From: a phage
Length of the DNA stretch: 64,000 nt
Direction: 5' to 3' (one strand)
Sequence record: PX068454.1
In this document: positions 1 to 64,000 of the stretch, one piece after another
How positions within the stretch are numbered: the first letter of the stretch is position 1
Layout of the letters: every line of letters starts with the position of its first letter
Translations under genes and position numbers: made by a program
Notes under the pieces: generated by a model
Database searches by the model: none
What the model saw: only the letters and a program-made list of their open reading frames with translations
Told to the model about the DNA's origin: nothing

Positions 1-124
1 GGCGGACGAAATGGGAATACTTCTCATTCTTATAACAATTCTCAAATATCAAGGCAGTGAGGCAAATTAATAGGTGAGGCCGTTCACACAGTGGCACAAC
101 ATTTGCAACCTATCTTGTGTGGAG

Positions 125-163
125 GAATGAGAATACCTATCATTGTGAGAACCATTATCATTA
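125..163. promoter_or_regulatory. operator-like motif (AATGAGAA..ATCATT / GAGAACCATTATCATT)
   Basis: Read directly; related copies at 11831-11857 and 11971-11987. Confidence 0.3.
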
Positions 164-454
164 CGGGCAATTTAACATAATACCCATTATGCGCACCACT
201 GGCGATACATACAGGGATTGATAACATGAGTTACTGTTTACGCATATAACAATTATATTTCTTACTATTTGTGTGGGATATAGTTAGCAACCAATAGATT
301 AGATATTGACCTGCAGACTTCTGACCGTCCAGACGTCTAAACGCCCACACACCAAGGGTTATACATACATTCCTGAATGTAAACAGGGCCGCAAAAATGC
401 TACCATACCAGTTTGTAAATTTTTCATGCAGCACTTGACAAAGAGGAGAAAAAC

Positions 455-565
455 TTGTCTGACACAATGTGACAAAATTGTCACTTTTGCCACTTTTACC
501 TTTGACACAATGTCACACAATATGCCATAATCTGACACCTTATACACTTTCGACACAATAACGAC
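455..565. repeat. cluster of GACACAAT(G) repeats with inverted repeat GTGACA-aaat-TGTCAC
   Basis: Four GACACAAT-like copies (461, 504, 534, 552) and palindrome at 469-484; no credible ORF. Confidence 0.5.
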
Positions 566-589
566 TGTTATTATTTCATGTTTCATTGT

Positions 590-660
590 TCACGTATAGA
601 CTATTCCCGCATAGACTGTTTACGCCTGGATAGTTTACACCTTGACAGTTTACACAAAGA
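590..660. repeat. direct repeats ATAGACT and (A)GTTTACAC
   Basis: gtttacgcc, agtttacacc, agtttacaca within 40 nt; further copies near 1048 and 1100. Confidence 0.45.
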
Positions 661-667
661 TGATAAG

Positions 668-910
668 CCATGACATTCGTTTGCATGATAACAATTAACA
701 AGTTAATAATATATGACATAATATAAAAGCAGGGCAACTATTAGCAGATCTATAGTTGCCTTGCTTGTTATGTCATGATTAACTAAATACAAGGCAACTA
801 TGATCTGATTAATAGATTGCAGACAAACTATCACGGGGGTGATGGTTACTGCTTTTATATTATGTCGCGACTCCGTCGCGCCATGCCATTCGTTTGCATA
901 GTTGCCTTAT
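668..910. repeat. direct and inverted repeat complex (candidate origin or packaging-site region)
   Basis: 20-nt direct repeat CCATG(A/C)CATTCGTTTGCAT at 668-687 and 881-900; inverted repeat GACATAATATAAAAGC (715-730) with GCTTTTATATTATGTC (851-866); palindrome around GCAGGGCAACTAT / ATAGTTGCCTTGC (730-765). Confidence 0.5.
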
Positions 911-1511
911 TGTTACAGGTAAAACAATTACATTATTAATTATTTCTTATCTTTCTCTTAGTCATCTAATGATTCCAGTCAGTATAGTAATGTACAGTAA
1001 ACATTAGACGACTAAAGATTTCTCTGTGTATAATAACTTATCGTGACAATTTCGAACTGTTTACGAAAAATGTTGACACCTGAGCTGATTTATGTTATGC
1101 AGTTTACACGAATAATTATTTTATGCAGGTATTGACTATTCCGTTATTCTGTGGTTGGAATAAATACTTTGCAGACTATAGAATGGCGTGCGTACGTGAA
1201 TTCTGAGATCTGGCGGCTATAGTTATACTCGATTTTTCGCGTAGAACACGCTTTCGATGCTGTGTAAGTGTATGACTTATAAAGGTTTTTAGTTGTTGAC
1301 AAGATATTGGAGATGTGCATCAGGTTAAAATTTGTGCAATAGCGGCATTACGTGCACTTTTGGGAGAGAAAACGGGTAAAAATGGCCCTGCTACCACACA
1401 ATGAAAGATTATGCAATAGTTATTTTCCATGTATATTTGTACAGTATGTGGGATTGATGGCTAGTCAATTATTCCACTTGCCAGGTAGGGCCGTTTATGG
1501 TAGGAGAAGAG

Positions 1512-1543
1512 CAGACAAAAAGAAAGGGGCCTTTAAGCCCCTT
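1512..1543 (-). terminator. rho-independent terminator
   Basis: Hairpin GGGGC-N-GCCCC followed on minus strand by TTTCTTTTTGT, just downstream of CDS 1562-1981. Confidence 0.55.
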
Positions 1544-1561
1544 GATAATTCAGTTAAGAAA

Positions 1562-1981
1562 TTATAATGATTCGTATATTTCAAAAATCCGATTTGCCAG
1601 GTCGTTACGGTAGCGGAATTTTTCCTCACGTTTGATCATCAGATCTTTAAAGCCATATTCTTTAAGCACTTCATTAACTTTATGGCGGCACACCTTCATA
1701 TTATCTTGAGCGTCACCAATAAACTTGTTGCTGTGGTGCATTGCTTTAATTTCTTCTTCCAGGACCAGGGCAACTACCCGGACCGGATCAAGCTGGTAGG
1801 CGGTAACATCGATGCGGCATTGTAGACGGCTTTTTACGTCTGCCACCGGATATACTGCAACCTCTTCCCCGTCAACATTGACAATAACTAGTTTACCATC
1901 GATTTCGAATCCTTTCGCCGCCGGACCGTGACAAAAAGCGTTATCAAAGCTACATGCCGGATTATTAGATTTAATGTTCAT
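1562..1981 (-). CDS. hypothetical protein (139 aa)
   Basis: ORF track; fits minus-strand operon; terminator downstream. Confidence 0.55.
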   Translation of the reverse strand: MNIKSNNPACSFDNAFCHGPAAKGFEIDGKLVIVNVDGEEVAVYPVADVKSRLQCRIDVTAYQLDPVRVVALVLEEEIKAMHHSNKFIGDAQDNMKVCRHKVNEVLKEYGFKDLMIKREEKFRYRNDLANRIFEIYESL

Positions 1982-2125
1982 GGTGTTTTTACCTCTTAGT
2001 TAATTTTCTTACAACTTCCCTTCAAAAAAGAATATAGCAAAACTGCCGATCCCTGTCAACCAAGGATGGCATAATTTTTATGTGATCAAGGGGCTTTATT
2101 GCCCCTGACCATGTAACTTGTTGTA

Positions 2126-2389
2126 TTATTTGTTATTCATCCAGTTTTCCCAAGCTGCCTGATAATCTGCCTCACTGCGGCGGATCTCTTCTTGCTCTTC
2201 AAGCCGGATCTCTTCTTCCAGGTACCCCAAGATATCGGCTTTTTTGGTCTGGCGTAACATCCAATCATCTTTTTTACGGGTAAAGATCTTATATGCTTTC
2301 TCGCAAACCTCTTTTTTGCTACCTTTTTGGACTTCAAGAACTTTGTAGGCCATGTACTGAACTAGTTTGAGCTGATCAAGACGTTTCAT
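2126..2389 (-). CDS. hypothetical protein (87 aa)
   Basis: ORF track; RBS-like sequence upstream. Confidence 0.5.
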   Translation of the reverse strand: MKRLDQLKLVQYMAYKVLEVQKGSKKEVCEKAYKIFTRKKDDWMLRQTKKADILGYLEEEIRLEEQEEIRRSEADYQAAWENWMNNK

Positions 2390-2451
2390 GATGTTTTTCC
2401 TCTTTATGTGGTTTTTGTTTAGTGGGCCTTTTGGCCCGTGTCATTATCTTA

Positions 2452-2724
2452 TTACTTACGGCGGCAGAATTCAAGCGTTTTTAATTGATAATCTTCCTCA
2501 GCCTGGAGTACAACCGCCTCGATCATTTCGTTGGCATTGGTGAAGCCATACCCTTGAGCGAACTCATCCGCGCCACCTTCGTGATCATGTTCTGCGTTCA
2601 TCGCTTCCACAAAATGGAATTCAAGATTATTGAGGTAAGGGCTTGATGTTCCGTCCTCTTTTTCGATGAGATCCCAGATAGCATTAAAACGTGATTCAAC
2701 TTCTTGATTAATCCAGCTTGACAT
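2452..2724 (-). CDS. hypothetical acidic protein (90 aa)
   Basis: ORF track; preceded by promoter 2779-2807 and 5' UTR hairpin 2754-2767. Confidence 0.55.
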   Translation of the reverse strand: MSSWINQEVESRFNAIWDLIEKEDGTSSPYLNNLEFHFVEAMNAEHDHEGGADEFAQGYGFTNANEMIEAVVLQAEEDYQLKTLEFCRRK

Positions 2725-2778
2725 AATGTTTTCCTCTCTTCTGGTTGTTGTGTGGGCACTTTTGCCCCTTCAAGATAA

Positions 2779-2807
2779 ATAATATCCCACCACCTGGCAG
2801 ATGTCAA
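2779..2807 (-). promoter_or_regulatory. sigma70-type promoter TTGACA-17-TATTAT
   Basis: Hexamers read on minus strand; GC hairpin at 2754-2767 in the predicted 5' UTR. Confidence 0.6.
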
Positions 2808-2830
2808 CGGTTTTTATAGTTTTTATATAA

Positions 2831-2878
2831 CAGGCACCCCCGGTGATTGTCTCCCCCCGTCGCCAGGTGCCTGCCGTG
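2831..2878 (-). repeat. conserved GC-rich element, copy C (core GGGGAGACAATCACCGGGGGTGCC)
   Basis: Near-identical core to copies at 11779-11816 and 11916-11957; flanking inverted repeat CAGGCACC/GGTGCCTG. Confidence 0.5.
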
Positions 2879-2887
2879 AAACAAGTA

Positions 2888-2919
2888 TAACAAAAAACAG
2901 GACCATTGCAAGCCCTGTT
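2888..2919 (-). terminator. rho-independent terminator
   Basis: Hairpin ACAGG-N11-CCTGT followed on minus strand by TTTTTTG; downstream of CDS 2936-3127. Confidence 0.55.
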
Positions 2920-2935
2920 TTGTAGTTTATAAGGA

Positions 2936-3127
2936 TTATATTTTTTCGCCTATGTAGTCCGGTCGGTTTTTCTCTGTCATGCGCTTTAGCAATTCTTGCA
3001 TGTTACTTATGGCTTGTAGTGTATCCCCTTCCAGGCTTGAATCGACATAATCAGGATCGTCTATGACCTTTCTATGATTATGATAACGCAGTACCGCCAA
3101 TACCTTTCTAACTTGTTCGATATTCAT
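2936..3127 (-). CDS. hypothetical protein (63 aa)
   Basis: ORF track. Confidence 0.5.
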   Translation of the reverse strand: MNIEQVRKVLAVLRYHNHRKVIDDPDYVDSSLEGDTLQAISNMQELLKRMTEKNRPDYIGEKI

Positions 3128-3139
3128 TTTTACCGCTCT

Positions 3140-3274
3140 TTAAAACAAGGTGCCAACCGTTTCCAATAGATCACTGACTACCAGGACAATACCGATCAGC
3201 ACATACCTAACCATAAGGAGAAAGAGCGCCAGCGATCCCGCCACAATCCCCAAGGTGATGATTATCTTTCTCAT
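3140..3274 (-). CDS. small hydrophobic membrane peptide (44 aa, not in ORF track)
   Basis: ATG 3 nt after stop of upstream gene; translation MRKIIITLGIVAGSLALFLLMVRYVLIGIVLVVSDLLETVGTLF. Confidence 0.35.
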   Translation of the reverse strand: MRKIIITLGIVAGSLALFLLMVRYVLIGIVLVVSDLLETVGTLF

Positions 3275-3276
3275 GG

Positions 3277-3561
3277 TTAACGGTTTACGTAAGTTTTCCC
3301 GTTTACGGTGATTGGCAGATCTTCCAGGTCTGGATCTTCCTTAAGGTCGCGAGCAAGCTCACCGCACCGGATACCCTCGAATCCGTAGTACTCTGTCGTG
3401 CCGTCCTTAAAAGTTTTAGCGGCAAGGCATAAGCGATAAGTGACCCCGATTCGATTGACGGCATGAATATCCGTTAGATTAACCTCTTTTGCCAGCTCTT
3501 TAGCCATTACAGGCGCATTAAGTCCAACAACCAGGGCAACCACTGCGATCATCTTTTTCAT
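3277..3561 (-). CDS. secreted protein with N-terminal signal peptide (94 aa)
   Basis: N-terminus MKKMIAVVALVVGLNAPVMA looks like a Sec signal peptide. Confidence 0.55.
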   Translation of the reverse strand: MKKMIAVVALVVGLNAPVMAKELAKEVNLTDIHAVNRIGVTYRLCLAAKTFKDGTTEYYGFEGIRCGELARDLKEDPDLEDLPITVNGKTYVNR

Positions 3562-3652
3562 TGTGTCTATCCTCTTTCTGCTACGTTTAAGGCGGCGGTA
3601 ACCGCCTGTTTATGCTTTATTGGTTAATTTTCAGGTATCTCTATAAATTAAA

Positions 3653-3868
3653 CTATGCTGTACGCTCAACTATAACAACGGTTTGAGGGATCTCACCTTC
3701 CACCACTATCAAGGCTTTTTTCTGCGTGATGGATATCTTTACCCGTTGCAGCGTGGCGGTGAAGTCTTTCATTTCGTCACGTGGTGTTTTAGTGCAATAC
3801 CAGATCTCAGGCTTGCCGATCTGCAAGTTGCGTAAAAATTCTGTTTTGCCTGTTTTGTTAGTGATCAT
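3653..3868 (-). CDS. hypothetical protein (71 aa)
   Basis: ORF track. Confidence 0.5.
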   Translation of the reverse strand: MITNKTGKTEFLRNLQIGKPEIWYCTKTPRDEMKDFTATLQRVKISITQKKALIVVEGEIPQTVVIVERTA

Positions 3869-3877
3869 TTGCCAACC

Positions 3878-3982
3878 TCACCCGATACCGTTGGAAGATA
3901 AGATCACATTAGCCATGGTTGCAATCAGGCCAATACCCAGGGCAATAACCAGGATCACCGCATCAATTAATTTCTGTTTCAT
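3878..3982 (-). CDS. small membrane peptide (34 aa, not in ORF track)
   Basis: RBS GAGGAA then ATG; translation MKQKLIDAVILVIALGIGLIATMANVILSSNGIG. Confidence 0.3.
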   Translation of the reverse strand: MKQKLIDAVILVIALGIGLIATMANVILSSNGIG

Positions 3983-4072
3983 TTTGTTTTCCTCTTCTTG
4001 TTCCAGGTGGCGGACCATTCCACCGCCTTATGTATTATGCTTTGTAAGATGGTTGTTTGTTTTCAAACTATT

Positions 4073-4252
4073 TTAACGATAATCATCGTACGCTTTATTA
4101 ACCTGGCGAATATAACATTCAAAAGCCAGATCAATAGATTTATATTCACGGATATACTCACCATAGGAAACCACATACATTTCTATAGCTTCCTCATATG
4201 CGAGGAGAATAGAATCCAAGCCTACGATCTCAGTCTTTGCAATAATAGCCAT
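4073..4252 (-). CDS. hypothetical protein (59 aa, not in ORF track)
   Basis: Manual translation MAIIAKTEIVGLDSILLAYEEAIEMYVVSYGEYIREYKSIDLAFECYIRQVNKAYDDYR fills an operon gap. Confidence 0.4.
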   Translation of the reverse strand: MAIIAKTEIVGLDSILLAYEEAIEMYVVSYGEYIREYKSIDLAFECYIRQVNKAYDDYR

Positions 4253-4323
4253 GATTTTTATCCTCTTTGTGGTTGGTGGGGCTTGCCCCTTTGATTTATA
4301 TACTACAGTCTTATATGGTCATG

Positions 4324-4557
4324 TCAACTATTTTCAAAAAATTTTTCTGCTGTGATATTTTTCCCGGTCGGATTGGCTACTTTTAAAATTCTATCATGCA
4401 CCGGACGCCCGAAAGAATAAGATCCGTATACAGTAAACCAATAATCGCCGTCAGGTTGTACTATTACCGCCGCATATGGTACGCCTTTTTCGTTTTTGCT
4501 GACAAAATAGATCACATTGCCATTAATAGCCTCAGCGCGTTTAATTTGTTCCATCAT
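4324..4557 (-). CDS. hypothetical protein (77 aa)
   Basis: ORF track; RBS GAGAGG upstream. Confidence 0.5.
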   Translation of the reverse strand: MMEQIKRAEAINGNVIYFVSKNEKGVPYAAVIVQPDGDYWFTVYGSYSFGRPVHDRILKVANPTGKNITAEKFFENS

Positions 4558-4611
4558 GATGATTTACCTCTCTTTATTTTCATAATTGGGGCCTTTTCGG
4601 CCCCGCCAGGT

Positions 4612-4896
4612 TTATTTATTGATAGCGTGCAGCGGGAAAGGTACGCCAGGTTGATAGATAACTTTTACAACCTCATCAGGGCAAAAGAAATTGCAGAATT
4701 CACCCTGATAAGCCTCATCCTCTTTTAATTCTTCATCAACATACTGGAAAAAGTAGTCAATGCTTGGATAATCCTGACCGGGATTATATTCAACCATGGT
4801 TAATAACAATTCTTGATCATTCCGTATGATATGCATACCAGCTTTTAAGTATTTGGCTTCCATTTCTACTACATCGCCAACGGTAACAATAGCCAT
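4612..4896 (-). CDS. hypothetical protein (94 aa)
   Basis: ORF track. Confidence 0.5.
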   Translation of the reverse strand: MAIVTVGDVVEMEAKYLKAGMHIIRNDQELLLTMVEYNPGQDYPSIDYFFQYVDEELKEDEAYQGEFCNFFCPDEVVKVIYQPGVPFPLHAINK

Positions 4897-4955
4897 GGTT
4901 TTAACTCCTATCTATCCGGTTAATGATTGGAGGCCTCCCCGCCCCCGACACCCTT

Positions 4956-4984
4956 TATTATCCATATTGTAGGACTTGATGCAA
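4956..4984 (-). promoter_or_regulatory. sigma70-type promoter TTGCAT-17-ATAATA
   Basis: Shares AATATGGATAATAA block with promoter at 6120-6148; GC hairpin downstream. Confidence 0.45.
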
Positions 4985-5101
4985 GTACTTCTTTAAAAAT
5001 TTTTTAAGCGCCTTGGGGGCCGCTGTAACGCCAAAATAATAAAGGCTATGCAACCGCATAGCCTTTATGTGATTATACCGCTGCAGGCCCTGCCAGGGGC
5101 C

Positions 5102-5452
5102 TTATTTTGCATTCTTTCCTATATTGCCGCTACGGTACCAGCGTTTACGGTGAAAATGGTAATAATCACCATCGGCATTAAACATCAGATGATTTTCAAT
5201 AGCCAGCTTACGAAGGTGGGCCGGATCTTGTTCCATTCTTGCCAGATTCTGGCGGCTGTTACGTAAGCGGATAAATTCCATATTCAGGCCGTTGATTGCA
5301 GCATGGATGTCAAAGTAACCACCTTTGAGACGTTCACGCATGGCGTTAAGCTCAACACAATATACAGATTTCTCACAAATCAAGGTATTAGCCAGGGCGC
5401 GGACCTGGGCAAGGGGGTTAAGCTCATTAAGGTAATATAGTTTTACTTTCAT
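5102..5452 (-). CDS. hypothetical protein (116 aa)
   Basis: ORF track. Confidence 0.55.
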   Translation of the reverse strand: MKVKLYYLNELNPLAQVRALANTLICEKSVYCVELNAMRERLKGGYFDIHAAINGLNMEFIRLRNSRQNLARMEQDPAHLRKLAIENHLMFNADGDYYHFHRKRWYRSGNIGKNAK

Positions 5453-5469
5453 AAAATCACCTGCTGAAA

Positions 5470-5790
5470 TTAGTTTGAGAAAACATCGTTCACAATAGCG
5501 ATCACAATGCCGCCCACCTTGTCACGGTCAACAATGCACAAATCACCATAGATCATGTGGTAGTCTGGATGATCTTTGACGGAATAGTCTATAAGTGTTT
5601 TCTTGTCATCCAGCTTACTAACTTCCATTCTCATAACGATATGAGAATCATCAAAGGCATTATTCCGAAAAGTCATAACCTGACCGCCAGGGCACCCGGT
5701 GATTTCCACCTCCACGCCGTCTACGATCTGACCATCAAAGAAATAAAGATTATTAGCCTGGATAAACATGATCATTACTCCTTTTTGCAC
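5470..5790 (-). CDS. hypothetical protein (106 aa)
   Basis: ORF track. Confidence 0.55.
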   Translation of the reverse strand: MQKGVMIMFIQANNLYFFDGQIVDGVEVEITGCPGGQVMTFRNNAFDDSHIVMRMEVSKLDDKKTLIDYSVKDHPDYHMIYGDLCIVDRDKVGGIVIAIVNDVFSN

Positions 5791-5860
5791 TGATTATTTT
5801 AACAGGGTTTAAATTTACTTTATTGATGGCCCTGGAGTCAAGGCCATCTAAAAATAAATT

Positions 5861-6061
5861 TTACAGGCCTACAATCTCTTTAATTCGTTTTACTGCTGCC
5901 TCAGCGCCTTGAGGGTAAAAATTATGGTAACCAATCACGCGAGTGATACTAATCGCCGTTTGATGATCTTCATAATCACCTTTAAAGATTTCTTGACCGT
6001 CAATCAGCACGGCAATTTTTTCTTCTTTTTTGAAGTTAATAACGCGGATATTGTTGCTCAT
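5861..6061 (-). CDS. hypothetical protein (66 aa)
   Basis: ORF track; promoter and 5' UTR hairpin upstream. Confidence 0.5.
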   Translation of the reverse strand: MSNNIRVINFKKEEKIAVLIDGQEIFKGDYEDHQTAISITRVIGYHNFYPQGAEAAVKRIKEIVGL

Positions 6062-6119
6062 TTTGTTTCTCCTTTTGGAACTTTGTCTATGCGGTGGGGA
6101 GTGTCTCCCCGTTGATTGT

Positions 6120-6148
6120 TATTATCCATATTCTGGATCGGATTGCAA
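6120..6148 (-). promoter_or_regulatory. sigma70-type promoter TTGCAA-17-ATAATA
   Basis: Followed by 5' UTR hairpin GGGGAG-N-CTCCCC at 6097-6111. Confidence 0.45.
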
Positions 6149-6157
6149 CACTCAGGG

Positions 6158-6199
6158 AGAAAAAAAAAATTGAAAAGTTAGGCCCCAGGGATCGGGGCC
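6158..6199 (-). terminator. rho-independent terminator
   Basis: Hairpin GGCCCCGATCCCTGGGGCC followed on minus strand by a T-rich run. Confidence 0.55.
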
Positions 6200-6203
6200 G
6201 TTA

Positions 6204-6323
6204 TCAGTTACTTACAGCGATAAAATACATCCCTACGCCTAACAATATTTCAAGGGCGATGATCTCAAGCCATACCATAACACGGCGCGCCTTATCGGTG
6301 CGGGGCTTATCCTTGGGTGTCAT
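6204..6323 (-). CDS. small membrane protein (39 aa, not in ORF track)
   Basis: Strong RBS GGAGGAAAGGGGGAG before ATG; hydrophobic core; ends immediately before terminator. Confidence 0.4.
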   Translation of the reverse strand: MTPKDKPRTDKARRVMVWLEIIALEILLGVGMYFIAVSN

Positions 6324-6343
6324 CGTCTCCCCCTTTCCTCCTG

Positions 6344-6583
6344 TTAGCAGTGACGTGGTTTGCAATGGCCCCCAGGAGTATTATCACCACGCACATTACA
6401 AGAAAAATTATCTCTGTCGTTGTTCGATCCATTGTTATAAAATTCCTTAAGATCAGGCCTGAAAATAAAGCTTTCGTTATTGAATCCATCCCGCCAGGCG
6501 GCTGGCTTCAAATCTTCACTAAAGGGGTTAATTAACGTGGCATTATTTAAACGGCTGGTCCACATATTTTCTATTCCTCTCAA
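6344..6583 (-). CDS. hypothetical protein (79 aa), uncertain
   Basis: ORF track; RBS GAGAGG; overlaps upstream gene; competes with ORF 6307-6489. Confidence 0.35.
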   Translation of the reverse strand: MRGIENMWTSRLNNATLINPFSEDLKPAAWRDGFNNESFIFRPDLKEFYNNGSNNDRDNFSCNVRGDNTPGGHCKPRHC

Positions 6584-6947
6584 ATAGGCGATCCGCCTCA
6601 GTTAAACAAATCTCATGGGCGTGATCTCTGGTTTTAGCTTCATCGAAAACCTGTTGTGCAAGGCTGCAACGTAGGGAGACTGGAAGATCACTATAATAGG
6701 CGTTGACAAACGTTTGAGCGTCGTACAGGTCTGAAAATACTTTACCCTTTCTATTATTCCCCTTGTCAACAATTGCAAGGATAACCAATACAATAGTTGC
6801 AACCACTCCCAGGAAAATAGATATAACAAACCATAGAAAAGCGGATCTACCCATCTTGCCAGCGATCCAGGCGTTGAACAAGGCAACTACTACAGCCAAA
6901 ATAATAAATTCCATTCTATGTACCTCTTTTGCAGTTCTGTTTAACAA
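6543..6947 (-). CDS. membrane protein (134 aa, two predicted TM helices)
   Basis: Hydrophobic segments FIILAVVVALFNAWIAG and FLWFVISIFLGVVATIVLVILAIV. Confidence 0.6.
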   Translation of the reverse strand: MLNRTAKEVHRMEFIILAVVVALFNAWIAGKMGRSAFLWFVISIFLGVVATIVLVILAIVDKGNNRKGKVFSDLYDAQTFVNAYYSDLPVSLRCSLAQQVFDEAKTRDHAHEICLTEADRLFERNRKYVDQPFK

Positions 6948-6978
6948 TAAGGCGGCAAATATGCCGCCTGTTACCTGA

Positions 6979-7359
6979 TTAAAAATTATCGCCGTAAATC
7001 TTTCCGCTTTCTGCCCACACCGCCACGCGGGGCATGTTATCCCATACGTCTTGTTTTAGATTTAACGCGTGCAATTCTTCTGTGGTGCTCATACCAGGCA
7101 CGGGCTGATTGTATACTGCAAAACGACCACCTGCATAATCATAAGCTAAAGTCAAATCGCACTGAATCATTTTCTTGATCATGGCGTTAAGCATAGCGTT
7201 AGCCGCGTACTGGTCACGTTTTAAAGGCAACTCTTTGATTAGTTTGCGATAGTTTTCGATATGGTCGCACACTGTTTCACGTGGAAGATCTTTCATATCT
7301 TCACGGAATGTAACCAGGTTAAACATAACGGTGTCAATAGCTTTAGTAGTGTTTTTCAT
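6979..7359 (-). CDS. hypothetical protein (126 aa)
   Basis: ORF track; promoter and hairpin upstream. Confidence 0.55.
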   Translation of the reverse strand: MKNTTKAIDTVMFNLVTFREDMKDLPRETVCDHIENYRKLIKELPLKRDQYAANAMLNAMIKKMIQCDLTLAYDYAGGRFAVYNQPVPGMSTTEELHALNLKQDVWDNMPRVAVWAESGKIYGDNF

Positions 7360-7414
7360 GATGTTTTCCTCTTTGTTTTGTGTGGGGGCAAGTCATCTCG
7401 CCCCCTTAAGTTTT

Positions 7415-7442
7415 AATATAGCAGGTTTTTAGATTATTGCAA
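7415..7442 (-). promoter_or_regulatory. sigma70-type promoter TTGCAA-16-TATATT
   Basis: Followed by 5' UTR hairpin GGGGGC-N-GCCCCC at 7384-7405. Confidence 0.5.
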
Positions 7443-7450
7443 CACTTTAT

Positions 7451-8074
7451 TTATGAAAAACTCATCTCCCCATATTCATCCACATCAAACCGCCAATCAT
7501 TGGCTTCAATAAGGCCGATCAGGTTTTCGGTAGTAAACTGTTCAAGATAGGCCTCCTCCAGGTCTACATAAACCTTGCGGGATAGCTCCCGTACCGTCTC
7601 GGTGATCAGCTCTTCCAGATCTTCCACTTTATTTTCTTGTTTTGCGGTCAGATCTAGCCAGGTAGTATCAATATATCCGCTTACAGTGTTTTCATGGCTG
7701 TAATGGCTGTACTTGTCGCGTTCAACACTGGCTGATAGTTCGCCATCGTGCATTGTGCCGAACAAGTGACGAATTGATCGGAACTTGGTCAGGGCCTTGA
7801 CTTTACGCAAGAATTTCTCTAAGTCTACATTTTCAGCACTAATTGACGCGCCATCGCCTTGACACCAAAAGCCGGACCAATGTACATCGGTATCTTCAAG
7901 GCCGTACTCTGGAAAAACTTGTTCTTTATAATATTCAATTACACTTTCTGCGAAAAAATCCTCTCCGCTGTGTTCTTCTCTTTCGCGGACCATTTCAATA
8001 GCTTTTTCTTTTTGTTCGTCGGTCAGCACGTCGAAAGATAAATTGCAACCTGTGGTAATGTTAACGGTAGTCAT
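7451..8074 (-). CDS. hypothetical acidic protein (207 aa)
   Basis: ORF track; promoter and hairpin upstream. Confidence 0.6.
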   Translation of the reverse strand: MTTVNITTGCNLSFDVLTDEQKEKAIEMVREREEHSGEDFFAESVIEYYKEQVFPEYGLEDTDVHWSGFWCQGDGASISAENVDLEKFLRKVKALTKFRSIRHLFGTMHDGELSASVERDKYSHYSHENTVSGYIDTTWLDLTAKQENKVEDLEELITETVRELSRKVYVDLEEAYLEQFTTENLIGLIEANDWRFDVDEYGEMSFS

Positions 8075-8131
8075 GATATTTTCTCCTATTTTCTTTGTTA
8101 GTGGCGGGAAGTTTTCCCGCCTGTGTGTTTA

Positions 8132-8159
8132 AGTATACTTATTGAGGCTTACTTGTCAA
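8132..8159 (-). promoter_or_regulatory. sigma70-type promoter TTGACA-16-TATACT
   Basis: Followed by 5' UTR hairpin GGCGGGAA-N-TTCCCGCC at 8103-8121. Confidence 0.6.
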
Positions 8160-8161
8160 CA

Positions 8162-8410
8162 CTATTTTTTTAAATTATTGTGGCGTAAAATGTTTAGAAT
8201 CTCTTCAACGTCATCAACACGGCGGCAATTTTTAAACGCTACCAATTGCCCCATGATTTTAATCACTGGGCGGCCTTGCCAGTGCCCCTGGAGAAAGCGC
8301 GCCTTGACTTTATCGGTGGAACTATCACGCCACCAAATGGCCTTGTTGTTGCAGTAGTAAAAATTATTCAGGACAACATCAACTTTATCAAAATTTTTTA
8401 ATTTACGCAT
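8162..8410 (-). CDS. hypothetical protein (82 aa)
   Basis: ORF track. Confidence 0.5.
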   Translation of the reverse strand: MRKLKNFDKVDVVLNNFYYCNNKAIWWRDSSTDKVKARFLQGHWQGRPVIKIMGQLVAFKNCRRVDDVEEILNILRHNNLKK

Positions 8411-8442
8411 GGCGTTTACTCCTTTCTCTCTTTGATGTGGTT

Positions 8443-8470
8443 AGTATAGCTAACCTGTTTAAGATGTCAA
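8443..8470 (-). promoter_or_regulatory. sigma70-type promoter TTGACA-16-TATACT
   Basis: Hexamers read on minus strand upstream of CDS 8162-8410. Confidence 0.55.
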
Positions 8471-8612
8471 GCTTTAAATAAAATCACTGTCAATGATATT
8501 TTTAACGCCATAAAACGGCCCTAAGCGATGTTTTCAGGTTAAAGGGGGGCGATTGCATAGGTGGGGCCTTTTTGGCGCTTACAGGGCCAACCAGGGGCGC
8601 TATTCGTAGGAT

Positions 8613-8643
8613 AGAAATAAAAAGCCCCGCACAATGGCGGGGC
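8613..8643 (-). terminator. rho-independent terminator
   Basis: Hairpin GCCCCGCC-N-GCGGGGC followed on minus strand by TTTTTATTTCT. Confidence 0.55.
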
Positions 8644-8651
8644 GTTGGTTG

Positions 8652-8873
8652 TTATTTGTCTTTATGGCGGTATCGTTCTGCCTGTCGTTCACGTTCCAAA
8701 AGTAGGCCAGGCAATTTACGATCATAATGATTCCGCCAGATCTTCCCAAATCTTTTTGGCTTATTCAGTTTATTGTTGCGCTGGCGACGTTCCGGCAACT
8801 CTTCGGAATCATGAGGGCGCTTTACAATTTTTTCGAAATTAATTTTCATAACTTCCCCCCTTACTGATCTCAA
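8652..8873 (-). CDS. hypothetical basic protein (73 aa)
   Basis: ORF track. Confidence 0.45.
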   Translation of the reverse strand: MRSVRGEVMKINFEKIVKRPHDSEELPERRQRNNKLNKPKRFGKIWRNHYDRKLPGLLLERERQAERYRHKDK

Positions 8874-9210
8874 TATTTGCCTGAATCGCCCGGATACGCC
8901 GTTTTATAACCTCCTGATCCTTGCAATCATATCCCCAAAAGTCTACGATTTTTGCGCCTCCAGCCTTTAGGCGGTATAGTGTTTCTTGCATCTTGTAGGC
9001 CGGGATCGGTCGCGGTGTTACCTGGTCGCCCTTCTCATTCTTGTACTTGATAATGTAGTCTTCATTGTCGTTGAATACCCAAAATGGGTATTCTGTGAGC
9101 GCGTTGCTCTCTTTTTCGTTTTTAGATTGGATCTTGTTTACAATTAAAGCCGTAGCAATAGCGCCAATAATAAAACTTGCCCCACTGATCATGTTACTTT
9201 CTCCTTTCAT
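8839..9210 (-). CDS. membrane-anchored protein (123 aa)
   Basis: N-terminal hydrophobic helix ISGASFIIGAIATALIV. Confidence 0.55.
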   Translation of the reverse strand: MKGESNMISGASFIIGAIATALIVNKIQSKNEKESNALTEYPFWVFNDNEDYIIKYKNEKGDQVTPRPIPAYKMQETLYRLKAGGAKIVDFWGYDCKDQEVIKRRIRAIQANIEISKGGSYEN

Positions 9211-9268
9211 TGTATTGATAAACTATCTTTATAGATGGCCCTGCTACCAGGACCACCGAAAAAACAGT

Positions 9269-9514
9269 TTATTTGACGATACCGACAAAACAGATCCCGC
9301 CTTCCCCTATATAGGCAATATCGGTAATTTTATAATTTGTCAAGATCCGCGTGTTCAGCTCATTAATAAAATCTGTCATCGCGTTGGTGTAGTTGTCTTC
9401 CGTGTCTAAGGCATAATCCCAGGTGTAAACCTTTTTACGTCCGAAGCCTTTTACCATGATCCGGGCGCTTTTGGTGTTGGTAGGGGCATAGTATTTGGTG
9501 ATTAGTGCTGCCAT
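9269..9514 (-). CDS. hypothetical protein (81 aa)
   Basis: ORF track. Confidence 0.5.
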   Translation of the reverse strand: MAALITKYYAPTNTKSARIMVKGFGRKKVYTWDYALDTEDNYTNAMTDFINELNTRILTNYKITDIAYIGEGGICFVGIVK

Positions 9515-9600
9515 GGTTTTAACTCCTCATTAGTTCAGTGTTAACAGTGTAAAGTTTACTTTATTGATGGCCCTGGAGTCAAGGCCATCTAAAAATAAAT

Positions 9601-9951
9601 TTACTCGTTTTCTTCCAGTTCTGCAAGCTCTTCTTTCACTTCTTCGAGCTCTGTCTGCAATTCCTGGTATTCTTCATCGTCCTCAATATCCAGGCTGTCG
9701 ATGTAGTCGCTAAATCCGCAGCGGTAAGCGATAGGATCTAGCTCTTTGAGGATACGCGACGGAAGAAAAGAAATGTTTCCGATCATAATTTCGCCGTAGA
9801 TCTCGTCTAACCATTCATCATAGTTTTCGTCGTACTTGTCCTCGTCGATTTCAAAGTTATCGATCTTGTCTTCAAGTTCTGCAATCTGTTTTTTCAGGGC
9901 GGCGATCTGCAGGGCTTTTTCTTCGGCGGTCATAGTGATGGAAGTATTCAT
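9601..9951 (-). CDS. acidic coiled-coil protein (116 aa)
   Basis: ORF track; highly acidic composition. Confidence 0.55.
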   Translation of the reverse strand: MNTSITMTAEEKALQIAALKKQIAELEDKIDNFEIDEDKYDENYDEWLDEIYGEIMIGNISFLPSRILKELDPIAYRCGFSDYIDSLDIEDDEEYQELQTELEEVKEELAELEENE

Positions 9952-10003
9952 AATGTTTTCTCCTTTTGGTGTTCTGGGAAGTTTTCCCGTTTATGTGCTT
10001 AGT

Positions 10004-10031
10004 ATTATACTGATTTAAGTTAGCTTGTCAA
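10004..10031 (-). promoter_or_regulatory. sigma70-type promoter TTGACA-16-TATAAT
   Basis: Consensus hexamers; followed by 5' UTR hairpin GGGAA-N-TTCCC at 9974-9989. Confidence 0.65.
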
Positions 10032-10226
10032 TTAAAAGTTTAAGAAAAATTTTGCGAAATCATTGGCGCTACTCATCAACATTTGCGCCAGGATGTAACC
10101 AATGATGCAAACGATAATAGTTACCTTTGTGTGCTGGCGTGTAGTGCTCATCTTCAAGCCTCCTTTTTAACTGGGATTAGTTTACTTTACTGATGGCCCT
10201 GGAGTCAAGGCCATCTAAAAATAAAC

Positions 10227-10622
10227 TCAATAAGTTTTTAGTACTTTCCCGTCCAATCTGTCAAGCTGGATCTCGATAGCTGCAGAAAACCTATTGTAAA
10301 CCACATCGCCCAAGGAGTCCAGCCAATCTATGACGTTATACACCTGCTCTTTATTCTTGCAAGTCCGGATCCGTTTCATTACGTAAGACGGATCAATATT
10401 AGCGCTCTCGTTGTTGTGGTCATGCTCCTGGCCTGCTGCATTAGTTATAGATTTTACAACCACCTGAAAAGGCTTTAAGGTGCCTTTTGCGTTCATCTCA
10501 CGCGCTTTTGCGGCGCGGTTGTTATATGTTACACAACGGCGGCAAATGTTGACCAAATGCATGTCAATAATTTTTTCATCGTTTGCCAGTTCGTTCATGA
10601 TGCGGCGTACGTTCTTATTCAT
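10227..10622 (-). CDS. hypothetical protein (131 aa)
   Basis: ORF track. Confidence 0.55.
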   Translation of the reverse strand: MNKNVRRIMNELANDEKIIDMHLVNICRRCVTYNNRAAKAREMNAKGTLKPFQVVVKSITNAAGQEHDHNNESANIDPSYVMKRIRTCKNKEQVYNVIDWLDSLGDVVYNRFSAAIEIQLDRLDGKVLKTY

Positions 10623-10670
10623 GATCTTTTTCCTTTGTGTTGGCGGGAAACATTCCCGCCTTTTGTGATT

Positions 10671-10698
10671 AGTTTACTTGAATTTTGCAGCGTGTCAA
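10671..10698 (-). promoter_or_regulatory. sigma70-type promoter TTGACA-16-TAAACT
   Basis: Followed by 5' UTR hairpin GGCGGGAA-N-TTCCCGCC at 10642-10660. Confidence 0.6.
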
Positions 10699-10704
10699 CA
10701 ATTT

Positions 10705-11103
10705 TTATTCGTGGGCGCATGTTACAATGTGCTTTTTATAGCCCAGGTGGTTAGCAAGTGCCGACAAAAACTCTTCTTCATAGATCCAGCCGTTGGCAGT
10801 GATCCCCATAGCATTTAATGCGCTCTCAAGTGCTGCATTAGCTTTATCGTAACCGTGACCGCTCGCCTTCCCGCCAGTATAACCGTACTTATTGTTCTTG
10901 TTGTCGTGAATCCAAAAAACGCAGTATTGAGTGTTCCCGCTGGCGGCGGCATAATACCGGATCTCAGCTACTTCGTGCAAATTATTGTCATCGTCCAGGC
11001 CCACCAGATTATAAGCCTTGTAAAATCCACGATCCCGGCGGCAGTTCTTGACATCAGAAAAAGAAAAGTCCGCATTATCAAAATTAAAGGTAGTGGTTTT
11101 CAT
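10705..11103 (-). CDS. hypothetical protein (132 aa)
   Basis: ORF track. Confidence 0.55.
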   Translation of the reverse strand: MKTTTFNFDNADFSFSDVKNCRRDRGFYKAYNLVGLDDDNNLHEVAEIRYYAAASGNTQYCVFWIHDNKNNKYGYTGGKASGHGYDKANAALESALNAMGITANGWIYEEEFLSALANHLGYKKHIVTCAHE

Positions 11104-11167
11104 GATTTTATCCTCTTAGTGTCTTTTGTGCTTTTAGTGTATTTGGTGTCAGACTATATGTCAATAC

Positions 11168-11365
11168 TTATTTTTTATTAAACCAGTGGTTGATCTGGCC
11201 TTTTGTCAGGGCGCAACGATTAAGCTGTTGCCGGGTATAGCTCTGACCGCGACGGAATTTATAAAGGCCTTGCCCGTTGTTGATGGTTACGTCCACCTGG
11301 CAAACCATTTGATCGGTGACGGCCTGGTGAGTGTTGCGACGTACTTTAATTCCGTAGGCGTTCAT
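11168..11365 (-). CDS. hypothetical protein (65 aa)
   Basis: ORF track; RBS AGAGAGG upstream. Confidence 0.5.
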   Translation of the reverse strand: MNAYGIKVRRNTHQAVTDQMVCQVDVTINNGQGLYKFRRGQSYTRQQLNRCALTKGQINHWFNKK

Positions 11366-11778
11366 GATTTTTATCCTCTCTGTTAATTAGTGTGGTGTTG
11401 TTCACCTTGCGAGGATAAGAATAACAGAACTCTCCGAGCTGTCAACCATTAGTTAGAATTATTTTTTGGGAAGAATTCTCCAGCCGCCGCCCCTGCCAGG
11501 TTAACCATCATTTTTCGTACTCTTCTTTATGTTCCAACGCTCCCGCCATAGCCTTTTCAACCAGGGTGATAACTTCAGCGGCGTTGATCGCTACATTTTC
11601 CAGGGGATTATATTACTTTTCATTTTTGTACCTCCTCTTCAATTGTTACCTGACCTGTAGCATAGGCCTGCCAGGCTGGCCCCGCCAGGTTGCAACGGTT
11701 AGCGCATCAGGTTAGAAAAATTTTTTGAAAAGTGTTGACAGCGGCCCCGCCAGGTGGCACAATATACCTATCGAAAGG

Positions 11779-11816
11779 ACGGCAGGCACCGGTGACGGGG
11801 GAGACAACCACCGGGG
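11779..11816 (+). repeat. conserved GC-rich element, copy A
   Basis: GGCAGGCACCGGTGACGGGGGAGACAACCACCGGGG; hairpin CCGGTG/CACCGG; promoter-like TTGACA at 11737. Confidence 0.45.
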
Positions 11817-11915
11817 ATGGGCGCTGCATAAAATGAGAACGGTTATCATTATCATTTAAAAATTTATGCAAAAAATCCTTGCTTTCTTTGTCCTGTGTGA
11901 TACTATAATAACAAG

Positions 11916-11957
11916 CCGGGGCAACAGGGGCCGGGAGACAATCACCGGGGGTGCCCG
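11916..11957 (+). repeat. conserved GC-rich element, copy B
   Basis: GGGAGACAATCACCGGGGGTGCCCGTTAT matches copy C; preceded by perfect TATAAT at 11904-11909. Confidence 0.45.
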
Positions 11958-12591
11958 TTATTCTGCAAACGAGAATGATTATCATTCAAAATTCTAAATG
12001 AGAACTCCTCGCATTTAATAAATTTAATTAGCGTGCTAATTACCCTCCGTAACAATTTCCTATAAAACAGTATCCCATAAAATATTCCCATATAGAAATT
12101 TTAAAAATCCATTTCTGAAAACGAAAAATCGATTTCGTTCCCAAAAATTTCAGGTCGAGCTCCGGAACGATTTCCAGAAAATCCGATTCAGAAAACGAAA
12201 AACAGATCGAGTACTGAGAAATTTATCGAGAAAAATTTTCAGAAAATTCAATCTTTGAAACGAAAAACAGATCGAGTACCCTGAAAGCTGTACCGCAACC
12301 TCAAGATAGTGGTTAGACTATTACCATAAAAAGTCAAGGGTAAGTGGAGGAAGTTCTAGTAGAAGGATGTGAGCATGTGCGGGAAATCTGTAATGGTGGT
12401 CTGGAATATGGTGCAAACGATAGGATGAGCGATTCAGCTTGTCGCGCCTACTCTGAAAAATCCATTTTAGTTTTCGATCCATTTTCTGATTTTCTAAGAA
12501 TTTTAAAATATCTGGTCCGGTGAAATATCAAAAGGAGGAAATCCATTTTAGAAATCCTCCTGATCTCTAGCAACCTGATAACTTAAAAATA

Positions 12592-12924
12592 TCAGGTGCC
12601 CAGTTTGTTCTTTCCTTTATACAACCGTAAGGGTATAGTTTTTGTAACAGTCCATCTCCCCAGCCCTTCCCAGTTCCAGTTGTAGGCATGGTACCCGGTT
12701 ACGCATGCACTGCTAGAGTGGTCATAGGCATAAGAGAACGCTATACGCACCAAATGGAACCAGTCTTTCCACGGTTGTGGTCCGTAAGCTTTTCTCCAAC
12801 ACCGACACAAACTAAATGTCTCAAGAATAGGTAGGATAACAAATCCATACACCGCCACCAGAATAGCCAGCGCAATGATTGTCAGGAATACATACCCTGC
12901 AGTTGAAACGATGATCTCTGTCAT
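12592..12924 (-). CDS. membrane protein (110 aa)
   Basis: Hydrophobic N-terminal region. Confidence 0.5.
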   Translation of the reverse strand: MTEIIVSTAGYVFLTIIALAILVAVYGFVILPILETFSLCRCWRKAYGPQPWKDWFHLVRIAFSYAYDHSSSACVTGYHAYNWNWEGLGRWTVTKTIPLRLYKGKNKLGT

Positions 12925-13124
12925 TTGTCGTCCCCTTTCTTACGGATATAGATGTGAGAGCCTGCCTGTATATAAATTTCTCGACCATCTTCTGCAAAGA
13001 TATGAAATACACGATCACCTTCATACTCGATACGTGATATCTTCATAATGGTCTTTCCACCTGGGATGCGGATCTCGTCCCCCACAGCGATGTTCCATGC
13101 AGATTTAAGCTTAAACATCTGCAC
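12921..13124 (-). CDS. hypothetical protein (67 aa)
   Basis: ORF track; 4-nt overlap coupling. Confidence 0.5.
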   Translation of the reverse strand: MQMFKLKSAWNIAVGDEIRIPGGKTIMKISRIEYEGDRVFHIFAEDGREIYIQAGSHIYIRKKGDDK

Positions 13125-13356
13125 CCTCCTTTGGGAGCTCTAACTCTGGCATAGCCATATACGCCACAACAGGGTTGTAATCAAAGTAGAAATGACCGTT
13201 AATTATCCCAGTTTTGTGAGCATAGTCACCAGATCCTGCAAGAACAACCTCGCAAACTCCGAAATCCACCTTGCCATTCTCATCTGCCATGGCTACAATA
13301 TACTTTCCTAGAGGCATGTTTTTAACGCCGTCTACAAATGTCCACCCTTTGTTCAT
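13111..13356 (-). CDS. hypothetical protein (81 aa)
   Basis: ORF track. Confidence 0.5.
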   Translation of the reverse strand: MNKGWTFVDGVKNMPLGKYIVAMADENGKVDFGVCEVVLAGSGDYAHKTGIINGHFYFDYNPVVAYMAMPELELPKEGADV

Positions 13357-13376
13357 ACTTTATCTCCTGCATTCTC

Positions 13377-13709
13377 TTAAGGTAACCAGTAAACAATCTC
13401 GCCTTTCAGCTTCATGTCGTTTCCAACATAAATTTGCCAGCCATCCATCTTAGCAGCTGCAGGCCCAAAGTCATCCGCACCCCTTACCTCTTTCCAGGTC
13501 CCGTAGTCAGGTTGCCAGATGTAAAATCCACCTTCTTTGTCCCATGCTCCATACACTACGTTTAACAAGTTTCCCATTGCAACAATAGTGGGCCGTGGGA
13601 ACAATGCATCTACAGATGCGCCACAATATCTGGTATCTTTTAAATTGCACTCCCAAAAGATGTCTGCCAGTGTGGCGGCGATAGCTTTACGTCTTTCTAA
13701 TGTTACCAT
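13377..13709 (-). CDS. hypothetical protein (110 aa)
   Basis: ORF track. Confidence 0.55.
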   Translation of the reverse strand: MVTLERRKAIAATLADIFWECNLKDTRYCGASVDALFPRPTIVAMGNLLNVVYGAWDKEGGFYIWQPDYGTWKEVRGADDFGPAAAKMDGWQIYVGNDMKLKGEIVYWLP

Positions 13710-13716
13710 ATCATAC

Positions 13717-13908
13717 TCACTTGTTGTTAATAAGTTCTAAAACTTTCTGTCTTACCTTATCAATATCTGTTGATTCAAAAACTGTACGATATCCCCAACT
13801 TTGCCCATAAGAATGGCTGCAATCACCATAACACCATTGCTCAATTTGATAGTATTCAAGGAACGGGTGCTGTCTAACTATGATACCGTCCCGGTTAAAA
13901 ATTACCAT
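13717..13908 (-). CDS. hypothetical protein (63 aa)
   Basis: ORF track. Confidence 0.45.
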   Translation of the reverse strand: MVIFNRDGIIVRQHPFLEYYQIEQWCYGDCSHSYGQSWGYRTVFESTDIDKVRQKVLELINNK

Positions 13909-13971
13909 AATACATCACTCTCTGTTAGTTTATGCGTATATTATACACTGCAGTTTTCAGATGTCAACCTC

Positions 13972-14166
13972 TTACAGATTGCTCCAGTACAATCGGCATT
14001 TACATTTTGGGCAATGAGGTTCTTTTATGTAATAACCGTCAGTCTTTGGAACACTTTTTGGTGCAGTTTTAATATTGTACCTGGTAAAACATCGGAAGCA
14101 GGTTACCTCTCCAATCTGTTGATCGTTGATCCACTCGCCAGAGTAAAGTTCTTTCTTGTTCCTCAT
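13972..14166 (-). CDS. Cys-rich zinc-ribbon-like protein (64 aa)
   Basis: CxxC and CPKCKC pairs. Confidence 0.5.
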   Translation of the reverse strand: MRNKKELYSGEWINDQQIGEVTCFRCFTRYNIKTAPKSVPKTDGYYIKEPHCPKCKCRLYWSNL

Positions 14167-14402
14167 AAGCCCTCCTCAGTCCTCCAGAACAAATACCAAC
14201 TCTCCGGTAAATGTTTTTGCAAAGTAATAGCCTGAACATTCATCACTTTTGTACAGCCACCACGTGTCCCAGTCAGGAAGTCGTACAAGGATATGCTAGG
14301 CCCATCTATTACTGGGTATTCTTCAAACGGCCCTTGATTATCCGATTGCGTGGACACACATATGTAGGTTTTCATGCCAGAATCTCCAGCCAGAAAGCGC
14401 AC
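14163..14402 (-). CDS. hypothetical protein (79 aa)
   Basis: ORF track. Confidence 0.5.
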   Translation of the reverse strand: MRFLAGDSGMKTYICVSTQSDNQGPFEEYPVIDGPSISLYDFLTGTRGGCTKVMNVQAITLQKHLPESWYLFWRTEEGL

Positions 14403-14596
14403 GGGAACACTTTGATGATTGAATCTTTACCCGGTTCGGCAGTTCTTTTTCCGTAGGGTAGGTAGAAATACCCTCCTGCAGATTCGAACACAGCCCCTTC
14501 GGTTGTATCTATCACAGCTAGAATTAAGATTTTAGTCTCCACAGTGCTCTCCTCTCTTAGTTGTTGTGGAAACTATATCACCTCAGAAGATGGTCG

Positions 14597-15055
14597 TCAA
14601 CACTTTTTGTACTCTACTACAACCACATCAATATCTGTGGTTGCAAGATTAATTACATCTTCTACATGTTCCCACTTTAGACCGCCAATACCGCATCCGA
14701 TTTTAGGAATGTAGAACGGCAATGACACACCTTTGAATACCTCGTTGACTCGCTCAAAACCTTTCATGATTGAGAAGTATTCAGCATTGGGCCCTGGGTA
14801 GAACTGGGTATACAGGTTGATTCCATATACGACCCTGTTCTTGGCAAAATGCTCCCAACAAGAAAACATACCCAGCTTGTCTAGATTCCCATAAGCAGTC
14901 TCTTTGTCGGCTGCCAGTGCTTGAGGGAACTCACGGGCAATATCTTTCGCTATGCCTGCACCCATTGTGTGAAAGCAGTTACAACCGTGGATCAGGTGAC
15001 CAGCACCGCTCTTAAAAAGGGAGATTAAATCTCCCGCTACAGTATCAATAATCAC
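14597..15055 (-). CDS. macro-domain protein (ADP-ribose binding or hydrolysing fold)
   Basis: Motifs HGCNCFHTMGAGIA and IGCGIGG resemble macro-domain Gly-rich loops; 152 aa. Confidence 0.65.
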   Translation of the reverse strand: MIIDTVAGDLISLFKSGAGHLIHGCNCFHTMGAGIAKDIAREFPQALAADKETAYGNLDKLGMFSCWEHFAKNRVVYGINLYTQFYPGPNAEYFSIMKGFERVNEVFKGVSLPFYIPKIGCGIGGLKWEHVEDVINLATTDIDVVVVEYKKC

Positions 15056-15470
15056 GGTATGTCAGCTCCTCTTCCGCAATTTCAAAAAACTCATCCCAAC
15101 CTTGTGGCATATTTGAGTTGCCGAAGTGGCTTTCATAGTAAAGGTTCTCACCACTTGGGAGATAGAAATCTGTTACCTCGTAGAATCCACAATCGTCGCA
15201 CTCGCCTTCTTCAAACTTGGCCTCAACCTTAATACCTAGGAAGGTGAAAAGTTTATGGATATCTTCAGTTTCGAACTCCCAGCAGATATTGTTTTCCGCA
15301 TCGGTGTAGAACTGGATCAGCAGACCATTATCCAGTTTACCAAAATATTCTGTGAAGTAACTACCTTCCCAGAAATCTTTATGACAAATAATATCCATGC
15401 GCTTGCCCATGATAAAGGTGTGGGCGTTTTGGGCATCGTCACGAATCAGTTTTGGCATTTCATAGATCAT
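15045..15470 (-). CDS. hypothetical protein (141 aa), coupled to the macro-domain gene
   Basis: 11-nt overlap with downstream macro gene. Confidence 0.55.
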   Translation of the reverse strand: MIYEMPKLIRDDAQNAHTFIMGKRMDIICHKDFWEGSYFTEYFGKLDNGLLIQFYTDAENNICWEFETEDIHKLFTFLGIKVEAKFEEGECDDCGFYEVTDFYLPSGENLYYESHFGNSNMPQGWDEFFEIAEEELTYRDY

Positions 15471-15538
15471 CTTAGTTCTCCGGGTTCAACAGGTGGTGGT
15501 GCTACAGGAAGATCATAAAACATAGCTATCACAGTCTC

Positions 15539-15736
15539 TTACACAGGAATTGCTTCAAACAGGCCGTTATCTATACCGTCCTTCAGATAGAGATTATATT
15601 CTATGTCGGTATCTGTATAAAGGGCAGCATCCAGCATTCTATCTGTGAGTCCATCCATTGGGTGGAGAAACCACCACCCACGCCAGTCAAAGTAACAGCC
15701 TGGTGCATCTTCTCTTACACGGATTCGATAAATCAT
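15539..15736 (-). CDS. hypothetical protein (65 aa)
   Basis: ORF track. Confidence 0.45.
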   Translation of the reverse strand: MIYRIRVREDAPGCYFDWRGWWFLHPMDGLTDRMLDAALYTDTDIEYNLYLKDGIDNGLFEAIPV

Positions 15737-15832
15737 GGGCAGTGGCCTCCTGTTAGTTATACATCCCAGTTTTCTTCGTTCATCACGTCCTCCCGTTCTA
15801 TGAAGTTATAATTGCACACCTTTCCACCTGTG

Positions 15833-16249
15833 TCAACAGAAAACTTCAACAAACTCTTCCACAGTTTTAATGCCGTGGGAAAAAGGTTTACGGCTATAAC
15901 GGGCAATAGCACTATCAACCACCGCCCGGTACTCCAAATCTTCAGAATATTTCATGAAGCATTGCAGCGTCTCTGGGCAGATAGCTAAATAGCTCCACCA
16001 CCCTTCTTCAGATTGGTAGTCGAATCCCATACTTTCCAACCATGAAGCATATACTCCTGCACCCTCAAGCCAGTGAGTATTTTCATCCAGAAACTTGTTA
16101 ATAGACATGTGAGCTTCTAAGCATTTATCCAGCTCTTTTCCGTTAACCAGCCACGCACTGACCGTGGCGCATCCAAGGTCTACAGATTGAGTTGACAGGT
16201 TGTATTGGTCATAGTTCTCAGGTTTAACAATGATATCTTCTAATGTCAT
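15833..16249 (-). CDS. hypothetical protein (138 aa)
   Basis: ORF track; RBS AAGGAGA upstream. Confidence 0.55.
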   Translation of the reverse strand: MTLEDIIVKPENYDQYNLSTQSVDLGCATVSAWLVNGKELDKCLEAHMSINKFLDENTHWLEGAGVYASWLESMGFDYQSEEGWWSYLAICPETLQCFMKYSEDLEYRAVVDSAIARYSRKPFSHGIKTVEEFVEVFC

Positions 16250-16265
16250 TTTTTAGATCTCCTTA

Positions 16266-16297
16266 TACAAAAATGCCCCACCCTTTCGGGCAGGGCT
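16266..16297 (-). terminator. rho-independent terminator
   Basis: Minus strand GCCCTGCCCGAAAGGGTGGGGC followed by ATTTTTG; same hairpin at 26598-26619. Confidence 0.6.
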
Positions 16298-16311
16298 ATG
16301 TTAACTAAATG

Positions 16312-17538
16312 TTAAAATGGGATGTCATCATCAAAGACGTACTGTGCTGGATTCTGATCCATTGGGTCATCTTCCGCATCATTTACAGGAGGAGCGTCTA
16401 CAGTGTTTTGCTGTGGAGCTGCTTCCTGTTTGGCAGCCTGAGGTTCTTGATGGTCAGTGGACTCAGCACCGTTCTTGATCCAATCGTACAACGGCTCAGC
16501 TAGATTAGTCAAGACATCTTTTGCTTCTGCAGTAATTGCTACTGCAAAATCATCAACTTTCGTTTTCTTGTCAATACGGCGACAAGCGTTCAACACCGCA
16601 TTACCGACACTGGCACCTACTTCATCCTCAGTTCGGTTGGTGGCTTGAGCATACTCTTTCTTAAGCTCAATGGTGACTACGTGCAGTGTTTTAGCCACGC
16701 TTAGTGGGTCGTCCACCTTAAACCCGCGATCTAGGATGATTTGCAACGCATTGATGCTATGTCCCGTCTCCACACCAATAGGGTCGTAAGAGGATTTACG
16801 CTTGCCACCAGAGCCTTGGGTGCCGTTCTCTGCCTTAGGTGGATAGGCTTTGAAACCACTGATAATGTTTCCGGTGTCTTTGTCAACAATGGCTGCAACA
16901 CGACCACCTACCACCAGGTCTTTAAGCTGCTCATCAGTGACAACCATAGCACCTTCGCCAATCTTGTGGTCATTAACAGTAACCACGTTGCCAACAATCT
17001 GAGTCACATCACCATAGATGCGTAAAACGTCCTGATTGGCATTCTGCTGAGGTTTCTGCTTCTGGCCTTGTGATTGTGCACCTTGTTGCTGTTTTTGCTG
17101 CTGAGTCGCTGCTGGAGCCTCTCCTGCACCTAGCTTGACCATCTTAGCCAGTGAGCCTTTGTAATAGGTCTTACCGTTATGCTCGTTTGCCTTCAAAGGG
17201 ATATTTACGATCCATCCCGGTGTTACGGTTTCCCACTTGTCATCAATTTTAACAGAGACAGAGTCTTGATGACCCGGTTTAAGCAGTTTATCACCCATAC
17301 TGATCCAGACTTCTTCACCACCTTGAAGCAGGTTATCAGAGGAATCCAGTTCAGAAATCAGTAAAGAGATGGTGTGGCTGGACTCAATTTTCTTACCTTG
17401 CCACACAGTGGTTTTAATACCTGTTGTAGGATCAGCACCTTTGATAGGTTTGATGCTGACACGTTTAATCATGCCGTGAGCCAGTAAAACAGTTTCACGC
17501 GGATTCATCGGGTTAGCAAATTGTTGAATAACGCTCAT
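16312..17538 (-). CDS. ssb: single-stranded DNA-binding protein (408 aa)
   Basis: C-terminus ends DDDIPF, the acidic tail of bacterial SSB; Gln-rich linker. Confidence 0.7.
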   Translation of the reverse strand: MSVIQQFANPMNPRETVLLAHGMIKRVSIKPIKGADPTTGIKTTVWQGKKIESSHTISLLISELDSSDNLLQGGEEVWISMGDKLLKPGHQDSVSVKIDDKWETVTPGWIVNIPLKANEHNGKTYYKGSLAKMVKLGAGEAPAATQQQKQQQGAQSQGQKQKPQQNANQDVLRIYGDVTQIVGNVVTVNDHKIGEGAMVVTDEQLKDLVVGGRVAAIVDKDTGNIISGFKAYPPKAENGTQGSGGKRKSSYDPIGVETGHSINALQIILDRGFKVDDPLSVAKTLHVVTIELKKEYAQATNRTEDEVGASVGNAVLNACRRIDKKTKVDDFAVAITAEAKDVLTNLAEPLYDWIKNGAESTDHQEPQAAKQEAAPQQNTVDAPPVNDAEDDPMDQNPAQYVFDDDIPF

Positions 17539-17903
17539 TATTTGTCTCCTTGTTCTTCGTTAGTGTTTGCCGTGTGTGCAAACCCTGCTTGAATTAATTT
17601 GTCCTGAACTTGAGCCAGCAGGCCCATTGCAAAACTTGTGGTCCCAGAGAGGGCCATCAGCATATCTCGTTGTTGAGCTACCCAACCTAAGGCATAGTCC
17701 AAACGACGATATTTTTCTTCTTCACGCAAAGCTTGGAATAATTGTTCAGCCTCTGGCTGTTGTGTGAGCTCCTGAAGTCTTCCCATGAAAGAAGAAAGCA
17801 CTAGCAGAAGAGACACTTGATCTTTACTTAACCCTAAGAAAAATTCTTGAGGTTGTTCTTGCTCGTTCATCGCAACCGACGCTTGATCGTTCATTTGTTC
17901 CAT
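17538..17903 (-). CDS. hypothetical protein (121 aa)
   Basis: ORF track. Confidence 0.5.
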   Translation of the reverse strand: MEQMNDQASVAMNEQEQPQEFFLGLSKDQVSLLLVLSSFMGRLQELTQQPEAEQLFQALREEEKYRRLDYALGWVAQQRDMLMALSGTTSFAMGLLAQVQDKLIQAGFAHTANTNEEQGDK

Positions 17904-17986
17904 TATGGAATCTCCGATTTTATTTGAACAACATAGAAGGAGACACTATTTTAGCATCCCCTTCTGTAAATTACAATAGGTATTTG

Positions 17987-18232
17987 TTAGCCAATCACTT
18001 CGAAAGTTCCCCAATTCCCGTCCAGCAGGCAGGTGATCGGATCTCCATCGTCGTCAAAGATTTCAAAGTTTTCAGCATCCAGGATGTGGCCCTCGAACAC
18101 AATACTCTCGTCGCCACCACCAGAAATAACAGCGTATTCCTTACCTTGAGTCAAGTTTTGACACCCTTTGCCACCAAAACCTACTTCCACACAACGTACT
18201 TTCTGTCCTGCGCGAGCAACTACTTCAGCCAT
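17987..18232 (-). CDS. hypothetical protein (81 aa)
   Basis: ORF track. Confidence 0.5.
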   Translation of the reverse strand: MAEVVARAGQKVRCVEVGFGGKGCQNLTQGKEYAVISGGGDESIVFEGHILDAENFEIFDDDGDPITCLLDGNWGTFEVIG

Positions 18233-18249
18233 CTTAAGGTCTCCTGATA

Positions 18250-18570
18250 TTAATCGTCAAGTTCAAAATAGATTTTAACAGCTTCATCAAAGATTGGAAT
18301 CCCGATGTTGTTGATAAGCTGCCAAACTACCATATCTTTACCTGGATCTGGGAGAATGTCAACCTTTCTCCATGCGCTGTATATCCAGTTCGGACCACCT
18401 TCTGCACTAACTGGCAGATTTTCACCAGCTTCCTGTAGATACTTATACAGCAAAAGATATTCTGGATACTCTAGAACACTGTCCTCTGTAGTATATAGCA
18501 GTTCACGGTATACTTTTAAGAACCCTGCTGGGGTAATGTTTTCAGTCTTCATTTGCCGCTTCTCCTGCAT
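18250..18570 (-). CDS. hypothetical protein (106 aa)
   Basis: ORF track. Confidence 0.5.
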   Translation of the reverse strand: MQEKRQMKTENITPAGFLKVYRELLYTTEDSVLEYPEYLLLYKYLQEAGENLPVSAEGGPNWIYSAWRKVDILPDPGKDMVVWQLINNIGIPIFDEAVKIYFELDD

Positions 18571-18934
18571 TCATCAGGTCTGCCATAGCGTCACCCACGA
18601 AGAGAACAACCACATCGTTGACAGCGTCAGCATCATCTTTGTTGACGTTGCTGAATTTAGGACACACAGCAATGATCATATAGACACCGTTACCAACCTG
18701 GACTGTCCGTGTGGTGCACATCATGGCGGTATTTGTGCCTTCTTTGAAGGCGAAGCCTTGAAGACGCTCCTCTAAAGTGTTACCGGTAGATTTCAGAAGC
18801 GCCAGCTCGTCCAAGGCATAAATGATATCTCCGGAAGTTAGTGTTGCCTTGCCATCAGACACCATAATAACTCCATCAGCACCGTCAAGCTTAGAGGCTT
18901 CAAAGATATCAATATCCCAAATATTTTTCATCAC
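18542..18934 (-). CDS. hypothetical protein (130 aa)
   Basis: ORF track. Confidence 0.5.
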   Translation of the reverse strand: MMKNIWDIDIFEASKLDGADGVIMVSDGKATLTSGDIIYALDELALLKSTGNTLEERLQGFAFKEGTNTAMMCTTRTVQVGNGVYMIIAVCPKFSNVNKDDADAVNDVVVLFVGDAMADLMNAGEAANED

Positions 18935-19251
18935 GCTTCCTCGTCGTCTAAGGAGTTGAAGATTTCACCGAAGTATTCTAAGACTTCTAGCTCCCGTGTG
19001 GTGCAGAAAACACAGTCACCGTTGTCATCCTCGATAACGGCCTCTTTACCCAACACATCTACTTCAAGTTTATCGTTCAACAGGACAGCCCCTGTGTAAA
19101 CTTTGTCGGCTGTGCAGTCCCGAAAAGCAGAGTCTTTCTCCAGATAGTCTGGCTTAACCTTGGCTTTAATTCGTTGATATTGTTTGGTCATTGCTGTGGT
19201 CCCCTTTCGTTTTGATAGGGCCATTATATTAGGCCCCATCACTGTTGTCAA
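18931..19251 (-). CDS. hypothetical protein (about 102-106 aa)
   Basis: ORF track; likely ATG start at 19239. Confidence 0.5.
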   Translation of the reverse strand: MTTVMGPNIMALSKRKGTTAMTKQYQRIKAKVKPDYLEKDSAFRDCTADKVYTGAVLLNDKLEVDVLGKEAVIEDDNGDCVFCTTRELEVLEYFGEIFNSLDDEEA

Positions 19252-19254
19252 GTA

Positions 19255-19422
19255 TTAATGTTCAGGTTTATCGATCTCTTCTTGTGATAAAGGGGCCCCT
19301 TCTTCCAGGAGGGCTTTTACCAGAGGGTTCTCACAAAACTCTGCTTCATAAATTGCACCGACTGTGCAATCTTTAAAAGCTCGGTCATTTGCAACGCATT
19401 CTGACTTCAAAGTAATTTTCAT
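19255..19422 (-). CDS. hypothetical protein (55 aa, not in ORF track)
   Basis: RBS AAGGAGA then ATG; translation MKITLKSECVANDRAFKDCTVGAIYEAEFCENPLVKALLEEGAPLSQEEIDKPEH. Confidence 0.4.
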   Translation of the reverse strand: MKITLKSECVANDRAFKDCTVGAIYEAEFCENPLVKALLEEGAPLSQEEIDKPEH

Positions 19423-19498
19423 CTTAGCAGTCTCCTTAGTTATTTAAAAATCAACGCTCTGTTTGTGTGAAGCATCTTATATCTAATCTTACTTCTTG

Positions 19499-19897
19499 TC
19501 AATGACTATTTTCAATCAGCCACACAGGGTCGAGGTAAATTTGTTGGCGTGTTGCCCAATGACAAACTTCATTGTACATCTGAACCTCTTTGTCTGTCAA
19601 TTCACGAATAGGCTCATCTATACCCTCATTTTTGTGGTAATCCCAGTCGGCATCGATTTCCCACAGCCATGACTTGTTGTCACCACGCTTACGCACACAG
19701 AAGTCACCAGGACGGCCTGCCAGTGCATTTAAGAACTCGTTCTCTGCTCGCTCCTGAAGAATGCTAAGGAGCAAAACGTTGGAGCATGACCGTAAAATAT
19801 GCTTCAGCTCGCAGTCATCAATCTCAACTTCAATACGTTGTTTGACTGTGTGGGTACCTTTTACTAACATTCTACCTCCTCTATACAAACTCTGCAA
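19499..19897 (-). CDS. hypothetical protein (132 aa)
   Basis: ORF track. Confidence 0.55.
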   Translation of the reverse strand: MQSLYRGGRMLVKGTHTVKQRIEVEIDDCELKHILRSCSNVLLLSILQERAENEFLNALAGRPGDFCVRKRGDNKSWLWEIDADWDYHKNEGIDEPIRELTDKEVQMYNEVCHWATRQQIYLDPVWLIENSH

Positions 19898-20075
19898 GTG
19901 TTGTGTTGTTCACTGCACCGCAGTAAATGGAGTATCCCAGCCCATTAGGGTGCAGAAACCACGGCGTGCCGAAATTATCTTTCACGTAGACATCGCCGTT
20001 GCTTGTAAAGGGCCAATATTCTTCACCAAGGGTGAAATACCTGCTCATACCCTCAGCCAGATACTTTACTTTCAT
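19881..20075 (-). CDS. hypothetical protein (64 aa)
   Basis: ORF track. Confidence 0.5.
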   Translation of the reverse strand: MKVKYLAEGMSRYFTLGEEYWPFTSNGDVYVKDNFGTPWFLHPNGLGYSIYCGAVNNTTLAEFV

Positions 20076-20299
20076 AGGTCCTCTTCAACAGCTACAAACT
20101 TGGCAAGCAGGGTGGTTCCGTAGATATGATACTCACCGTTTGCCAGATGGGAGATAAACCAGGCAATCCCTTCCTCGTCTTTAATCATTTTGTTTGCACG
20201 AGCTTTATCGTAATAAACCTCGTAGGTCTTTCCTTCTTTAAAGAATGAAAGGTCTGCCATCTTTTCTTCTACAAAGGTAGCTTTAACCAAAGTCGTCAT
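20072..20299 (-). CDS. hypothetical protein (75 aa)
   Basis: ORF track. Confidence 0.5.
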   Translation of the reverse strand: MTTLVKATFVEEKMADLSFFKEGKTYEVYYDKARANKMIKDEEGIAWFISHLANGEYHIYGTTLLAKFVAVEEDL

Positions 20300-20670
20300 T
20301 GATCGGTCTCCTTCTTGTTAAGTCTGAATACTGCAATAATAGCATTTCCAAGGTGCAGTGTCAAATCATTTCCAAGATACCACAGCATCCCACGGTCATC
20401 TTTAATGAAAGGGTAACAATCTGGTGCCTTCCAGACATTGTACACTTTGCCAACCTGAAAGAAATCAGGCCCTGTTGGGATTTTAGTGCCTGGCCACACT
20501 TGAGATACCTGAACACACTCCACCTGCATAATAACAGGGATAGTCATAGATGTAAATGTTTTTGTTGGTTCTACTACCATAAAAGTTTCCTCTTTGCTCA
20601 ACAACACTTCCATGTGTTGATAGTTTACATTAGTGACAATCACCCCAATTACGACCACACAAGTATTCAC
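20296..20670 (-). CDS. hypothetical protein (124 aa)
   Basis: ORF track. Confidence 0.5.
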   Translation of the reverse strand: MNTCVVVIGVIVTNVNYQHMEVLLSKEETFMVVEPTKTFTSMTIPVIMQVECVQVSQVWPGTKIPTGPDFFQVGKVYNVWKAPDCYPFIKDDRGMLWYLGNDLTLHLGNAIIAVFRLNKKETDQ

Positions 20671-20983
20671 CTGTGATCTGGAACGGGACTCCCATCATTT
20701 TAGAAGCTTGCCAGAAGCAATGTACCACCATTTCACCCACAGGGCTCCAGATAAGTTCAAGCTTTCCGTCATCGTTCAGGATAGGATCGTACACCGTGTT
20801 TCCGTCTCTGTCAACCACTTCGTTTCCGTTCTCATCTTTGCGTGCCTTTTTGTACTTATGACCGTCGAACACATGAAGTTTGGCCTCCTGTTCTGCCTTA
20901 AATGCTTCCAGTTCTTCAATTGTGTCGAAGGTGTACACAGTCTTATACTTCGGTGTGTCAGGCACTTGAAGTTGGTACTCATC
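20630..20983 (-). CDS. DNA polymerase (family A), exon 2: motif C to C-terminus
   Basis: Frame opens as DEYQLQV and ends GRNWGDCH, like the Pol I/T7 C-terminus; no ATG, ORF track used TTG. Confidence 0.8.
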   Translation of the reverse strand, partial: DEYQLQVPDTPKYKTVYTFDTIEELEAFKAEQEAKLHVFDGHKYKKARKDENGNEVVDRDGNTVYDPILNDDGKLELIWSPVGEMVVHCFWQASKMMGVPFQITGEYLCGRNWGDCH

Positions 20984-21259
20984 CAATAGTTCAGGTAGGT
21001 CGTTAAGCTACCCCGCACCATTACGTGCATAGCCATACGTTTTCACGTAGGATCGGACCATCTCATATTCCTATGATAAGCAACCACAGGAATCCTCCCA
21101 TTTCGACCGCACTTGCTGGTCTACTTCCTTTCGGAATGGCCTCTGAGCGTTCGCTCTTTTGAGCGCTTCGTTGCGGATTACCTTGCCATAAGGTTTAGGC
21201 TTCCCGCAGTTAAAGAGGTTATTCGACATAGATTACTCTATGAAGCCACAATGTTATTT
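20984..21259 (-). ncRNA. candidate group I self-splicing intron (ORF-less, 276 nt)
   Basis: Joins ..IIYYH to DEYQLQV restoring HDE; 5' exon ends in U and intron ends in G; IGS GUGG pairs with exon CCAU; P/Q/R/S-like elements ACUGCGGGAAGCC, AAUCCGCAAC, CUCAGAGGCCAUUCC, GAGAUGGUCCGAUCC. Confidence 0.7.
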
Positions 21260-23683
21260 ATGGTAATAAATAATACGACGAACACCTTCATCGTACCACC
21301 CACGCTTCACCATCTGGTGGTGCATGAGTATCCCAACTAAGTCACACAGCGATGCACCACCATTCTGTTGGTATGCATTAAGTAAAGAGTGTTTAGATCG
21401 GGTCCAGATAGCATGACCATCAAAAGAGTAGATAAACTTCTTACCCGTTGCTTCCCAGAATTTCTCCAGATCCTCTTTACGCCCTTTAAGACCAGGGTTG
21501 GCATCCCAAAGCGCATCGATTACCCTTTGCCCCAACTCTGGGGAGATATCCAGCATATCTGCAACTTTATCTTTTTGTGCCCCATACATAACCCCATACG
21601 TGATAGGTTTACCGTCGTTACGAGACACCTCTCTACCTGCCACTTTTGTATATGCCTCAGCATTGTTTTGGTGTGCGTCCCCGTTACTTACAACATCGTA
21701 ATACAGGCCGTTGTCGAACTCAAAGGCACCCCAAGCCCCGATAAGCTGCTCTAAGTTGGACCCGTCAATACCGATCTCAAAGTATCCTGGAGGAACACCC
21801 CACAGACTACGCATCTCTTTACCCATAACCACTTTAGGAGATGGTTTAGGCATGTTTGCACAAATACTGTGTTTCTGTCGGGAAGTGTTTGTTAATCCAG
21901 AACTTTTAGCAGGAAGCTTATGGTCAATCTTCAAACGTGGGTGATTAAGAAGACCAGTATCAACCTTATCCTCCTTGATTGGATCAAGGACCGATCTGCG
22001 GTTTCGCAATGATAACCACAAGACGATATCTTTAGCCATCTCTCCGTTCAATTTTTCAAGATTCGGACATAGGTGTCCAAACGTATCTTTCAGTTGCGGA
22101 GAAGTAATAAGTGCCCTGGCTTTTCTACGTATTTTCCCGAATACTTCCTTTTTAATCCTTTCGGAGTTAGGAAAGCTTCGGAACTTGTGCACGGTTGTCT
22201 GGAACTTAGCATCAGTTTTGTTCCAGAAGTTGATAATCAGGTCACAATACTCTGACTCTAAAAGCTCGTCCATATATGCATATACTCGTGCATCAACATC
22301 TGCATCAGGTAGAGCTTTCTTCTTGCTGTCTTTAGTTACATCCTTAGTTCTCCACATTGTCGGAAGCCAACCAGCACTGATCAGGTATCGCTTAATGTCG
22401 TCCTGATTGCTGATTTTCATAAGTATCTTGCAGTCCGGCATTCGCTTCTGCTGTAGATCACTTATTGCCTGATCCATTAGCTCTTTAGGTAAAGGTTGTG
22501 GTGTTGAGGTGCCCTTAATATAGCCTCTCAAGAAATCAGCCATCTTATCGGGGTCTTTGCAGCCCATCTCTTCACACCATTTTATCCCCATCTTACTGAC
22601 ATCTCCTGTGGAGGTAAATGCTCGCTTAGGCGGGGCTTTGAACTCTAAAGCGCTCATATCTACAGGATAGCCAAGCTTATCTTTTAACCATTTCCAGCCA
22701 TTATTGGAAATTGTCCCATCTTGGTTGAACGGCTTTTCAGGGAATTTAGGCCGCTGAGATATTGATAACTCTTTTAAAGGAAGTTGAGGTTCAACACGAT
22801 CAGCGATCTCTTTCATCCACGCATCACAGCGGTCACGTAAAGCAATAGCCCCGTCTATGTCGAAATACACACCCTGACGGGCCTGCAGCTCCATCAGGAA
22901 GTGCTGCAGCATGCCTCGGCGTAATGCGTTCTTCCAGGTGATCTTCTTGAACCCTTTCGGCTTCTCTTTGGCAGGATCGTACATAAAGTTCTGCATGTCA
23001 GACTTGCCGTAGAATACACCTTTTGATTCCGCTACCAGTTCTTTCCAGAGCAGCTCCTGGATGATAACGTCCTCAAATACACGATCCACATACTTCCACA
23101 ACGGAAGATCGCGCCAGTCATCAATTTGAACTTTCTGGTTACCAAGAGCATAGCCCCATGCCATAAGGCCGTGAGGACCAACAGGCTGCATTTTCTTAGT
23201 GACCGGGTTGAATACAGAGTCCGGACAACCTTTTGGTAAAGGGCGATCAGGCCACAAGATTCGACTCATCGCCAACGTATCAAACAGGTTAACCTGGTGG
23301 TCGTTGATAGTCCCCATGCATTTAGGATCACGGAACATGTCAAAATGAATACCGGATAATCTTTCCATCAGCATAAAGTCATAACTGTAGCAGTTATGGC
23401 AGTTCAAAGCTGTTGGTGACCAGTCGGAATTGCCTGTAAGCCAACCTTCCAACTCCGAAAAATCTGCTATGCGAACTTCAAAATCTTTATAAAGAGTTTT
23501 CTTTGCCAGAATGAAGTTCTTAGCCTTTTCTATATCCTCCTCGGAGTAGTGTGTGCGGTCATTTAGAGGAAGGAACAGCATAAAACGGTTCTTATTCAGC
23601 TCTTTAAACAGACCGCAGTGATAATAAAGATCTGGGTCTTCCAGTAAACCGGATGACTCAAAATCGAACGACCACATGCTCAT
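21260..23683 (-). CDS. DNA polymerase (family A, with 3'-5' exonuclease domain), exon 1
   Basis: Exo motifs FDFESSG and CYSYD; motif A GIDGSNLEQL; motif B KPITYGVMYGAQ; stops one codon after YYH. Confidence 0.85.
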
Positions 23684-23741
23684 ATACAGTTCTCCTTAAA
23701 GGGGAGGTGGTTGTACTACCCCTCCCACTCTTTGTTAAACA

Positions 23742-25820
23742 TTAAAAAGGTGTTTCATCATCCTCAAAACCAGGAACATGGTCAGAGGACGGATCATCGT
23801 ACTGGAGGTCTTCCTGCGTGTCAACAGGCTTAACAGTAGGAGTTACAACCTTATCAGCCACAACCTTGCCCATAGGTGTTTCTACAACTGCATGCTCCTG
23901 ATCCTCAAACATAGCCTGAGGTCTCCAAACAACCTCCCCACCTTCTCCATCTGTAAACATTTGCATTTCTTTGTCCCAGTACCAATTACTGGCATCATGG
24001 AACTTACCTGTATGTGGGTCCATAACCAAAGTGTCTGCAATACCCAATGTTTTTGCTGGACGGTTTTTAAGACCTACTAAACGGACACGCCCACGAGAAC
24101 GATCCACCATTTCTTCGGCCTCGACACCTATGACTACCCAACTCAACTGTTCAAGCCCAGCCGATCCTCGCAAATTCTCTTTTCGCACAGGATACCAGAA
24201 AGGTAATGGGTTACCATCCTTGTCCTTAGGAGGCACAATCTCTGTACGTTTGAGGTGAGCGATCACCAAGATAAACACGTTAAACTGCTTACAAAACGCA
24301 GCCAGCTGAGTCATAGCCATGTCCAGTTCTTTTCGCTCATCTTTAACATTAAGCCCTGAAATTACCATAGACAGGTGATCCAGCACAATATAGCGACAAT
24401 GGTACAGGCAGACCATTTGCTTAAGCTTGGTAATCAACTCGTCCACTGGAATAGACCCGAAATGTTTGAACACTTTGATTTTTCCAGCTTTTGCCCATGA
24501 TTGGTGAATCTCTGCATGTTCTTGATCAGTTAAAAACTGGCTAGGATCTTCAACAAACTCTTTAACATCAAACCCTAACTGGTTTGCATACAAGGAGTTA
24601 ATTGCTTCCTCTGGGTCCTCCTCAAGATGAATCATGCATAGACGATCATCCTCTTCGTAGTCATCGGCCTTTGGACATGTCGGGTCCATTAGGTATCTTG
24701 CAATACAGTGTTCCAGTTTTTTGGCTACAGTTGTTTTACCACCTCCTGATGGACCTGTAAGCATTACGAGTGTCCCTTTGTGCAAGCCTTTTAGCATTTT
24801 TTGCAGTTTTGGAAACTCTGCGCTGATATCTACCCCGTTGGAAGTCTTTTTCCGCAAAGATTCGATAGAGAAGTCTTCTAAATCCGACACAGCATCAGGC
24901 ACATACTTAACAGGATGCCGGAACATGTTTACAATATCTTCCAGCTTTTTAGCCTTCAGCATGTCACGGATATCTTTTACACCATCAGGGTCGTTTACCT
25001 CGCCAGGATATTCCACGTGGTAAACGTTGTCAGCCATCAAAAATGCTGCAATATTATGTGTGGCTTCAACACCTTTGATAACGTGTTTTTGCTTCTCTAC
25101 CTCGTTAGCCGCATCGTTGTCCATTGCAAGGACCACTGTTCCGTAGCTACGGATAAATTTCTCATTGTTTGCAAAAGTATCTACTGCGTTTGCACATCCA
25201 CAGTTAATTCCGACAAAAGGCAGGCAGGGTTTTCCTGCCAAATCACCCCCGTTGATAACTGCATCGATCCCGTCCTGGACCTCTTTAGCCCACTGTTTCA
25301 CCTTTGCCGGGGCTTTAGCGTTGGTGAGAATCCCTTTTACTTGTATTTGATATGCAGCCTGCCATGCTGCAATAACATCACCTTCTCCCTCACAAACATT
25401 AATCTGCTTACGGTTGTTGGAAGATGCACACAGCTTTTGACCAAACATCTGGGAGTTAGCCTTTACTATGCCAACAACTGAGAAATGGCCCCTTTGCTCT
25501 TTAGGAATCGTCCAGTCACGCTTTTTGAAACCTGACAGATTTCCGTAGCGGTCGTAATATGGGAAATATGTTGCAGTAACTGTCACACCGTCTTCTTGAG
25601 ACAATGCTGATCGCACACCAAAATATTGTGCAGCCATCAGACCGATATTTTGTTGTGGAACAGGGACAATTTTAGTATTTTCTAAAACAGTCTCTACAGT
25701 TTCAACCTCTTTTTCATCACGATAGTCTCGTTTCACACTTCCCCCACTTTTATACTTAGTTGCTTTCGGGTTTGGCTCACCGAAACGGTTGTATGCAGAT
25801 GCCATAAATTTACTTCCCAT
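23742..25820 (-). CDS. primase-helicase (T7 gp4-like)
   Basis: TOPRIM-like LAMDNDAANE; Walker A GPSGGGKTT; 692 aa. Confidence 0.8.
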   Translation of the reverse strand: MGSKFMASAYNRFGEPNPKATKYKSGGSVKRDYRDEKEVETVETVLENTKIVPVPQQNIGLMAAQYFGVRSALSQEDGVTVTATYFPYYDRYGNLSGFKKRDWTIPKEQRGHFSVVGIVKANSQMFGQKLCASSNNRKQINVCEGEGDVIAAWQAAYQIQVKGILTNAKAPAKVKQWAKEVQDGIDAVINGGDLAGKPCLPFVGINCGCANAVDTFANNEKFIRSYGTVVLAMDNDAANEVEKQKHVIKGVEATHNIAAFLMADNVYHVEYPGEVNDPDGVKDIRDMLKAKKLEDIVNMFRHPVKYVPDAVSDLEDFSIESLRKKTSNGVDISAEFPKLQKMLKGLHKGTLVMLTGPSGGGKTTVAKKLEHCIARYLMDPTCPKADDYEEDDRLCMIHLEEDPEEAINSLYANQLGFDVKEFVEDPSQFLTDQEHAEIHQSWAKAGKIKVFKHFGSIPVDELITKLKQMVCLYHCRYIVLDHLSMVISGLNVKDERKELDMAMTQLAAFCKQFNVFILVIAHLKRTEIVPPKDKDGNPLPFWYPVRKENLRGSAGLEQLSWVVIGVEAEEMVDRSRGRVRLVGLKNRPAKTLGIADTLVMDPHTGKFHDASNWYWDKEMQMFTDGEGGEVVWRPQAMFEDQEHAVVETPMGKVVADKVVTPTVKPVDTQEDLQYDDPSSDHVPGFEDDETPF

Positions 25821-26574
25821 TAATTCTGCTCCTTACTACAGGCTCGTTTGCTAAGAATACGGCTTTTGCCCAGCCACGTGGTGTGAGGCTTCGGATCATC
25901 TTCGTTCTTGCACTCTTTCCACCCAGCTTGGCGTGTTGCATGGAATACCCGCTAACCGCGTCAACTATTTGCGGGACAGGTTTTGTGGCCGGGATTATAA
26001 ATCCATTACCTATCCAGCCGCAAGTTATTTTTGGATAGGCATCACGTGGAGCTATAAATTCAGGAAACCAGGGGTTTACATCATCCTCCGGTAAATACCC
26101 GCCATAGTCAGAAGGGTGAAAACGGTAATCAGGTTTGCGCCACAGTGTGGACATAACACCCACAGGATTCTCTACATGCCACGGGCAATCGTAAATCTCT
26201 CCCAACTCTTCTGCAACCCGAGCATCCTTTACAGCATTAATCTGGATCAACGGGTCCTTAGCCAGCTTCTTCTTAAAGTGTGCAGCACCTGACACCGCTA
26301 AGTGGGTGCACGGAGGAAATGCAAGAACAAAGTCCGGAGCTGGGTACATGCAGAAAGTTTCCTGAGGGAACCATGGATCAATCCAATAATCTACATAGTG
26401 AATATTTGGATGATCGGTGATCACCTCTGCATAACTGCCGTGGTCAGCACCTTCTGCGTTAAAGCACAGGCACAGATATCCAGCTTTTGCCCAGTCAATG
26501 ACTGCACCACCAGATCCGTCAAATAGGCTCCACACAACACCTTTGTGGTAGTGTTCTTTGTAGATAAATTTCAA
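25810..26574 (-). CDS. DNA (cytosine-5) methyltransferase-like protein, short form
   Basis: Motif I FDGSGG, PC-like FPPC, motif VI ENPVG; likely TTG start at 26574 after RBS AGGAGA. Confidence 0.55.
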   Translation of the reverse strand: MKFIYKEHYHKGVVWSLFDGSGGAVIDWAKAGYLCLCFNAEGADHGSYAEVITDHPNIHYVDYWIDPWFPQETFCMYPAPDFVLAFPPCTHLAVSGAAHFKKKLAKDPLIQINAVKDARVAEELGEIYDCPWHVENPVGVMSTLWRKPDYRFHPSDYGGYLPEDDVNPWFPEFIAPRDAYPKITCGWIGNGFIIPATKPVPQIVDAVSGYSMQHAKLGGKSARTKMIRSLTPRGWAKAVFLANEPVVRSRINGK

Positions 26575-26591
26575 TTTGCTGTCTCCTAATG

Positions 26592-26619
26592 CAAAAAGCC
26601 CCACCCTTTCGGGCAGGGC
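26592..26619 (-). terminator. rho-independent terminator
   Basis: Minus strand GCCCTGCCCGAAAGGGTGGGGC followed by TTTTTG. Confidence 0.6.
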
Positions 26620-26625
26620 CTAGTG

Positions 26626-27108
26626 TTAAACCCGGATACCTATTGTATACTCGGTGGATACCAATGTCAAATCTAAATTTAAAATTTCTTGCATCTCATA
26701 ATATGCGTCCAGGGTGAGATACATTTCCCCATCCTTTTCTACATACTTGTCCAAGTGCTTGAGGCATTTCGGATAACTATCGAGTGCAGCTTTCAGACAC
26801 TCAAACTCTGTGCTGTTGATGAGTCCTTCCATCTTGGCTACCCGTTCTGGGGTAACGATAGCACTGTAGTGAGATTTAGCTTCCTGAATGCAATGGGTCC
26901 AAGCATCAACTTTCTCTTCGAAAAGCCCGAAGAATTTCTTTTTGGTGAGCTTCAGATTCTTTAAGTGCTTAAGCACTCGGTTGCCGATCACAGCCACATC
27001 ACGAAACTTAAGGATCACTTTGTCGATATCCTCGCGGCCTATTTTCACAAAGCAAGCCTCACACATTTCAGGAGCTGCGTAACCTACTTTCCACATAAAA
27101 TCTGACAT
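26626..27108 (-). CDS. hypothetical protein (160 aa)
   Basis: ORF track. Confidence 0.55.
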   Translation of the reverse strand: MSDFMWKVGYAAPEMCEACFVKIGREDIDKVILKFRDVAVIGNRVLKHLKNLKLTKKKFFGLFEEKVDAWTHCIQEAKSHYSAIVTPERVAKMEGLINSTEFECLKAALDSYPKCLKHLDKYVEKDGEMYLTLDAYYEMQEILNLDLTLVSTEYTIGIRV

Positions 27109-27120
27109 AACACTATCTCC

Positions 27121-27519
27121 TTATTCTTCCTGAAAAGCAACGATATCATATGAACTTGCAGACGATCCTGGTGAAGAATGACTCCAGTCTAGGTCATCAG
27201 AGTAGTCAGCGTACTGTGCACCACTACGTAGTTTATATTTTACCCACTTACCTGGTGCAGGGTTTTCACCACCTTCCCATACTTCCCAGCCTTCTGGCAG
27301 GCCGTCCTGGGGATAGTCATCCACCTCACTAATAATCTTAGGGTTTGGCACCAAGATCCCTGCAGGCTCTTCCTTACGGATAAGTGTCCACACAATGTAG
27401 GTGTCTGAGCAGGCGCATGATAGCAAAGTATATCCACTATTCAGAACTTCTGCAAGCTCTTTTTCAGCATCTTCCAATTTGGTTAAGTGGTATTGGATAA
27501 CCTTCACACCTGTAATCAT
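27121..27519 (-). CDS. hypothetical protein (132 aa)
   Basis: ORF track. Confidence 0.55.
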   Translation of the reverse strand: MITGVKVIQYHLTKLEDAEKELAEVLNSGYTLLSCACSDTYIVWTLIRKEEPAGILVPNPKIISEVDDYPQDGLPEGWEVWEGGENPAPGKWVKYKLRSGAQYADYSDDLDWSHSSPGSSASSYDIVAFQEE

Positions 27520-27821
27520 CAGAAACCTCCCACTTCTTCAGCAAATGCAGCTGCTGTCGTCGCTGCATCCAGATAGGACTCTAGTTCACGGGCTGCACGT
27601 TTGTAAATTGAGTGTCGCAAATCGTTTGGCAGTTGGTGGAAGTCCACCTCTTCACCGTTGTGGTAAACATGCACATCGGTAATTTGTCTAAATCCGTAAT
27701 AGTCAACATCAGAATCACGGCACTCCGGGTCTGGCAACTGGACAACTGCCTGAGCTTCTACAGTAAACATATCGTCAAGTTCGAAATCGATTTCAAAAGT
27801 GTATGGTTTATAACGTTTCAT
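27519..27821 (-). CDS. hypothetical protein (100 aa)
   Basis: ORF track. Confidence 0.5.
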   Translation of the reverse strand: MKRYKPYTFEIDFELDDMFTVEAQAVVQLPDPECRDSDVDYYGFRQITDVHVYHNGEEVDFHQLPNDLRHSIYKRAARELESYLDAATTAAAFAEEVGGF

Positions 27822-27881
27822 CGTTTAGTGCTTCCTTAGTTTTTGTGGGGAGGAGTGCCTCCCCTTTAGACTCACATCTTA

Positions 27882-28223
27882 CTACTGAAGGTCTTCAGAG
27901 TCAAGCTCAAAAAGAATCAAACTGTGCATACCTGCAGAGAGATCAACACACCCTGCAACAATAAGGGTCTGATAGTAATGTTCAGCACCCTCGATGTCTT
28001 CGTTAAAATCTACAACAAGGTAGTCACCTTTGTTAAAGGTGTATTTGTCCGATGTAAACGCAAAACCTGCCCAGTCCCCTACTGCAGGATCTTTATCAGT
28101 CACCTTTGTTAGCAGTAGATCTTTTTCACGAGATCTTTTAGTAAAATCGTGAATCACAACATCCTTCTCTTCAGGAGTTGGATTGCCGCACACGTAGTTA
28201 ACTATATTTCTCCACAAACTCAT
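27882..28223 (-). CDS. hypothetical protein (113 aa)
   Basis: ORF track. Confidence 0.5.
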   Translation of the reverse strand: MSLWRNIVNYVCGNPTPEEKDVVIHDFTKRSREKDLLLTKVTDKDPAVGDWAGFAFTSDKYTFNKGDYLVVDFNEDIEGAEHYYQTLIVAGCVDLSAGMHSLILFELDSEDLQ

Positions 28224-29590
28224 ACGTCCCCCTCTTCGGCTCTGGTTTCAAAATCTTTCCTGACAATTTTGTCTAAGTCAGGGAATGTTGTATTGTAAAA
28301 CTCTACGACTCGCGGGTCAACAATAATGTCAACTTCTCTTAGTGGACGCAACAAGTTTATTCCCTGTATTGTCTTAACTCTACTCAAAGCGACATACGTC
28401 ATCCCAGGAGAGAAAGCTCCGTTCTTTCCAAGGTCTAGGTTGTAACAATCTAGAGTAAGTCCTTGACTTTTATGAGATGTTACGGCGTACCCAGATTTCA
28501 GAGGAAGTTGCTTGTATGACCCAATCACTACCCTCTCTATAAACTTCTCCATCTTCCTTTCTGCAATGTTGTATCTCTGAGAGGGCTTATACTCGTTATT
28601 CTCCCACAACCTCTGCTCTATGTCAACCTGTGTTCCATCTTCAAGCTCTACCACCACTGCCTTGTTCTTAAATTTAACAATTGTGGCACGTGTTCCGTTC
28701 ACATAATAAGGTACTTTGTGCGTCGGGTCAACATCGTTGGCGGTTATCATAACTTTCATGCCAATTTTCAACTTCATCTCCTGCTCAACTGGCAGGGTGG
28801 AGGGAAACTTACCCTTCATTTCACCAGTGTATACCTTCTCTGGGGCGTTGATGGCATCATAGAACCTTCTGTTCACTTCCTCTGCTTGTTTGTTGGTGGC
28901 GCAAATTGTGAGAGCATCTGTTGGTACACCACCTTTGTAACAGCGAGCATTAAGTTCTGCTACAACCTCTTTTATGCGACGACCCTCACGAACACAGTTG
29001 AGCATTGTGGCAAATCGAATAGACTCCTGTCGGAACTGATCTATTAGGGCTATGTTGTGGAGGTCAAGCTCTTTCCAAGATTCGGTATAGCAACACAGGT
29101 CCGTATGGTAGAAGTTGAAGTAGGCTTCCTTCTCCATAGAAGAGACAACAGGAGGTGCCTGGTAAAAATCGCCAAACAATATGACCTGTATGCCTCCGAA
29201 AGGTTTGTCATTTTTTCGAAGGAAGCGGAGTTTCCTATCCATCTCTATAAACTTATCAGCACGGATCATAGAGATTTCATCGATAATTAGGATGGTAAAT
29301 GCCTTGCTTTTCAAAGGCTTTGCTGTTTTTGCCCTTATTGCGGTCCAGTCTGACTCCATGCTCACACCTGCTGCAAGATCGAAGGTTCGGTGTGCTGTTG
29401 CTCCATTAACGTTTAAAGCGGCTACCCCTGTCGGGGCAACCGTTATGCAAGAGTCTCCATACATCGACTGGATCATGTTGATGAGATACGTCTTCCCACA
29501 ACCTGCAGGTCCTGAAACGAAGACATTCTCACCGCTCATGATTGCAACGAGGGCAGCATCTGTGCCTACATCATACTGCCCTTTTTCCAT
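28220..29590 (-). CDS. SF1 DNA helicase (Dda/RecD/Pif1-like)
   Basis: Walker A GPAGCGKT, Walker B ILIIDEISM, C-terminal SHKSQG..ALSRV motifs. Confidence 0.8.
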   Translation of the reverse strand: MEKGQYDVGTDAALVAIMSGENVFVSGPAGCGKTYLINMIQSMYGDSCITVAPTGVAALNVNGATAHRTFDLAAGVSMESDWTAIRAKTAKPLKSKAFTILIIDEISMIRADKFIEMDRKLRFLRKNDKPFGGIQVILFGDFYQAPPVVSSMEKEAYFNFYHTDLCCYTESWKELDLHNIALIDQFRQESIRFATMLNCVREGRRIKEVVAELNARCYKGGVPTDALTICATNKQAEEVNRRFYDAINAPEKVYTGEMKGKFPSTLPVEQEMKLKIGMKVMITANDVDPTHKVPYYVNGTRATIVKFKNKAVVVELEDGTQVDIEQRLWENNEYKPSQRYNIAERKMEKFIERVVIGSYKQLPLKSGYAVTSHKSQGLTLDCYNLDLGKNGAFSPGMTYVALSRVKTIQGINLLRPLREVDIIVDPRVVEFYNTTFPDLDKIVRKDFETRAEEGDV

Positions 29591-30795
29591 TACGCCTCCT
29601 CGTAAAGAATGTCGATAGTGTTACCGTCACGATCAACTACATATTCAATAGGGTCTCCATCTTTGCGTGCTTCCGGAGCTACCACAATCTCATAGCGGCA
29701 TGCACGGCACTTGGCGCTATTGTGTTGGTATGGCACACTAACCACATCTGCAGGGTCAACCATGACAGTCATTACAGTGCCGTAGCTCTTTGCATACTCT
29801 TTGCTGGCGCAGTGTAAGCCATAGGAGCACGCAGCTTCCGGATCATCCTCTACAAAGTTACGAGGCATGGATACAAAAGCACCCTGGTATTGTGGAACTT
29901 TACCACTGTGCCAATCTACCCACTTGCTGCCGTTAAACTGAACCCCTTTGTAGCAAATGATTCGACCATCTTCTGCAATCTGGATATCGTTGGCCTGCAT
30001 AAAATCGTAGAGCATGTTTACAGATTTTGCAGAAGGATTGCGTAGCAGGCGAACTAGGAATTTCACATAGCGGTCATCCAGCGTTCCGTCTGCATAATCT
30101 TTCTCAATTTTCTTTGCAATGGTGGATCGCATCTCTACACCGTAGTAGTAGAGCTTACCATCTTTCATGATCAGGTTGTCTGCAAGTGTGGTGAACTCAT
30201 TCTTGCGTTCCAGCCAGACAAGGATTTCACCAATTGCCTCATCATATTCCTGAACAGAGATATGGTCGAAGACTTTCTGGTAAACTTCCTCACTTTCGCT
30301 GCGGCGAATTTCAAAAATGCCTTCGTTGCAGGTGATCTGGAGGAGTTCCCCACAAATAACTACTAAAGGCTCGATGCTTCGAGTCTGTTGCTGAGACACA
30401 CTGCTCACCACCTCCAGCACCGGGTCTTTGACTTCTACTAAAGGTTCTTCTGACTTGATTGCCACCCCGGTGAACCCCACACCGTGAACAACACACAGTG
30501 GGTATATCACGCCCCAACGTTTAACGGAACCTTCGCCTAAGTCTAAGATCATGGCGTACTTACCGTTATCTTCCAGCCCATATCGAAATAGACGGGCCTC
30601 TTCACGGGTTTCAAAATCCTCACGGGTGTAGCAGACGCTGTCACGGTCAGGATCGAACAATTCTGGGGCACCCACTGCCAGTGTCCAGGTTGTGTCACCT
30701 TTCTCAATGGCACATGTGAAACCCTTCTTCTCAAGTTCTGCACGGCGGTCGCGTGCTTCTTTACGAGTTTTGAAATGTTCGTAGATGAAAATCAT
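29590..30795 (-). CDS. rIIB: rIIB-like protein
   Basis: C-terminal region (GLHCASKEY..DVVSVPYQHNSAKCRACRYEIV) matches recalled T4 rIIB; directly downstream of rIIA-like gene. Confidence 0.65.
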   Translation of the reverse strand: MIFIYEHFKTRKEARDRRAELEKKGFTCAIEKGDTTWTLAVGAPELFDPDRDSVCYTREDFETREEARLFRYGLEDNGKYAMILDLGEGSVKRWGVIYPLCVVHGVGFTGVAIKSEEPLVEVKDPVLEVVSSVSQQQTRSIEPLVVICGELLQITCNEGIFEIRRSESEEVYQKVFDHISVQEYDEAIGEILVWLERKNEFTTLADNLIMKDGKLYYYGVEMRSTIAKKIEKDYADGTLDDRYVKFLVRLLRNPSAKSVNMLYDFMQANDIQIAEDGRIICYKGVQFNGSKWVDWHSGKVPQYQGAFVSMPRNFVEDDPEAACSYGLHCASKEYAKSYGTVMTVMVDPADVVSVPYQHNSAKCRACRYEIVVAPEARKDGDPIEYVVDRDGNTIDILYEEA

Positions 30796-30805
30796 CTTGG
30801 TCTCC

Positions 30806-32788
30806 TTATTTGATGTTATTCTTTGTATCGATCAGTTCACGGTATTCAATCATAGCAGGAGTGTCCCAATATTTCAAGCCTACATGCTTCAAAAGCGGGT
30901 ATTTCTTTTCCAATCTTGCAATATAGGCCTTCCCGCATTTAACTCGGTTGGCGATTAAGATTTTGGCACGATGATTTAGCTCACTGTGCTTCCACGTGGT
31001 GTTACCTTCCCACTTGTGGAAATGTGGCCGATAATTTCCAAAATCTTGCATGGGAATAATTTTCCCTAATTGTCTATACAGGCTGTCATAAGAAGTCTCA
31101 TTTGCTGCACGGGTCAGTAAGAATTTCCAAGCATCCTCTTTCAACAGGTGCTCCACATTCTTCTCTGTAACATACTGGCAATCAGGATCAGTCCAAAGCA
31201 GACGAGATTCAGATACCAGATACAGATCTTCACCTTCAGGAATCTGAAGTGCCGCACGTACACGGTCATAATCTTGCTGGTAGATGTTACTCATCTGCCC
31301 CAGCCAACAACTTCCACGTTGGATATCACCCTCATAAGGGATGCAGTGTTTAATCTTCCGGAACTCTGCCTTAGTAATACGCTCACGGCGGAAGTAACCA
31401 TCCTTCTCAAGTTTTTTAACCCAATAGCCTGGCTCATAACGAGTTTTGGTTTCACCTTTCTTCGCAGGTCGGCGTGGAAGCTCCGATAACAATTTGACCG
31501 TATCTGCAAAGAACGGATGGTGTGCCGCCTCTTTAAACTCTTTCACCAGATCCGTGTTCCGGCAATAGAAAACGTTGCGTCCGGTGATCTCGCTTAAGTA
31601 GTTACACTTATTCCGGTTATATTTGCCGTCTCCGTCGTTAAATACAAGGTATACACCTCGTAAGAACTCCGACTTTCCGTAACGAGCATAGCCTATGCGG
31701 CCTTTATTTAAGCCGCCAGCGAAAATTTCACAATCGCCTAAGTCGCCAAGCCCTGTTTCTTCCCAACGGTTCCACATAAAGTTCTTGCCGAAGATGTGTC
31801 CGAACACTCCACTATTCTTCATCATTTCACGTGCTTCTGCGGAGGTTTTTGCCGTCTCCAGTTCTGCAACAACTTCTGCCCCGCGAAGACGTATACCTTC
31901 TTTGACAAATGCCTCCAGGCGATCCTGGAATCCACCGTCGTCATGGCCCTCTATGGTCCATTCACGCCCAGGGTTAATATTGCAATCCCCAATAGGAATT
32001 TCCACGCAGATTGCAGGGTAATCGGTCAATGTCTCCAGGAACTTGGAGCGGTAAGGTTGGTGACCCATCACAACACGGCTCTCATCAGAACTGGTATAAC
32101 CTTTCAGGATGGTCATTTTCCAGCCATCCTTCTCGTAATGATACTGTGCCTCAACCTTGTCACCTTCTAACATCTTACTGGTCATGGGATCGGTGACAGT
32201 GAACGGAAATTTTGCATAGCGCAGGCATGATGCAATAGCGGTGCGATATTTCAGAACATGCTCTTTCTTAACATGAAACTGAACTTTTACCCCGTTGTGC
32301 TCTTCAGTCTTCCGCTCACGGATCTTGGTGACATTTGGGATACCCTGGTCCAAGAACAATAGGTATGTGCTTTCCACACCGTTGTGCACACTGATTACAT
32401 CGAAAGTGTCCACCATGCTGAACGGGGCCTTTGAACCAACACCTTTATTGCCTACCAGAGCGTTGCTGTTGCGCTTGGTCGACTCACCGAGGTTCATGAA
32501 AGTGTTACGGACCATCTCTTCTGACATGCCTAATCCAACGTCCTGCACAAAGAAGTATGGTTCAAGGTCTGTAGGAGAGTGAATGATGATCGGTACATCA
32601 CCTCGTCCAGACTCAACATGTGAGTCCACAGCATTGAAGATCGGTTCACGGCAGCTTGCCAGTACCTTATCTTCATAAATCCCTTTGATGATTAGCCCAA
32701 AAGTCTCTTTGTTCAGAGAAATTGATCCCCTGGTTACCTCCATATTCCCAGTTAGCACCGCTTTAGTTTCATTGCTGTTTACAATCAT
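30806..32788 (-). CDS. rIIA: rIIA-like protein with N-terminal GHKL ATPase domain
   Basis: Bergerat motifs E..N..D (REPIFNAVD), DxGxGM (DVGLGMSEE), GxGxGSKxPF (GNKGVGSKAPF); N-terminus resembles T4 rIIA. Confidence 0.75.
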   Translation of the reverse strand: MIVNSNETKAVLTGNMEVTRGSISLNKETFGLIIKGIYEDKVLASCREPIFNAVDSHVESGRGDVPIIIHSPTDLEPYFFVQDVGLGMSEEMVRNTFMNLGESTKRNSNALVGNKGVGSKAPFSMVDTFDVISVHNGVESTYLLFLDQGIPNVTKIRERKTEEHNGVKVQFHVKKEHVLKYRTAIASCLRYAKFPFTVTDPMTSKMLEGDKVEAQYHYEKDGWKMTILKGYTSSDESRVVMGHQPYRSKFLETLTDYPAICVEIPIGDCNINPGREWTIEGHDDGGFQDRLEAFVKEGIRLRGAEVVAELETAKTSAEAREMMKNSGVFGHIFGKNFMWNRWEETGLGDLGDCEIFAGGLNKGRIGYARYGKSEFLRGVYLVFNDGDGKYNRNKCNYLSEITGRNVFYCRNTDLVKEFKEAAHHPFFADTVKLLSELPRRPAKKGETKTRYEPGYWVKKLEKDGYFRRERITKAEFRKIKHCIPYEGDIQRGSCWLGQMSNIYQQDYDRVRAALQIPEGEDLYLVSESRLLWTDPDCQYVTEKNVEHLLKEDAWKFLLTRAANETSYDSLYRQLGKIIPMQDFGNYRPHFHKWEGNTTWKHSELNHRAKILIANRVKCGKAYIARLEKKYPLLKHVGLKYWDTPAMIEYRELIDTKNNIK

Positions 32789-33285
32789 TTATTGCGCTCC
32801 TTGTAGTAGATATGGCTCCCGAATTGAGCTGTCCTCTGCATCTTTTTTGCCCATTTCGGTCGTACTTTTGTTGTATGGTAGTGTGTTGCTCCGCCTGTTA
32901 TATCCATAGCCATGTATGCAACATGGTTGTTATTATAGACCTTTAGAAGCATCTTTGCAAGACTTTTAGCGTGATCCCATGAATCTTTTTCTGTCACCTT
33001 AAAAGTTTTGCCGTGGTTTGTCCACGAAAACTGGTTAGGTTGGTAGACAATCTTTCTTATAGTGTCTGGGTATTTGGGGTGAGATTTCCTGTTTAGTGTG
33101 GCAAATCCGGATGCCAGCATACCCATCGTGCCATCCCCTCTAGCCTCCCTGTAGATATTGCATGCTAGAATGTTTTCCTTAGTATCCGACGGCTTGCAAG
33201 TGTGATATACTTTTTGTTTTGGTGCTGCAACAACAGGCAGCGATAAAAATGCGCTCAAAATAATAGCAAAGATTTTAATTTTCAC
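32785..33285 (-). CDS. secreted cell-wall hydrolase (SleB/CwlJ-like)
   Basis: Signal peptide MKIKIFAIILSAFLSLPVVAAP; motifs NIYREARGD and GMLASGFATLNR. Confidence 0.7.
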   Translation of the reverse strand: MKIKIFAIILSAFLSLPVVAAPKQKVYHTCKPSDTKENILACNIYREARGDGTMGMLASGFATLNRKSHPKYPDTIRKIVYQPNQFSWTNHGKTFKVTEKDSWDHAKSLAKMLLKVYNNNHVAYMAMDITGGATHYHTTKVRPKWAKKMQRTAQFGSHIYYKERNK

Positions 33286-33289
33286 AATA

Positions 33290-33322
33290 ACTCCAAATAG
33301 AAAATCCCCGCCGAAGCGGGGT
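33290..33322 (-). terminator. rho-independent terminator
   Basis: Hairpin CCCCGC-TTCG-GCGGGG followed by T-rich run; identical hairpin at 59767-59782. Confidence 0.5.
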
Positions 33323-33334
33323 GTGTCTTAGAAA

Positions 33335-33715
33335 TTAATCGTAGTGTGCCAAAATCTCTCCATCGTTGCAAGTCCCCTCTACGAAGTTGTGAAGATTCAT
33401 GCATTCATCTTGATAGAAGAATTTACCGCTTTTCAGCCGTAGACCAAACAACTCCGCATCTCCACGATGGCAAGCCTCTACAAGTTCATAGATTTCATAC
33501 GGTAATTCCCCATCGTCATGGAAGAACCCCGCTTTATCGTTGACATAGATGAAGAAATAGTCACTGCTGTCGCAAGCGTCCAGTATTTTAAACCAGATTT
33601 CATCCACATCTTTTTCTCGGATATCGATCACACAAGTGGAGCTGCATTCGTACTCCTTCTCCGGCTCCTCGGTCAATACCACCAAGTAGTTTCCCCGCTT
33701 ACCTACTTTAGCCAT
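33335..33715 (-). CDS. hypothetical protein (126 aa)
   Basis: ORF track. Confidence 0.55.
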   Translation of the reverse strand: MAKVGKRGNYLVVLTEEPEKEYECSSTCVIDIREKDVDEIWFKILDACDSSDYFFIYVNDKAGFFHDDGELPYEIYELVEACHRGDAELFGLRLKSGKFFYQDECMNLHNFVEGTCNDGEILAHYD

Positions 33716-33724
33716 ACAACCTCC

Positions 33725-34909
33725 TCAAGCTTTAGCTAAAATGGCGCTAAACTCTTCACCAAACTCTTTTACAATCTTCATCAGGTTTGGGTATGCTTTG
33801 ATCAGCTGAGCAACGATCTTGTCCCTGCCTTTACCAATAAGTAAGGCATTTCCTAAGGCGTTAGGTTTCATCATCGCCATAAAGACTGAGAATACAAAGT
33901 CTCGGTTCTCATCCTTGAAATTTTCCCAAAGGAAATCAAGGAAGTTTGCCACACAGCTGACGAGATCTTCGTCGGAGATACTTGCATTTTCCATCATATT
34001 ACGAATAGCGATACAACCTTCAGACCCCAGAATCCACAAGATGTCTGGCTGCTTAGGACCTACATATTCTTTGCAGCCTCCTGCCATAATCCGACCGATT
34101 TCTGGCAAGTTTCGTTTCTTGGTGTGGTAGGTCCAAATTTCTACCGCTGCAGTGTGACCAATGGCACCTTGTAGAAGGACACGGGCCATAGCGTCAGAAA
34201 TAATACCGCTGTCAAAATCGTGCAAGATGTCAGATGCAGCAACCCAAGAGCGCGGTGTAGCAAAAGATGGACAATTAATCTCAGCCATGGCCTCATAATT
34301 ATCGATGGCCGATGGGACTCTTTTCAGATATCCAATTACCGAGGAGTGCACCCCATTAAGGAATGCATAGTCCTCAATAAACACCTCTGCACTGCTTGTA
34401 ACTTCTACAATGATAAAGCGGTTAGCTAGAGGAGCTTCGAGTGCCGAAAGAACAGCACCGTCTGTAGCACGGTTACCTGCAGCTACAAAAACAGAGCCTT
34501 TAGGAAATGCATAGGTGCCGCACTTGTGGTCGAGCATAATTTGCATTGCAACCTTCTGCAGGTAGTTATCTGCATGAGTAAGCTCGTCTAGAAAGATAAT
34601 TCCGCTCCAGTCCGGATCTGCAGGCCAAAATTCTGGAATTGCAAACACTGTACGTGTAGTTCCATCTGCCTCCACAGGGATAGGCAGTCCAGATAAGTCA
34701 GCAGGATCTTTATCTGACAACCGCACGTCAACCAGGTTGTCATCTCGCTCACCGAACATATTATCAGCAATCTGCTTCATCACCTGGCTCTTCCCCACGC
34801 CCATCGGTCCTAAAATCAGGACAGATCGGTTATGACGCTGGGCAAATTGAACAATGGCTGGCAACTCGCGGACAGTGATTTGACCACTTTCGAATACGTT
34901 TCTCGACAT
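33725..34909 (-). CDS. MoxR-like AAA+ ATPase (CobS-like)
   Basis: Walker A GPMGVGKS, Walker B IIFLDEL; 394 aa. Confidence 0.75.
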   Translation of the reverse strand: MSRNVFESGQITVRELPAIVQFAQRHNRSVLILGPMGVGKSQVMKQIADNMFGERDDNLVDVRLSDKDPADLSGLPIPVEADGTTRTVFAIPEFWPADPDWSGIIFLDELTHADNYLQKVAMQIMLDHKCGTYAFPKGSVFVAAGNRATDGAVLSALEAPLANRFIIVEVTSSAEVFIEDYAFLNGVHSSVIGYLKRVPSAIDNYEAMAEINCPSFATPRSWVAASDILHDFDSGIISDAMARVLLQGAIGHTAAVEIWTYHTKKRNLPEIGRIMAGGCKEYVGPKQPDILWILGSEGCIAIRNMMENASISDEDLVSCVANFLDFLWENFKDENRDFVFSVFMAMMKPNALGNALLIGKGRDKIVAQLIKAYPNLMKIVKEFGEEFSAILAKA

Positions 34910-35178
34910 TAGTAAAAGTCCTCTACTTGTGTGTAAGTGTTTTCAAAGTTTTCCAAAACAGACATCACATCGGATCTGTCAATATCATACGCAACTCTCC
35001 AGCCATATGCAACCCTTTCTGCTGTTGCCTCTTCTGGCGCTAGTCGTCTGCTGGCATAAAAGAGTGTTGGAGTACACTTTCTTGCTTGCCCTCTAACTTT
35101 CCCATAATAATATCTGTGAATATCTTTGTCAAAATTTAATTCTTTTTCTGCACGAAGTTCGTACTGCTGGTATAACAT
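34909..35178 (-). CDS. hypothetical protein (89 aa)
   Basis: ORF track. Confidence 0.5.
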   Translation of the reverse strand: MLYQQYELRAEKELNFDKDIHRYYYGKVRGQARKCTPTLFYASRRLAPEEATAERVAYGWRVAYDIDRSDVMSVLENFENTYTQVEDFY

Positions 35179-35222
35179 CTCTACTGCTCCTTAAGCAGCA
35201 TCCTTGCTGCCATCCATACCCA

Positions 35223-35603
35223 CTAAAATGCAGTCCGAATCCAGACAAGGTTCTTATCCGCCCAATCATAGAGGCAAGTCATTGCACTATTGAATTGCTC
35301 ACACGGAGGATAATCTTCTTCCATCTTGCGCATAGCAGAGCCTTGTGGGTAAAGCTCCCGTGCTGCAAACCACGCGTCGTAGTCATCAACGGTATCGAAG
35401 TAGTATACAACATCCTCCAACTCAGGATCGAACTTTGAACTATCAGGATCCAGCTGTTCAGGGAACTTGGAGCGTAACTTGCCAGCCACAATACTTGCCA
35501 ACTCGCTAACATGCTTGTTGTCCCACTCTACCAGTTTCCCGTCTTCAGTTATGCGTCCTAACCACTGATCATGAAGGTCAACTGTTGTCTTCCACTGGGC
35601 CAT
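35223..35603 (-). CDS. hypothetical protein (126 aa)
   Basis: ORF track. Confidence 0.55.
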   Translation of the reverse strand: MAQWKTTVDLHDQWLGRITEDGKLVEWDNKHVSELASIVAGKLRSKFPEQLDPDSSKFDPELEDVVYYFDTVDDYDAWFAARELYPQGSAMRKMEEDYPPCEQFNSAMTCLYDWADKNLVWIRTAF

Positions 35604-35605
35604 TA

Positions 35606-35857
35606 TCAGTCTACCTCTTCTTCTCGTTGCAGTTCAAGATACCCATAGGTCTGGATATCTTCAAGGGTGTGGAACTCTCCATCTGCTGCTAAGGCACGGA
35701 CAACCTGGCATAGAGTTTTATAAGGTACTTTCTCCAAACCCAGATTCAGCGCAGGAAAAAACTTATCTAAGTCAACAAAATATACAAACTGTAGCTCACC
35801 AGTTTCAAAAGGCGTATCTTCGATAAACATCTTCTCGGCATTAGTCAAGATCTGCAC
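35606..35857 (-). CDS. hypothetical protein (83 aa)
   Basis: ORF track. Confidence 0.5.
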   Translation of the reverse strand: MQILTNAEKMFIEDTPFETGELQFVYFVDLDKFFPALNLGLEKVPYKTLCQVVRALAADGEFHTLEDIQTYGYLELQREEEVD

Positions 35858-35862
35858 TTTTA

Positions 35863-36219
35863 TTATTCTACCCCCTCTTCTTTTTCTTCAGCATTAGTTT
35901 CAGTGCTACCCCACTCTGGAGTTTCCACCTCGATAGTGAACTCACGCACTACACGGTAATTGCCCATGAAGCGCTCCACTTCTTCAAGGCTTATGGAGAG
36001 GCCATTGGCAACCAAATCTGCAGCACCCTTCTCTACCAGGTAGTCCAGATTGGCTTCCAAGGCTTCAGGCTCAAACCCTGTCAATGCAATCATATAACCT
36101 TCCCCTTCATCAAGGAGGGCAATACAGCCCAACTGATTTTCTTTAAAAAAGCAGTGACCATCACTATTGATTGGTTGCTCATTGCAGTAAATAGCTGCAC
36201 GATAAGTAACTTTAGACAT
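35863..36219 (-). CDS. hypothetical protein (118 aa)
   Basis: ORF track. Confidence 0.55.
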   Translation of the reverse strand: MSKVTYRAAIYCNEQPINSDGHCFFKENQLGCIALLDEGEGYMIALTGFEPEALEANLDYLVEKGAADLVANGLSISLEEVERFMGNYRVVREFTIEVETPEWGSTETNAEEKEEGVE

Positions 36220-36231
36220 TGGTAGGCCTCC

Positions 36232-36510
36232 TTAGGCAACTGTCATTTTACATTCTTGAAATTTTAGCACAAGACGGTGATTGTGTCTAGTGTCTAAAAA
36301 GATTTTTTCAACCATCAGGCACACGGTGTAACCGTCCATCTTGTTGACAACAAAATCCTCAGGGTGAGGGAGAATGTCCCCAGGATTGGGGAAACATAAC
36401 CCGCTCAAGAAGGCATCATCGGTGGTGGACCTGATGGATTTCCACACACTATCTGCCTGGACACTCTCACCAACATAATATACACTACCACATGCCTTCA
36501 TCATAGTCAA
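36232..36510 (-). CDS. hypothetical protein (92 aa)
   Basis: ORF track. Confidence 0.5.
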   Translation of the reverse strand: MTMMKACGSVYYVGESVQADSVWKSIRSTTDDAFLSGLCFPNPGDILPHPEDFVVNKMDGYTVCLMVEKIFLDTRHNHRLVLKFQECKMTVA

Positions 36511-37406
36511 ATCTCCGCGTAAATTAAACTGGAATCAGTATACTTCTTTAGTGGGTAAATATCCTGTCCATAGATGCCGTCATTAAACACCTCATCTACC
36601 CAAAGGCTACACTTATATCCCATCATCTCTAAAACACCCATCTCTTCTTCGGTAAACTTATCACCGCTCTTGCAAGATGTCAACACCTCATTCTGTACTC
36701 TTGCTACCTCGAAGCGATTATTGGCAATATCGCTATTAGCGATCAAATACTCACCCAAAGGGTGTGCGGCATTAAAGATGCACAGTGGACGGTTGACGTA
36801 ATAGTCTCCAGGTGTATAAAAATTATTGAGGTCTTTCACTAGAACATTCTTATCAGTCACTTCATTTATAACATCATGCATATCGCACATCTTTATATGT
36901 TTGAGGATTCCATCCCCCATCACAAAATAAAAACTTGCTGAAACACTTTCGGCATAGATCTTACTAGATCCGTTGTAGTTGTATTTTACTCGGATGCTAA
37001 CGGGGGTTTTTCCTGTCGCGTTAGCCATCATCCAAAGAAATGGCAGCTCATACTTCTCCTCTGAGGAAACAAAAGGTGAAGTAGCCAGAGATCGAAAACC
37101 TCCAGAGAAGTTGAAAGTTACAGAACCGCTCCGGCGGTATGATACTGCGTATTCTACTTTTATATCAACGTATCCGTTGGAGTAAGTATGCCCTCCATTA
37201 TCAAGGTATGTCCACTTATCAGACCCGGATACCAACCTCCGCTCAATTACCTTCATCACCATAGGAATTAGCGGATTAGTACAAACCGATCTTGAAGTAG
37301 CTTTATCATCCAAAGCCTCGTAAATTGCAGAAAGGATATCTCCAGCTGAAAGATTGGTTGTTATATCCTGTTGCCACCTGGTGCTAAAACTGTTAAGATT
37401 TGCCAT
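36507..37406 (-). CDS. hypothetical protein (299 aa), first gene of leftward operon
   Basis: ORF track; promoter 37447-37475 upstream. Confidence 0.6.
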   Translation of the reverse strand: MANLNSFSTRWQQDITTNLSAGDILSAIYEALDDKATSRSVCTNPLIPMVMKVIERRLVSGSDKWTYLDNGGHTYSNGYVDIKVEYAVSYRRSGSVTFNFSGGFRSLATSPFVSSEEKYELPFLWMMANATGKTPVSIRVKYNYNGSSKIYAESVSASFYFVMGDGILKHIKMCDMHDVINEVTDKNVLVKDLNNFYTPGDYYVNRPLCIFNAAHPLGEYLIANSDIANNRFEVARVQNEVLTSCKSGDKFTEEEMGVLEMMGYKCSLWVDEVFNDGIYGQDIYPLKKYTDSSLIYAEI

Positions 37407-37446
37407 GAATAAGTGCTCCTATGTTAGTTTTCTTTCGAATGGGTGC

Positions 37447-37475
37447 ACTATATCGGAGATTTAGAGTAAAGTCAA
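37447..37475 (-). promoter_or_regulatory. sigma70-type promoter TTGACT-17-TATAGT (leftward)
   Basis: Divergent partner of plus-strand promoter 37489-37517. Confidence 0.55.
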
Positions 37476-37488
37476 CACGTTTTTGAGG

Positions 37489-37517
37489 TTGACATCTCCC
37501 CAGGCTCTTGGTAAGAT
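37489..37517 (+). promoter_or_regulatory. sigma70-type promoter TTGACA-17-TAAGAT (rightward)
   Basis: Hexamers read directly; drives plus-strand block. Confidence 0.6.
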
Positions 37518-37548
37518 TTCTCCACCCACAGAGAACAAGAGACAACTC

Positions 37549-38538
37549 ATGAATCTTGAAAAATATTATACACCAGAAGAGTTAGAGCGCTTGCTCAAAA
37601 AATACAGACGCAAACAGAATAACGCACGGAAACGGGATATAGAGTTCAACCTGTCATGGGAAGAATATCTCCTATTTGGTAAAAAACTTTTAGGAGAGGG
37701 AGTATGCGACTATACCCTTATACCTTTCGACATGCACACAGATGAAAACGGACTGGGAAATCCTTTCTACCCATCTCTGGAGCGGATAGATGATGAAGGT
37801 CCTTATGCGGTTGATAATTGTTGTGTGGTGGGATTGAGATGCAACTCCCTAAAGGACTGCCTGGTAGATAAAAAGACCGCAGTCTTGATTAAAGACAAAA
37901 CTGATCGAAAAATTGTCCAGCAGATGATGCTCCACCTGAGCGAAGAGCGTATGGAGAAATTGAAAGGTGATTACACTTTTGAAGATTTCATCTTGCAATA
38001 TGGAACGGAAGAGGATAAACTGGCACTCTTTGACGAAGAATGGGAGGAAGATATGTCACCAATGCAGGATTTTAAAAACTTCATGGCTAATCGTGGAGCC
38101 AACAAGCACATTTCTGACATTGTAAACGAGCCTGTAGTAGAGGAGATTGAAGAGATGACGCAACAGGCTTACGAAGAGGAAAAAGAGCCTCAAGGGGTCG
38201 AAGAAGAGCTTACAGAAGAGGTTCCTGCACTGCCTGACGATGTTGAGATTGCCAAAGCTTACACTTTCTATTGCCAGACGTTCTACGATGCAGGTATGAA
38301 AGTTGATCTGTCCTTCAGCCAGTTTAAGAGCACATACATTCGAAAATGTTGTGCTTTAACTGGTGAGCGTCTCGGGGCCGGACTTAAACCACTATTAGTT
38401 ACCGACTGGAACAAAGGTTTCACCAAAGGTAACTTCATGGTAGTATCTCCAATCATGGAAAAGGCTATGACAGACCTTATGAAGACCACTCGCATGACAA
38501 TGACCGAGTTGGCTGGTATTTTCAAGCACGTTAAATAA
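37549..38538 (+). CDS. protein with two HNH_3-like endonuclease-type modules
   Basis: Likely ATG at 37549; motifs SLERIDDEGPYAVDNCCVVGLRCNSLK and a second related C-terminal module. Confidence 0.5.
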   Translation: MNLEKYYTPEELERLLKKYRRKQNNARKRDIEFNLSWEEYLLFGKKLLGEGVCDYTLIPFDMHTDENGLGNPFYPSLERIDDEGPYAVDNCCVVGLRCNSLKDCLVDKKTAVLIKDKTDRKIVQQMMLHLSEERMEKLKGDYTFEDFILQYGTEEDKLALFDEEWEEDMSPMQDFKNFMANRGANKHISDIVNEPVVEEIEEMTQQAYEEEKEPQGVEEELTEEVPALPDDVEIAKAYTFYCQTFYDAGMKVDLSFSQFKSTYIRKCCALTGERLGAGLKPLLVTDWNKGFTKGNFMVVSPIMEKAMTDLMKTTRMTMTELAGIFKHVK

Positions 38539-38571
38539 TGACAGGGGCCATTGGCCCCTTCTGGAGTTTTA

Positions 38572-40032
38572 ATGGATAGCAGAAGTTCAGAAATCATTAC
38601 CGCACAAAAAGATGATGCCTTGCGAATGCTGCAGGCCGCTCGCATGTACCTTCTTGAAAAGCTGCCGTTTTATGGCACACTGTTGTCAGGGTTGCAGTTC
38701 GTAGAAAACCACACATGGTGCTCCACTATGGCAACAGACCATAAACGCATCTACTACAGCCCTGAGTTCATTATGGGGTTGGCAGATGAGCGTAAAACCA
38801 TTCTTAAAGCATCTCTGACTGACAAGCAGTTTGAGATGGCTGAGGTTTTCTATTCCCCAAAATCTGTGAAAGAGGTGGCCTTTCTTCTGTCACATGAGGT
38901 GGGGCATATTATCTGTGATCATCTGGTCCGTGGTAAAAGCTTTGAGCCGGAACTGTTCAATATTGCTTGTGATCACGTTATCAACACAGGTCTTGTGGTT
39001 GACTTTAGCAAGCCTCCTTGTGTTTTCTTCCCGAAGGGGAAAAGCACTGAGTTCGTAAAAGGTAAGCCTTTTGGCTTCTTAGCTAGTTGCTACTGTGACA
39101 TGAAGTTTCATGGATGGATTGCTGAGAACGTCTATGCAGTTCTTGATAAACAAAGAGATCAGAATGGCGGTAAAAGTAAGAACGGTAAAGGTGAGAACTC
39201 CCAAGGAGATAAACGACAAACCGATGATCACATGAGGGGGAACGGTGGCACCAGTGATGATCTTGGAAAGGCTATGGGGTATGATCAGCCGCAACCAGTA
39301 ATCAGTCAATCTGATAAAGATCAGGCCATGCAGGACTCTGGTGACATGTTGGAAGCAGCAATGCAAGCTTCAGGAGGTCGTTGCCCTGAGGCGGTGCGCG
39401 AGTTTGTCAAAAACAAAGGCAAGCCTGTAATCAACTATATAGATATTATTAAGCAACGTATGTTGTCTAAACGAAAGGCCGAGCTAACCTACAGAAAACC
39501 TGGTCGCCGATCTGGGTCTTTGACCACCACAATGCGAAAAGTTGGAGCTATAAACAAGAATCAACACGTTATTGTTCCTGGTCGTAATCCGGAAAACACC
39601 ATAGATATTGTAGTGGCTTTGGACGTTTCTGGATCGATCTCGCAAAGAACTTTAAAGAAAATGTTCAATGAGATCACCGGGTTGTGCAATTTGTATAAAG
39701 AGTTTAAGGTTACGATGTTCTGTTGGTCAACCGAGGTTGGAGAGGTTAAAGTATACACTCGCGGTAACATCGATGAGATGATCAACTATGAGGTCCACTC
39801 AACATGGGGCACAACAGCCGCCTGCGTGTTCGAGTATCTGGATGCTAACATACCGAATGCAAAAGATGTCATCGTCCTTACCGACCTCTACTTTGAGCAT
39901 AACTTTGAACAAAAGGCTGTTGACAACAAGTGGAAAAAGTACGATACTTTATGGGTTCTCACCGAAGGGTATAATAAAAATTATATCCCGAGCTTTGGGA
40001 AAACTGTGGAATTAATCGAGTATGCTAAGTAA
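38572..40032 (+). CDS. vWA-domain protein with N-terminal HExxH metallopeptidase-like domain (CobT-like)
   Basis: HEVGH zinc-binding motif; MIDAS motif DVSGSIS; ATG at 38572 after hairpin. Confidence 0.7.
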   Translation: MDSRSSEIITAQKDDALRMLQAARMYLLEKLPFYGTLLSGLQFVENHTWCSTMATDHKRIYYSPEFIMGLADERKTILKASLTDKQFEMAEVFYSPKSVKEVAFLLSHEVGHIICDHLVRGKSFEPELFNIACDHVINTGLVVDFSKPPCVFFPKGKSTEFVKGKPFGFLASCYCDMKFHGWIAENVYAVLDKQRDQNGGKSKNGKGENSQGDKRQTDDHMRGNGGTSDDLGKAMGYDQPQPVISQSDKDQAMQDSGDMLEAAMQASGGRCPEAVREFVKNKGKPVINYIDIIKQRMLSKRKAELTYRKPGRRSGSLTTTMRKVGAINKNQHVIVPGRNPENTIDIVVALDVSGSISQRTLKKMFNEITGLCNLYKEFKVTMFCWSTEVGEVKVYTRGNIDEMINYEVHSTWGTTAACVFEYLDANIPNAKDVIVLTDLYFEHNFEQKAVDNKWKKYDTLWVLTEGYNKNYIPSFGKTVELIEYAK

Positions 40033-40047
40033 GAGAGGATAGTATTT

Positions 40048-40305
40048 ATGGCAACAGAGGTAGTAATTAAAGCTGAACGCCCAGTTAAAAAAGCTATCAA
40101 CACGTTCCCTGTAGGAACCATTGTGAGCATGATTACAGAGTCAGGCCGTGTATCTACACTGCTAATCGTGAAATCTGCATGCTCATCTTGTGTGTGGGCA
40201 TACGATCTTGACGAGAAAGAACTGAAAGATTTTGTCGGGGAGCTGAAAGCAACAGAGCTTGACGCTCGTATCGAAGTATTTGGTGAAACTATGGAGGAAG
40301 AGTAA
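40048..40305 (+). CDS. small protein, tandem paralog 1 (85 aa)
   Basis: Shares FxxG(T/E)(I/V)V pattern with the next two ORFs. Confidence 0.5.
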   Translation: MATEVVIKAERPVKKAINTFPVGTIVSMITESGRVSTLLIVKSACSSCVWAYDLDEKELKDFVGELKATELDARIEVFGETMEEE

Positions 40306-40568
40306 TGACTACAAAAATCACCATTGCAGAACCAAAAGCTAACACGCAACCTATCGAAAAGTTTAAATGCGGTGAGGTGGTAACATTCACACCAGATAAT
40401 GAAGATGCCAAGATTTTTGCCATGGTTACAGCCGAGTGGATGTGTGACAATACCACACAGGTGCTGCGTTTTGACACCTATCTTACAGATGAAATCAGGA
40501 ACGACAAGATCGTGACTGGTGTGGATACTGAGATTATTTTCTACAAGAGCTTTTTAGAGGGTTTCTGA
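40305..40568 (+). CDS. small protein, tandem paralog 2 (87 aa)
   Basis: ORF track; shared pattern. Confidence 0.5.
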   Translation: MTTKITIAEPKANTQPIEKFKCGEVVTFTPDNEDAKIFAMVTAEWMCDNTTQVLRFDTYLTDEIRNDKIVTGVDTEIIFYKSFLEGF

Positions 40569-40569
40569 T

Positions 40570-40803
40570 ATGGCAAAAATTCGTAAATTATCCAGCAATC
40601 AGGTTGTGAAAGACTTTGAATCTGGAGAGATCTTGTATGTCCGTGATGCAGATGATGAATGTGAAGATCTTGTTATGCTGGTAGGGTACGCTGAAGACGG
40701 ATGCATCCAGGCTGTTTTTCTTGAAACAGCGATGGTGCACTGGATAGAGCTGGACCTGAAAGCACGAAAACCTAAAGCAGAAATCATTATTTACGAAGAT
40801 TAA
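40570..40803 (+). CDS. small protein, tandem paralog 3 (77 aa)
   Basis: ORF track; shared pattern. Confidence 0.5.
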   Translation: MAKIRKLSSNQVVKDFESGEILYVRDADDECEDLVMLVGYAEDGCIQAVFLETAMVHWIELDLKARKPKAEIIIYED

Positions 40804-40819
40804 CAAGAAGGAGAGAGCC

Positions 40820-41269
40820 GTGTTGAGCAAACGTGAATGCGACAGCATTAGCCTGAATTCTTATAAAAAACAATGGTTTGGGGTAGAAGTTTGCCGACTA
40901 CGGCTGGGCTCCTACTTGAACTTCGTCCATTATGAGAGTGACAGTCGTATCGTTTCTTATGAAGTGTTCTACACTAAGAATACATTCGAGCTGAGACGTA
41001 AGGTGGATGGCGGGAGATCTGCCGCCCAGAATAATTGGGAAACTATTCTGCCTCCAGATGTTATAGGAAGTCCCCTGAATGTATCTGAAGATGAAAATCT
41101 TATGGTTCATGCTATGATGGGACTTGACAGCTTAGAGCTGGCGATCTATGATATGTCCATCGAAGCAGTTAAGTTGGACTACATCGAAAACACTTTAGAG
41201 GAAGGTATCAAGAAGTTTCTCGGTGAGAAATTGAAAGCCCACTTTCATAAGGAGCTATATCTGTTATGA
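40820..41269 (+). CDS. hypothetical protein (149 aa)
   Basis: ORF track. Confidence 0.55.
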   Translation: MLSKRECDSISLNSYKKQWFGVEVCRLRLGSYLNFVHYESDSRIVSYEVFYTKNTFELRRKVDGGRSAAQNNWETILPPDVIGSPLNVSEDENLMVHAMMGLDSLELAIYDMSIEAVKLDYIENTLEEGIKKFLGEKLKAHFHKELYLL

Positions 41270-41511
41270 AGACCCGTAAAGAACGTAACAAGATTTTACC
41301 TGGCGCTCTCGAACACATGATGAAGTGCAGATCTATCTGGCACTCTGCCAAGGAGGGCCAGCATGTGGTCGTGGTTAGTGATAATGTCAACCCGTTCGGT
41401 GATTATGTCACCATGATGACTCCATACATCCGCGACGGTGTTGTGGAAGTGGTTCCTTATAACGGTCTGCATGAGAGGCATTTTGAGAGCACTTTGCTAG
41501 TGGAGCTATAA
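41266..41511 (+). CDS. hypothetical protein (81 aa)
   Basis: ORF track. Confidence 0.5.
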   Translation: MKTRKERNKILPGALEHMMKCRSIWHSAKEGQHVVVVSDNVNPFGDYVTMMTPYIRDGVVEVVPYNGLHERHFESTLLVEL

Positions 41512-41513
41512 TT

Positions 41514-41834
41514 ATGGCGGTCAATGTGGCTTACAACACAGGAAAGCTTGACAGAGACATTGGGTGTCTTGTCCTTTCAGATACAGAGGAGTATTGGGGT
41601 TATGGGTTGCTGTCAGACCCACACCCGAGCAACCTTGTATCAACGGTGCTCTATCGCTACGACCCTGTACCAACGGTGCACGACAAAGATATTCACGACC
41701 TTCGGATCAAGTGTCTGGAAGATCTTCTGAACAATGGCTGCAACGATCTGCGGGTAGCCAAGGAGAAGCTTACAAACATTCACAAAGAGGAAGTGATGAG
41801 CACCCTCAGTAAGAGGTCAGTGCACAAAAGATGA
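41514..41834 (+). CDS. hypothetical protein (106 aa)
   Basis: ORF track. Confidence 0.5.
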   Translation: MAVNVAYNTGKLDRDIGCLVLSDTEEYWGYGLLSDPHPSNLVSTVLYRYDPVPTVHDKDIHDLRIKCLEDLLNNGCNDLRVAKEKLTNIHKEEVMSTLSKRSVHKR

Positions 41835-42079
41835 TGTTAAACTTTGCGATGGGTATCTACATGGATGGGTATAAGGGAGGGGATCCGATCCTCAAGCTTC
41901 GCTGCCCAACACTGTGGGAAAGAGTGGTTGACAGTAAAGACGGTACTGCCCTGCTAGAACTCCACACTGCAGGTTGGATTTGGCGGTATGTAGACGGATA
42001 CCCTCTGTGGGCATGTGGGCCTGGGGAATTTGTTGACAGACCTAGCGCGGTAGTGGATTTGCTATTGCAGTTTGAATAA
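41831..42079 (+). CDS. hypothetical protein (82 aa)
   Basis: ORF track. Confidence 0.5.
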   Translation: MMLNFAMGIYMDGYKGGDPILKLRCPTLWERVVDSKDGTALLELHTAGWIWRYVDGYPLWACGPGEFVDRPSAVVDLLLQFE

Positions 42080-42135
42080 AAGGTGAGTTATAAAGCATTC
42101 ATACACCTATCAACAATACAACAAGAGAGACTGAG

Positions 42136-42411
42136 ATGACGAAAGAAGAAGCTGACGTATTAGACTTTGCACTGGAGGCTACGCAGGAGGCTTTGGTGTT
42201 AGCTTGGAAAATGAACCAGCGTGCTGCAGAATGCAACCGCCGCATCAATGAGATCCTGGGTATGTCTATGTATGATTTCACCATGCATGCTGGAGAGATT
42301 CCTGAATTAACTGCTGAGATGAATGATCTTGACAATAAAATTAATATCATTCTGAAGACAGCAGAAACAACTCACCAAACCGCCCGTAAATTTATCAACG
42401 AGAAGGTGTGA
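42136..42411 (+). CDS. hypothetical protein (91 aa)
   Basis: ORF track. Confidence 0.5.
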   Translation: MTKEEADVLDFALEATQEALVLAWKMNQRAAECNRRINEILGMSMYDFTMHAGEIPELTAEMNDLDNKINIILKTAETTHQTARKFINEKV

Positions 42412-42413
42412 AT

Positions 42414-42878
42414 ATGGACTACAGCTACTGCGGAGAAGAAGTACCTTTTAACTACAGCAATCTCACCACGAGTAATCCATATGAGACTCGTCACGGCACA
42501 CACATCATTGCTATTGACTTTGATGGAACGTTTAATGCGAGCCCTTTCATCTTCTCCCGCCTTATTAAGGACCTGAAGAAGGAAGGGTGGACAGTCTATC
42601 TTGTGACTTCCCGATTTATCACTCAAGACAACGTGGACATCGAATACTGGCGCAAGGAGCTTGATGTTGGTGTGTTTTATACTGGGGGTGTTCAGAAGGC
42701 AGCCTATCTGGCGCAGTTTGATATCTACCCAGATATCTGGATTGATGATTCTCCGGCATGTATTCCGGCTAAGAATCAGTTAGAGTTTGCAATGAAGGAG
42801 ATCGAGTATAAGTCTGAGGCTAAGCGGAACGGATGGCCCTTTATTATTGAAGATTACCCAGATCCTGAACCGGAGTAA
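42414..42878 (+). CDS. HAD-superfamily hydrolase-like protein (putative nucleotidase or phosphatase)
   Basis: HAD motif I IAIDFDGT; ATG at 42414 after RBS GAGAAGG. Confidence 0.5.
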   Translation: MDYSYCGEEVPFNYSNLTTSNPYETRHGTHIIAIDFDGTFNASPFIFSRLIKDLKKEGWTVYLVTSRFITQDNVDIEYWRKELDVGVFYTGGVQKAAYLAQFDIYPDIWIDDSPACIPAKNQLEFAMKEIEYKSEAKRNGWPFIIEDYPDPEPE

Positions 42879-42883
42879 GAGCC

Positions 42884-43054
42884 ATGAGGCGAAGATATTA
42901 TTACCTGATGTGGAAGTTATATCAAAATGCTGCCAAAGCCTATCATACCATGTTTGGCAATGACGATCACTACATCATGTTACATCTCACCGCTATTAAG
43001 CATCACAATGAGTGGATTCATGCAATCGTGGCAGGTGATAAAGACTTTAAGTAA
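42884..43054 (+). CDS. hypothetical protein (56 aa, not in ORF track)
   Basis: RBS GGAG then ATG; translation MRRRYYYLMWKLYQNAAKAYHTMFGNDDHYIMLHLTAIKHHNEWIHAIVAGDKDFK. Confidence 0.3.
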   Translation: MRRRYYYLMWKLYQNAAKAYHTMFGNDDHYIMLHLTAIKHHNEWIHAIVAGDKDFK

Positions 43055-43180
43055 AATATGCCTTAAAACGCAACAGGAGTCCCTGTAGCGCACTTAACTC
43101 ACCGCAGGCATAAGATTGCATTGCTAGGTAGTTTTGTGCATCATTTTAGTTACAGAGCTTTCTAGACGGAGACTGATTAA

Positions 43181-43561
43181 ATGTGCAAGTGTAAATCCTA
43201 TAATTGGAAAGTGAAAGGTGCCAAGCATCCAAATGTTATCGTTGATGTGCCTAAAAAACTTCGAGACGGCAAAAAACGTGTGTGCCTTGATAAGTGCATG
43301 GCTAAGCCTATCATGAGTCTATGGGCGGCAGGATTGAAAACTCTAAACTGCTGCTGTGGTCATAACAAAGATGTTCCAAGCATCATTATCCCAGAGGATG
43401 CAGACCCTAAAGCTTATGCCAAAATATTGACCCGCTACCCCAGCACCTTTCTGATCGGAAAATGGTGTCACGATGAACTTCAATGGTGGATAGCGTACGG
43501 CAGTGTAGGTGCTGCTTTTGGCTTCCCAGCTTTGTCAGAGCGCTACGTCAAAGCATCATAA
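43181..43561 (+). CDS. Cys-rich hypothetical protein (126 aa)
   Basis: ORF track. Confidence 0.5.
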   Translation: MCKCKSYNWKVKGAKHPNVIVDVPKKLRDGKKRVCLDKCMAKPIMSLWAAGLKTLNCCCGHNKDVPSIIIPEDADPKAYAKILTRYPSTFLIGKWCHDELQWWIAYGSVGAAFGFPALSERYVKAS

Positions 43562-43666
43562 TCTGTTTTAAGGCCTCAAACGAGGCCTGTGCCTTCAATA
43601 ACTCTACCCTCTCTTGTGATTACACTCACCTTTCAAAAAACTTCCCCAAAACGCTTAAAAATGTTG

Positions 43667-43696
43667 TTGACAGCAAACACCCCAGTTTGCTATTCT
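43667..43696 (+). promoter_or_regulatory. sigma70-type promoter TTGACA-18-TATTCT
   Basis: Hexamers read directly upstream of CDS 43730-44059. Confidence 0.45.
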
Positions 43697-43729
43697 CATT
43701 ATCACAGATACAGAACGGAGTAACAAAAA

Positions 43730-44059
43730 ATGGCACATGTGAATATTAAACTACATTATCATGGTAGAAAACCAAAATATCCAATGCATAAAGTATTTTG
43801 GGGGTTGCATATCCAAGAAAAAGAAGGTATTGGTTACTGGTTTTGTGACCACGATAGACAATGGCATACCCATGAAGAAGTGTGCACTATGATGGAGCAG
43901 GGTATTAAATTTAATTTCTCAAACTATGATCATGGTGTTAATTGCATTCGAAAATTGAAACGATTTCTTAGAAAGAATCCTGAACTTAAAGGGCTTACAT
44001 TCTTTATGTCTCATAACTACATGGGGTATAGCGCTACTGTAACTGCAAGGATTAAGTAA
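43730..44059 (+). CDS. hypothetical protein (109 aa)
   Basis: ORF track. Confidence 0.5.
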   Translation: MAHVNIKLHYHGRKPKYPMHKVFWGLHIQEKEGIGYWFCDHDRQWHTHEEVCTMMEQGIKFNFSNYDHGVNCIRKLKRFLRKNPELKGLTFFMSHNYMGYSATVTARIK

Positions 44060-44060
44060 T

Positions 44061-44279
44061 ATGAGCAAAGTAAAATTTGTTAAATTTAAAAATCCTAACG
44101 GAATAACAGCCCTTATGATGGGTGTACACTTTACACCGGGCAAAGAGTATGAGGCAGATGTATACAATGGGATAGATGGTAAAGTTGGGATAGGTGTGTG
44201 GACAAACCGTGGAGAAAGATACTTTATCAAGGATATGGATGCTCACTGGGGTATTTGGGAAGTTGTTGGAGATCTGTGA
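44061..44279 (+). CDS. hypothetical protein (72 aa)
   Basis: ORF track. Confidence 0.5.
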   Translation: MSKVKFVKFKNPNGITALMMGVHFTPGKEYEADVYNGIDGKVGIGVWTNRGERYFIKDMDAHWGIWEVVGDL

Positions 44280-44348
44280 TGATGAAATGAAATACTGTTT
44301 CTTCGGCAATATGTAATATAGATTGGTTAAATATGGAGACTGATAGAG

Positions 44349-44549
44349 ATGGCTGATTTTTGTAAAGACTGTTCTGAAGAGTTGTTTGGTTTTGACTGCA
44401 AAGATTTGGAAGGTCTGATCACTGAGGATCAGTGGAAGGAAGGCTATGCAGCACCTGTTATTTGTGAAGGTTGTGGCTATACCTATGTTGACCATAAAGG
44501 TAAGCGCGTCAAGCCGTCTGAAGATGGGGCATGTTGGGAGTATTACTAA
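44349..44549 (+). CDS. Cys-rich zinc-ribbon-like protein (66 aa)
   Basis: CKDC and CEGCG motifs. Confidence 0.5.
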   Translation: MADFCKDCSEELFGFDCKDLEGLITEDQWKEGYAAPVICEGCGYTYVDHKGKRVKPSEDGACWEYY

Positions 44550-44560
44550 CTATAAAAAGA

Positions 44561-44590
44561 AAGGGGCCATTTGGCCCCCTTTTTTATCTA
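44561..44590. terminator. bidirectional rho-independent terminator between convergent blocks
   Basis: Hairpin GGGGCC-ATTT-GGCCCC flanked by A-run upstream and T-run downstream. Confidence 0.7.
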
Positions 44591-44597
44591 CTCCTTG

Positions 44598-47500
44598 TTA
44601 AAGAGAGAAAGTCGCGTAGGCTCCCAGACGATACTGCTGGTCACCAGGGAACATAACACCTATAGAGGCTGTCCCTAGAATCCTGCCTTCCTTTCCAGAC
44701 TCCATTCTGAACCCTACCCATCCTGAACTCCTTGCAGCCTCGATGTTGTCGCTATACCCGAAAGTGGCAAGATCGTCAACACCAGCCCCAAACAGCAACT
44801 GAAGCTGACTTCTCGGAAGCCCTATAATTTCAGGAATATACGCACCAAAGTACACCATCTGCCCTACCTTAGGACCGCTGCCGTACTCCATCGGTTTGCT
44901 TGTAGAGAAAGTCTTCATACCAGAAGTACCTGCCGGATTAGGGTATGCCCCGTTTGTTGCTGTACCTATCCACATTCTCCACTGTGGTGCCATCTGTTTG
45001 ACAGTAAAAGATGTTGAAGACGTTTTGCGACCTGCATCATCAGTAGCTACAAACGTTATAGTGACATTACCAGGAGCTTTAAATGTTACCAGCCCTGTGG
45101 TAGCATCCACTGTTGCAATGTTGGTATTACTGCTTTCCCAAGTCTTTCTAATCCCAGACACATTGGAAGGGGTAATAGAAGGTTCCTGCATCTGCAGTTT
45201 ACCACCTACAATCCCTATGCCGTTACCGGGGTTATACAACACACCAACTTCATCTATAATGTTACCTGCCTTGAGACTATACTTCCTTGAGAAGTTGTAA
45301 GTTCCGTTATAAGTGTGTGTCCCTGAGAAGGTGACATCTGCTTTTCCGTAAGAGATGCAAACCAAAGCATACTTCCTGTCAGGCAACGTTTCTCCAGTCT
45401 CTGGGTGAGTTTTACCTACCTGGAACACACCCGGGTCAGTGGAGTCGTGGCTATCACTAACGGAGCTTGGACCACCCATCAGCTGTGACAAGCAATTCCT
45501 TACCCATGTCCAGTTATTATCGCTGGAGAAGTCCACAGTCAAATCAAACACAACCCACTCATTTGGCTTCCACACAGGTGTTGTAATGGACTTGCCTACG
45601 CCACCCCCTTGGAGTGTTGCCGACTGTTCGGTGATCAGGGCTGCATAGGCCAGAGTCCCTAAACTCAGAGTCTGGCTTGCTGTCCTTACTACCTTAGAAT
45701 CAGCATCTGTGAAGTTGTTGATTATTTGGAATGTGCCATAAGTGTTTTTACAGGTAATTCTGGCGTTCAGTGTGTCAATCTTCCTCACATCTGCCATAGC
45801 AGCGTTAGACACAGAGAAGTCAGAAGCTTTAGCTGAGTTTGCCGCAACAGCAGGATCAACGTTAAGAGTTGCGTTGAACTGACAGGCAGGGGTAACCAGC
45901 AGCTTGTTATCACCTATTTGCTTCCATGAAACACTTTGAACAGGAAGATTCCATTTAATACCTGAGAAAACTTTAGCAACCCTTGGCCCCAAAGCTCCAG
46001 TCCTGTTGTCTTTACAGCACATAGACATGGTGATCGTTGACGGAGCGGCTTGACCAAACAATTGCTGCGCTTTTGCAGAGGACATAGTGTAGAAATTGTC
46101 CTTAACAAACTCATCAGCAGCTAGAGATCCGTCAGCCCTCCACCACTGAACCTGATACCCTGTTTTATCCCAGCCTCCGACCTGCTTCAAGTCCTCCCAA
46201 GAGATTTCCAGATCCCCCGTGGTCGGGTTGATTGCAGCGGTCCCTGGTGTACCGGATGACCACAATGGGATATCAAACCACGCAGGTTTAACAGATTGCA
46301 CTGCATTAGGACCTATTGCAGCAGCAAGTTGTTGACCCATCAGCACGCGAGCATCTTTCACCAGGCCCCATTCTATCATAGATCCAGAGTAACCTTCTTT
46401 CTTGTAGGCAGAGGATCCGTTCAAATGGATGAGCCTGCTGCAGTCGAAGCCATACGCTCCACCACCGTTAGGATCTGCAAAGTTGGTTATGATTCTATCC
46501 CTAATATTTTTCCATGCCCTACCTCCAATCTCGTAGTCATGGTCATAACATCTTTGCAACGTTGTCCAGCAAATGATTGCCATTCTTCTGCCACCTGTGA
46601 ACCCGAAAGCGCCGTCATTCAGCTCTTTCCACAGGTAACAGTTGGTTGTCCACATAGCCCTGTGGATATTGAACCAGTTTATAGATTTAGCGGAGTTGTT
46701 CCACTGAGTTCCGGGTAATTCAGGCCACACTGCATTGACTAGCATGTCCTCTGTACCGGCATCCATTAAGAAACCTCTTACCTTCTTGCCCATACCTGCC
46801 CTGTCTTTAGCAATCCAATTGCCAAACAGTCTCAGTTTTGGACCATAAACAACATCCTCTGGGTGCTCAAAAGAGACATACTTTAAGTAGATTGTTGGGT
46901 CACCGTGGGTGCCATCACAAACACTTTTGTGCATGTTTTCGCCAAGGTCTAGACGAAGCCCCGTCACTACTTTAGACGTGTCGGTGAATTTGTCTGTTAA
47001 GTCAAATTCATACCACCACCACCCACCACCTAGCATAAATTTCTTGCATCGCACAGCGTCTGTGTCAGATATTCTCTTATCCCCTGCAAAAGGTGAATCA
47101 GCAAACTGATAGTGCAGAGCAGTCTCAAATAGGTGGGTGGAAGTTCCGTTCTCTGCAAGAACTTGCTTACCTATCAGATCGCACTTAATGATCATCACAA
47201 CACGCTTGTATCCGTTTGTTACCGGAACTTGCATAGATATGGATGTTCCATCCATGTTCGATCTTAGATCACTCATGATGATATAGGGGTCGACAGCGTT
47301 ACCTAAAGTTTCAGGCCCTGGAATTATCTTGTATTTCTTGACCTGGCCCATAAATCTGTCACTGGCGTAAGTTGCAGCCTCAAAACAAGAGCCACCACCA
47401 GGTAATTCTCCGGGTCCCCAGAAAAATGCCCCATAGCAGTTATAGAACCACTTATTAGGGTCGTATTTGTTCTTGAAGGTCTGGACCTCGTTGGCCTGTT

Positions 47501-50234
47501 TTGTCAAGAAAACCTGCGTATCTGTAAAGATTGCAGGATTTACCCTTGCCTGACGCGGAGGGTAACCTGTAGTTTGGTTAAACCACAAATTACAAGAGTA
47601 ATCCCTCATATAGTCATAATCAGAGTATTTGTTTACATCTTCGTTCCAACACATGTTTAGGTTGGTACCTCCCATGCATACAATATATTCTGCGACATAC
47701 TTATCACTTCTGGTAGGAATACCTATGAACCATCTGTTAACAGGCTCATCCCAAGCTGTGCGCTCATCTTTAACGCAGATAGCAATCCAGTCATGTGTTC
47801 CTGTTTTCTTGCACACATCTCGCTTCATACCATAGTAGAACTCTTTAGTATTTGGCTCAGGTGCATTTATCAGGTAACTCCATGCCTGATTTGCATAAGT
47901 CCCATTGGTGCGCGGATCATGGTCAAAGGCATACATGATGATCCTTTCCCCACCAAGATGTTCGCCAAGAGTAACTTTGACATTCACATCGCCGTAACCG
48001 TTGCGAACAACATCCATATTGTCAATAGAGATGCCTCTAGGGGTATAGGCAATTTTCAGTGAGTTATCCTCACTAGTGCCACCAAGAGTGATCCCTATGT
48101 TGTTTGTTGTCCCGTCGGCATATCTTACTGTAGCTTCCCAGCGTATTCCGAAATATCCTACATCATGGCTGACAATTTTCAATGTACGAGCGCCAGGGTG
48201 AGGTTTTCCAGGATCAGGCCAAGGGTCTGGGTGTTCGTGGACAGTCAACGACGTTCCGTTTTGCTCGTTAACCTGCAACATTTTACCACCTCTACCGTTA
48301 GGGTTGAACTCCCATACGGCCTGTGTCTGCACCAAGTTGTTGTAGGTATTTCGTCTCTGATCATAAATCTCTTGGGTAACATCATAAGTGACTGATCCAG
48401 CATCCATTCTGTGGAGTCGGACCATATACGATGTATCCCCTTCTACTGCAGGCTGAGTCCCATTCAGTCCGAAGTATACAGTATCGTTAACATGGAACTG
48501 CTTGTTTCTGCCAACGGTATGCCACTTGCCGTTGGACGGATACGCAGGAACTATGGTGTTCCAGTTCAAAGTCCTTGTCGTGTGAGTTCTGCCTGTGCCA
48601 TGCTTGTCATGATAGGTTATTTTTACAGAGTACAGGCCACGTCTGTTAACATTTCTGTTATACTGGGTAACAACAACTTCGTTGGCCCCGCCGTGGTTCC
48701 AGTTGGCGGAGAATTGGTAATTTGCATCTGTAACAACCGTACCTGCAGCATTCACCAGTTCAATCTTGTCAATAATGAACGTAGCCCCATCTGGCTGAGG
48801 CTTCAATTTCATCTTGACCGTGTCACCAATGTAGATATTGCTAACACTGCTAACACCATTAACGTCAAAAATATCCTCAACACCCCAACTGTCTACTGGG
48901 ACATTTTTATACCAATTCTCAGGAACCTCTGTGAACCCCTGACTGTTAAGTCTGCCGCCAAACAGGTTGTTAGAGCCTGCAAAACTTCCCCTTGGGACTC
49001 CTGACCACCAAAGTTTACCATTAACAACAGTGAAGGTTCCTAAGAAACCTTCCCTGTGGATGCCTTGGAAATAAACACTCTCTGTCCAGCTAACTGGCAG
49101 GCGTTGCTCAACATATTTAGCTGTAGCAAGAGCTTGATAGTGGATAAAATCGGCCCTAGGACTATTGTTTGCAGATTGTGCACCAATATCATTGCATAAG
49201 TTGCGAGAGAACCCACGATACTGCTTAGTGCCATTATTGAAGAAAATGCCACTTGTGCCGTACCCACGAGCCATTATTACCTCATGGGTGTAGGTGATAT
49301 TCAGTTCCCGCCATGTATCATCTCCCCAAATGTTTTGACCATAAAATACGTTAACAAGCTGCTGGTCATCGGGTCTGTGCATCCTCTGTGTGGCAATTAT
49401 TGCCCCGTTAGGACCGCACATAAACCCTTTCCACTCCTCATCTGCAGGAATGCCCCTCAAATCGTTACGAGTAATCTGCACAGGAGGCCAAACAAGGTCG
49501 TTTCTACTGTTATTTCTCAGAAAGTCATATCCAGCAATCCAGAAACCTCTAGGACCACCGAAAATAACAGAGTTGTCATGCACCTCGCAGTTGATGCTTG
49601 GGTTTTTCCAAGGACCTGTTTCAGGATTTTCCGATGTTTCACCAATCTTTACAGGGGTTGCATGCTGATTTTTATCTACATGCAAAGATCCGTAGGTGTT
49701 GTTACCAGATCCATACAGGTTAAGTATGCCAGTGCCTTCTGCCTCTGCAATAACCCAGACAGTGTTGTTAATACCACCCATCACCTCAATAAGGCGCTCT
49801 GGGTGGGTGTCAAGGTGCAACCCTTTAACGATCTGTTCAGGAAGAGGTGTCCACTCTCTTACACAAACATCATTACCGCCTGCAGCATCAGACCCAATAA
49901 GCCCTGCAGTGCAGCCGATGTAGAAAAACTGGTTATCAAAAGTTCGGATCACAAACGCACGGTCTGCTCTCCACACATGATCAACGTTCCAGGCAGCCTC
50001 GTTGGGATAGTTTATCGTGTCAAGATCCCCAGTGCGGCACTCTCCGAACCTGTTATAGCCTGTGATATTAAGTTGACCATCATCAAAAAGTATAGCTAAG
50101 CTATTTACATAGGATACTGTAGTGCTTGTGCCATCACTGTTGTCTATTGGGTATGACAGAACAGCAAGTTCCTTAATTCCACCCCTCTTATCGAGGAAAT
50201 GACGACCAAGTTTTAGCAAAGGGATTGGAAGCAT
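44598..50234 (-). CDS. giant structural protein (1878 aa) with Ig-like (Big_2-type) domain; candidate fibre or adhesin
   Basis: Single uninterrupted ORF; Big_2-like segment (TWESSNTNIATVDATTGLVTFKAPGNVTITFVATDDAGR); position at end of tail module. Confidence 0.6.
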   Translation of the reverse strand: MLPIPLLKLGRHFLDKRGGIKELAVLSYPIDNSDGTSTTVSYVNSLAILFDDGQLNITGYNRFGECRTGDLDTINYPNEAAWNVDHVWRADRAFVIRTFDNQFFYIGCTAGLIGSDAAGGNDVCVREWTPLPEQIVKGLHLDTHPERLIEVMGGINNTVWVIAEAEGTGILNLYGSGNNTYGSLHVDKNQHATPVKIGETSENPETGPWKNPSINCEVHDNSVIFGGPRGFWIAGYDFLRNNSRNDLVWPPVQITRNDLRGIPADEEWKGFMCGPNGAIIATQRMHRPDDQQLVNVFYGQNIWGDDTWRELNITYTHEVIMARGYGTSGIFFNNGTKQYRGFSRNLCNDIGAQSANNSPRADFIHYQALATAKYVEQRLPVSWTESVYFQGIHREGFLGTFTVVNGKLWWSGVPRGSFAGSNNLFGGRLNSQGFTEVPENWYKNVPVDSWGVEDIFDVNGVSSVSNIYIGDTVKMKLKPQPDGATFIIDKIELVNAAGTVVTDANYQFSANWNHGGANEVVVTQYNRNVNRRGLYSVKITYHDKHGTGRTHTTRTLNWNTIVPAYPSNGKWHTVGRNKQFHVNDTVYFGLNGTQPAVEGDTSYMVRLHRMDAGSVTYDVTQEIYDQRRNTYNNLVQTQAVWEFNPNGRGGKMLQVNEQNGTSLTVHEHPDPWPDPGKPHPGARTLKIVSHDVGYFGIRWEATVRYADGTTNNIGITLGGTSEDNSLKIAYTPRGISIDNMDVVRNGYGDVNVKVTLGEHLGGERIIMYAFDHDPRTNGTYANQAWSYLINAPEPNTKEFYYGMKRDVCKKTGTHDWIAICVKDERTAWDEPVNRWFIGIPTRSDKYVAEYIVCMGGTNLNMCWNEDVNKYSDYDYMRDYSCNLWFNQTTGYPPRQARVNPAIFTDTQVFLTKQANEVQTFKNKYDPNKWFYNCYGAFFWGPGELPGGGSCFEAATYASDRFMGQVKKYKIIPGPETLGNAVDPYIIMSDLRSNMDGTSISMQVPVTNGYKRVVMIIKCDLIGKQVLAENGTSTHLFETALHYQFADSPFAGDKRISDTDAVRCKKFMLGGGWWWYEFDLTDKFTDTSKVVTGLRLDLGENMHKSVCDGTHGDPTIYLKYVSFEHPEDVVYGPKLRLFGNWIAKDRAGMGKKVRGFLMDAGTEDMLVNAVWPELPGTQWNNSAKSINWFNIHRAMWTTNCYLWKELNDGAFGFTGGRRMAIICWTTLQRCYDHDYEIGGRAWKNIRDRIITNFADPNGGGAYGFDCSRLIHLNGSSAYKKEGYSGSMIEWGLVKDARVLMGQQLAAAIGPNAVQSVKPAWFDIPLWSSGTPGTAAINPTTGDLEISWEDLKQVGGWDKTGYQVQWWRADGSLAADEFVKDNFYTMSSAKAQQLFGQAAPSTITMSMCCKDNRTGALGPRVAKVFSGIKWNLPVQSVSWKQIGDNKLLVTPACQFNATLNVDPAVAANSAKASDFSVSNAAMADVRKIDTLNARITCKNTYGTFQIINNFTDADSKVVRTASQTLSLGTLAYAALITEQSATLQGGGVGKSITTPVWKPNEWVVFDLTVDFSSDNNWTWVRNCLSQLMGGPSSVSDSHDSTDPGVFQVGKTHPETGETLPDRKYALVCISYGKADVTFSGTHTYNGTYNFSRKYSLKAGNIIDEVGVLYNPGNGIGIVGGKLQMQEPSITPSNVSGIRKTWESSNTNIATVDATTGLVTFKAPGNVTITFVATDDAGRKTSSTSFTVKQMAPQWRMWIGTATNGAYPNPAGTSGMKTFSTSKPMEYGSGPKVGQMVYFGAYIPEIIGLPRSQLQLLFGAGVDDLATFGYSDNIEAARSSGWVGFRMESGKEGRILGTASIGVMFPGDQQYRLGAYATFSL

Positions 50235-50246
50235 TGTGTTCTCCAG

Positions 50247-50272
50247 ATAAGAAAACCGCCCCGTCAGGAGCG
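50247..50272 (-). terminator. putative rho-independent terminator
   Basis: Hairpin AACCGC-N-GCGGTT followed on minus strand by TTTCTTAT. Confidence 0.35.
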
Positions 50273-50282
50273 GTTAGATATA

Positions 50283-52028
50283 TTAACGTTGTGCAATTAC
50301 CACGTCTACGATATCACCAACACCGCAATACGTTAATTGCAGCAAGGTAACACTGTTAGCCTTGTTGTTAATAACAGGTGTTGCCGACAGGATAGCATAC
50401 TTATCGTGCAAAGTCACGTTGTGACCTACAGCATCCTGAATTACATAGATAACTGCAGTGAATGGATAAGGTTTATCTTCCGCTGATGTACCAGGCCATT
50501 GTCCTATTGTAAAATCCCCTTTCGCGTGGACAACATACATACTGGCCTGCCCGTTAGGTGTCCATGTCCCACTGGACGCGTCAACCTCCTCTAAATCAAA
50601 ATCTACCTTTCCTGCGTGGAAAGTAGGGGCAGTAATGGTTTTACCCGCCTCAATTTCTTGAGAGGTGGTTATCTTGCCACTGGAGTTAATGCCATTACAA
50701 ACAAAGTTGACATTGGAGAAGTCTGGCAGCCACCCAGTCACTGTGCCGGATATTTCAAGGTTGTGAAGGTGGGTGGTGCCCGTCCCTGCTGCGTTTAAAC
50801 TAACATCTCCATCTACCTGCAAGTTTCTGGTAACGTTGCAGTTTTCAGAGTTTGCAGTTGTTGCAGTTAAAGTAGTGGTTGTCAGCTCGGTAATTACACC
50901 TTTGTTGGCTGTAAGCCCTTCCCCTTCAAAAGTTGCACGCTCATTGACTCTTAGGGTATTCAGAGCTATGTTTTGGATAGAGGCTGTACCTCGAATAACT
51001 ACAGATCCGCCAACTTCTAAATCACCATTTATTAATGCGTCCCCCGTGCTTTCAATATAGCTAGGGTAAATCATGGTGCCATCGACAGAGTAGGTTATCC
51101 CTGTAACAGTACCTGTCACCTCAAGGTTCTTAACCCTGGTGGTCCCATCTACCTGCAATGTCGGTTCGGTTGCTGCCTTCATGGCATTACCACGAATGTA
51201 CACGTAGTCAAAAAAGTTATTACCTAGACCATCAAAATGCACATCGTTGTTATTAGCCACTGGTTTCCCAGAAGTTATAGTGTCAGCTATAACTCTGTGA
51301 GTTGATACTTCATGAGGTTGCAGCTCTGTGCTTCTCCAGTCTGCATGCTTAGGATCGCTCCACGCAAAAGTTAGTGTAGAAGTATTTGCCGTAAGGATTA
51401 GGTTCCTGAAGCGTGCAGTAGAATCTGCTCCATTAACAGGTCCGTGTAAGGTAAGGGTGCCCCCAACTATGGTGTTGGCAAGTTCTGTAAGACCTTTTAC
51501 CACCAAAGATCCTACAGTAACTTTCATCCCCTCCATGGCTTTAAATATGCTATCCACATAGTCAACAACAAACTCTGTGTTTGCTATAGATTCGGACTTA
51601 TCGTCCATTGGAGGTGTAGGTACTCTCGGGTCACCTTCGAACCTTGGACTGTTAAGTTTTGCGTAGTATTTTGCCATTACTGCAGAATCGGTATATAATC
51701 TCCAGTTCGGAGATTGTGAAGGATCTGCTGGCATCCTAACCGGGTTAGATTTTGATGCTGCTGGGGCGTACCACCACTGAGTGCCTGTATCCCCTTTAAA
51801 CTCGTACAACTGGTTAAAAACTGTTGTGGATGCACCATACGCCCAAGGGATTGGTGGCGTTTTAAAATAAAGGGTGTCAAGCATGGCTTTTCGTACCGTA
51901 GGGATAGTGGTCCCATCCTCTACGACAACTTCATCCACAGCGTTACCGTTGACAATCAAGTGCAAACGTTCAGAATCAACAATTACTTGATCTACCGCCT
52001 GCTCGAAGCTTGTCATGTCTTGCGCCAT
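50283..52028 (-). CDS. tail fibre or tailspike-like protein (581 aa)
   Basis: Gly/Thr/Asn/Val-rich repetitive composition typical of beta-helical fibre proteins; position in tail module. Confidence 0.55.
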   Translation of the reverse strand: MAQDMTSFEQAVDQVIVDSERLHLIVNGNAVDEVVVEDGTTIPTVRKAMLDTLYFKTPPIPWAYGASTTVFNQLYEFKGDTGTQWWYAPAASKSNPVRMPADPSQSPNWRLYTDSAVMAKYYAKLNSPRFEGDPRVPTPPMDDKSESIANTEFVVDYVDSIFKAMEGMKVTVGSLVVKGLTELANTIVGGTLTLHGPVNGADSTARFRNLILTANTSTLTFAWSDPKHADWRSTELQPHEVSTHRVIADTITSGKPVANNNDVHFDGLGNNFFDYVYIRGNAMKAATEPTLQVDGTTRVKNLEVTGTVTGITYSVDGTMIYPSYIESTGDALINGDLEVGGSVVIRGTASIQNIALNTLRVNERATFEGEGLTANKGVITELTTTTLTATTANSENCNVTRNLQVDGDVSLNAAGTGTTHLHNLEISGTVTGWLPDFSNVNFVCNGINSSGKITTSQEIEAGKTITAPTFHAGKVDFDLEEVDASSGTWTPNGQASMYVVHAKGDFTIGQWPGTSAEDKPYPFTAVIYVIQDAVGHNVTLHDKYAILSATPVINNKANSVTLLQLTYCGVGDIVDVVIAQR

Positions 52029-52037
52029 GATTTCTCC

Positions 52038-52304
52038 TTAAGCTTTTTGCTCTTCGTTTTTAACGTGGTCAGGGTGCTGGCAACCCCACCGGAGCGAGAT
52101 GAATTTGCTAATAAGCTGGGGGCAAGCTACCGAAGGTGCGTATATCCACGCATACCATTCAGGAAGCGTATCATTATACCCCATATGAATAAACACCCCA
52201 GTCATCACTGCCATGCCTATGTTTGACCATAGCTTAGATTGGGACACTTTCGTAGGGTCATCAGATGCCGCAACCAACCCCCATAAAAACTGAGTTAATT
52301 TCAT
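52038..52304 (-). CDS. small membrane protein (88 aa)
   Basis: Hydrophobic segments; downstream of fibre gene. Confidence 0.45.
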   Translation of the reverse strand: MKLTQFLWGLVAASDDPTKVSQSKLWSNIGMAVMTGVFIHMGYNDTLPEWYAWIYAPSVACPQLISKFISLRWGCQHPDHVKNEEQKA

Positions 52305-52313
52305 TTACCCTCT

Positions 52314-53360
52314 TTAAGCATAAGATATCGTGATCCATTGACCGTTTACAAATTTTTGAATAGCACCAGTCCAATAGTCACCTTGATACGGGTGTTTATA
52401 GGCGTAATTGCCGGAGCACATTACATGCCCAGGGTATACTCTTGATTCTCTGTAGGTGGTTCTGAAACGGTTTGCTATCCTTACATCTTCAACACCCCTA
52501 CTAGGCATAGGGATAGTAAGGTTACCACTGCTATCTGCGCTACTACCATTTACCCTGCGGACCACGTTTCTCCCACCAACTGTTGCATATTGACCTCTGG
52601 CGGTTTTATCGTTACAATCTACTCTTCCACCTATTTGAGCGCTGCCGCAGGATTGTTGTCCATTAACAGTGGCTCTTGGTATCGTTACCGCATTGGCATT
52701 TGCAGAGGAGCTTTTTGCATCATTGCATTCAAGATTTCCTTGGATAGCCAGTCTTGCACGGTTGGCAGTTATAGCATTGAGCTTCATAGCCGAAAACACA
52801 GGCTGCCCACCAGAAGGTTGAAATCTCCAACGGAAACCGTCTATTTGGTGAGAAGGATCATCAAGGTCTGTGCCGTCAGCGCCACCGATGTTGTCCATAA
52901 TCCAGAAATCCATCATCGTCTTGTCTGGAGTTATGGTGGTGTATATCGCCGCATTGTCTGTTGACGCAGATGCAAACTCAATTCTTTGAAGACCTAAAGT
53001 TTGAGTCTGGATCATTGTGTCTCCAGTCTTGTCAACATAAAGGTCATCCATTTCTTCAGGCGAGTATACATTGAGGACTTTACGTGCAGCAGCTTTGTCT
53101 GGAACGTCTGCCAGATTATTAGTGACCCTTAAGAATCTATTGTCCCATCCGGGGACAACATCTTCTGTTAAATGCTTTAGCCACGCAGAGAGCATGTGGA
53201 GTTCAAAGTTAACAACTTCACATGCTATCCTTTGTGTCATATCCCAACCTTTCAATCTCTCTTCTTTGTTCGGTTGAGACTTGTTCAACTCTCCTGTATT
53301 TTCAAGCACAACATCCTGATTGGCCCAAATATCAAGAGGGATAACTGGTTTAGTCATCAC
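52314..53360 (-). CDS. tail fibre protein, paralog 2 (348 aa)
   Basis: Motif TGDTMIQTQTLGLQRIEF; paralogous along its length to 54373-55413. Confidence 0.65.
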   Translation of the reverse strand: MMTKPVIPLDIWANQDVVLENTGELNKSQPNKEERLKGWDMTQRIACEVVNFELHMLSAWLKHLTEDVVPGWDNRFLRVTNNLADVPDKAAARKVLNVYSPEEMDDLYVDKTGDTMIQTQTLGLQRIEFASASTDNAAIYTTITPDKTMMDFWIMDNIGGADGTDLDDPSHQIDGFRWRFQPSGGQPVFSAMKLNAITANRARLAIQGNLECNDAKSSSANANAVTIPRATVNGQQSCGSAQIGGRVDCNDKTARGQYATVGGRNVVRRVNGSSADSSGNLTIPMPSRGVEDVRIANRFRTTYRESRVYPGHVMCSGNYAYKHPYQGDYWTGAIQKFVNGQWITISYA

Positions 53361-53447
53361 GTTCTCCTGAGAAAATTCCTTAAGGACTATTTTAACACTT
53401 TAGAGAACAAAATGCAAGAACGGCATCCTTGCCGTTCTGGCCTTTGT

Positions 53448-53762
53448 TTACCTTTTACTATGCTCTACAAGCATGTGTAAAATCTTTTGCACATCAGCTC
53501 TGATACCGGAGACATCTGTCCTGACATCTTGCTTAAGGTCGTTAATATCGGCCTCTAGCTTACTTAACCGGGTCTCGATAATGGAATCAAGTCTATCTTT
53601 TGTAACCATGCTATTTTTCACTAAAATGAGGTCTTTCTCCAGCTCATCCAACCTCTTGGAAATGCCTTTCCATTTGGTGTGCCACTGGTTGAAAGCCCAT
53701 ACACAGATCGGGACAACGGTACCCATGCAGATACCGTACAATGCCGCCAAATCCAACTCCAC
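53448..53762 (-). CDS. membrane-anchored coiled-coil protein (104 aa)
   Basis: N-terminal TM helix LAALYGICMGTVVPICVWAF followed by charged helical region. Confidence 0.45.
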   Translation of the reverse strand: MELDLAALYGICMGTVVPICVWAFNQWHTKWKGISKRLDELEKDLILVKNSMVTKDRLDSIIETRLSKLEADINDLKQDVRTDVSGIRADVQKILHMLVEHSKR

Positions 53763-53773
53763 AACACCTCCTC

Positions 53774-54358
53774 TTAGAGGGTAGGTCGTTCCGGGAAGAA
53801 AATGTCAGGGGCTTTAGATGTATCTATTTCAAGAAGTTTTACCCTGTACATTTTCAAATCTCTGATGTTGCGTTTTTGGTCATCAGTAAGATCGTATTCA
53901 AGGTCAATCATGTCTTGATAGGCACCAATTCTAGCAGTAGCCCAAGCAAGTTCTGTCTCTATGACACCCTCTGCCTGTTGAACAAAGAATTCATTGTCTG
54001 TGACAAATTCATCACCAACTAAACGCAAAGCGTCGTGGTGGAGCATAATGTTTTCTGGTACCTCTTCTTTTTTGGCGATAACCACACGAAGACCTGGAGC
54101 AGGCCACAAGGCATCAGGTTCTTCTGTAGATGTCTTAAGAATACCCTTCTCGTCAACAAGTAAGAAGATACAGCCTGGATTTTCTTGTCGCAGTGTTCGT
54201 GATTGCACATACCAATCGCCATCATCATTACGTAAAAAATATCCAGTGTATGCTGTGTAATCCTCAACCTCCTGAGGAGTCAGCTCCTTGGTCTCCTTGT
54301 TGGTGTAGTATTCGCCAGATCCCGGCTGGTAAAGTTTAAACTCTTGAAGTATTTTCAT
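53774..54358 (-). CDS. tail fibre assembly protein (Tfa-like chaperone)
   Basis: Directly downstream of fibre gene; C-terminal region typical of Tfa proteins; 194 aa. Confidence 0.55.
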   Translation of the reverse strand: MKILQEFKLYQPGSGEYYTNKETKELTPQEVEDYTAYTGYFLRNDDGDWYVQSRTLRQENPGCIFLLVDEKGILKTSTEEPDALWPAPGLRVVIAKKEEVPENIMLHHDALRLVGDEFVTDNEFFVQQAEGVIETELAWATARIGAYQDMIDLEYDLTDDQKRNIRDLKMYRVKLLEIDTSKAPDIFFPERPTL

Positions 54359-54372
54359 GCTAGTCCTCCGAT

Positions 54373-55413
54373 CTACGCATAATTAACAGTGATCCATTGA
54401 CCATTTACAAGTTTTTGTAAAGGTCCTGCCCAGTAGGTTGAACCACGCATCTCTTTTTTATCACCAAAATGCCAACCTGTGACAACGTAGCCGTTGCGAA
54501 CTGGAGATTCAGAAACACCATCAACAAGTCTTGCACCGATTCTGATATCCTGTACCCCTGTCTGCGGGATGGTGATCGTTACATCGCCGTTACCGTTAGC
54601 CGTCACTCCATTCACAGAGCGCACCACATTTCTGTTACCGACAACACAATGCTGGCTTCTTACAACCATACTGTCACAACTTGCGCCGCCATTAACATAT
54701 ACGGACCCAGCTGTCAACTGACTAGCCACATTACAGTTGGTGAATGTTGCTGTGCTGCTAATGGTAAGGTTGTTACACCGCATGTTATCGACAACTTCAA
54801 CATTACCTACCACTTTCAACAGCGCACGGTTAGCCGTGATCGCGTTCAGGTACATCAAAGTGAACTCTGGATTAATGTCTGGCTGAGTTGGCTGGAATCT
54901 CCAACGAAACGCATCTACTGTAGATGTGCCACCATCATCAAACGCCCCAGTGTTATCACTTAACCCAAAGTCGAGAGTTGTCTTATCTGGACCAATAGTT
55001 GTCTCTATCCAAGCCTTATCTGTCTCGGCAGCTTTAAAGTTGATACGCTGCAAACCTAAGGGGCCTGTCATTGTATCGCCTGTAACTTTTACATACCTGG
55101 CGTCTGCCTCTTCCTTAGTAATAATCCCAAGGTTTCTACGGGCAACAGGAATGTTCAAAAGATCGCTCAGGTTATTATCACGTACCAGATAACGGCCCTC
55201 TTGGGCAGGGATCTGCTCGTCAGCAATATATTTTGCCCAAGTCCCGAGCATATTGAAAATATAGTTAAGTTCTTCACATGACGGCTTTTGACCAAGATCC
55301 CAACCTTTTCTCCACAAATCATCAATCGGGCGTAGCCTGTTCTGTCTGTGGGTGTTAGGCAGAACCTGATCCTCCTCTGCCCAAATCTCTAATGGAAAAC
55401 TAGGTTTTGACAT
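54373..55413 (-). CDS. tail fibre protein, paralog 1 (346 aa)
   Basis: Motif TGDTMTGPLGLQRINF; C-terminus ..LVNGQWITVNYA. Confidence 0.65.
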   Translation of the reverse strand: MSKPSFPLEIWAEEDQVLPNTHRQNRLRPIDDLWRKGWDLGQKPSCEELNYIFNMLGTWAKYIADEQIPAQEGRYLVRDNNLSDLLNIPVARRNLGIITKEEADARYVKVTGDTMTGPLGLQRINFKAAETDKAWIETTIGPDKTTLDFGLSDNTGAFDDGGTSTVDAFRWRFQPTQPDINPEFTLMYLNAITANRALLKVVGNVEVVDNMRCNNLTISSTATFTNCNVASQLTAGSVYVNGGASCDSMVVRSQHCVVGNRNVVRSVNGVTANGNGDVTITIPQTGVQDIRIGARLVDGVSESPVRNGYVVTGWHFGDKKEMRGSTYWAGPLQKLVNGQWITVNYA

Positions 55414-55425
55414 TTTATCTCCTGA

Positions 55426-57498
55426 TTATGAGAAGTCTGGCGGAACAACATCTTCTACATACCCTTTCAGAGCAACCTGCCCCATATGCAGAACAGTAGA
55501 ATCTCTGGCGGTAACAGTGATGCTGTCAGACATTACTTGCGGGTATGCCCACACATACTGTTTTACCTCAGGGTATCTATACTCTATGGTTGCCATGTTT
55601 CCGCAAATACATCTCCATAAAAATTCTTGGTAATTCCTGGTTGGGTCGTAGCCATATACCGGAGCAAGCTCTTTGCTAGGAACGAACCCTGCAAGGTATT
55701 GTATTTCAGACGGTTTCCAACCTAACTTAACGATAGGTATGTTTACAGACTCTTTTGCCTTTTCAATACCTCCCTGCATCACCCAATCGTAGCACTCAGT
55801 GCAGAAGAAATCAAGAGCACCTGCTTCCTTTTTATATTGGTCAGCAAGGTTCAGTTTTTGCGTAAGCTCGGTTTCCATAATAGTGGGGAAAAACAGTAAA
55901 GCTGTCATCTGAGCTGATGCAGCGTGTGCTTTTATTGCCTTTGAAATAGCTGCAATACGAGCGCCAAGCTTACCACGACAAAATGCTACATACTTGTCAT
56001 AAACACCGCCAGTTTTAGGATCGTCAATAGTCCCAATGTCTAGTGCATATTCACCAGTCTCATCATAAAACGCCTGCTTTGTAGGGTAGTCATAAATACA
56101 AGGCTTACGAGTATCGGTATTGAACCACCACCACGGTTCACCAATCTGCATAATCACTGGCAGGTTGTTTCTCATAGCGGCTGATGCAAAATTCTTAAAT
56201 ACTGCAGTAAGGAAATTCATGCCCTCTTCAATGGTTGGAGACAGGAGGTAACTACAAGGCGTATAGCCTGTTTTAGCATAGTTATCGTTCCAGTCTCTCT
56301 GGGTCCATTCCAACGGACAGGCATCGCTATAAAGCTCAAAGCTTACAGACTGCATAACGTCGAAGTCATGCCGTTTGGCGTTGTACATAAAATCATCATG
56401 CCATTTATAAGCTGCAGCGTTTAGAGCTCCTGTTTTGTTTATAGACCATTGGGTTCCTGACCATGTGTAGTCATAATAATGGCTCATACCAACATAATGG
56501 TTTATGGTTCCTGTATAGCCCAGACGCTTGATATTACTCAACACCCTTAAAGGGGATACGTTCCACATATCGTCATATGCTGTGCAGATCCCAACATCGT
56601 GTTCTTTCACCTGAATATTGTTAAGTTGCATCATTTTCCAGCCTGTGTCCGGCTGAAGAAGATCTAGACGCAACTCACATTCTACATTTTCCGTTCTCGG
56701 GTCTGTACTATTACCTACCCAATCTTTAGGCATAAGTGGTATTAGAATCCTTCTCACCTGCCGAGGATCAACACCCATCATGTTGTTGTTCTGGTCCATC
56801 CCGACGCAGTCCTCGAAATCAATATGAATTTCTGCAACATTCTTATCCTCTGAGATGCTGACAGCATATTGAGCTAAAGGAACATAGATGATTGTACCAT
56901 CAACAAGGTCTACAGTCATAATCATCTTTTCAGGGGTGGAGAAGTTGCTGGCATTGGTTATTGACATTCTGAACCAAAGCTTGGTGTTTCTCATCTCGTA
57001 GTGATCATCAAATCCAATGCCGAAATGGTCATACTTGTCAACTGTTTCCCAAATGCACCCAGCCATGCCTCCATATGTTCTTGACACTAAACGGTTAATA
57101 CAGCAGTTATTATCCGCAACAATACAGGTGCTTTCAGTCTGCTGTGTGGTTGTAACCCAGTATCTTGGGTGAAACATTCTCTCCTCAACGGTATCCCAAG
57201 ATATTCTGTCAAGATTCTCATCTGAAACTATTGTACATTTCGCTCTTTGTGTTCCAATCATAACCCCTTGGGAGTTTGATGAAAACTCCATAAAGAAGCT
57301 TCTTGGCAACCTGTTTGGCAATTTGTCAACAATTTCTACAGGGATCTCAATACTGGTTGCCCCAACCGGGATAGTTACATCGCCCTCAACATGATCATAA
57401 TCCCTACCCGGAACTGCAGTATCCTGAACTGTGCGGTAATGAAACCGTGCAGCCATTGTAGAGTAATCACGGTAAGGTTTAAAAACAGCTGTTGCCAT
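55426..57498 (-). CDS. tail-associated protein (690 aa), possible hydrolase domain
   Basis: Large ORF in tail module; no motif confidently recognised. Confidence 0.5.
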   Translation of the reverse strand: MATAVFKPYRDYSTMAARFHYRTVQDTAVPGRDYDHVEGDVTIPVGATSIEIPVEIVDKLPNRLPRSFFMEFSSNSQGVMIGTQRAKCTIVSDENLDRISWDTVEERMFHPRYWVTTTQQTESTCIVADNNCCINRLVSRTYGGMAGCIWETVDKYDHFGIGFDDHYEMRNTKLWFRMSITNASNFSTPEKMIMTVDLVDGTIIYVPLAQYAVSISEDKNVAEIHIDFEDCVGMDQNNNMMGVDPRQVRRILIPLMPKDWVGNSTDPRTENVECELRLDLLQPDTGWKMMQLNNIQVKEHDVGICTAYDDMWNVSPLRVLSNIKRLGYTGTINHYVGMSHYYDYTWSGTQWSINKTGALNAAAYKWHDDFMYNAKRHDFDVMQSVSFELYSDACPLEWTQRDWNDNYAKTGYTPCSYLLSPTIEEGMNFLTAVFKNFASAAMRNNLPVIMQIGEPWWWFNTDTRKPCIYDYPTKQAFYDETGEYALDIGTIDDPKTGGVYDKYVAFCRGKLGARIAAISKAIKAHAASAQMTALLFFPTIMETELTQKLNLADQYKKEAGALDFFCTECYDWVMQGGIEKAKESVNIPIVKLGWKPSEIQYLAGFVPSKELAPVYGYDPTRNYQEFLWRCICGNMATIEYRYPEVKQYVWAYPQVMSDSITVTARDSTVLHMGQVALKGYVEDVVPPDFS

Positions 57499-58184
57499 TA
57501 ACCCTCCTGTCTAGTTGCGTTTACTGTAATACTTTCACAATAAATAGTTGTGGTATCCCAATCAGGTCTTACGTCAGGAACATATAACAAAGTAGCCAGC
57601 CCACCAACCCCGAACTGGTTTTCTTCCCACACTGATCCGAAGCCGAGAGCTGTAGAGTCTCCTTCAAAACCAAAAGCTTGCCCTTGCGACTCCGTAAGAC
57701 GCAAATGACAAGGCAATGGCAGCATATCTAAGATCTGGTCGATAGACTGCAATATGTCAAAGCAAGTTTTTCTAATGTTTATGTCAAACCTGAAATTGTC
57801 ACCTTTCCACGTATCGAAATTGTCTCTTCCGAACAATTGTCGCAAGGTGGAGATGACATCTTCGCGAGTCCCACCCCTTGATGCTGCTGCTTGCTGAATA
57901 ACCAGGGTAGCACGAAAATCCGCATCTGAAAGCCCATTCCGAAGAATACCGAGTTGATTACCAACTTCGTCAAGGTATCTCCCGCTGGCATTGTTAAGCA
58001 ATCTTCCTTCAGCCAAGCCTACCAGCATTTTATCAACATTCTCCAACCTTTTAAGGTACACGGTTAAGAATGTGACTAAATTAACCTTCTCAGCCAGAAA
58101 ATCTCCAGGCAGGTAATCAAGACCTCCCTGAACAAAATCTGGCAGAGTGTGGATGTGGTTGACATCCGACTTAATCTCTGCCAT
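57498..58184 (-). CDS. tail or baseplate-associated protein (228 aa)
   Basis: Stop/start overlap with upstream gene; position between baseplate-like and fibre genes. Confidence 0.5.
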   Translation of the reverse strand: MAEIKSDVNHIHTLPDFVQGGLDYLPGDFLAEKVNLVTFLTVYLKRLENVDKMLVGLAEGRLLNNASGRYLDEVGNQLGILRNGLSDADFRATLVIQQAAASRGGTREDVISTLRQLFGRDNFDTWKGDNFRFDINIRKTCFDILQSIDQILDMLPLPCHLRLTESQGQAFGFEGDSTALGFGSVWEENQFGVGGLATLLYVPDVRPDWDTTTIYCESITVNATRQEG

Positions 58185-58195
58185 ATCTCACCGCC

Positions 58196-59686
58196 TTAAA
58201 TAGTTTGTTGGAAAGTTATATTACTTTCGTCTAGGTCAAACACCTCAGTCATGTTTGCAACAATATCGTTTGTAGTGTAAGCCTCATCAGAGGCTCCCAC
58301 AGGTTTGACTTGAATTACAAGTCTGTTAAATCTGCCTATTGACACAGCAGCCGATGCAGCACCAACCAATTGGATATTGTACAACGTATCTGCAACATCC
58401 AGTCCGTTAACAACCTGCAAAAGAGCCTCTACAATGGCATCTTTTTCGGTTGTGGAAAGCGCAGCACCTGAGTAGGTAATTCTTACATCTAGGCGGTAGG
58501 TATTTGCCTTGGAGTAATAAATCCTTTCAGTCTGACCGTCTGATGTGGTAATATCGTAGAAGATATTCCCATAAGTTCTGTTTGTGCAAGCTATGGTTTG
58601 ATACAGCGCCTGACAGATATCCTCTGTTGCACCACCAAACACCACCACTTGAAACTTATAAGGTGGTATACCTTTCGCATCCGTTTTATCGGTGTTGTTG
58701 GAGAACACTCTTACTTTCTCAACACCTTTCACCTCGCTTACAGCGCTAAGGATTGCAGGACGGGTAGCTTTAGATGTCAGCTGTTTAGTGCTGGAAGCTC
58801 TTAAGCGATACTCAGAGTCTTTCTCAACATCCCTACCCTCATTGAATCTTTCTCGGTTGGTAAGCTTGATAAATCCACTGGGAGTAGGTGACATTGTTGT
58901 CACGGTTTCTGCCTCTCTTGACAGCTCACCAGCCTCGTTAGCGATAACATCTAGGGTGATAGTTCTTTCACCTACAATCGGGGATACTCTGAAATCTACT
59001 CTGCTATTAAGCCCAACTTGATCAAGATTTGAATTGTATCCTATCCACAACGTTCCTGTCAACATATCTATCTGAATTAAATCGTCGTTCAACAGGGTTG
59101 TATTATCTACAATGAATTGCTTAATCTCTCCGTAAAAGCTTGGTAAATCAGAAGAGTCCAGAGACTTATCGGTTAAAACCAGACTTTTTGTTTTGATACT
59201 TCCATCTGTCTGGTTAGTAATTTGAAAGTTGTATTTACCGATTCTTAGGTCTGGAGCGTTTATTCTGTGAGCAATAAGATTTCCCGCCACCTGCACGTCA
59301 CTGCTAAGAACAAAGTTACCACTATCCAGCGTGTAGGTTTTGGAATCATAAATCATATTGTACGGCACAGTTGTGTTAATTGTCAACTGGCAAGTACCTG
59401 ATGATTTAGAACGGCCTCTTCGATAAATACCTTGCCTTCCAAGAAGTTCATCAAGGTAAATACCTTCTGCCCCATAAAGCGTCTGCGATGCGTATACAGA
59501 TGCTGCCATAAGAATAAGTTGATACTCTCGCTCGTTGAAGATAGTGGTCAGCTTATCTGCAACGGAGTTACTTTGTACGTTGAAGTTTTCGCCAAAAGCA
59601 CGGATCAGGCTTTGCTTAGTTTCAACGATTAGGTCATTTAGAGTTGGTATAACGAAACCAGCCTCTGTCAATCCATACTTAGCCAC
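58196..59686 (-). CDS. baseplate J-like protein (496 aa), tentative
   Basis: N-terminus MAKYGLTEAGFVIPTLNDL resembles baseplate J/gp47-family starts; position after tail tip gene. Confidence 0.45.
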   Translation of the reverse strand: MAKYGLTEAGFVIPTLNDLIVETKQSLIRAFGENFNVQSNSVADKLTTIFNEREYQLILMAASVYASQTLYGAEGIYLDELLGRQGIYRRGRSKSSGTCQLTINTTVPYNMIYDSKTYTLDSGNFVLSSDVQVAGNLIAHRINAPDLRIGKYNFQITNQTDGSIKTKSLVLTDKSLDSSDLPSFYGEIKQFIVDNTTLLNDDLIQIDMLTGTLWIGYNSNLDQVGLNSRVDFRVSPIVGERTITLDVIANEAGELSREAETVTTMSPTPSGFIKLTNRERFNEGRDVEKDSEYRLRASSTKQLTSKATRPAILSAVSEVKGVEKVRVFSNNTDKTDAKGIPPYKFQVVVFGGATEDICQALYQTIACTNRTYGNIFYDITTSDGQTERIYYSKANTYRLDVRITYSGAALSTTEKDAIVEALLQVVNGLDVADTLYNIQLVGAASAAVSIGRFNRLVIQVKPVGASDEAYTTNDIVANMTEVFDLDESNITFQQTI

Positions 59687-59752
59687 GTCACTCCTCCGGT
59701 ATGAAAATCTCTACAAGGTATTTTACCAAATTTTGTAACAATAGTCAATCTG

Positions 59753-59785
59753 AGCATAAAAATAAACCCCGCCGAAGCGGGGCTT
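59753..59785 (-). terminator. rho-independent terminator
   Basis: Minus strand CCCCGC-TTCG-GCGGGG followed by TTTATTTTTAT; downstream of J-like gene. Confidence 0.55.
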
Positions 59786-59790
59786 TACTG

Positions 59791-62700
59791 TTAGTCATGA
59801 GACTCGTTCCAAGGTCCCTGGAAGCTAGAGTTTGAACGACTAACTATTACGGTTGGACAAGATATTGTAACCCCTGTCACACTTGACGTTGACCATGGTG
59901 TGTAAATCTCGACGATAATGTCTATAGTTTGTTCACCAAGACCTGTTATCCCTACCGCACACATGCCGTTGTTGTCGTTTCCGTACTTCTTGCCTGCAAG
60001 GATTTGATGTCCGGCTATCCAAACGTTAAGCTGGGAGCTGGCAAGAGTACCATTCAGTTTAAAGAAGAATGTTACGTTCTTACCCTGACCTGAAACGTTA
60101 TCTACATATCTCCACCTCCAACGGCAAACCCTTTGCTGGGAGTTGTATACTGGAGCACAATCTCCGTAAGTCCTGTGTGCAACAATCGCACCTTCGAACT
60201 GGTTAGCACGGATAACGGAAGCTTCTACACGTCCACGGAATGTACCTCCTGTTGCATCTATGGTTCCTCTAAAGCTACCATTGTTGGCATAAACATCTCC
60301 ACGGAAGGTGCCACTGGTAGCGTTAACTGCCCCTGTGAAGTTACCTGCACTAGCGTTGATGTTACCTTTCACCCACACATCCATAAACTGGGCGTGCCCG
60401 TTCTTGTTAATATACCAACCGTATTTGTGGTACCCATTGCCATCGTAGTTGTTTGACGAAATTTCTTGTGCGATCTTGGCAGATGAAATCGTCCCGTTCT
60501 CTATAAAAGCATCTTTCAAGAACGCTTGGTTGTTCTTGATTGCGAAAGCAAGGGTTGCTGTTCCATTTCCAGGGTTGTATACCGCAAAATTGTTTGCACT
60601 AACCATGAAGTAGGATTGAACTTGGCCTCCAGACCCTTCCATCCCCAACTGGATACCTGCAACATATTTATTCCCTGCGGAGTCTACCTGTATTTTTGTG
60701 CCCCATTGAGCATTTACTTTACCCTCTAAGTCGGTTACAGCCTTAGATGTTGTAGCTACTGCAGCCCTGATCTCGGACACATCCCCAACATCATCAATGA
60801 TCTCCTGCTTAGCAACAGCAAGTTCTTGACGAATAGCTGACGCTGTGCCGTTGATAAGGTCCACAGTAGCTTTGTTGGTATCGGAAATTGTAGCATCCAG
60901 CGCTGTTTTTGTGGAAGTCAGTTTTCCATCCAAAGCATCAATCGCCTGCTTGTTGGTAGAAATCTCCCCACGTGCAGAAGTTATCTGCTCTGACAGTGCA
61001 GATGTTTTCTGATTCAACAAGTCAGTGGTGGCCTTGTTGGTATTGGCAATCAAGGTGTTGAGGTCAGTTTTTGCGGTGGTTATCTTGCCATCCAGGGTGG
61101 TATAGTTTTTAGATACCGTCGCGTTTGTCTGACTGATCTTTTGATCCAGAGTTTCAGATGTCCTGTTCAAAAGATCCACAGTTGCCTGGTTAGTGCTCAA
61201 GATGCTTGCGTCAAGTTCTGTTCTCTGAGTATTGATCTTACCATCCAGAGTTTTATCTCCGGCTAAATACCCGCTCTCAACTCCCTCTATCTGCTCTACC
61301 AGCTCACCTTTGGCGGCAACCAATTTCTCATCTAAAGCCTCTGTCTTTTTGTTCAGAAGATCAGCAGTTGCTTTATTGGTTGTCTCGATCAGAGATGCCA
61401 GTCTGCCACTTTCAGTGTTCAGATCGTTGGTGAATTTGTTCTGTGCAGCAACAAGTTTCCTATCCAGCGCTGTAATGTTACCATTGACATCTTCAAACTT
61501 CTGAGTTGTTTCTGTAACTACCGCACCTATTCTGTCCCCAAGTTGTTGGAACGCTTCATCTACCCTACCATCCATGTACCTGTTAAGTTCTGTGACACGA
61601 TTTTCAACCTCTTCAATAGAGGAATCCAAAGTGCTCATCAACTCTTTATAAGTTTCTGTCTTTTTGAATTCAGCATCTATCTGAGGCATCAAATCCTCAA
61701 TAGAGGTATAGCAGCGTGCAGCGCATTCTACAAACTGAGAGCTACCAAAAGCGTTTGTGGTTCGAATATACCAATAATAAACCTTATCGTTCTGCAGACC
61801 TTCAGATGTCCAAGTCGAACCAACACCCATACGGGTGGCTTCTGAAGTAACGGTTGCATCACTAGTGTCTGGCAACCTTGTCATACCAGATGTCCAAAAG
61901 TCATACTGGGTGCTTACACTTGCTAAATCCCTGCTGTGTGGAATCAAGGTGATAGCAAAGTATCCTTGCTTAACCTCTACAGAAACAGGAGCTTCAGGTG
62001 CCTGAATGTTAAACTCGCAGTACGCTTCTGGAGATACACCACCTTTATAAGATGTTGCAACCACGGTTGCTGTGTATGACCCTTTGGTCAAGCCTTCTAC
62101 TCTGACAAACTGCTCAACTGTCTGTGCTGTCCAAACAATCTCTCCGTTCTTTCTTACCTGCACAATATTTTGAGCGTAAGTTCCAACGTTGTCCCAAGCC
62201 AAAACACCGTGAGTTACTTCCCCAGCTTGGAGAACGGAGTATCTGAAGTTTTGCGGTTGAGCTACACCGGATGGGGATATCGGAATATCTACATCGCCGG
62301 AATCCGGAAGTTGCCCTGTGGCATCATTCCACTCTTTAGCATCTTGACGAAGTTTTACCTTGACACCGCCCTTTTTGGTGAACTCCCATTCAAGAACCCT
62401 CATTTCTTGGCCCACTATACCAATACTTGGGAGATTCATTGTAACGTAACGGCCAGGTTTAAATTTAAAACCTCGCATATTGCAGGTGACTTCAATAATC
62501 CTGCCAGCTCTAGCACGTCTTAAAAATATTGCAGAAACACGCTGAGCTTGATAAGGGCTGGTAACAAAGCGGTAGTCTATATCGATTATCTTTCTTTCTC
62601 CATCCTTCTCTATCCACTCTGGGACAAACACTGATGGAAAATCTGTTTCAGAATACCCTTTGGTCGGACTGGTGAATCTGCCAGTTATTGTGTTGGATCT

Positions 62701-63630
62701 TTTGTCAAACGAGGCTTCCGGATAGATCTTAACCTCACCACAGACACAGTCCTCACTCAGTGTCATTGTTGCCGGACCATAATATGCACCTACCAGCAGT
62801 CCATACTTACCAGCTACATAGCTGAGATCTGCACCACAAGCTTTCAGCATTTCTGCCATAATACTTGCTGGGGCCTCATCCATATCGAACTCGCCATTAA
62901 TGGTGTAACGGCGCTCACTAGTTCCGTCCGCGTTTCTTACCGCCTCATCGCATATGTTAGCAGCCTCCTTGAAGGACTCCCAGTTGATGGTTTCGTCAGG
63001 ACATTTAAGGTACGTTCTTAAATAGTCTAGAATCACCAAGGCCGCGTTATTGGTATACACCTCTTTACTGATACGAGGATCATAGCATTTTTTACCAACC
63101 TTGACGAGTGTAACGTTTGGCAACCCAAAAGGGAACTTGTTAGGGTCAAACCTGAAGCTGGCACGTAGCCAACTGATCCCTCTACCTATCATGTCTGGTG
63201 ACCACGACGGGCAGTGTGTACCCATGAAAGGATCAGATGTTTTTCTGTCGTTATGTAGCTCCCACGATATCAAATCTCCATACGAGGAAATAGGATTACC
63301 GTCGATGAGTATATCTTCTATACCTTCCAGGGGATGATTGGCAAGAACAATAGCACAATGGAGGGTCCTGTCCCTGTCCTGCTCCAAAAACGCAAGTAAT
63401 CCAGATGTGCGTGTCTTCCCATACACTACAGAGCAAGGTGCAGCAGAAGATCTGAGAAGCTTTTGTCTATCTTGCTGACTTCTGTAAGATTTGTTGCCCT
63501 CAAAAATCTTATCCAGAGTTCTGGTGGTAACAGTGTTCAGGCTGTCAGCCAGAGCTGCCTTGGATGCGTTCCAGTCATAACTTGAAGATCTTGCAGAAGC
63601 AACGATGTTATCAATCATTGCAATTGGCAT
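59791..63630 (-). CDS. tail tip / host-specificity protein (lambda J-like, 1279 aa)
   Basis: Fibronectin-III-like central region (QGYFAITLIPH..QYDFWTSG..YYWYIRTTNAFGSSQFVECA) matches recalled lambda J; N-terminal ..EGIEDILIDG. Confidence 0.7.
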   Translation of the reverse strand: MPIAMIDNIVASARSSSYDWNASKAALADSLNTVTTRTLDKIFEGNKSYRSQQDRQKLLRSSAAPCSVVYGKTRTSGLLAFLEQDRDRTLHCAIVLANHPLEGIEDILIDGNPISSYGDLISWELHNDRKTSDPFMGTHCPSWSPDMIGRGISWLRASFRFDPNKFPFGLPNVTLVKVGKKCYDPRISKEVYTNNAALVILDYLRTYLKCPDETINWESFKEAANICDEAVRNADGTSERRYTINGEFDMDEAPASIMAEMLKACGADLSYVAGKYGLLVGAYYGPATMTLSEDCVCGEVKIYPEASFDKRSNTITGRFTSPTKGYSETDFPSVFVPEWIEKDGERKIIDIDYRFVTSPYQAQRVSAIFLRRARAGRIIEVTCNMRGFKFKPGRYVTMNLPSIGIVGQEMRVLEWEFTKKGGVKVKLRQDAKEWNDATGQLPDSGDVDIPISPSGVAQPQNFRYSVLQAGEVTHGVLAWDNVGTYAQNIVQVRKNGEIVWTAQTVEQFVRVEGLTKGSYTATVVATSYKGGVSPEAYCEFNIQAPEAPVSVEVKQGYFAITLIPHSRDLASVSTQYDFWTSGMTRLPDTSDATVTSEATRMGVGSTWTSEGLQNDKVYYWYIRTTNAFGSSQFVECAARCYTSIEDLMPQIDAEFKKTETYKELMSTLDSSIEEVENRVTELNRYMDGRVDEAFQQLGDRIGAVVTETTQKFEDVNGNITALDRKLVAAQNKFTNDLNTESGRLASLIETTNKATADLLNKKTEALDEKLVAAKGELVEQIEGVESGYLAGDKTLDGKINTQRTELDASILSTNQATVDLLNRTSETLDQKISQTNATVSKNYTTLDGKITTAKTDLNTLIANTNKATTDLLNQKTSALSEQITSARGEISTNKQAIDALDGKLTSTKTALDATISDTNKATVDLINGTASAIRQELAVAKQEIIDDVGDVSEIRAAVATTSKAVTDLEGKVNAQWGTKIQVDSAGNKYVAGIQLGMEGSGGQVQSYFMVSANNFAVYNPGNGTATLAFAIKNNQAFLKDAFIENGTISSAKIAQEISSNNYDGNGYHKYGWYINKNGHAQFMDVWVKGNINASAGNFTGAVNATSGTFRGDVYANNGSFRGTIDATGGTFRGRVEASVIRANQFEGAIVAHRTYGDCAPVYNSQQRVCRWRWRYVDNVSGQGKNVTFFFKLNGTLASSQLNVWIAGHQILAGKKYGNDNNGMCAVGITGLGEQTIDIIVEIYTPWSTSSVTGVTISCPTVIVSRSNSSFQGPWNESHD

Positions 63631-64000
63631 TAATACCTCCAGACATCAACAACAATAGAATCTTTCATGTCGAACATAAAGACCCCTTTATCACCTTTCG
63701 CCCAAATCTGGTTGTTCCAGAACACACCCGCGGTGAGTCCGTTCAGTCCTTCGAAAATAACAATATCCCCACGCTGAACCTGTTTAGGAGTGTCCAGTCG
63801 AGTCATAAAGAAATCAAAAATAGTAGGCAGGTGTGTGGTTTTGAAATGAAGCATGCACCATCTCTTGCTTTCCAACTCTGTTTTATACGTTCCTTCGAAG
63901 TTAGAAAGAAAATCTGTTCCGTATTGGGCATCAACACACTTAGCCGCAAAGGTGCAACAATCGTGGAATCCCCATTCAAAAGGTATGGTGGCCTCTTCGT
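63630..64000 (-). CDS. 5'-truncated tail assembly protein with NlpC/P60-like Cys motif (lambda K-like)
   Basis: Frame stays open to window edge (..FEWGFHDCCTFAAKCV..); the 81-aa track ORF is its C-terminal part. Confidence 0.4.
   Translation of the reverse strand, partial: EEATIPFEWGFHDCCTFAAKCVDAQYGTDFLSNFEGTYKTELESKRWCMLHFKTTHLPTIFDFFMTRLDTPKQVQRGDIVIFEGLNGLTAGVFWNNQIWAKGDKGVFMFDMKDSIVVDVWRY

Follow-up and report, generated by a model that had tools for sequence, protein, structure and literature searches.

A probable chromosome end in a vequintavirus: terminal repeat, boundary arrays and a conserved palindromic cassette in a gene-free region

Results

A gene-free region at the probable left end of a vequintavirus chromosome

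We analysed a 64-kb stretch of DNA (the window) that makes up the left 64 kb of the 136-kb chromosome of a Vequintavirus, an rV5-like myovirus of E. coli. Region 1–1560 of the window carries no genes, in agreement with an earlier reading made from the letters alone (the sequence-only reading), which had seen no convincing ORF there: the longest ORF is 78 aa, a PHROGs search of the ORFs gave no match, and the ORFs are broken in relatives. ORFs 1352–1567 and 1144–1320 were rejected as genes, both having stop codons in most relatives. A 37-aa ORF at 894–1007 is always open; it was also rejected, given its TTG start, the lack of a Shine-Dalgarno sequence, and changes between relatives that are nearly all non-synonymous. 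A search of 1–1560 with Rfam covariance models returned nothing at E values up to 1. The features of the region and the first gene beyond it are listed below, with the strand where one applies.

1–459: direct terminal repeat (DTR), left-hand copy; base 1 would be the physical left terminus and 459/460 the inner boundary
380–459: DTR inner end (TTTGTAAATTT ... CTTGACAAAGAGGAGAAAAACTTGTC), recognisable across genera; candidate recognition element for the boundary cut
456–464: TGTC-T-GACA, a palindrome of 9 bp with the first base past the DTR at its centre
460–565, plus strand: array of GACAY units (GACACAAT-type), head-to-tail from the DTR boundary onward, with a palindrome at 469–484
502–531: sigma-70-like promoter (score 11/12) within the GACAY array, missing in many relatives
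589–663, plus strand: TTYAC (TGTTTACRY) tandem array, 15-nt period, about 5 units
667–686, plus strand: 20-nt direct repeat, copy 1 (GCCATGACATTCGTTTGCAT), conserved in all relatives
687–714: AT-rich variable mini-array (AACAATTARCAAGTTAA); some relatives have an expanded form or GC-rich hairpin/terminator-like inserts
715–866: palindromic cassette, nearly invariant, with the arms of a perfect 18-nt inverted repeat at its two ends (715–732 and 849–866)
727–766, minus strand: hairpin (inverted repeat) with a 15-bp stem, then TTTTATATTAT (726–715); terminator-like for leftward transcription
731–741 (plus), 752–762 (minus), 791–801 (plus) and 898–908 (minus): four AAGGCAACTAT sites, with a degenerate copy at about 821–831
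826–866, plus strand: hairpin (826–847) and T-rich tail, terminator-like for rightward transcription
880–899, plus strand: 20-nt direct repeat, copy 2; 867–899 is 99.6% identical across relatives
900–1520: gene-free core of the spacer, found in every relative with essentially no indels; identity 92.7% overall
906–960: extremely AT-rich tract (921–960 is 85% AT, in the top 0.3% of the window)
946–1025: strongly conserved block (identity 97.7%) with a 14-nt inverted repeat (958–971 and 1002–1015)
1087–1185: strongly conserved block (identity 96.3%) that contains TTATGCAG repeats, a single GTTTACAC unit and a TTGACT that is invariant
1514–1543, minus strand: intrinsic terminator of the leftward operon (hairpin 1543–1524, T run to about 1514)
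1562–1981, minus strand: first left-arm gene (139 aa, phrog_12277, function unknown), accessory and missing in about 1/4 of relatives

Relatives point to a fixed terminus at base 1

We compared the left end of the window with the chromosome ends of its relatives. The record of phage Gotham annotates a repeat_region at 1..459 and again at 136567..137025; its first base coincides with base 1 of the window, and window 1–459 aligns with the annotated repeat base for base. The records of ECP2309 and YN3 also start at the position of window base 1, and the right end of ECP2303 is a 100% copy of window 1–459. Thus, the same sequence is found at both chromosome ends in relatives (Gotham, ECP2303); the window holds the left copy only. 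Identity across the repeat was 95.3% among the 16 relatives used for this measurement. The boundaries of the repeat are kept in all relatives, with the repeat ending in ...AAAACTTGTC|TGACA and beginning at GCTGCCA|GGCGGACG. Published accounts of vequintaviruses describe terminal repeats of 458–459 bp and a fixed packaging start (458 bp in EdH4 and HdK5, 459 bp in Gotham), and the Klebsiella phage KPP-1, with a repeat of 514 bp, has a published call of T7-type packaging. By contrast, a PhageTerm analysis of another vequintavirus suggested headful packaging, contradicting the fixed-end reports.

From the relatives and the literature we infer the termini of the present phage, and we consider it probable that the chromosome of this vequintavirus is packaged in the manner of T7, its ends fixed and bearing a short direct repeat, and that window 1–1560 is its physical left end. 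In replicating concatemers, the rightward right-arm operon and the leftward left-arm operon meet at a junction made up of the DTR and both its flanks, and the gene layout at this junction is convergent. The sequence-only reading had proposed an origin, a packaging site or an operator array for this region. The packaging site or terminus was borne out by the coinciding record starts, the right-end copy and the published repeats, and the operator array is weakly supported; the reading missed that 1–459 is the terminal repeat itself and that the GACACAAT array starts exactly at its inner boundary. The termini of relatives map here rather than elsewhere, and the motif and orientation of the repeats are conserved, although their copy number is not. 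The termini are already known from the genus. The boundary arrays, the cassette and the conserved spacer are absent from earlier reports, which give the repeat length only; the 2013 rV5 paper labels the area 'non-coding' and says nothing further.

Two head-to-tail arrays lie inside the repeat boundary

We compared the boundary and the arrays beyond it in 18 relatives; an IMG/VR scan with anchor sequences added only 2 extra loci. The final 20 nt of the DTR are invariant in 16/18 relatives, with a single substitution in FFH2 and in APCEc02, and CTTGTC|TGACA spans the boundary in 18/18. This conservation extends beyond the genus: the mapped DTR end of KPP-1 aligns with window 380–459 in homologous blocks that put the boundary at the equivalent position. 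On the other side of the repeat, the right-arm flank of relatives has short repeats of its own.

The first array consists of GACAY units. The GACACAAT repeats and GTGACA/TGTCAC palindrome that the sequence-only reading had seen at 455–565 are present, the palindrome as GTGACA-AAAT-TGTCAC at 469–484. GACACAAT occurs in forward orientation at 461, 504 and 552 and nowhere else in the 64 kb. In reverse orientation it has four copies, all in other places, each of them isolated and most within a gene. The 18 relatives have 2–7 forward GACAY copies and almost no reverse copies, with a modal spacing of 9–11 nt, and the first unit abuts the DTR boundary in every one of them (18/18), even though several retain only two strict units. 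The second array, already noticed as repeats at 590–660, is tandem, with about 5 TTYAC units at a 15-nt period. GTTTACAC occurs at 633, 648 and 1102. Further copies had been claimed near 1048 and 1100; the latter exists, at 1102, whereas the former is actually TGTTTACGA at 1058. We also observed an additional TGTTTACG at 235, inside the terminal repeat. Relatives have 1–10 forward and 0 reverse TTYAC copies at a modal spacing of 15–16 nt; V18 has no TTYAC array, with one stray match only.

Both arrays are strictly head-to-tail and recur in constant orientation across the 18 relatives (V18 without the TTYAC array), with hypervariable copy number. Array motif, orientation and the start at the boundary are conserved, although the arrays are otherwise unalignable between relatives. 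The motifs are specific to the region; other promoters in the 64 kb lack them, and a genome-wide operator or promoter motif was rejected on this ground. We also considered boxes for host response regulators as a source of TGTTTAC. PhoP-type sites (TGTTTA-N5-TGTTTA) and those of OmpR and CpxR have a period of 10–11 nt, as against 15–16 nt in the array, and this candidate was rejected. KPP-1, from another genus of the same subfamily, has one CTTGACAGTTTACAC unit and no tandem array past its DTR boundary. Because its DTR end is nonetheless homologous, the arrays cannot be a universal recognition element.

A near-invariant palindromic cassette follows the arrays

A 20-nt direct repeat, long-range inverted repeat and palindrome noted earlier to the right of the arrays were all recovered, no more than a few bases from any stated position. 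The direct repeats (667–686 and 880–899) are 95% identical; the arms of the inverted repeat (715–732 and 849–866) are 18 nt long and 100% complementary; and the palindrome lies at 727–741 and 752–766. The cassette closed by these arms folds at -72.7 kcal/mol (715–866; z = -11.4 on either strand), and for 710–875, also at z = -11.4, 0/200 shuffles folded as well. Cassette identity is 98.2%, as compared to 84–92% at synonymous sites (third codon positions of neighbouring genes), and its constraint is on a par with that of first and second codon positions. Cassette sequences of relatives are 98–99% identical, and the variable positions lie in the loop of the 727–766 hairpin; covariation could not be scored because the sequence hardly varies.

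Allowing up to 1 mismatch, we found 7 matches to AAGGCAACTAT against 1.4 expected, a number reached in 0/100 shuffles, with all four good copies in 731–908. There is no further exact copy in the 64 kb, and the fourth site lies outside the hairpins. The AT content of 681–720 is 80%, and this segment and 921–960 rank among the top 0.3–1.3% of the window.

Each strand has a stable hairpin followed by a T run at the end of the convergent units, a predicted bidirectional terminator. A terminator is annotated in the Murica record at the position equivalent to the 727–766 hairpin, whose loop of 10, read leftward from 766 to 727, falls outside the limits of our terminator scan. The opposite hairpin (826–866) contains a ACCATCACC core (minus strand, 838–846) that is common to KPP-1 and Phapecoctavirus. 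Several relatives have extra canonical terminator hairpins inserted just upstream of the cassette.

The record of FV3 lacks the cassette and its surroundings (687–714, 715–866 and 867–879). Either the cassette is non-essential or the record represents a deletion variant. A reading of the cassette as a mobile element (MITE) was not supported: none of 5,426 E. coli genomes contains it, it occurs once in the window, and its 20-nt direct repeats are not adjacent to the inverted repeats. A deletion between those direct repeats accounts better for the state of FV3.

The spacer between cassette and first gene contains two constrained blocks

The leftward-operon terminator that had been placed at 1512–1543 was confirmed as a hairpin (1543–1524) with a T run. 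It is annotated in the Gotham record, and its flanking 11-mers are common to Phapecoctavirus. Conservation of 900–1520 as a whole is only modestly above the synonymous baseline (92.7% versus 84–92%). Within it, blocks 946–1025 and 1087–1185 are constrained as coding positions are. The RNA fold of 946–1025 is not unusual, and a structured ncRNA across 900–1520 was rejected, with no segment scoring below z = -2.8.

Other genera have analogous cassettes

KPP-1 has an analogous cassette with a fold of z = -12.3, and Phapecoctavirus has one too. The three ends (window, KPP-1 and Phapecoctavirus) share 15 9-mers against 0.7 expected. The candidate binding site would be TGATAA-N4-TTATCA in KPP-1 and AAGGCAACTAT in the window, and ACCATCACC is common to all three ends. 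One reading of this similarity is that the cassette, the AAGGCAACTAT sites and the boundary arrays make up a conserved cis-acting module for replication start and packaging entry in all rV5-like phages (Vequintavirinae and Stephanstirmvirinae), read by a putative phage DNA-binding protein whose sites would co-evolve between genera. We give this broad reading a low probability. If true, it would provide the first defined origin or pac element for a large, therapeutically used group of phages.

Discussion

We propose that terminase cuts or nicks the concatemer at base 1 and at 459/460, and that the element conserved across genera at the DTR inner end (CTTGACAAAGAGGAGAAAAACTTGTC) directs the cut together with the small boundary palindrome. 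The terminal repeat would then be duplicated by strand-displacement synthesis, as proposed for T7. The GACAY array, with its start at the boundary, spacing of one helical turn and single orientation, and with it the TTYAC array, may be the counterpart of the T7 SRL. A protein of packaging or end processing, either the terminase small subunit or an accessory factor, would bind the arrays as phased sites and so mark the side of the repeat that is the chromosome interior. If a minimum of about 2 units suffices, as we propose, array copy number would be free to drift. The lack of the TTYAC array in V18 and the relatives with two GACAY units fit neutral slippage equally well as they fit binding sites. 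We have lower confidence in the part assigned to the cassette, for which the roles of packaging signal, terminator or origin are all candidates. Together with the AAGGCAACTAT sites and AT-rich flanks it may form a protein-binding, hairpin-forming module whose terminator-like hairpins, one on each strand, shield the junction from the transcription that converges on it from both sides; replication may also start in this zone. A point against the proposal is that the leftward operon ends in a terminator of its own at 1514–1543.

A possible, though doubtful, alternative is that the region is a passive buffer that merely separates long convergent operons, with the cassette acting as a pair of terminators, the arrays arising as neutral products of slippage or recombination beside a recombinogenic end, and the conservation of 900–1520 reflecting recent common ancestry. 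The authors of the rV5 paper expected bidirectional terminators at precisely this region; T-tailed hairpins lie on both strands, one of them annotated in Murica, and some relatives have added canonical terminators. The hypervariable copy number of the arrays and the slight excess of spacer conservation over synonymous sites are likewise consistent with a buffer. Against this, the arrays keep their motif, orientation and boundary start; the 18-nt perfect arms and the 98–99.6% identity of 715–899 go beyond the needs of a terminator; the fourth AAGGCAACTAT site has no part in a hairpin; 946–1025 and 1087–1185 show coding-like constraint; and motifs are common to different subfamilies.

It is rather unlikely, in our view, that the region is a replication origin in which the cassette and its flanks (667–899) serve as an initiator-binding module with four AAGGCAACTAT sites, the AT tracts at 681–720 and 906–960 unwind, and the TTYAC units are auxiliary iterons, the whole firing early at the chromosome end like the T7 secondary origin near phiOL. 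Such an origin would account for an 11-mer (AAGGCAACTAT) found in both orientations and nowhere else in the 64 kb, for the adjacent candidate unwinding elements, which are among the most AT-rich segments of the window, and for a cassette as constrained as first and second codon positions. The repeat architecture of KPP-1 and Phapecoctavirus, with different sites, is as expected if sites co-evolve with their binding protein. The rV5 authors were unable to place the origin by skew, and in T7 the promoter-associated element phiOL lies just right of the SRL array.

Several observations are difficult to reconcile with an origin. FV3 lacks the cassette and 3/4 of the AAGGCAACTAT sites and V18 lacks the TTYAC array, so that neither element is indispensable. 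No conserved ORF, and hence no initiator gene, is adjacent. There is no conserved DnaA or IHF site: we found no IHF consensus, and DnaA boxes were rejected, since GTTTACACA matches the consensus at 8/9 positions, relatives mostly have GTTTACAT, and the sole true box is not conserved. The 15–16 nt period of TTYAC is out of helical phase, unlike that of classical iterons; the 9–11 nt spacing of GACAY is in phase, with units that are very short. GC skew tracks the direction of transcription only. Finally, the replisome is T7-like (PolA and a gp4-like primase-helicase), and the T7 replisome requires no iteron-binding initiator. We favour the fixed, T7-like chromosome end as the account of the region, with an origin role for the repeats and the cassette as a less probable candidate.

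We think it very improbable that the region encodes an ncRNA of about 130 nt, running from an extended -10 element TGACATAAT (714–722) to the hairpin and U tail at 826–862, or that the repeats are operators for an early regulator. A promoter-like TTAACA-16-CATAAT with an upstream TG, the invariance of TGACATAAT in relatives and the very stable fold are consistent with such a transcript, and the strong sigma-70-like promoter at 502–531 with either proposal. By contrast, the lack of an Rfam match, the equal stability of the structure on both strands and as DNA, closing arms that are perfectly Watson-Crick over 18 nt, as is typical of DNA palindromes, and the few variable positions without compensation all argue against an RNA; the -35 region and the 502–531 promoter are unconserved; and operators are disfavoured by the absence of the motifs from other promoters in the 64 kb and of any downstream gene to regulate. 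An injection stop signal of the T5 kind, at which repeats and palindromes pause DNA entry at the membrane, is extremely improbable and was rejected: Vequintavirinae and T5-like phages share a high sensitivity to the DNA intercalator daunorubicin, and the T5 iss is likewise untranslated and crowded with repeats, inverted repeats and palindromes, but it is defined by 8 ordered DnaA boxes as compared to the single non-conserved box here, and a stop would deliver nothing to express because there are no genes between the chromosome end and the repeats.

Phages of the rV5 type are widely used in cocktails against E. coli and are represented in the BASEL reference collection. Base 1 and 459/460, as candidate processing sites, can guide annotators in orienting genomes, and the distinction between invariant and dispensable flanking elements indicates where engineers may alter the DNA for rebooting or payload insertion. 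The GACAY array, the AAGGCAACTAT sites and the ACCATCACC hairpin are short targets for footprinting.

The region can be compared with several known systems. Like the T5 iss, it is untranslated, dense in repeats and palindromes, and near the left end; it differs in having neither ordered DnaA boxes nor distal pre-early genes, and it straddles the inner edge of a short repeat, whereas the iss is inside a 10-kb repeat. The region resembles iteron origins (lambda ori, RSF1010 oriV) in its succession of direct repeats, AT-rich tracts and a large palindrome. The iteron period is about 20–22 nt as compared to 15–16 nt here, and unlike those origins the region has no nearby initiator gene, no conserved host-factor sites, and elements that are dispensable in FV3 and V18. 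The R sites of lambda cosB and the hexamer repeats of P1 pac are repeated terminase-binding elements, and they resemble the arrays as short oriented repeats clustered beside a fixed cleavage position; those phages have cohesive or headful ends rather than a DTR, and terminase binding to the arrays is putative.

To our knowledge, the function of the T7 SRL has not been established, and the analogy with T7 therefore transfers architecture, not mechanism. That architecture is shared in several respects. In both phages the chromosome ends are fixed and carry an exact, short direct repeat, of 160 bp in T7 and 459 bp here, with no sequence similarity between the two. In the T7 sequence the repeat is followed by about 12 head-to-tail CCTAAAG units at 175–340, spaced 12–13 nt apart, as compared to GACAY units spaced 9–11 nt from base 460. 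The other flank of the T7 repeat bears repeats of its own (SRR), as does the right-arm flank in vequintaviruses. Unlike the present 136-kb myovirus with promoters of the host-RNAP type, T7 is a 40-kb podovirus with its own RNA polymerase, and it is without the second array, large palindromic cassette and 600 bp conserved spacer of the vequintavirus. In both phages transcription runs into the junction, and pausing of RNA polymerase at the T7 concatemer junction has been linked to packaging. Vequintaviruses would thus join T7 as an unrelated, second lineage of phages with boundary arrays of the T7-SRL type, and could help settle what such arrays do.

Results

The left end of the genome

Vequintaviruses are rV5-like E. 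coli myoviruses with genomes of ~136 kb. A BLAST search with window 1–1600 matched 120 phage records, all from the genus Vequintavirus, at 87–98% identity; a more sensitive search with 460–1560 returned the identical 120 records and none outside the genus. The exact first base of the window is the record start in ECP2309, YN3 and Gotham, each with a second copy elsewhere, and Gotham is annotated with a repeat_region at 1..459 and 136567..137025. The ECP2303 record starts at approximately window 460, and its final 459 nt match window 1–459 at 100% identity. Terminal redundancies of 458 bp have been described for the vequintaviruses EdH4 and HdK5 (Korf et al., PMC6563267), and PhageTerm assigned the 514-bp repeat of the related Klebsiella phage KPP-1 to the T7 type (PMC9862379). 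Together, the record starts, the Gotham annotation, the end copy in ECP2303 and the published repeat lengths indicate that window base 1 is the physical terminus and that 459/460 is the inner boundary of a direct terminal repeat (DTR). One paper dissents from fixed ends, predicting headful packaging for another vequintavirus; we regard this as the weaker result. The sequence-only reading had proposed 1–1560 as a candidate origin, packaging site or operator array. Its packaging site or terminus was right, and already known for the genus, whereas the origin and operator are unproven.

The DTR is 95% identical among relatives, and its final 20 nt are unchanged in 16 of the 18 compared, with a single substitution in FFH2 and another in APCEc02. 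In circularly permuted records, the repeat lies within a ~2.5 kb gene-free gap that has rightward right-arm genes on one side and leftward left-arm genes on the other. The rV5 paper boxed this area as "non-coding", expected bidirectional terminators there but found none, and was unable to locate an origin from skew (PMC3606486).

We also observed that the repeat in ECP2303 (PP261279) is 100% identical to that of the window, whereas the neighbouring unique sequence (window 460–1560) is only 96% identical, suggesting that the repeat has been exchanged by recombination, or homogenised, separately from its flank. GATC sites are mildly depleted in 1–1560 (3 versus ~7.5 expected at the ~4.8 per kb of the whole window), a difference of uncertain meaning. 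Eighteen "Campylobacter phage" records (MG0656xx, e.g. A147, A135, C5, D1; host Campylobacter jejuni) are 93–97% identical to E. coli vequintaviruses in this region; the host label looks doubtful, with contamination or mislabelling possible. Vequintavirinae, T5-like and Drexlerviridae phages are alike in being markedly sensitive to daunorubicin, a DNA intercalator (PMC13250531).

Oriented arrays at the repeat boundary

The repeats described from sequence alone were all present at or near the positions assigned to them, and they are localised: every forward copy of GACACAAT and GTTTACAC, and every copy of GGCAACTAT on either strand, falls in the left end of the 64 kb. In all 18 relatives, an array of GACAY units begins directly at the DTR boundary, with 2–7 forward copies, nearly none in reverse, and a modal spacing of 9–11 nt. 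These arrays are too variable to align between many relatives; nonetheless, no relative has a gap between the boundary and the first unit (CTTGTC|TGACA), and the junction forms a small palindrome, TGTC-T-GACA. A second array, of TGTTTACRY-type units (TTYAC), has 1–10 forward and no reverse copies with a modal spacing of 15–16 nt; among the 18 relatives, it is absent from V18. An isolated GACACAAT lies at window 36287 (minus strand) in a promoter-like context, TAGACA ... TGCTAAAAT, near a change in the sign of the GC skew at ~37 kb; this is probably the divergent promoter region separating the two left-arm transcription units.

A conserved palindromic cassette

Features to the right of the arrays (window coordinates)
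667–686 and 880–899: two copies of a conserved 20-nt box (18 relatives compared)
715–866: palindromic cassette between the boxes, with a perfect inverted repeat of 18 nt closing it
1514–1543: terminator of the leftward operon, located at the edge of the left end as predicted from sequence
1562–1981, minus strand: first gene, phrog_12277, 139 aa, of unknown function; accessory, absent in ~25% of relatives

The predicted fold of the cassette has an energy of -72.7 kcal/mol (z = -11.4), equal on either strand and as DNA. Identity among relatives is 98.2% for the cassette and 99.6% for 867–899, against a baseline in neighbouring genes of 84–92% at third codon positions and 93–99% (mostly 97–99%) at first and second positions. 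The sequences differ too little for covariation to be scored; such differences as occur lie in the loop of a local hairpin (727–766) and are not compensatory. The 11-mer AAGGCAACTAT, allowing at most one mismatch, has 7 matches versus 1.4 expected, a count reached in 0 of 100 shuffles. Three AAGGCAACTAT sites are inside the cassette and a fourth is just beyond it (898–908), and the two stretches that flank the cassette rank among the most AT-rich in the window. Both the arrays at the boundary and the cassette are real, localised, and selected for motif, orientation and position.

FV3 (L017, NC_019517, ~2726–2760), alone among the 120 records, has one 20-nt box and lacks 687–880. Recombination between the direct repeats would most simply explain this loss; the FV3 state may reflect either a deletion that arose in nature or a collapsed assembly. 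Some relatives carry a GC-rich, hairpin-forming insert of 33–35 nt, ACACCCTTGAGACGAGGGCYATGCTCCCGAGTTTA, that is absent from the window: L004 (YP-6) at 6645–6680, L010 (SYGMH1) at 2786–2821 and L015 (LL12) at 2767–2800. It occupies two sites, equivalent to window ~690 and ~770, following GCATGATA in YP-6 and SYGMH1 and lying within the apical loop of the cassette in LL12, always at a TA that seems to have been duplicated. It has the look of a very small insertion, either mobile or brought in by recombination.

The remaining spacer has no genes

The spacer (900–1520) is present in all 18 relatives virtually without indels, at 92.7% identity, modestly above the synonymous baseline, with blocks at 946–1025 and 1087–1185 reaching 96–98%. 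It has no unusual RNA structure and no Rfam match. The reported absence of genes holds up: in most relatives, stops interrupt the two longest ORFs of the conserved part, no left-end ORF matches PHROGs, and the one small ORF open throughout the relatives has changed almost only non-synonymously. Window 1–1560 is a chromosome end with its repeat, without genes. A weak Rfam match to Clostridium-PBP RNA at 2722–2795 (minus strand; E = 0.48; 28.8 bits, gathering score 94.4) lies in a coding region and is almost certainly due to chance.

Discussion

We checked the T7 sequence, in which the 160-bp repeat is followed by ~12 head-to-tail CCTAAAG units at 175–340. The left end appears to share this concatemer-junction layout of a repeat and then an array of short units, which argues for reading window 1–660 as an end-processing and packaging zone. 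The likeliest candidate for the cut-site determinant would be the inner end of the DTR, which is conserved across genera, with the arrays as putative binding sites, in phase, for a protein, thereby marking which side is the interior. The cassette may comprise two terminator-like modules, each working at its far edge: on the minus strand, the hairpin 766–727 and its T tail, which the Murica record annotates as a terminator, and on the plus strand, the hairpin 826–847 with its tail. Several relatives have one more canonical terminator hairpin, immediately upstream of the cassette, which would fit a need to halt at the junction the transcription that converges on it from both sides. Given how strongly the cassette is conserved, the 11-mer repeated in it and the AT-rich sequence around it, it may in addition serve as a replication start zone.

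It is possible, though somewhat unlikely, that the left end is a passive terminator buffer in which the arrays are neutral; however, array orientation and boundary position are conserved, and the constraint exceeds what terminators need. We consider a left-end origin unlikely given the deletions in FV3 and V18, the lack of both an initiator gene and host-factor sites, and an array period that is out of phase. An sRNA or operator is improbable: the fold is strand-symmetric, the -35 region is not conserved, Rfam gave no match, and the motifs do not recur at other promoters. A T5-type injection stop signal is scarcely credible, since that signal consists of ordered DnaA boxes with distal pre-early genes, neither of which was found in the left end. 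These readings do not exclude one another.

Beyond the genus, KPP-1 (genus Mydovirus) has the same convergent gene-block layout with the repeat in the gap, and the last ~80 nt of its repeat are homologous to window 380–459, its boundary falling at the corresponding place. Its palindrome-rich cassette is likewise closed by a long-range inverted repeat (perfect, 21 nt; z = -12.3) and has its own recurrent palindromic site, TGATAA-N4-TTATCA. KPP-1 has no tandem array past the boundary; its left end contains one CTTGACAGTTTACAC unit and a GACACAATAAC motif. Phapecoctavirus Mt1B1_P17, from another subfamily (Stephanstirmvirinae), has a 1.24 kb gene-free, repeat-dense left end with an analogous cassette and a ACCATCACC hairpin, adjoining a homologue of the 139-aa gene (~91% amino acid identity) that is again the first gene, ~1 kb in from the left terminus. 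Such an occurrence, for a gene that is accessory in Vequintavirus, points to exchange between subfamilies at chromosome ends.

The half-site ATGA(G/T)AA / TT(A/C)TCAT is enriched in 1–1560 (5 versus 0.7 expected, P ~8e-4), at window 21, 127, 155, 660 and 685. It matches the KPP-1 palindromic site and the similar ATGAGAATAATTATCATT sites of Phapecoctavirus, each present in four copies in the respective left end; the full palindrome ATGAGAACGGTTATCAT occurs once in the window, at 11833. Left of the DTR, on the right-arm side outside the window, relatives have ~1 kb of gene-free sequence of variable length with a C-rich top strand (e.g. L008, 4200–4541), containing 3–4 copies of CCTGAAGAG and 1–3 copies of CCT(G/A)(T/C)CAGGAG(Y)GCT abutting the outer DTR boundary.

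Comparison of the window with KPP-1 and Phapecoctavirus, including 15 9-mers common to all three ends (0.7 expected), indicates that the end architecture predates the genus and that the arrays are genus-specific. As a class, the elements of the left end fall within the T7-type terminal repeats with junction repeats.

Follow-up and report, generated by a model that had tools for sequence, protein, structure and literature searches.

The closest known system to the arrangement described here is the promoter-early stem-loop (PeSL) cassette of T4-like phages, in which the stem lies inside the promoter; in the rV5-like cassettes, instead, the hairpin is found past the -10 hexamer. One PeSL stem-loop of RB49/phi1 is as effective as rrnB T1 in reducing lacZ expression (PMC2839356), and the PeSL authors regard their stem-loop as a terminator. 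As for mRNA decay, at least two unpaired nucleotides suffice for RppH and RNase E, at least three being preferred (PMC8833179), and simple orthogonal stem-loops do little to obstruct scanning by RNase E (PMC11194081). The T4 Srd protein is described, in a passage of PMC4980113 that cites earlier work, as stimulating RNase E on host mRNA; an Srd-like protein is also encoded in the window, that is, in the whole stretch of 64,000 nucleotides of record PX068454.1 that was analysed.

Judging from its sequence, the window comes from an rV5-like coliphage (Vequintavirus), and its identity with Vequintavirus genomes is 92-98%. The cassettes are confined to a hyperplastic ORFan region beside the genome end, adjoining the terminal repeat; the genes downstream of them are small and all fall into PHROG families without a known function, and no plus-strand genes were found in the cassette region.

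Promoters of the Early Region

The original prediction of leftward, near-consensus promoters ahead of early genes is borne out: nine sigma70 promoters precede small genes on the minus strand between 2.7 and 10.7 kb. Those at 10698, 10031, 8470, 8159, 7442, 6148, 4327 and 2807 have 9/12 to 12/12 matches, are all intergenic and face small ORFs, and an additional one, with TTGCAT as its -35, is located at 4984; most had been predicted earlier in rV5 (P194, P192, P186, P185, P174, P168). Between 1 and 20 kb, 76 promoter-like sites were observed, compared with 42.7 +/- 6.8 in shuffled sequences. The cassettes, the terminators upstream of three of them and one contrast case are given below, z referring to the leader fold against shuffles.

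10620..10698, minus strand: cassette P10698 (rV5 P194); -35 TTGACA 10698-10693, -10 TAAACT 10676-10671; hairpin GGCGGGAAUGUUUCCCGCC at 10660-10642, 10 nt past the -10; leader 19 nt, ATG 10622; fold -14.6 kcal/mol, z -4.1
9949..10031, minus strand: cassette P10031 (rV5 P192); consensus TTGACA-16-TATAAT; weak hairpin GGGAAAACUUCCC at 9988-9976, 15 nt past the -10; ATG 9951; z -2.3
8443..8470, minus strand: contrast case P8470 (rV5 P186); strong promoter without hairpin, -10 to ATG only 32 nt
8072..8159, minus strand: cassette P8159 (rV5 P185); -35 8159-8154, -10 TATACT 8137-8132; hairpin GGCGGGAAAACUUCCCGCC at 8121-8103, 10 nt past the -10; ATG 8074; z -4.9
7357..7442, minus strand: cassette P7442; TTGCAA-16-TATATT; hairpin GGGGGCGAGAUGACUUGCCCCC at 7405-7384, 9 nt past the -10; ATG 7359; z -5.7
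6199-6181, minus strand: canonical terminator t181, just upstream of the P6148 promoter
6059..6148, minus strand: cassette P6148; TTGCAA-16-GATAAT; hairpin GGGGAGACACUCCCC at 6110-6096, 10 nt past the -10; ATG 6061; z -3.5
5068-5039, minus strand: terminator t177, upstream of P4984
4894..4984, minus strand: cassette P4984; TTGCAT-16-GATAAT; hairpin GGGGGC-GGGGAG-GCCUCC at 4946-4929, 10 nt past the -10; ATG 4896; z -0.1
4250..4327, minus strand: cassette P4327 (rV5 P174); TTGACA-16-TAGTAT; 4-bp hairpin GGGGCAAGCCCC at 4289-4278, 10 nt past the -10; ATG 4252; z -0.9
2921-2894, minus strand: terminator upstream of P2807
2722..2807, minus strand: cassette P2807 (rV5 P168); TTGACA-17-TATTAT; hairpin GGGCAAAAGUGCCC at 2767-2754, 11 nt past the -10; ATG 2724; z -2.2
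27819..27904, minus strand: cassette P27904, outside the range originally considered; TTGACT-17-TAAGAT; hairpin GGGGAGGCACUCCUCCCC at 27864-27847, 11 nt past the -10, then ACAAAAACUAAGGAAG and ATG; z -3.2

The hairpin is missing from many other strong early promoters of this phage (e.g., 8470, 11164, 13967, 19251, 20364) and from nearly all promoters of the CM1 rightward early unit, so that early mRNAs do not generally require it; a post -10 hairpin was found in 0 of 11 plus-strand promoter units. In hairpin-less units the -10 is mostly 29-36 nt from the start codon (exceptions being P19502, 51 nt, and P11445, 52 nt), which is about the length of the post-hairpin leader in the other units; the hairpin thus looks like a 5′ add-on to a standard short leader.

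Position and Composition of the Hairpins

Hairpins were indeed found past the promoters, but their number (eight or nine, not six) and their distance (9-15 nt past the -10, not 20-40 nt past the promoter) differ from what had been proposed. At eight promoters (10698, 8159, 7442, 6148, 4984, 4327, 2807 and 27904) the hairpin starts 9-11 nt past the -10, the ninth, at 10031, starting at 15 nt; the probability that at least eight of nine leaders have a hairpin at 9-11 nt is 8e-14 with dinucleotide shuffles as the null and 3e-7 when the real hairpin is placed at random in the leader. Five leaders fold clearly more stably than their shuffles, with z ranging from -3.2 to -5.7, and in two the difference is moderate (z about -2.2), while the folds of P4984 and P4327, two of the nine, are individually no better than shuffles. 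Between hairpin and ATG, instead, the distance varies: it is 19-34 nt in the window and 17-34 nt when relatives are included. Fixed spacing on one side and variable spacing on the other indicate that the hairpin is anchored to the promoter and not to the ribosome-binding site; with a start predicted 7-8 nt past the -10, its expected place is about +3 to +5 in the transcript of the cassette itself. Transcription start data for rV5-like phages were not found in the searchable literature.

The stems are GC-rich and not GC-only, as A-U pairs are present in GGCGGGAA/TTCCCGCC. This shared motif is exact at 8103-8121 and 10642-10660 (0 expected), with a spacer of N3 in place of the N4 first reported, and at 9974-9989 it is only partial (GGGAA-N3-TTCCC). 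The block AATATGGATAATAA, common to P4984 and P6148 as predicted, is exact at 4955-4968 and 6119-6132 (0.05 expected). Duplication of the module therefore holds for pairs only, namely these two promoters, with their 14-nt block, and P10031, which by 26 nt at 85% reads as a paralogue of P8159; most cassettes have the architecture in common, but not the sequence.

Over 27 distinct hairpins the 5′ arms contain 116 G to 24 C, the arms being G-first and C-second, and several 5′ arms resemble a Shine-Dalgarno sequence (GGGGAGG, GGGGAG). It is conceivable, though improbable, that the element acts mainly at initiation, a G/purine-rich stretch from +4 to +12 forming a stable nascent RNA-DNA hybrid and helping RNA polymerase to escape from near-consensus promoters, with the C-rich 3′ arm then sequestering the Shine-Dalgarno-like, R-loop-prone G-run. 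The fixed spacing from the -10, the Shine-Dalgarno-like arms and the strong G-first polarity would agree with such a role, the canonical terminators of rV5 being mixed (about 12 G-first vs. 8 C-first), and purine-rich initially transcribed sequences reportedly favour escape in work on T5 N25. However, the G-run is missing at equally strong promoters of the same phage, and the stems of RB49 PeSLs are likewise G-first yet lie upstream of the start site, so that polarity may have another cause.

Terminators or 5′-Proximal Elements

The post-hairpin leader (19-34 nt) is A/C-rich and U-poor (A 56%, C 18%, G 17%, U 10%) and is followed by a Shine-Dalgarno site, which stays unpaired in the predicted folds, and ATG. 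The 8 nt past the stem contain 0-1 U in each cassette hairpin, compared with 5-7 in the region's six canonical terminators. It is thus unlikely that the hairpins terminate or attenuate read-through from the upstream cassette, isolating each cassette, although the PeSL authors understand their stem-loop in this way, the lacZ result agrees with it, the EdH4 record labels several hairpins as putative terminators (e.g., the orthologues of 10642-10660 and 4278-4289) and five cassettes have no separate terminator from the upstream stop codon to the promoter. A canonical terminator already precedes the promoter in P6148, P4984 and P2807, the hairpins are absent from the list of 20 terminators obtained by the rV5 authors with ARNold/MFOLD, and termination would leave the 9-11 nt spacing and the G-first polarity unexplained. 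The lack of U-tracts and the three upstream terminators indicate that these are not ordinary terminators and that they probably act on their own transcript; together with promoter anchoring and the free Shine-Dalgarno site, they favour a role at the mRNA 5′ end and speak against the attenuation sites initially considered.

A further reading, that the hairpins terminate antisense transcription entering the early promoters from the plus strand, is highly improbable. The hairpins at 8103-8121, 10642-10660 and 6092-6114 do score as terminator-like on the plus strand, where the A-rich segment between -10 and hairpin becomes a T-rich tract, and promoter-like sites of that strand occur near 502-1034; however, the T-tract is poor at P4984 and P2807 (1-3 T in 8) and in the phi92 cassettes (CTATGTGA, CTACGTGG), and the region is devoid of plus-strand genes.

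We give an about even chance to the proposal that these units are compact early-gene expression cassettes analogous to PeSL, the hairpin being a 5′-proximal cap that acts in cis. Each starts with a sigma70 promoter close to consensus, after which come a GC-rich hairpin whose 5′ arm is rich in G/purines and whose 3′ arm is C-rich, an unstructured leader, and a strong Shine-Dalgarno sequence with the start codon of the small gene. The hairpin would form a structural cap close to the mRNA 5′ end; with this cap in place and a ribosome sitting on the short leader, RppH/RNase E-dependent decay would find little naked RNA to act on. In addition, the hairpin would shield the ribosome-binding site from upstream sequence, and its G-first polarity may also aid escape from very strong promoters. 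If transcription starts at the recurrent Y7-R8, the predicted unpaired 5′ tails are 2-4 nt (4-5 nt in phi92), which is long enough for RppH/RNase E: placement at the mRNA 5′ end, as originally envisaged, is favoured, but full 5′-end protection is doubtful, and the most likely role is that of a 5′-proximal stabiliser or insulator.

Conservation, Gain and Loss in Relatives

The promoter/hairpin architecture is also present in eight Vequintavirus relatives and in the phi92-like phages, which belong to another subfamily. A listing that covers the window, the eight relatives, phi92 and alia contains 42 hairpins; among the 36 best that lie no more than about 21 nt from a -10, 29 start 9-13 nt past it, with many different, unrelated stem sequences. 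The hairpin is kept in nearly all orthologues although the sequence turns over, and this is clearest at P4984, where a G-run/C-run hairpin occupies the same position in 9/9 variants; at P7442 the stem is maintained through GC<->GU and AU<->GU changes. EdH4 and PMBT16 have a longer hairpin at P4327 and Gotham has lost it; loss or weakening is also seen at P8159 in RudolfGeigy. The orthologue alignments contain one-sided changes only, with no double compensatory ones, and sense-strand transitions creating G-U pairs are about as frequent as those creating A-C mismatches, so that a constraint on RNA rather than on DNA is not proven.

Whole cassettes are gained and lost, sometimes by recombination in repeated hairpins: of seven indels or replacements at cassette borders in the eight relatives, two have junctions inside repeated hairpin elements. 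The elements concerned are the following.

10177..10228, minus strand: 52-62-nt repeat, copy 1, one ECP26 deletion endpoint; T-rich tract and hairpin GGCCUUGACUCCAGGGCC with -35-like TTGACT, 18 nt, TAAACT
9551..9602, minus strand: copy 2, the other ECP26 deletion endpoint
5810..5861, minus strand: copy 3
9219..9270, minus strand: diverged copy, 71% identity, hairpin GGUGGUCCUGGUAGCAGGGCCAUC
1524..2125, minus strand: cassette P2059 with a 139-aa ORF and two similar flanking hairpins, AGGGGC..GCCCCUU

In ECP26 precisely the stretch flanked by two copies of the 52-62-nt repeat is missing (overlap 61 nt); EdH4, PMBT16 and Gotham lack 1543-2087, with the P2059 cassette, and have one hybrid hairpin where the two ends meet. 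Both events would suit inverted repeats that act as DNA, either as linkers or recombination hot spots moving ORFan cassettes, as proposed for PeSLs, or as sites bound by a phage protein, for instance an early shut-off repressor or a recombinase. Further indels adjoin cassettes, which occur only in the hyperplastic region, genes are exchanged with phi92-like phages, and a palindromic element over +5 to +23 is in the classical operator position. We nevertheless consider this quite unlikely as the main role: both proven junctions fall in other hairpin classes (the -35-overlapping repeat and a terminator-like one) and not in post -10 hairpins, the stems differ between cassettes and therefore offer no common operator, and G-U pairs are present in the stems. 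Phi92 and alia share single genes with the window phage at 91-93% identity with different upstream cassettes, the homology ending at gene borders and not in hairpins. A DNA-level role is also compatible with an RNA function.

Beyond the original prediction lie the similarity to PeSL, this second repeat family with its hairpin overlapping a -35-like hexamer, the G-first stem polarity and the whole-cassette gain and loss between relatives.

Other Hairpins

Some hairpins upstream of small genes are not associated with a clear promoter.

4006..4027, minus strand: hairpin GGCGGUGGAAUGGUCCGCCACC, 3-6 nt past CATAAT without a good -35, upstream of gene 3878-4018
3590..3607, minus strand: hairpin AGGCGGUUACCGCCGCCU, no clear promoter, 28 nt upstream of the ATG of gene 3277-3561
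4588..4604, minus strand: GC hairpin GGGGCCGAAAAGGCCCC, no recognisable promoter and no U-tract, 30 nt upstream of the ATG of gene 4324-4557

An additional gene is inserted in relatives at the site of the first, and orthologues of the second vary in the loop only. Phi92 gp247, the homologue of gene 4324-4557 (91% identity), has instead a full promoter and a GGCGGGAAG...UUUCCCGCC cassette.

Promoters and hairpin placement

Near-consensus sigma70 promoters were found on the minus strand with -35 elements starting at 10698, 10031, 8470, 8159, 7442, 6148, 4984, 4327 and 2807; they have 9/12 to 12/12 matches to the consensus, 16-17-nt spacers and A/T-rich sequence upstream, and the majority of them are listed for rV5. 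Eight promoter units (10698, 8159, 7442, 6148, 4984, 4327, 2807 and 27904) carry a GC-rich hairpin starting 9-11 nt after the -10 element. The hairpin of P10031 (promoters are named from the start of the -35) is weaker and starts 15 nt after the -10, and none of the 11 comparable promoter units on the plus strand carries such a hairpin. Reading of the minus strand and scans thus bear out the original prediction that a promoter and a 5′ UTR hairpin form a repeated module, the unit at 27904 being outside the range that it covered; the exact shared motifs that it reported are present, but with an N3 rather than an N4 spacer and with the third copy only partial.

The co-occurrence of promoters and hairpins was assessed by pattern-based enumeration and shuffles. 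The presence in at least eight of nine leaders of a hairpin starting at 9-11 nt has P = 8e-14 under the shuffle null, and the same placement has P = 3e-7 when the real hairpins are put anywhere in their own leaders; since some cassettes are paralogous, the effective number is nearer six and the placement probability is then about 1e-5 to 1e-6. Compared with dinucleotide shuffles, the fold is far more stable in five leaders (z -3.2 to -5.7) and moderately so in two, whereas the leaders of P4984 and P4327 are individually not significant. As regards the promoters themselves, the -35/-10 spacer is 16 nt in seven of the nine hairpin-bearing ones (17 nt being optimal), while hairpin-less promoters are mixed, with 16 or 17 nt. 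An imperfect long inverted repeat, CAGGCACC...GGUGCCUG, is also found at about 2835-2880 (minus strand), between the terminator at 2921-2894 and P2807.

Hairpin and leader anatomy

The hairpins have predicted stabilities of -4 to -17 kcal/mol when folded alone, and are followed by a leader of 19-34 nt up to the ATG, composed of 56% A, 18% C, 17% G and 10% U, with the Shine-Dalgarno sequence single-stranded in both the minimum-energy and the centroid folds of the cassette leaders. Strong promoters devoid of a hairpin mostly have 29-36 nt from the -10 to the start codon (51-52 nt for P19502 and P11445), so that a cassette leader looks like a short leader of the standard type to which a hairpin has been added 5′. 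Nucleotides 7-8 after the -10 of the cassette promoters are recurrently a pyrimidine-purine step; transcription starting at this Y7-R8 step is predicted to leave a 5′ tail of 2-4 nt before the hairpin. Many early genes have almost the same ribosome-binding region (ACAAAGAGGAUAAAAAUCAUG), for example at 4250-4270, 7346-7376 and 11090-11120 (minus strand), and these regions are consequently recovered as direct-repeat families.

The stems have a marked polarity, the 5′ arms containing 116 G versus 24 C in 27 distinct hairpins, unlike the canonical terminators of rV5, which are of mixed polarity. The hairpins resemble intrinsic terminators in being short, GC-rich and intergenic, but each follows a promoter at a fixed distance, and the absence of a U-tract speaks against the terminator reading: the 8 nt 3′ of the stem contain 0-1 U in all nine cassettes, versus 5-7 in the region's six canonical terminators. 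Moreover, canonical terminators sit separately upstream of three hairpin-bearing promoters. A lambda-type nut site (boxA plus boxB) does not fit either, because the loops differ between cassettes (UGU, AAC, AUGA, ACA, CAAG, AAAG and CACU) and no common flanking motif is present in the window; similarly, an operator or a boxB-like protein site was discarded as the main reading, as neither stems nor loops share sequence across cassettes.

The fixed distance from the -10 combined with a variable distance from the ATG, the lack of a U-tract and the separate upstream terminators at three promoters indicate that the hairpin likely acts at the 5′ end of the transcript of its own promoter. The functions originally proposed, namely transcript protection, processing or attenuation, are thus supported in part: a 5′-proximal role is likely, in which the hairpin may protect the transcript, while attenuation is unlikely.

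Genomic context and previous annotation

The phage belongs to Vequintavirinae and is not T4-like (Straboviridae); the region 2700-10700 matches some 90 Vequintavirus genomes, among them Shigella phage CM1, rV5 variants and BASEL phages, along its entire length with 92-98% identity. In records that begin at the physical end (EdH4, Gotham), the cassette region is located 2-10 kb from the terminal repeat and contains exclusively small leftward genes coding for hypothetical proteins. The EdH4 and Gotham records begin with the sequence found at positions 1-478 of the window, with a repeat_region annotated at 1-459 in Gotham and two tandem copies in the CM1 locus; this is probably the terminal repeat or a genome end adjoining the early region.

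Most of the promoters discussed here already figure as predictions in the genome paper of rV5 (P164, P168, P174, P185, P186, P192, P194 and P195), which also lists three canonical terminators of the region (t177, t181 and t184) and is silent on the leader hairpins, a few of which are labelled as putative terminators in some GenBank records. In an Rfam 15 scan of the 64-kb window the cassette hairpins matched no family at the gathering threshold. Nine genes were analyzed, of which eight follow a hairpin-bearing promoter and the ninth follows the promoter-less hairpin at 4588-4604: all nine fall in PHROG families of unknown function and have no significant Pfam match.

Conservation in related phages

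The hairpins are kept at the equivalent position in eight Vequintavirus relatives despite substitutions and indels. Indeed, in the P4984 orthologs the stem sequence is wholly turned over, yet a G-run/C-run hairpin is always present; in a handful of orthologs, the hairpin is weakened or lost. Changes in the orthologous stems are one-sided only (GC to GU or AU to GU, and the reverse), with about equal counts of G-U and A-C mismatches in a comparison meant to tell the strands apart, and a search for double compensatory changes among these relatives, which are 92-98% identical, found none; since they are so similar, structural support was drawn from the paralogous cassettes.

Cassettes of JEP1 and EdH4 that are missing from the window have an identical layout, and the same module is present in Stephanstirmvirinae: phi92 and alia (Justusliebigvirus, a different subfamily) contain cassettes of the same layout, often with GCGGGAA...TTCCCGC stems, which in phi92 likewise adjoin the terminal repeat. 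Altogether 42 hairpins were listed; among the 36 best hairpins lying no more than about 21 nt from a -10, 29 begin at 9-13 nt. A scan of IMG/VR for GCGGGAA-N3-5-TTCCCGC gave, among the matches listed, single matches in unrelated contigs; a stem sequence of this type is too generic to inform on distribution. Almost all of the strong promoters of the CM1 rightward early unit, which comprises nucleotide-metabolism genes, lack the hairpin, indicating that the element belongs to the ORFan region and not to early promoters generally.

Other hairpins and cassette exchange

Besides the main class, the window contains further hairpins associated with promoter-like sequences or with ribosome-binding sites.

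Other hairpin classes in the window
5810-5861, 9219-9270, 9551-9602 and 10177-10228, minus strand: four copies of a 52-62-nt repeat with the hairpin GGCCTTGACTCCAGGGCC, bearing a -35-like TTGACT
19185-19262, minus strand: promoter 19251, with a stem straddling the -10 (GGGGCC-taaTATAAT-GGCCC)
17915-17990, minus strand: promoter 17976, with a 14-bp stem around TAAAAT that straddles the -10, also scored as a terminator by the scan
4604-4588, 4027-4006 and 3607-3590, minus strand: three GC hairpins upstream of a ribosome-binding site, lacking a recognisable promoter

The 52-62-nt repeat consists of a T-rich tract, the TTGACT-bearing hairpin and then TAAACT; across relatives its stems are constant and its loop bases variable, and it is terminator-like on neither strand.

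Pairwise comparison with eight relatives revealed seven indels or replacements (a raw count), all at cassette borders, two of which have junctions inside repeated hairpin elements, with overlaps of 61 nt and 18 nt. In ECP26, exactly the DNA between the copies of the repeat at 9.6 and 10.2 kb is missing, leaving one hybrid copy with the 61-nt overlap, while EdH4, PMBT16 and Gotham lack 1543-2087 and have a single hybrid AGGGGC..GCCCCTT hairpin at the junction. The genes at 4324-4557 and 4073-4252 have 91-93% identity to genes of phi92-like phages, where different cassettes lie upstream.

Relationship to known systems

The closest known system is represented by the promoter-early stem-loop (PeSL) cassettes of T4-like phages, described in RB49/phi1, PST/T4 and nt-1/KVP40 (Arbiol et al. 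2010, PMC2839356; Comeau et al. 2014, PMC4122927), in which a strong sigma70 promoter and a G(n)-loop-C(n) stem-loop are repeated before ORFans in hyperplastic regions, mediating modular shuffling. The two systems share a near-consensus sigma70 promoter with AT-rich sequence upstream, physically coupled to a stable G(n)-loop-C(n) stem-loop of G-first polarity, which is followed by a CA-rich leader and a strong Shine-Dalgarno sequence; in both, a hyperplastic region contains many such elements ahead of ORFans, and close relatives vary by insertion, deletion and replacement of cassettes, in some cases via recombination between the repeated elements.

The differences concern the host phage, a Vequintavirus (and also the phi92-like Stephanstirmvirinae) instead of a T4-like phage, and the position of the stem. 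PeSL stem-loops are sited within the -35/-10 spacer, over either hexamer, upstream of the -35 or just before the start site, and direct inspection of RB49 located the stems within this spacer or straddling the -10, hence outside their own transcript. In the main class of the window, on the contrary, the stem begins beyond the expected start, 9-11 nt after the -10, and should form the 5′ end of the transcript. A PeSL-like stem position is limited, in the window, to the four -35-overlapping repeats and to promoters 19251 and 17976, whose stems over the -10 have the commonest RB49 geometry. Furthermore, the PeSL stem is reported to terminate transcription, while the rV5-like stems lack a U-tract, a contrast drawn with canonical terminators and not with PeSL stems; encapsidated mini-circles are a feature of PeSL, whereas the rV5-like cassettes are known here from sequence alone.

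The PeSL authors stated that there was no evidence of such cassettes outside T4-like phages, and no later account of PeSL-like cassettes in rV5-like or phi92-like phages was found in the literature searched; searches for transcription start or transcriptome data on these phages likewise found none. Thus, while this kind of promoter/stem-loop cassette was already known, the main stem placed after the predicted start site and the presence in phage groups beyond the T4-like ones appear to be new. If this holds true, the cassette concept would reach two further groups of large coliphages, both present in phage therapy collections, in a version whose stem-loop is part of the mRNA 5′ end and not of the promoter; this would also explain, in a testable way, the expression and shuffling of accessory early genes, lead to correction of the GenBank terminator labels on these hairpins, and offer compact ready-made parts combining a strong promoter, a 5′ hairpin, an unstructured leader and a Shine-Dalgarno sequence.

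A partial resemblance is also seen to the morons of lambdoid phages (Hendrix et al. 2000, as discussed in PMC2839356), which are single accessory genes with their own promoter, gained and lost as units; however, morons are typically bounded by promoter and terminator, without a repeated conserved linker, whereas the rV5-like cassettes form a co-oriented array of shared architecture.

Possible function of the hairpin

From the position of the hairpin, we infer that a 5′-proximal protective or insulating structure would be its most economical function: combined with a ribosome occupying the short leader, it would restrict the access of RppH and RNase E, and it would also insulate the ribosome-binding site. 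This arrangement recalls the ompA and papA 5′-terminal stem-loops that stabilize mRNA in E. coli (Emory, Bouvet and Belasco 1992, as listed in PMC3997798), with which it would share a stable hairpin located at the 5′ end or close to it, a short unstructured leader containing a ribosome-binding site left free of the hairpin, and a design in which hairpin and bound ribosome protect the leader. However, these stabilizers depend on a stem that begins practically at the 5′ terminus, with fewer than about 2 unpaired 5′ nucleotides as the criterion, since RppH and RNase E need 2 or more and prefer 3 or more (PMC8833179); the predicted tails of 2-4 nt would be long enough for both enzymes. In addition, stem-loops of a simple kind hinder RNase E scanning only weakly (PMC11194081). 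Stability by itself does not account for the G-first polarity, which points either to a G-rich initially transcribed sequence influencing promoter escape or to a strand-specific recognition.

At a divergent promoter pair (37475/37489), the window encodes an rV5 gp11-like protein (37549-38538, plus strand), whose PHROG matches are to an HNH endonuclease (5e-112), a “decoy of host sigma70” (3e-12) and an “Srd anti-sigma factor” (4.5e-10), and which has no Pfam match. T4 Srd, as cited in PMC4980113, stimulates RNase E on host mRNA; speculatively, the Srd-like protein of this phage might be a reason to protect early phage mRNAs. It would be a rather improbable extension of this idea that the G-first 5′ hairpin is a “self” mark, exempting immediate-early mRNAs from the RNase E decay stimulated by the Srd-like protein, within a portable promoter-plus-stabilizer unit exchanged between rV5-like and phi92-like phages; according to this proposal, the genes nearest the genome end would be transcribed first, by unmodified host polymerase.

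Additional features of the window

A group I intron (RF00028, 64.7 bits) at 21034-21269 on the minus strand is the sole Rfam match of the 64-kb window; in CM1, the gene of a family-A DNA polymerase is split at the group I intron site, with an HNH homing endonuclease ORF between the parts. The motif GGCCCCGCCAGG occurs three times (4599-4615, 11678-11694 and 11743-11759), the latter two copies being 65 nt apart in a gene-poor stretch at 11.4-12.3 kb. In the same stretch, a direct repeat of about 57 nt occurs in three imperfect copies (12091-12286; 63-77% identity), with an iteron-like look.

Follow-up and report, generated by a model that had tools for sequence, protein, structure and literature searches.

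In the 64-kb window analysed here (the whole stretch of phage DNA under study), we found three copies of a conserved element of ~55 nt which has, in our estimate, about an even chance (0.5) of being the folded 5′ part of a short sigma-70 transcript, that is, a protein-recognised RNA module acting either as a small RNA or as a 5′ domain. The element is multi-copy, conserved, adjacent to promoters and independent of its neighbouring genes, its helix covaries and its two strands behave asymmetrically. The firing of its promoters in vivo, the ends of the RNA, the binding of a protein and the effect of that binding are predictions drawn from sequence.

The element occurs three times in an rV5-like coliphage

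Over positions 2000-14000, identity of the window to Escherichia phage I29 is 98.5%, to Shigella phage CM1 98.2% and to many rV5-like Vequintavirus genomes 92-96%, which assigns it to the rV5-like Vequintavirus phages of E. coli. All credible genes from ~80 to beyond 14000 lie on the minus strand, as short early genes with many promoter/terminator pairs. Positions 1-1500 form a large, gene-poor and repeat-rich tract with many TGACACAAT/TGTCAC and ACAGTTTAC-type repeats, adjoining the place that corresponds to the annotated 459-bp terminal repeat of phage Gotham (Gotham 1-459, ~335-793 of the window). Among the database records, ~17-21 labelled "Campylobacter phage" and a few others labelled Pseudomonas or Acinetobacter share 90-95% identity with rV5-like coliphages, and these host labels look unreliable.

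A conserved, repeated element family present in both orientations had originally been predicted from the sequence, and it proved real: the 18-nt core GGGAGACAAYCACCGGGG matches without mismatch at 2838-2855 (−), 11799-11816 (+) and 11933-11950 (+), against 0.06 matches expected in the window, and three matches were reached in no shuffle. The 30-mer described with that prediction is exact in copy A and has one mismatch in copy C, and the inverted repeats named there are present (CAGGCACC/GGTGCCTG in copy A, CCGGTG/CACCGG in copy B). Covariance model R2, derived from relatives and applied without filters to the entire window, recovered copy C at 11911-11963 (+) with 57.6 bits (E=1e-13), copy A at 2879-2825 (−) with 42 bits (E=3e-9) and copy B at 11785-11825 (+), a partial match, with 20.1 bits (E=0.0035). 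This unfiltered scan, which carried out the proposed check for further copies, found none in the 64-kb window, everything else scoring ≤14 bits. Complete genomes of close relatives each hold at most three matching places by short-query blastn, so three copies are very likely the full set for this phage type.

The element does not belong to any known class of promoter or terminator, which would have explained it away. At gathering threshold, Rfam 15 returned for the window only a group I intron elsewhere (21034-21269, −; RF00028, 64.7 bits, E=4e-14, full-length model match), and noise alone came back from relaxed searches, of 11600-12400 with E allowed to reach 10 and of related loci with limits of 5 or 1. 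An intrinsic terminator was rejected: the element is not called by terminator scans, and its tails read UAUUCU, UAUAUA or AUAAAA. A homologue or mimic in E. coli was likewise discarded, with no match in 5,426 genomes.

Each copy lies directly behind a sigma-70-like promoter

Directly upstream of each copy is a sigma-70-like promoter of its own, a feature missed by the original prediction. Copy A (2825..2879, −; RNA sense on the minus strand, CACGGCAGGCACCUGGCGACGGGGGGAGACAAUCACCGGGGGUGCCUGUUAUAU) has a hairpin MFE of −22.4 kcal/mol and, as first described, lies between a terminator and a strong promoter: the terminator-like hairpin of the upstream gene was called by scan at 2921..2894 (−), and the sigma-70 promoter of the next gene (ATG 2724) is found 20 nt downstream of the copy (2779..2807, −; TTGACA-17-TATTAT, 11/12 matches). 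Copy A's own putative promoter (2911..2884, −; TTGCAA-16-TATACT, upstream TG) lies inside that terminator and gives a predicted start ~7 nt before the element. The promoter is built into the terminator hairpin (2884-2921, −), with its −35 in the loop and 3′ arm and the T-tract followed by TGtTATACT; the same layout is conserved in Phapecoctavirus, Seunavirus and Certrevirus. Copy A is kept in ESCO5, EspYZU14, DU_PP_IV, PsgM04F and POP17, and is conserved together with its terminator and promoter in the first three of these and others.

Copy B (11785..11825, +) follows a promoter at 11735..11763 (+; TTGACA-17-CACAAT, upstream TG, 10/12 matches). It retains the loop GGAGACAACCACC, but its 3′ strand, GGGGATGGGCGCTGC, has diverged and lost the family consensus; it covers model positions 5-48 only, with four non-standard pairs, and barely folds. 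Its sequence is identical across all rV5-like loci. Copy B is a weak, partly degenerate member, and on this one point the original prediction is corrected. Copy C, the best member in the window (11911..11963, +; ACAAGCCGGGGCAACAGGGGCCGGGAGACAAUCACCGGGGGUGCCCGUUAUUC), is preceded by a promoter read directly from the sequence at 11879..11909 (+), with TTGCTT at 11879-11884 and TGaTACTAT / TATAAT at 11898-11909; the homologous promoters of other genera read TTGCAA-17-TATATT or nearly so.

Pattern scans of IMG/VR and metagenome contigs gave a family set of ~60 distinct copies. A sigma-70-like site scoring ≥8 was found upstream of 52 of the 60, compared with 20% of random windows, and in these 52 the −10 is placed such that the predicted start coincides with the beginning of the element or slightly precedes it. 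Spacing between the −10 and the CACC forms two clusters, 33-38 and 45-54 nt, which hold 47 of the 52 copies.

In genera other than that of rV5, the place of copy B is taken by another, highly conserved RNA of ~95 nt with a sigma-70 promoter, which is absent from the window (ACAUACAGRAGAGGARACGCCACCCCACGGCGWAAAGGCGGGGCUAAC...GGAAGGUGGAUCGCCGGUAG; for example L003 1817-1915, L004 1828-1925 and L006 1876-1970). For its 21 distinct copies RNAalifold gave 16 pairs, one of them covarying (GC 6, AU 5), and a CCCC/GGGG pseudoknot is possible; the RNA has no Rfam match, and its 3′ end may resemble the RfaH ops element. At the start of the non-coding island, other genera also carry a small ORF (60-70 aa; L004 1597-1779, L005 1573-1758, L006 1629-1841) that has a promoter to itself, runs in the direction of the RNAs and has no counterpart in the window; its PVP-SE1 and Mydo products are similar, both starting MEN..V.TSETMVTL.TWET.

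A GCCAGGTGG motif was also considered as a promoter-spacer class, and no such class emerged, only a loose enrichment in the first 13 kb. The GCCAGGTGG-like 9-mers, which contain CCAGG, a Dcm site, number 22 where 11 are expected, and the first 13.3 kb hold 13 of these; between 1480 and 13274 they occur on both strands, and some lie in promoter spacers (2779-2807 and 11735-11763).

Compensatory changes support an RNA hairpin on the promoter strand

The predicted RNA starts with ACAU.. (C-type copies and those from lake metagenomes) or ACGG.. (A-type copies), followed by a G-rich run, and its first bases pair with the conserved 3′ strand CUGCCYGYUAU. The conserved block reads (S)GAGACAAnCACC-N4-5-CUGCCYGYUAUUC, and the 5′ arm is G-rich and variable. 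At the tip is a near-invariant loop, AGACAAnCA, with closing GG/CC (often CYGG/CCRG). Individual folds share this architecture: the 5′ end paired with CCYGYUAU, a middle helix, and the GG/CC-closed loop ending AGACAAnCA.

Starting from a model of six near-identical copies with a hand-drawn structure, we aligned 46 and later 71 matches. Across 55 distinct sequences, standard pairs occupied 80.5% of cells, as compared to 36-49% when partners were slid by 1-3 columns; double changes were seen at 8 of the 14 pairs, and the observed covariation score was reached by none of 500 column shuffles. A companion alignment gave 84.9% of cells paired and 10 of 14 pairs with double changes, with slid controls at 30-50% overall; in both cases covariation was counted on alignments fitted to the model, which biases them towards structure. 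One P1 pair occurs as AU 11 times, GC 11 times and GU 10 times, and clear local exchanges can be read in the sequences themselves, as in CUGG/CCAG (L054) and UCGG/CCGA (L107), GG..CC (L049) and CC..GG (L094), or UCG/CGA (PVP-SE1) and GCG/CGC (ESCO5). Paired cells held 65 G.U against 19 A.C, and this excess, together with the compensatory changes, indicates an RNA on the promoter strand. The sense strand folded better than the antisense in 30 of 44 copies, and in 36 of 44 cases a native 5′ half outperformed shuffled versions of itself (mean z −0.87).

RNAalifold on a plain MAFFT alignment of 24 copies returned almost nothing (3 pairs), since the register of the 5′ arms varies, hence our use of alignments guided by the covariance model. 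Single-sequence z-scores were modest (−1.2 to −2.0). In a chimera test joining native 5′ arms to foreign 3′ arms, native pairing was favoured by only 0.7 kcal/mol on average; since the 3′ strand is nearly invariant, the test is weak and much of the signal is primary-sequence conservation. Compensatory changes beyond controls and strand-specific G.U pairs, by which structured RNAs are generally recognised, are both found in the model-fitted alignments. We consider a hairpin on the promoter strand well supported by this modelling, short of proof; the folding suggested by the original prediction is retained as RNA, and for one strand only.

The element is independent of its neighbouring genes

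Conservation in related phages, which had been put forward as a check, is strong and extends over several genera. When the 711-bp gap was compared by blastn with other genera, only 59-120 nt around copy C survived, at ~70-90% identity, with flanks that could not be aligned; copy C itself is 80-90% conserved in distant genera. Matches to copy C were found in Certrevirus (CR3, CR8), Seunavirus (PVP-SE1), Mydovirus, Phapecoctavirus (ESCO5) and Erwinia phage Hena1, as well as in Pectobacterium and Serratia phages. Lake-metagenome contigs otherwise without similarity to the window also carry the element. One of these, L116, has five copies within 6 kb on one strand, lying between minus-strand gene cassettes; four of its five promoters are perfect TTGACA-17-TATAAT and the fifth matches at 10/12 positions. 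Its copy 1 has a bidirectional terminator ~40 nt past the hairpin, and its copy 2 stands back to back with a candidate promoter of a neighbouring gene, read by eye and not called by the scan. From genus to genus, A-type copies have unrelated genes on either side, one upstream pair excepted, and B, C and all C-type copies lie in a conserved gene-free gap. The element is therefore kept independently of the genes around it. For most copies, a canonical terminator is absent within 260 nt downstream, and a discrete small RNA is accordingly putative.

These arrangements bear on the possibility that the element acts in cis as nascent RNA and modifies RNA polymerase, in processive antitermination like that of HK022 put, so that a polymerase having made the hairpin would pass the many terminators of the early region. 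Its structure and promoter-proximal position would suit such a role, as would the density of promoter/terminator pairs in the early region and a conserved loop fit for contact with a protein or RNAP; copy A, moreover, is on the same strand as its downstream genes, with no terminator between. However, copies B and C, like all C-type copies of other genera, point away from every neighbouring gene, and lake copies face convergent genes, one running straight into a terminator, so that nothing on that strand is there to antiterminate for. A place in an early operon ahead of terminators and same-strand genes, as HK022 put RNA has, is matched by copy A only; B, C, the C-type copies of eight genera and the lake copies face away from adjacent genes or converge on them. 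The element is also a single irregular hairpin, as against the two stem-loops of put, and model R2, run with filters off over HK022 20000-40751, the region which we take to hold putL and putR, gave at best 8.3 bits (E=2.3). Antitermination of this kind heads the alternatives, and is nonetheless unlikely.

Copies B and C open into an origin-like gap with phased Fur-motif palindromes

Copies B and C are found in a ~700-bp non-coding gap (11640-12320) between genes that are all on the minus strand. The gap is completed by three iteron-like direct repeats of ~57 nt (12091..12286, +), with start-to-start distances of 74 and 65 nt, which contain GAAAACGAAAAACAGATCGAGTAC; related GATCGAG-containing repeats occur in Cronobacter phage CR8. 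GenBank records disagree over 11620-12330: JES2013, MaxTheCat and HeinrichReichert annotate 2-4 "hypothetical proteins", and CM1, LL12 and pangalan none. The ORFs called across the RNA and the boxes are probably spurious, which corrects the annotation of a gap that database records treat differently.

Each of the two copies is followed by palindromes of a common motif (consensus AATGAGAATGATTCTCATT). One begins 25 nt after the CACC of copy B (11832..11850, AATGAGAACGGTTATCATT, PWM 26.3); behind copy C are two, at 11968-11986 (AACGAGAATGATTATCATT, PWM 27.9) and, 29 nt from it, at 11997-12015 (AATGAGAACTCCTCGCATT, PWM 13.7). Further palindromes of this motif are found in the window at 10-28, 126-144 and 144-162. 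In enteric phages, the first of 1-5 palindromes (consensus AAATGAGAATGATT(C/A)TCATTT) starts exactly 27 nt past the CACC in nearly all C-type copies that bear boxes, and later boxes mostly follow at 29-nt steps, in arrays of up to five. Differences between half-sites are not compensated, from which we conclude that the palindromes are DNA sites and not RNA hairpins. Lake copies have no boxes; hairpin and boxes are thus separable modules.

A PWM made from the 55 phage boxes only was scanned over E. coli K-12 606-632 kb (26 kb), and its seven best matches all fell in the fepA-fes, fepD-entS and fepB-entC control regions. These are the classical Fur-regulated divergent promoters of the enterobactin cluster, and the phage boxes therefore match the Fur operator motif. 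By this match the boxes next to the element are candidate Fur sites. They differ from E. coli Fur operators in being arrayed 2-5 times in an exact 29-nt phase, and downstream of a promoter rather than over it; at one symmetric position, the phage box TGAGAAT-N-ATTCTCA departs from the operator TGATAAT-N-ATTATCA. We found no description of Fur boxes in virulent phages in the searched literature. The fixed coupling of the hairpin to a phased Fur-motif array in an origin-like gap is the most unusual aspect of the system.

The sequence of the gap, with its direct repeats and phased palindromes, looks like an origin, which raises a second alternative: that B and C are origin transcripts, whose tandem promoters would yield G-rich RNAs that activate or prime DNA synthesis next door, as R-loop or primer. 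A gap of 700-1000 bp is kept gene-free across genera with two tandem outward promoters, and G clusters come right after the start sites; an origin built of phased palindromes, iterons and AT-rich DNA would be comparable to the primary origin of T7 or to oriF/oriG of T4. In rV5, a T7-like primase-helicase and a PolA-type polymerase were described, and the genome paper located no origin, showing only an unexplained "non-coding" box (PMC3606486). Yet GC skew at 12 kb changes in magnitude and not in sign, and copy A and the five lake copies are outside origin-like surroundings, meaning that the hairpin itself is not origin-specific. We rank this reading second among the alternatives and regard it as likewise unlikely.

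Discussion

In the reading that we favour, each copy would be an autonomous transcription module, in which a host sigma-70-type promoter is followed by ~55 nt that fold into an irregular hairpin, the first transcribed bases pairing with the sequence-conserved 3′ strand N4-5-CUGCCYGYUAU(UC). The hairpin would be a recognition module read by a protein. It would serve either as a small RNA made early and in abundance or as the 5′ domain of a short transcript, in preference to the roles of coding leader, terminator and DNA site. Copies B and C would fire against the neighbouring genes, into the Fur-motif operators and then the iteron-bearing gap, and copy A would be transcribed from the promoter hidden in the upstream terminator, just before the strong promoter of the next gene. 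Protein recognition is suggested by the pattern of constraint, since the loop and 3′ strand are held in sequence and the 5′ strand need only be complementary; with the strict post-promoter position, the independence from genes and the presence of multiple copies, this leads us to favour a protein-read RNA module.

The same constraint could in principle reflect duplex DNA: a site or cruciform for a phage or host DNA-binding protein just past strong promoters, the RNA fold being incidental. The best-conserved part is indeed a contiguous block of ~31 bp (GAGACAAnCACC-N5-CTGCCYGYTATTC), the chimera test was weak, and a constant 27 nt leads to the Fur-motif boxes, which are DNA-level sites. Against this, the variable 5′ half keeps its complementarity through double changes, the position relative to the −10 is tightly fixed, and the asymmetry between G.U and A.C is unexpected for a duplex site or a cruciform. 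We judge this explanation improbable. Still less probable is a generic 5′-terminal hairpin that stabilises the transcript against 5′-end-dependent decay, as in the ompA and T7 phi10 leaders, or marks it for RNase cleavage. Pairing of the very first transcribed bases would suit it, as would the conserved single-stranded UAUUC after the stem, possibly an RNase E-type site, but such a role needs the stem only and leaves unexplained both a near-invariant loop and 3′ strand, from enteric to lake phages, and the copies without a same-strand downstream gene. The leader-peptide unit of the original prediction, with GGAG as RBS for an ORF of 4-5 codons, can be dismissed: copy B does read GGAG-N13-ATG GGC GCT GCA TAA (MGAA), but the 13-nt gap from SD to ATG is too long, copies A and C have GTG only, ~13 nt from GGAG, and then different peptides, most family members lack a start codon there, the columns reading CCTGCC or CCCCTGC in other genera, and among lake copies with a 5′ ATG the frame through the block varies from copy to copy or is closed after two codons.

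A more far-reaching reading, about as improbable in our estimate as the duplex site, would have the hairpin cap the 5′ end of a transcript, with host Fur controlling extension through an iron-dependent roadblock 27 nt on. The phased array would then either admit transcription from the tandem promoters to the iteron region or keep it out. If so, origin firing or the early-to-middle switch would be coupled to the iron status of the host, and the hairpin would represent a new class of protein-binding small RNA in large myoviruses of enteric and freshwater hosts. The Fur-motif array, for which the searched literature gave no precedent in a virulent phage, offers a directly testable link from host iron sensing to phage development.

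Phage therapy and food safety are the purposes for which rV5-like phages and related ones (Vequintavirinae, Stephanstirmvirinae) are widely isolated. Their early regions are annotated almost wholly as hypothetical proteins, and our literature search returned no transcription study of these phages and no Vequintavirus transcriptome. A multi-copy RNA module that is kept amid diverged surroundings, behind near-consensus host promoters, is a strong candidate for a factor in host takeover or replication control.

Relation to known systems

We could not find this family in Rfam or the searched literature, and a catalogue of viral structured RNAs makes no mention of these phages in its main text (PMC10690425). 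In kind, it would be a phage-encoded, promoter-proximal, structured small RNA. Likenesses to a hairpin ribozyme, a CRISPR-repeat mimic (Racr), a CsrA/Hfq sponge, a ToxI mimic and a 16S 3′-end mimic were dropped because the resembling bases were not the conserved ones or Rfam gave no support.

The λ and P22 nut sites (boxA plus boxB bound by N) resemble the element in placing a short hairpin, whose purine-rich loop is sequence-specific, close to where an early transcript begins, and the loop here contains GACAA, the P22 boxB pentaloop. A λ-type nut site was nevertheless rejected: the loop is of 9-19 nt on a long irregular stem, compared to the 5-bp stem and GNRA-like pentaloop of boxB, and no boxA (CGCUCUUA) lies 5′ of the hairpin, none being able to precede it because the predicted RNA starts at the stem. 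We know of no N homologue in these virulent myoviruses. HK022 putL and putR, whose RNAs bind the zinc-binding domain of RNAP β′ to suppress termination in cis, are likewise structured phage RNAs just past early sigma-70 promoters, in 2-3 copies per genome that are conserved in sequence; they differ from the element in their two stem-loops, with no match in sequence or structure, and most copies here face away from genes, with no operon to antiterminate. The T7 primary origin, with its two tandem promoters, and the R-loop origins oriF/oriG of T4 resemble the gap in that tandem promoters lead into AT-rich, repeat-bearing non-coding DNA; such promoter-type origins need no conserved RNA fold, however, and the hairpin here also occurs outside origin-like context.

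Stand-alone small RNAs of phages and prophages offer a further comparison. A search of the window for a trans target complementary to the loop gave four weak matches, no more than chance. The family departs from such RNAs in reaching up to five copies within 6 kb and in mostly having no U-rich terminator; like them, its members have their own promoter, a length below ~110 nt and, in some copies (copy 1 of L116), their own terminator, and they are intergenic and antisense or convergent to the neighbouring genes.
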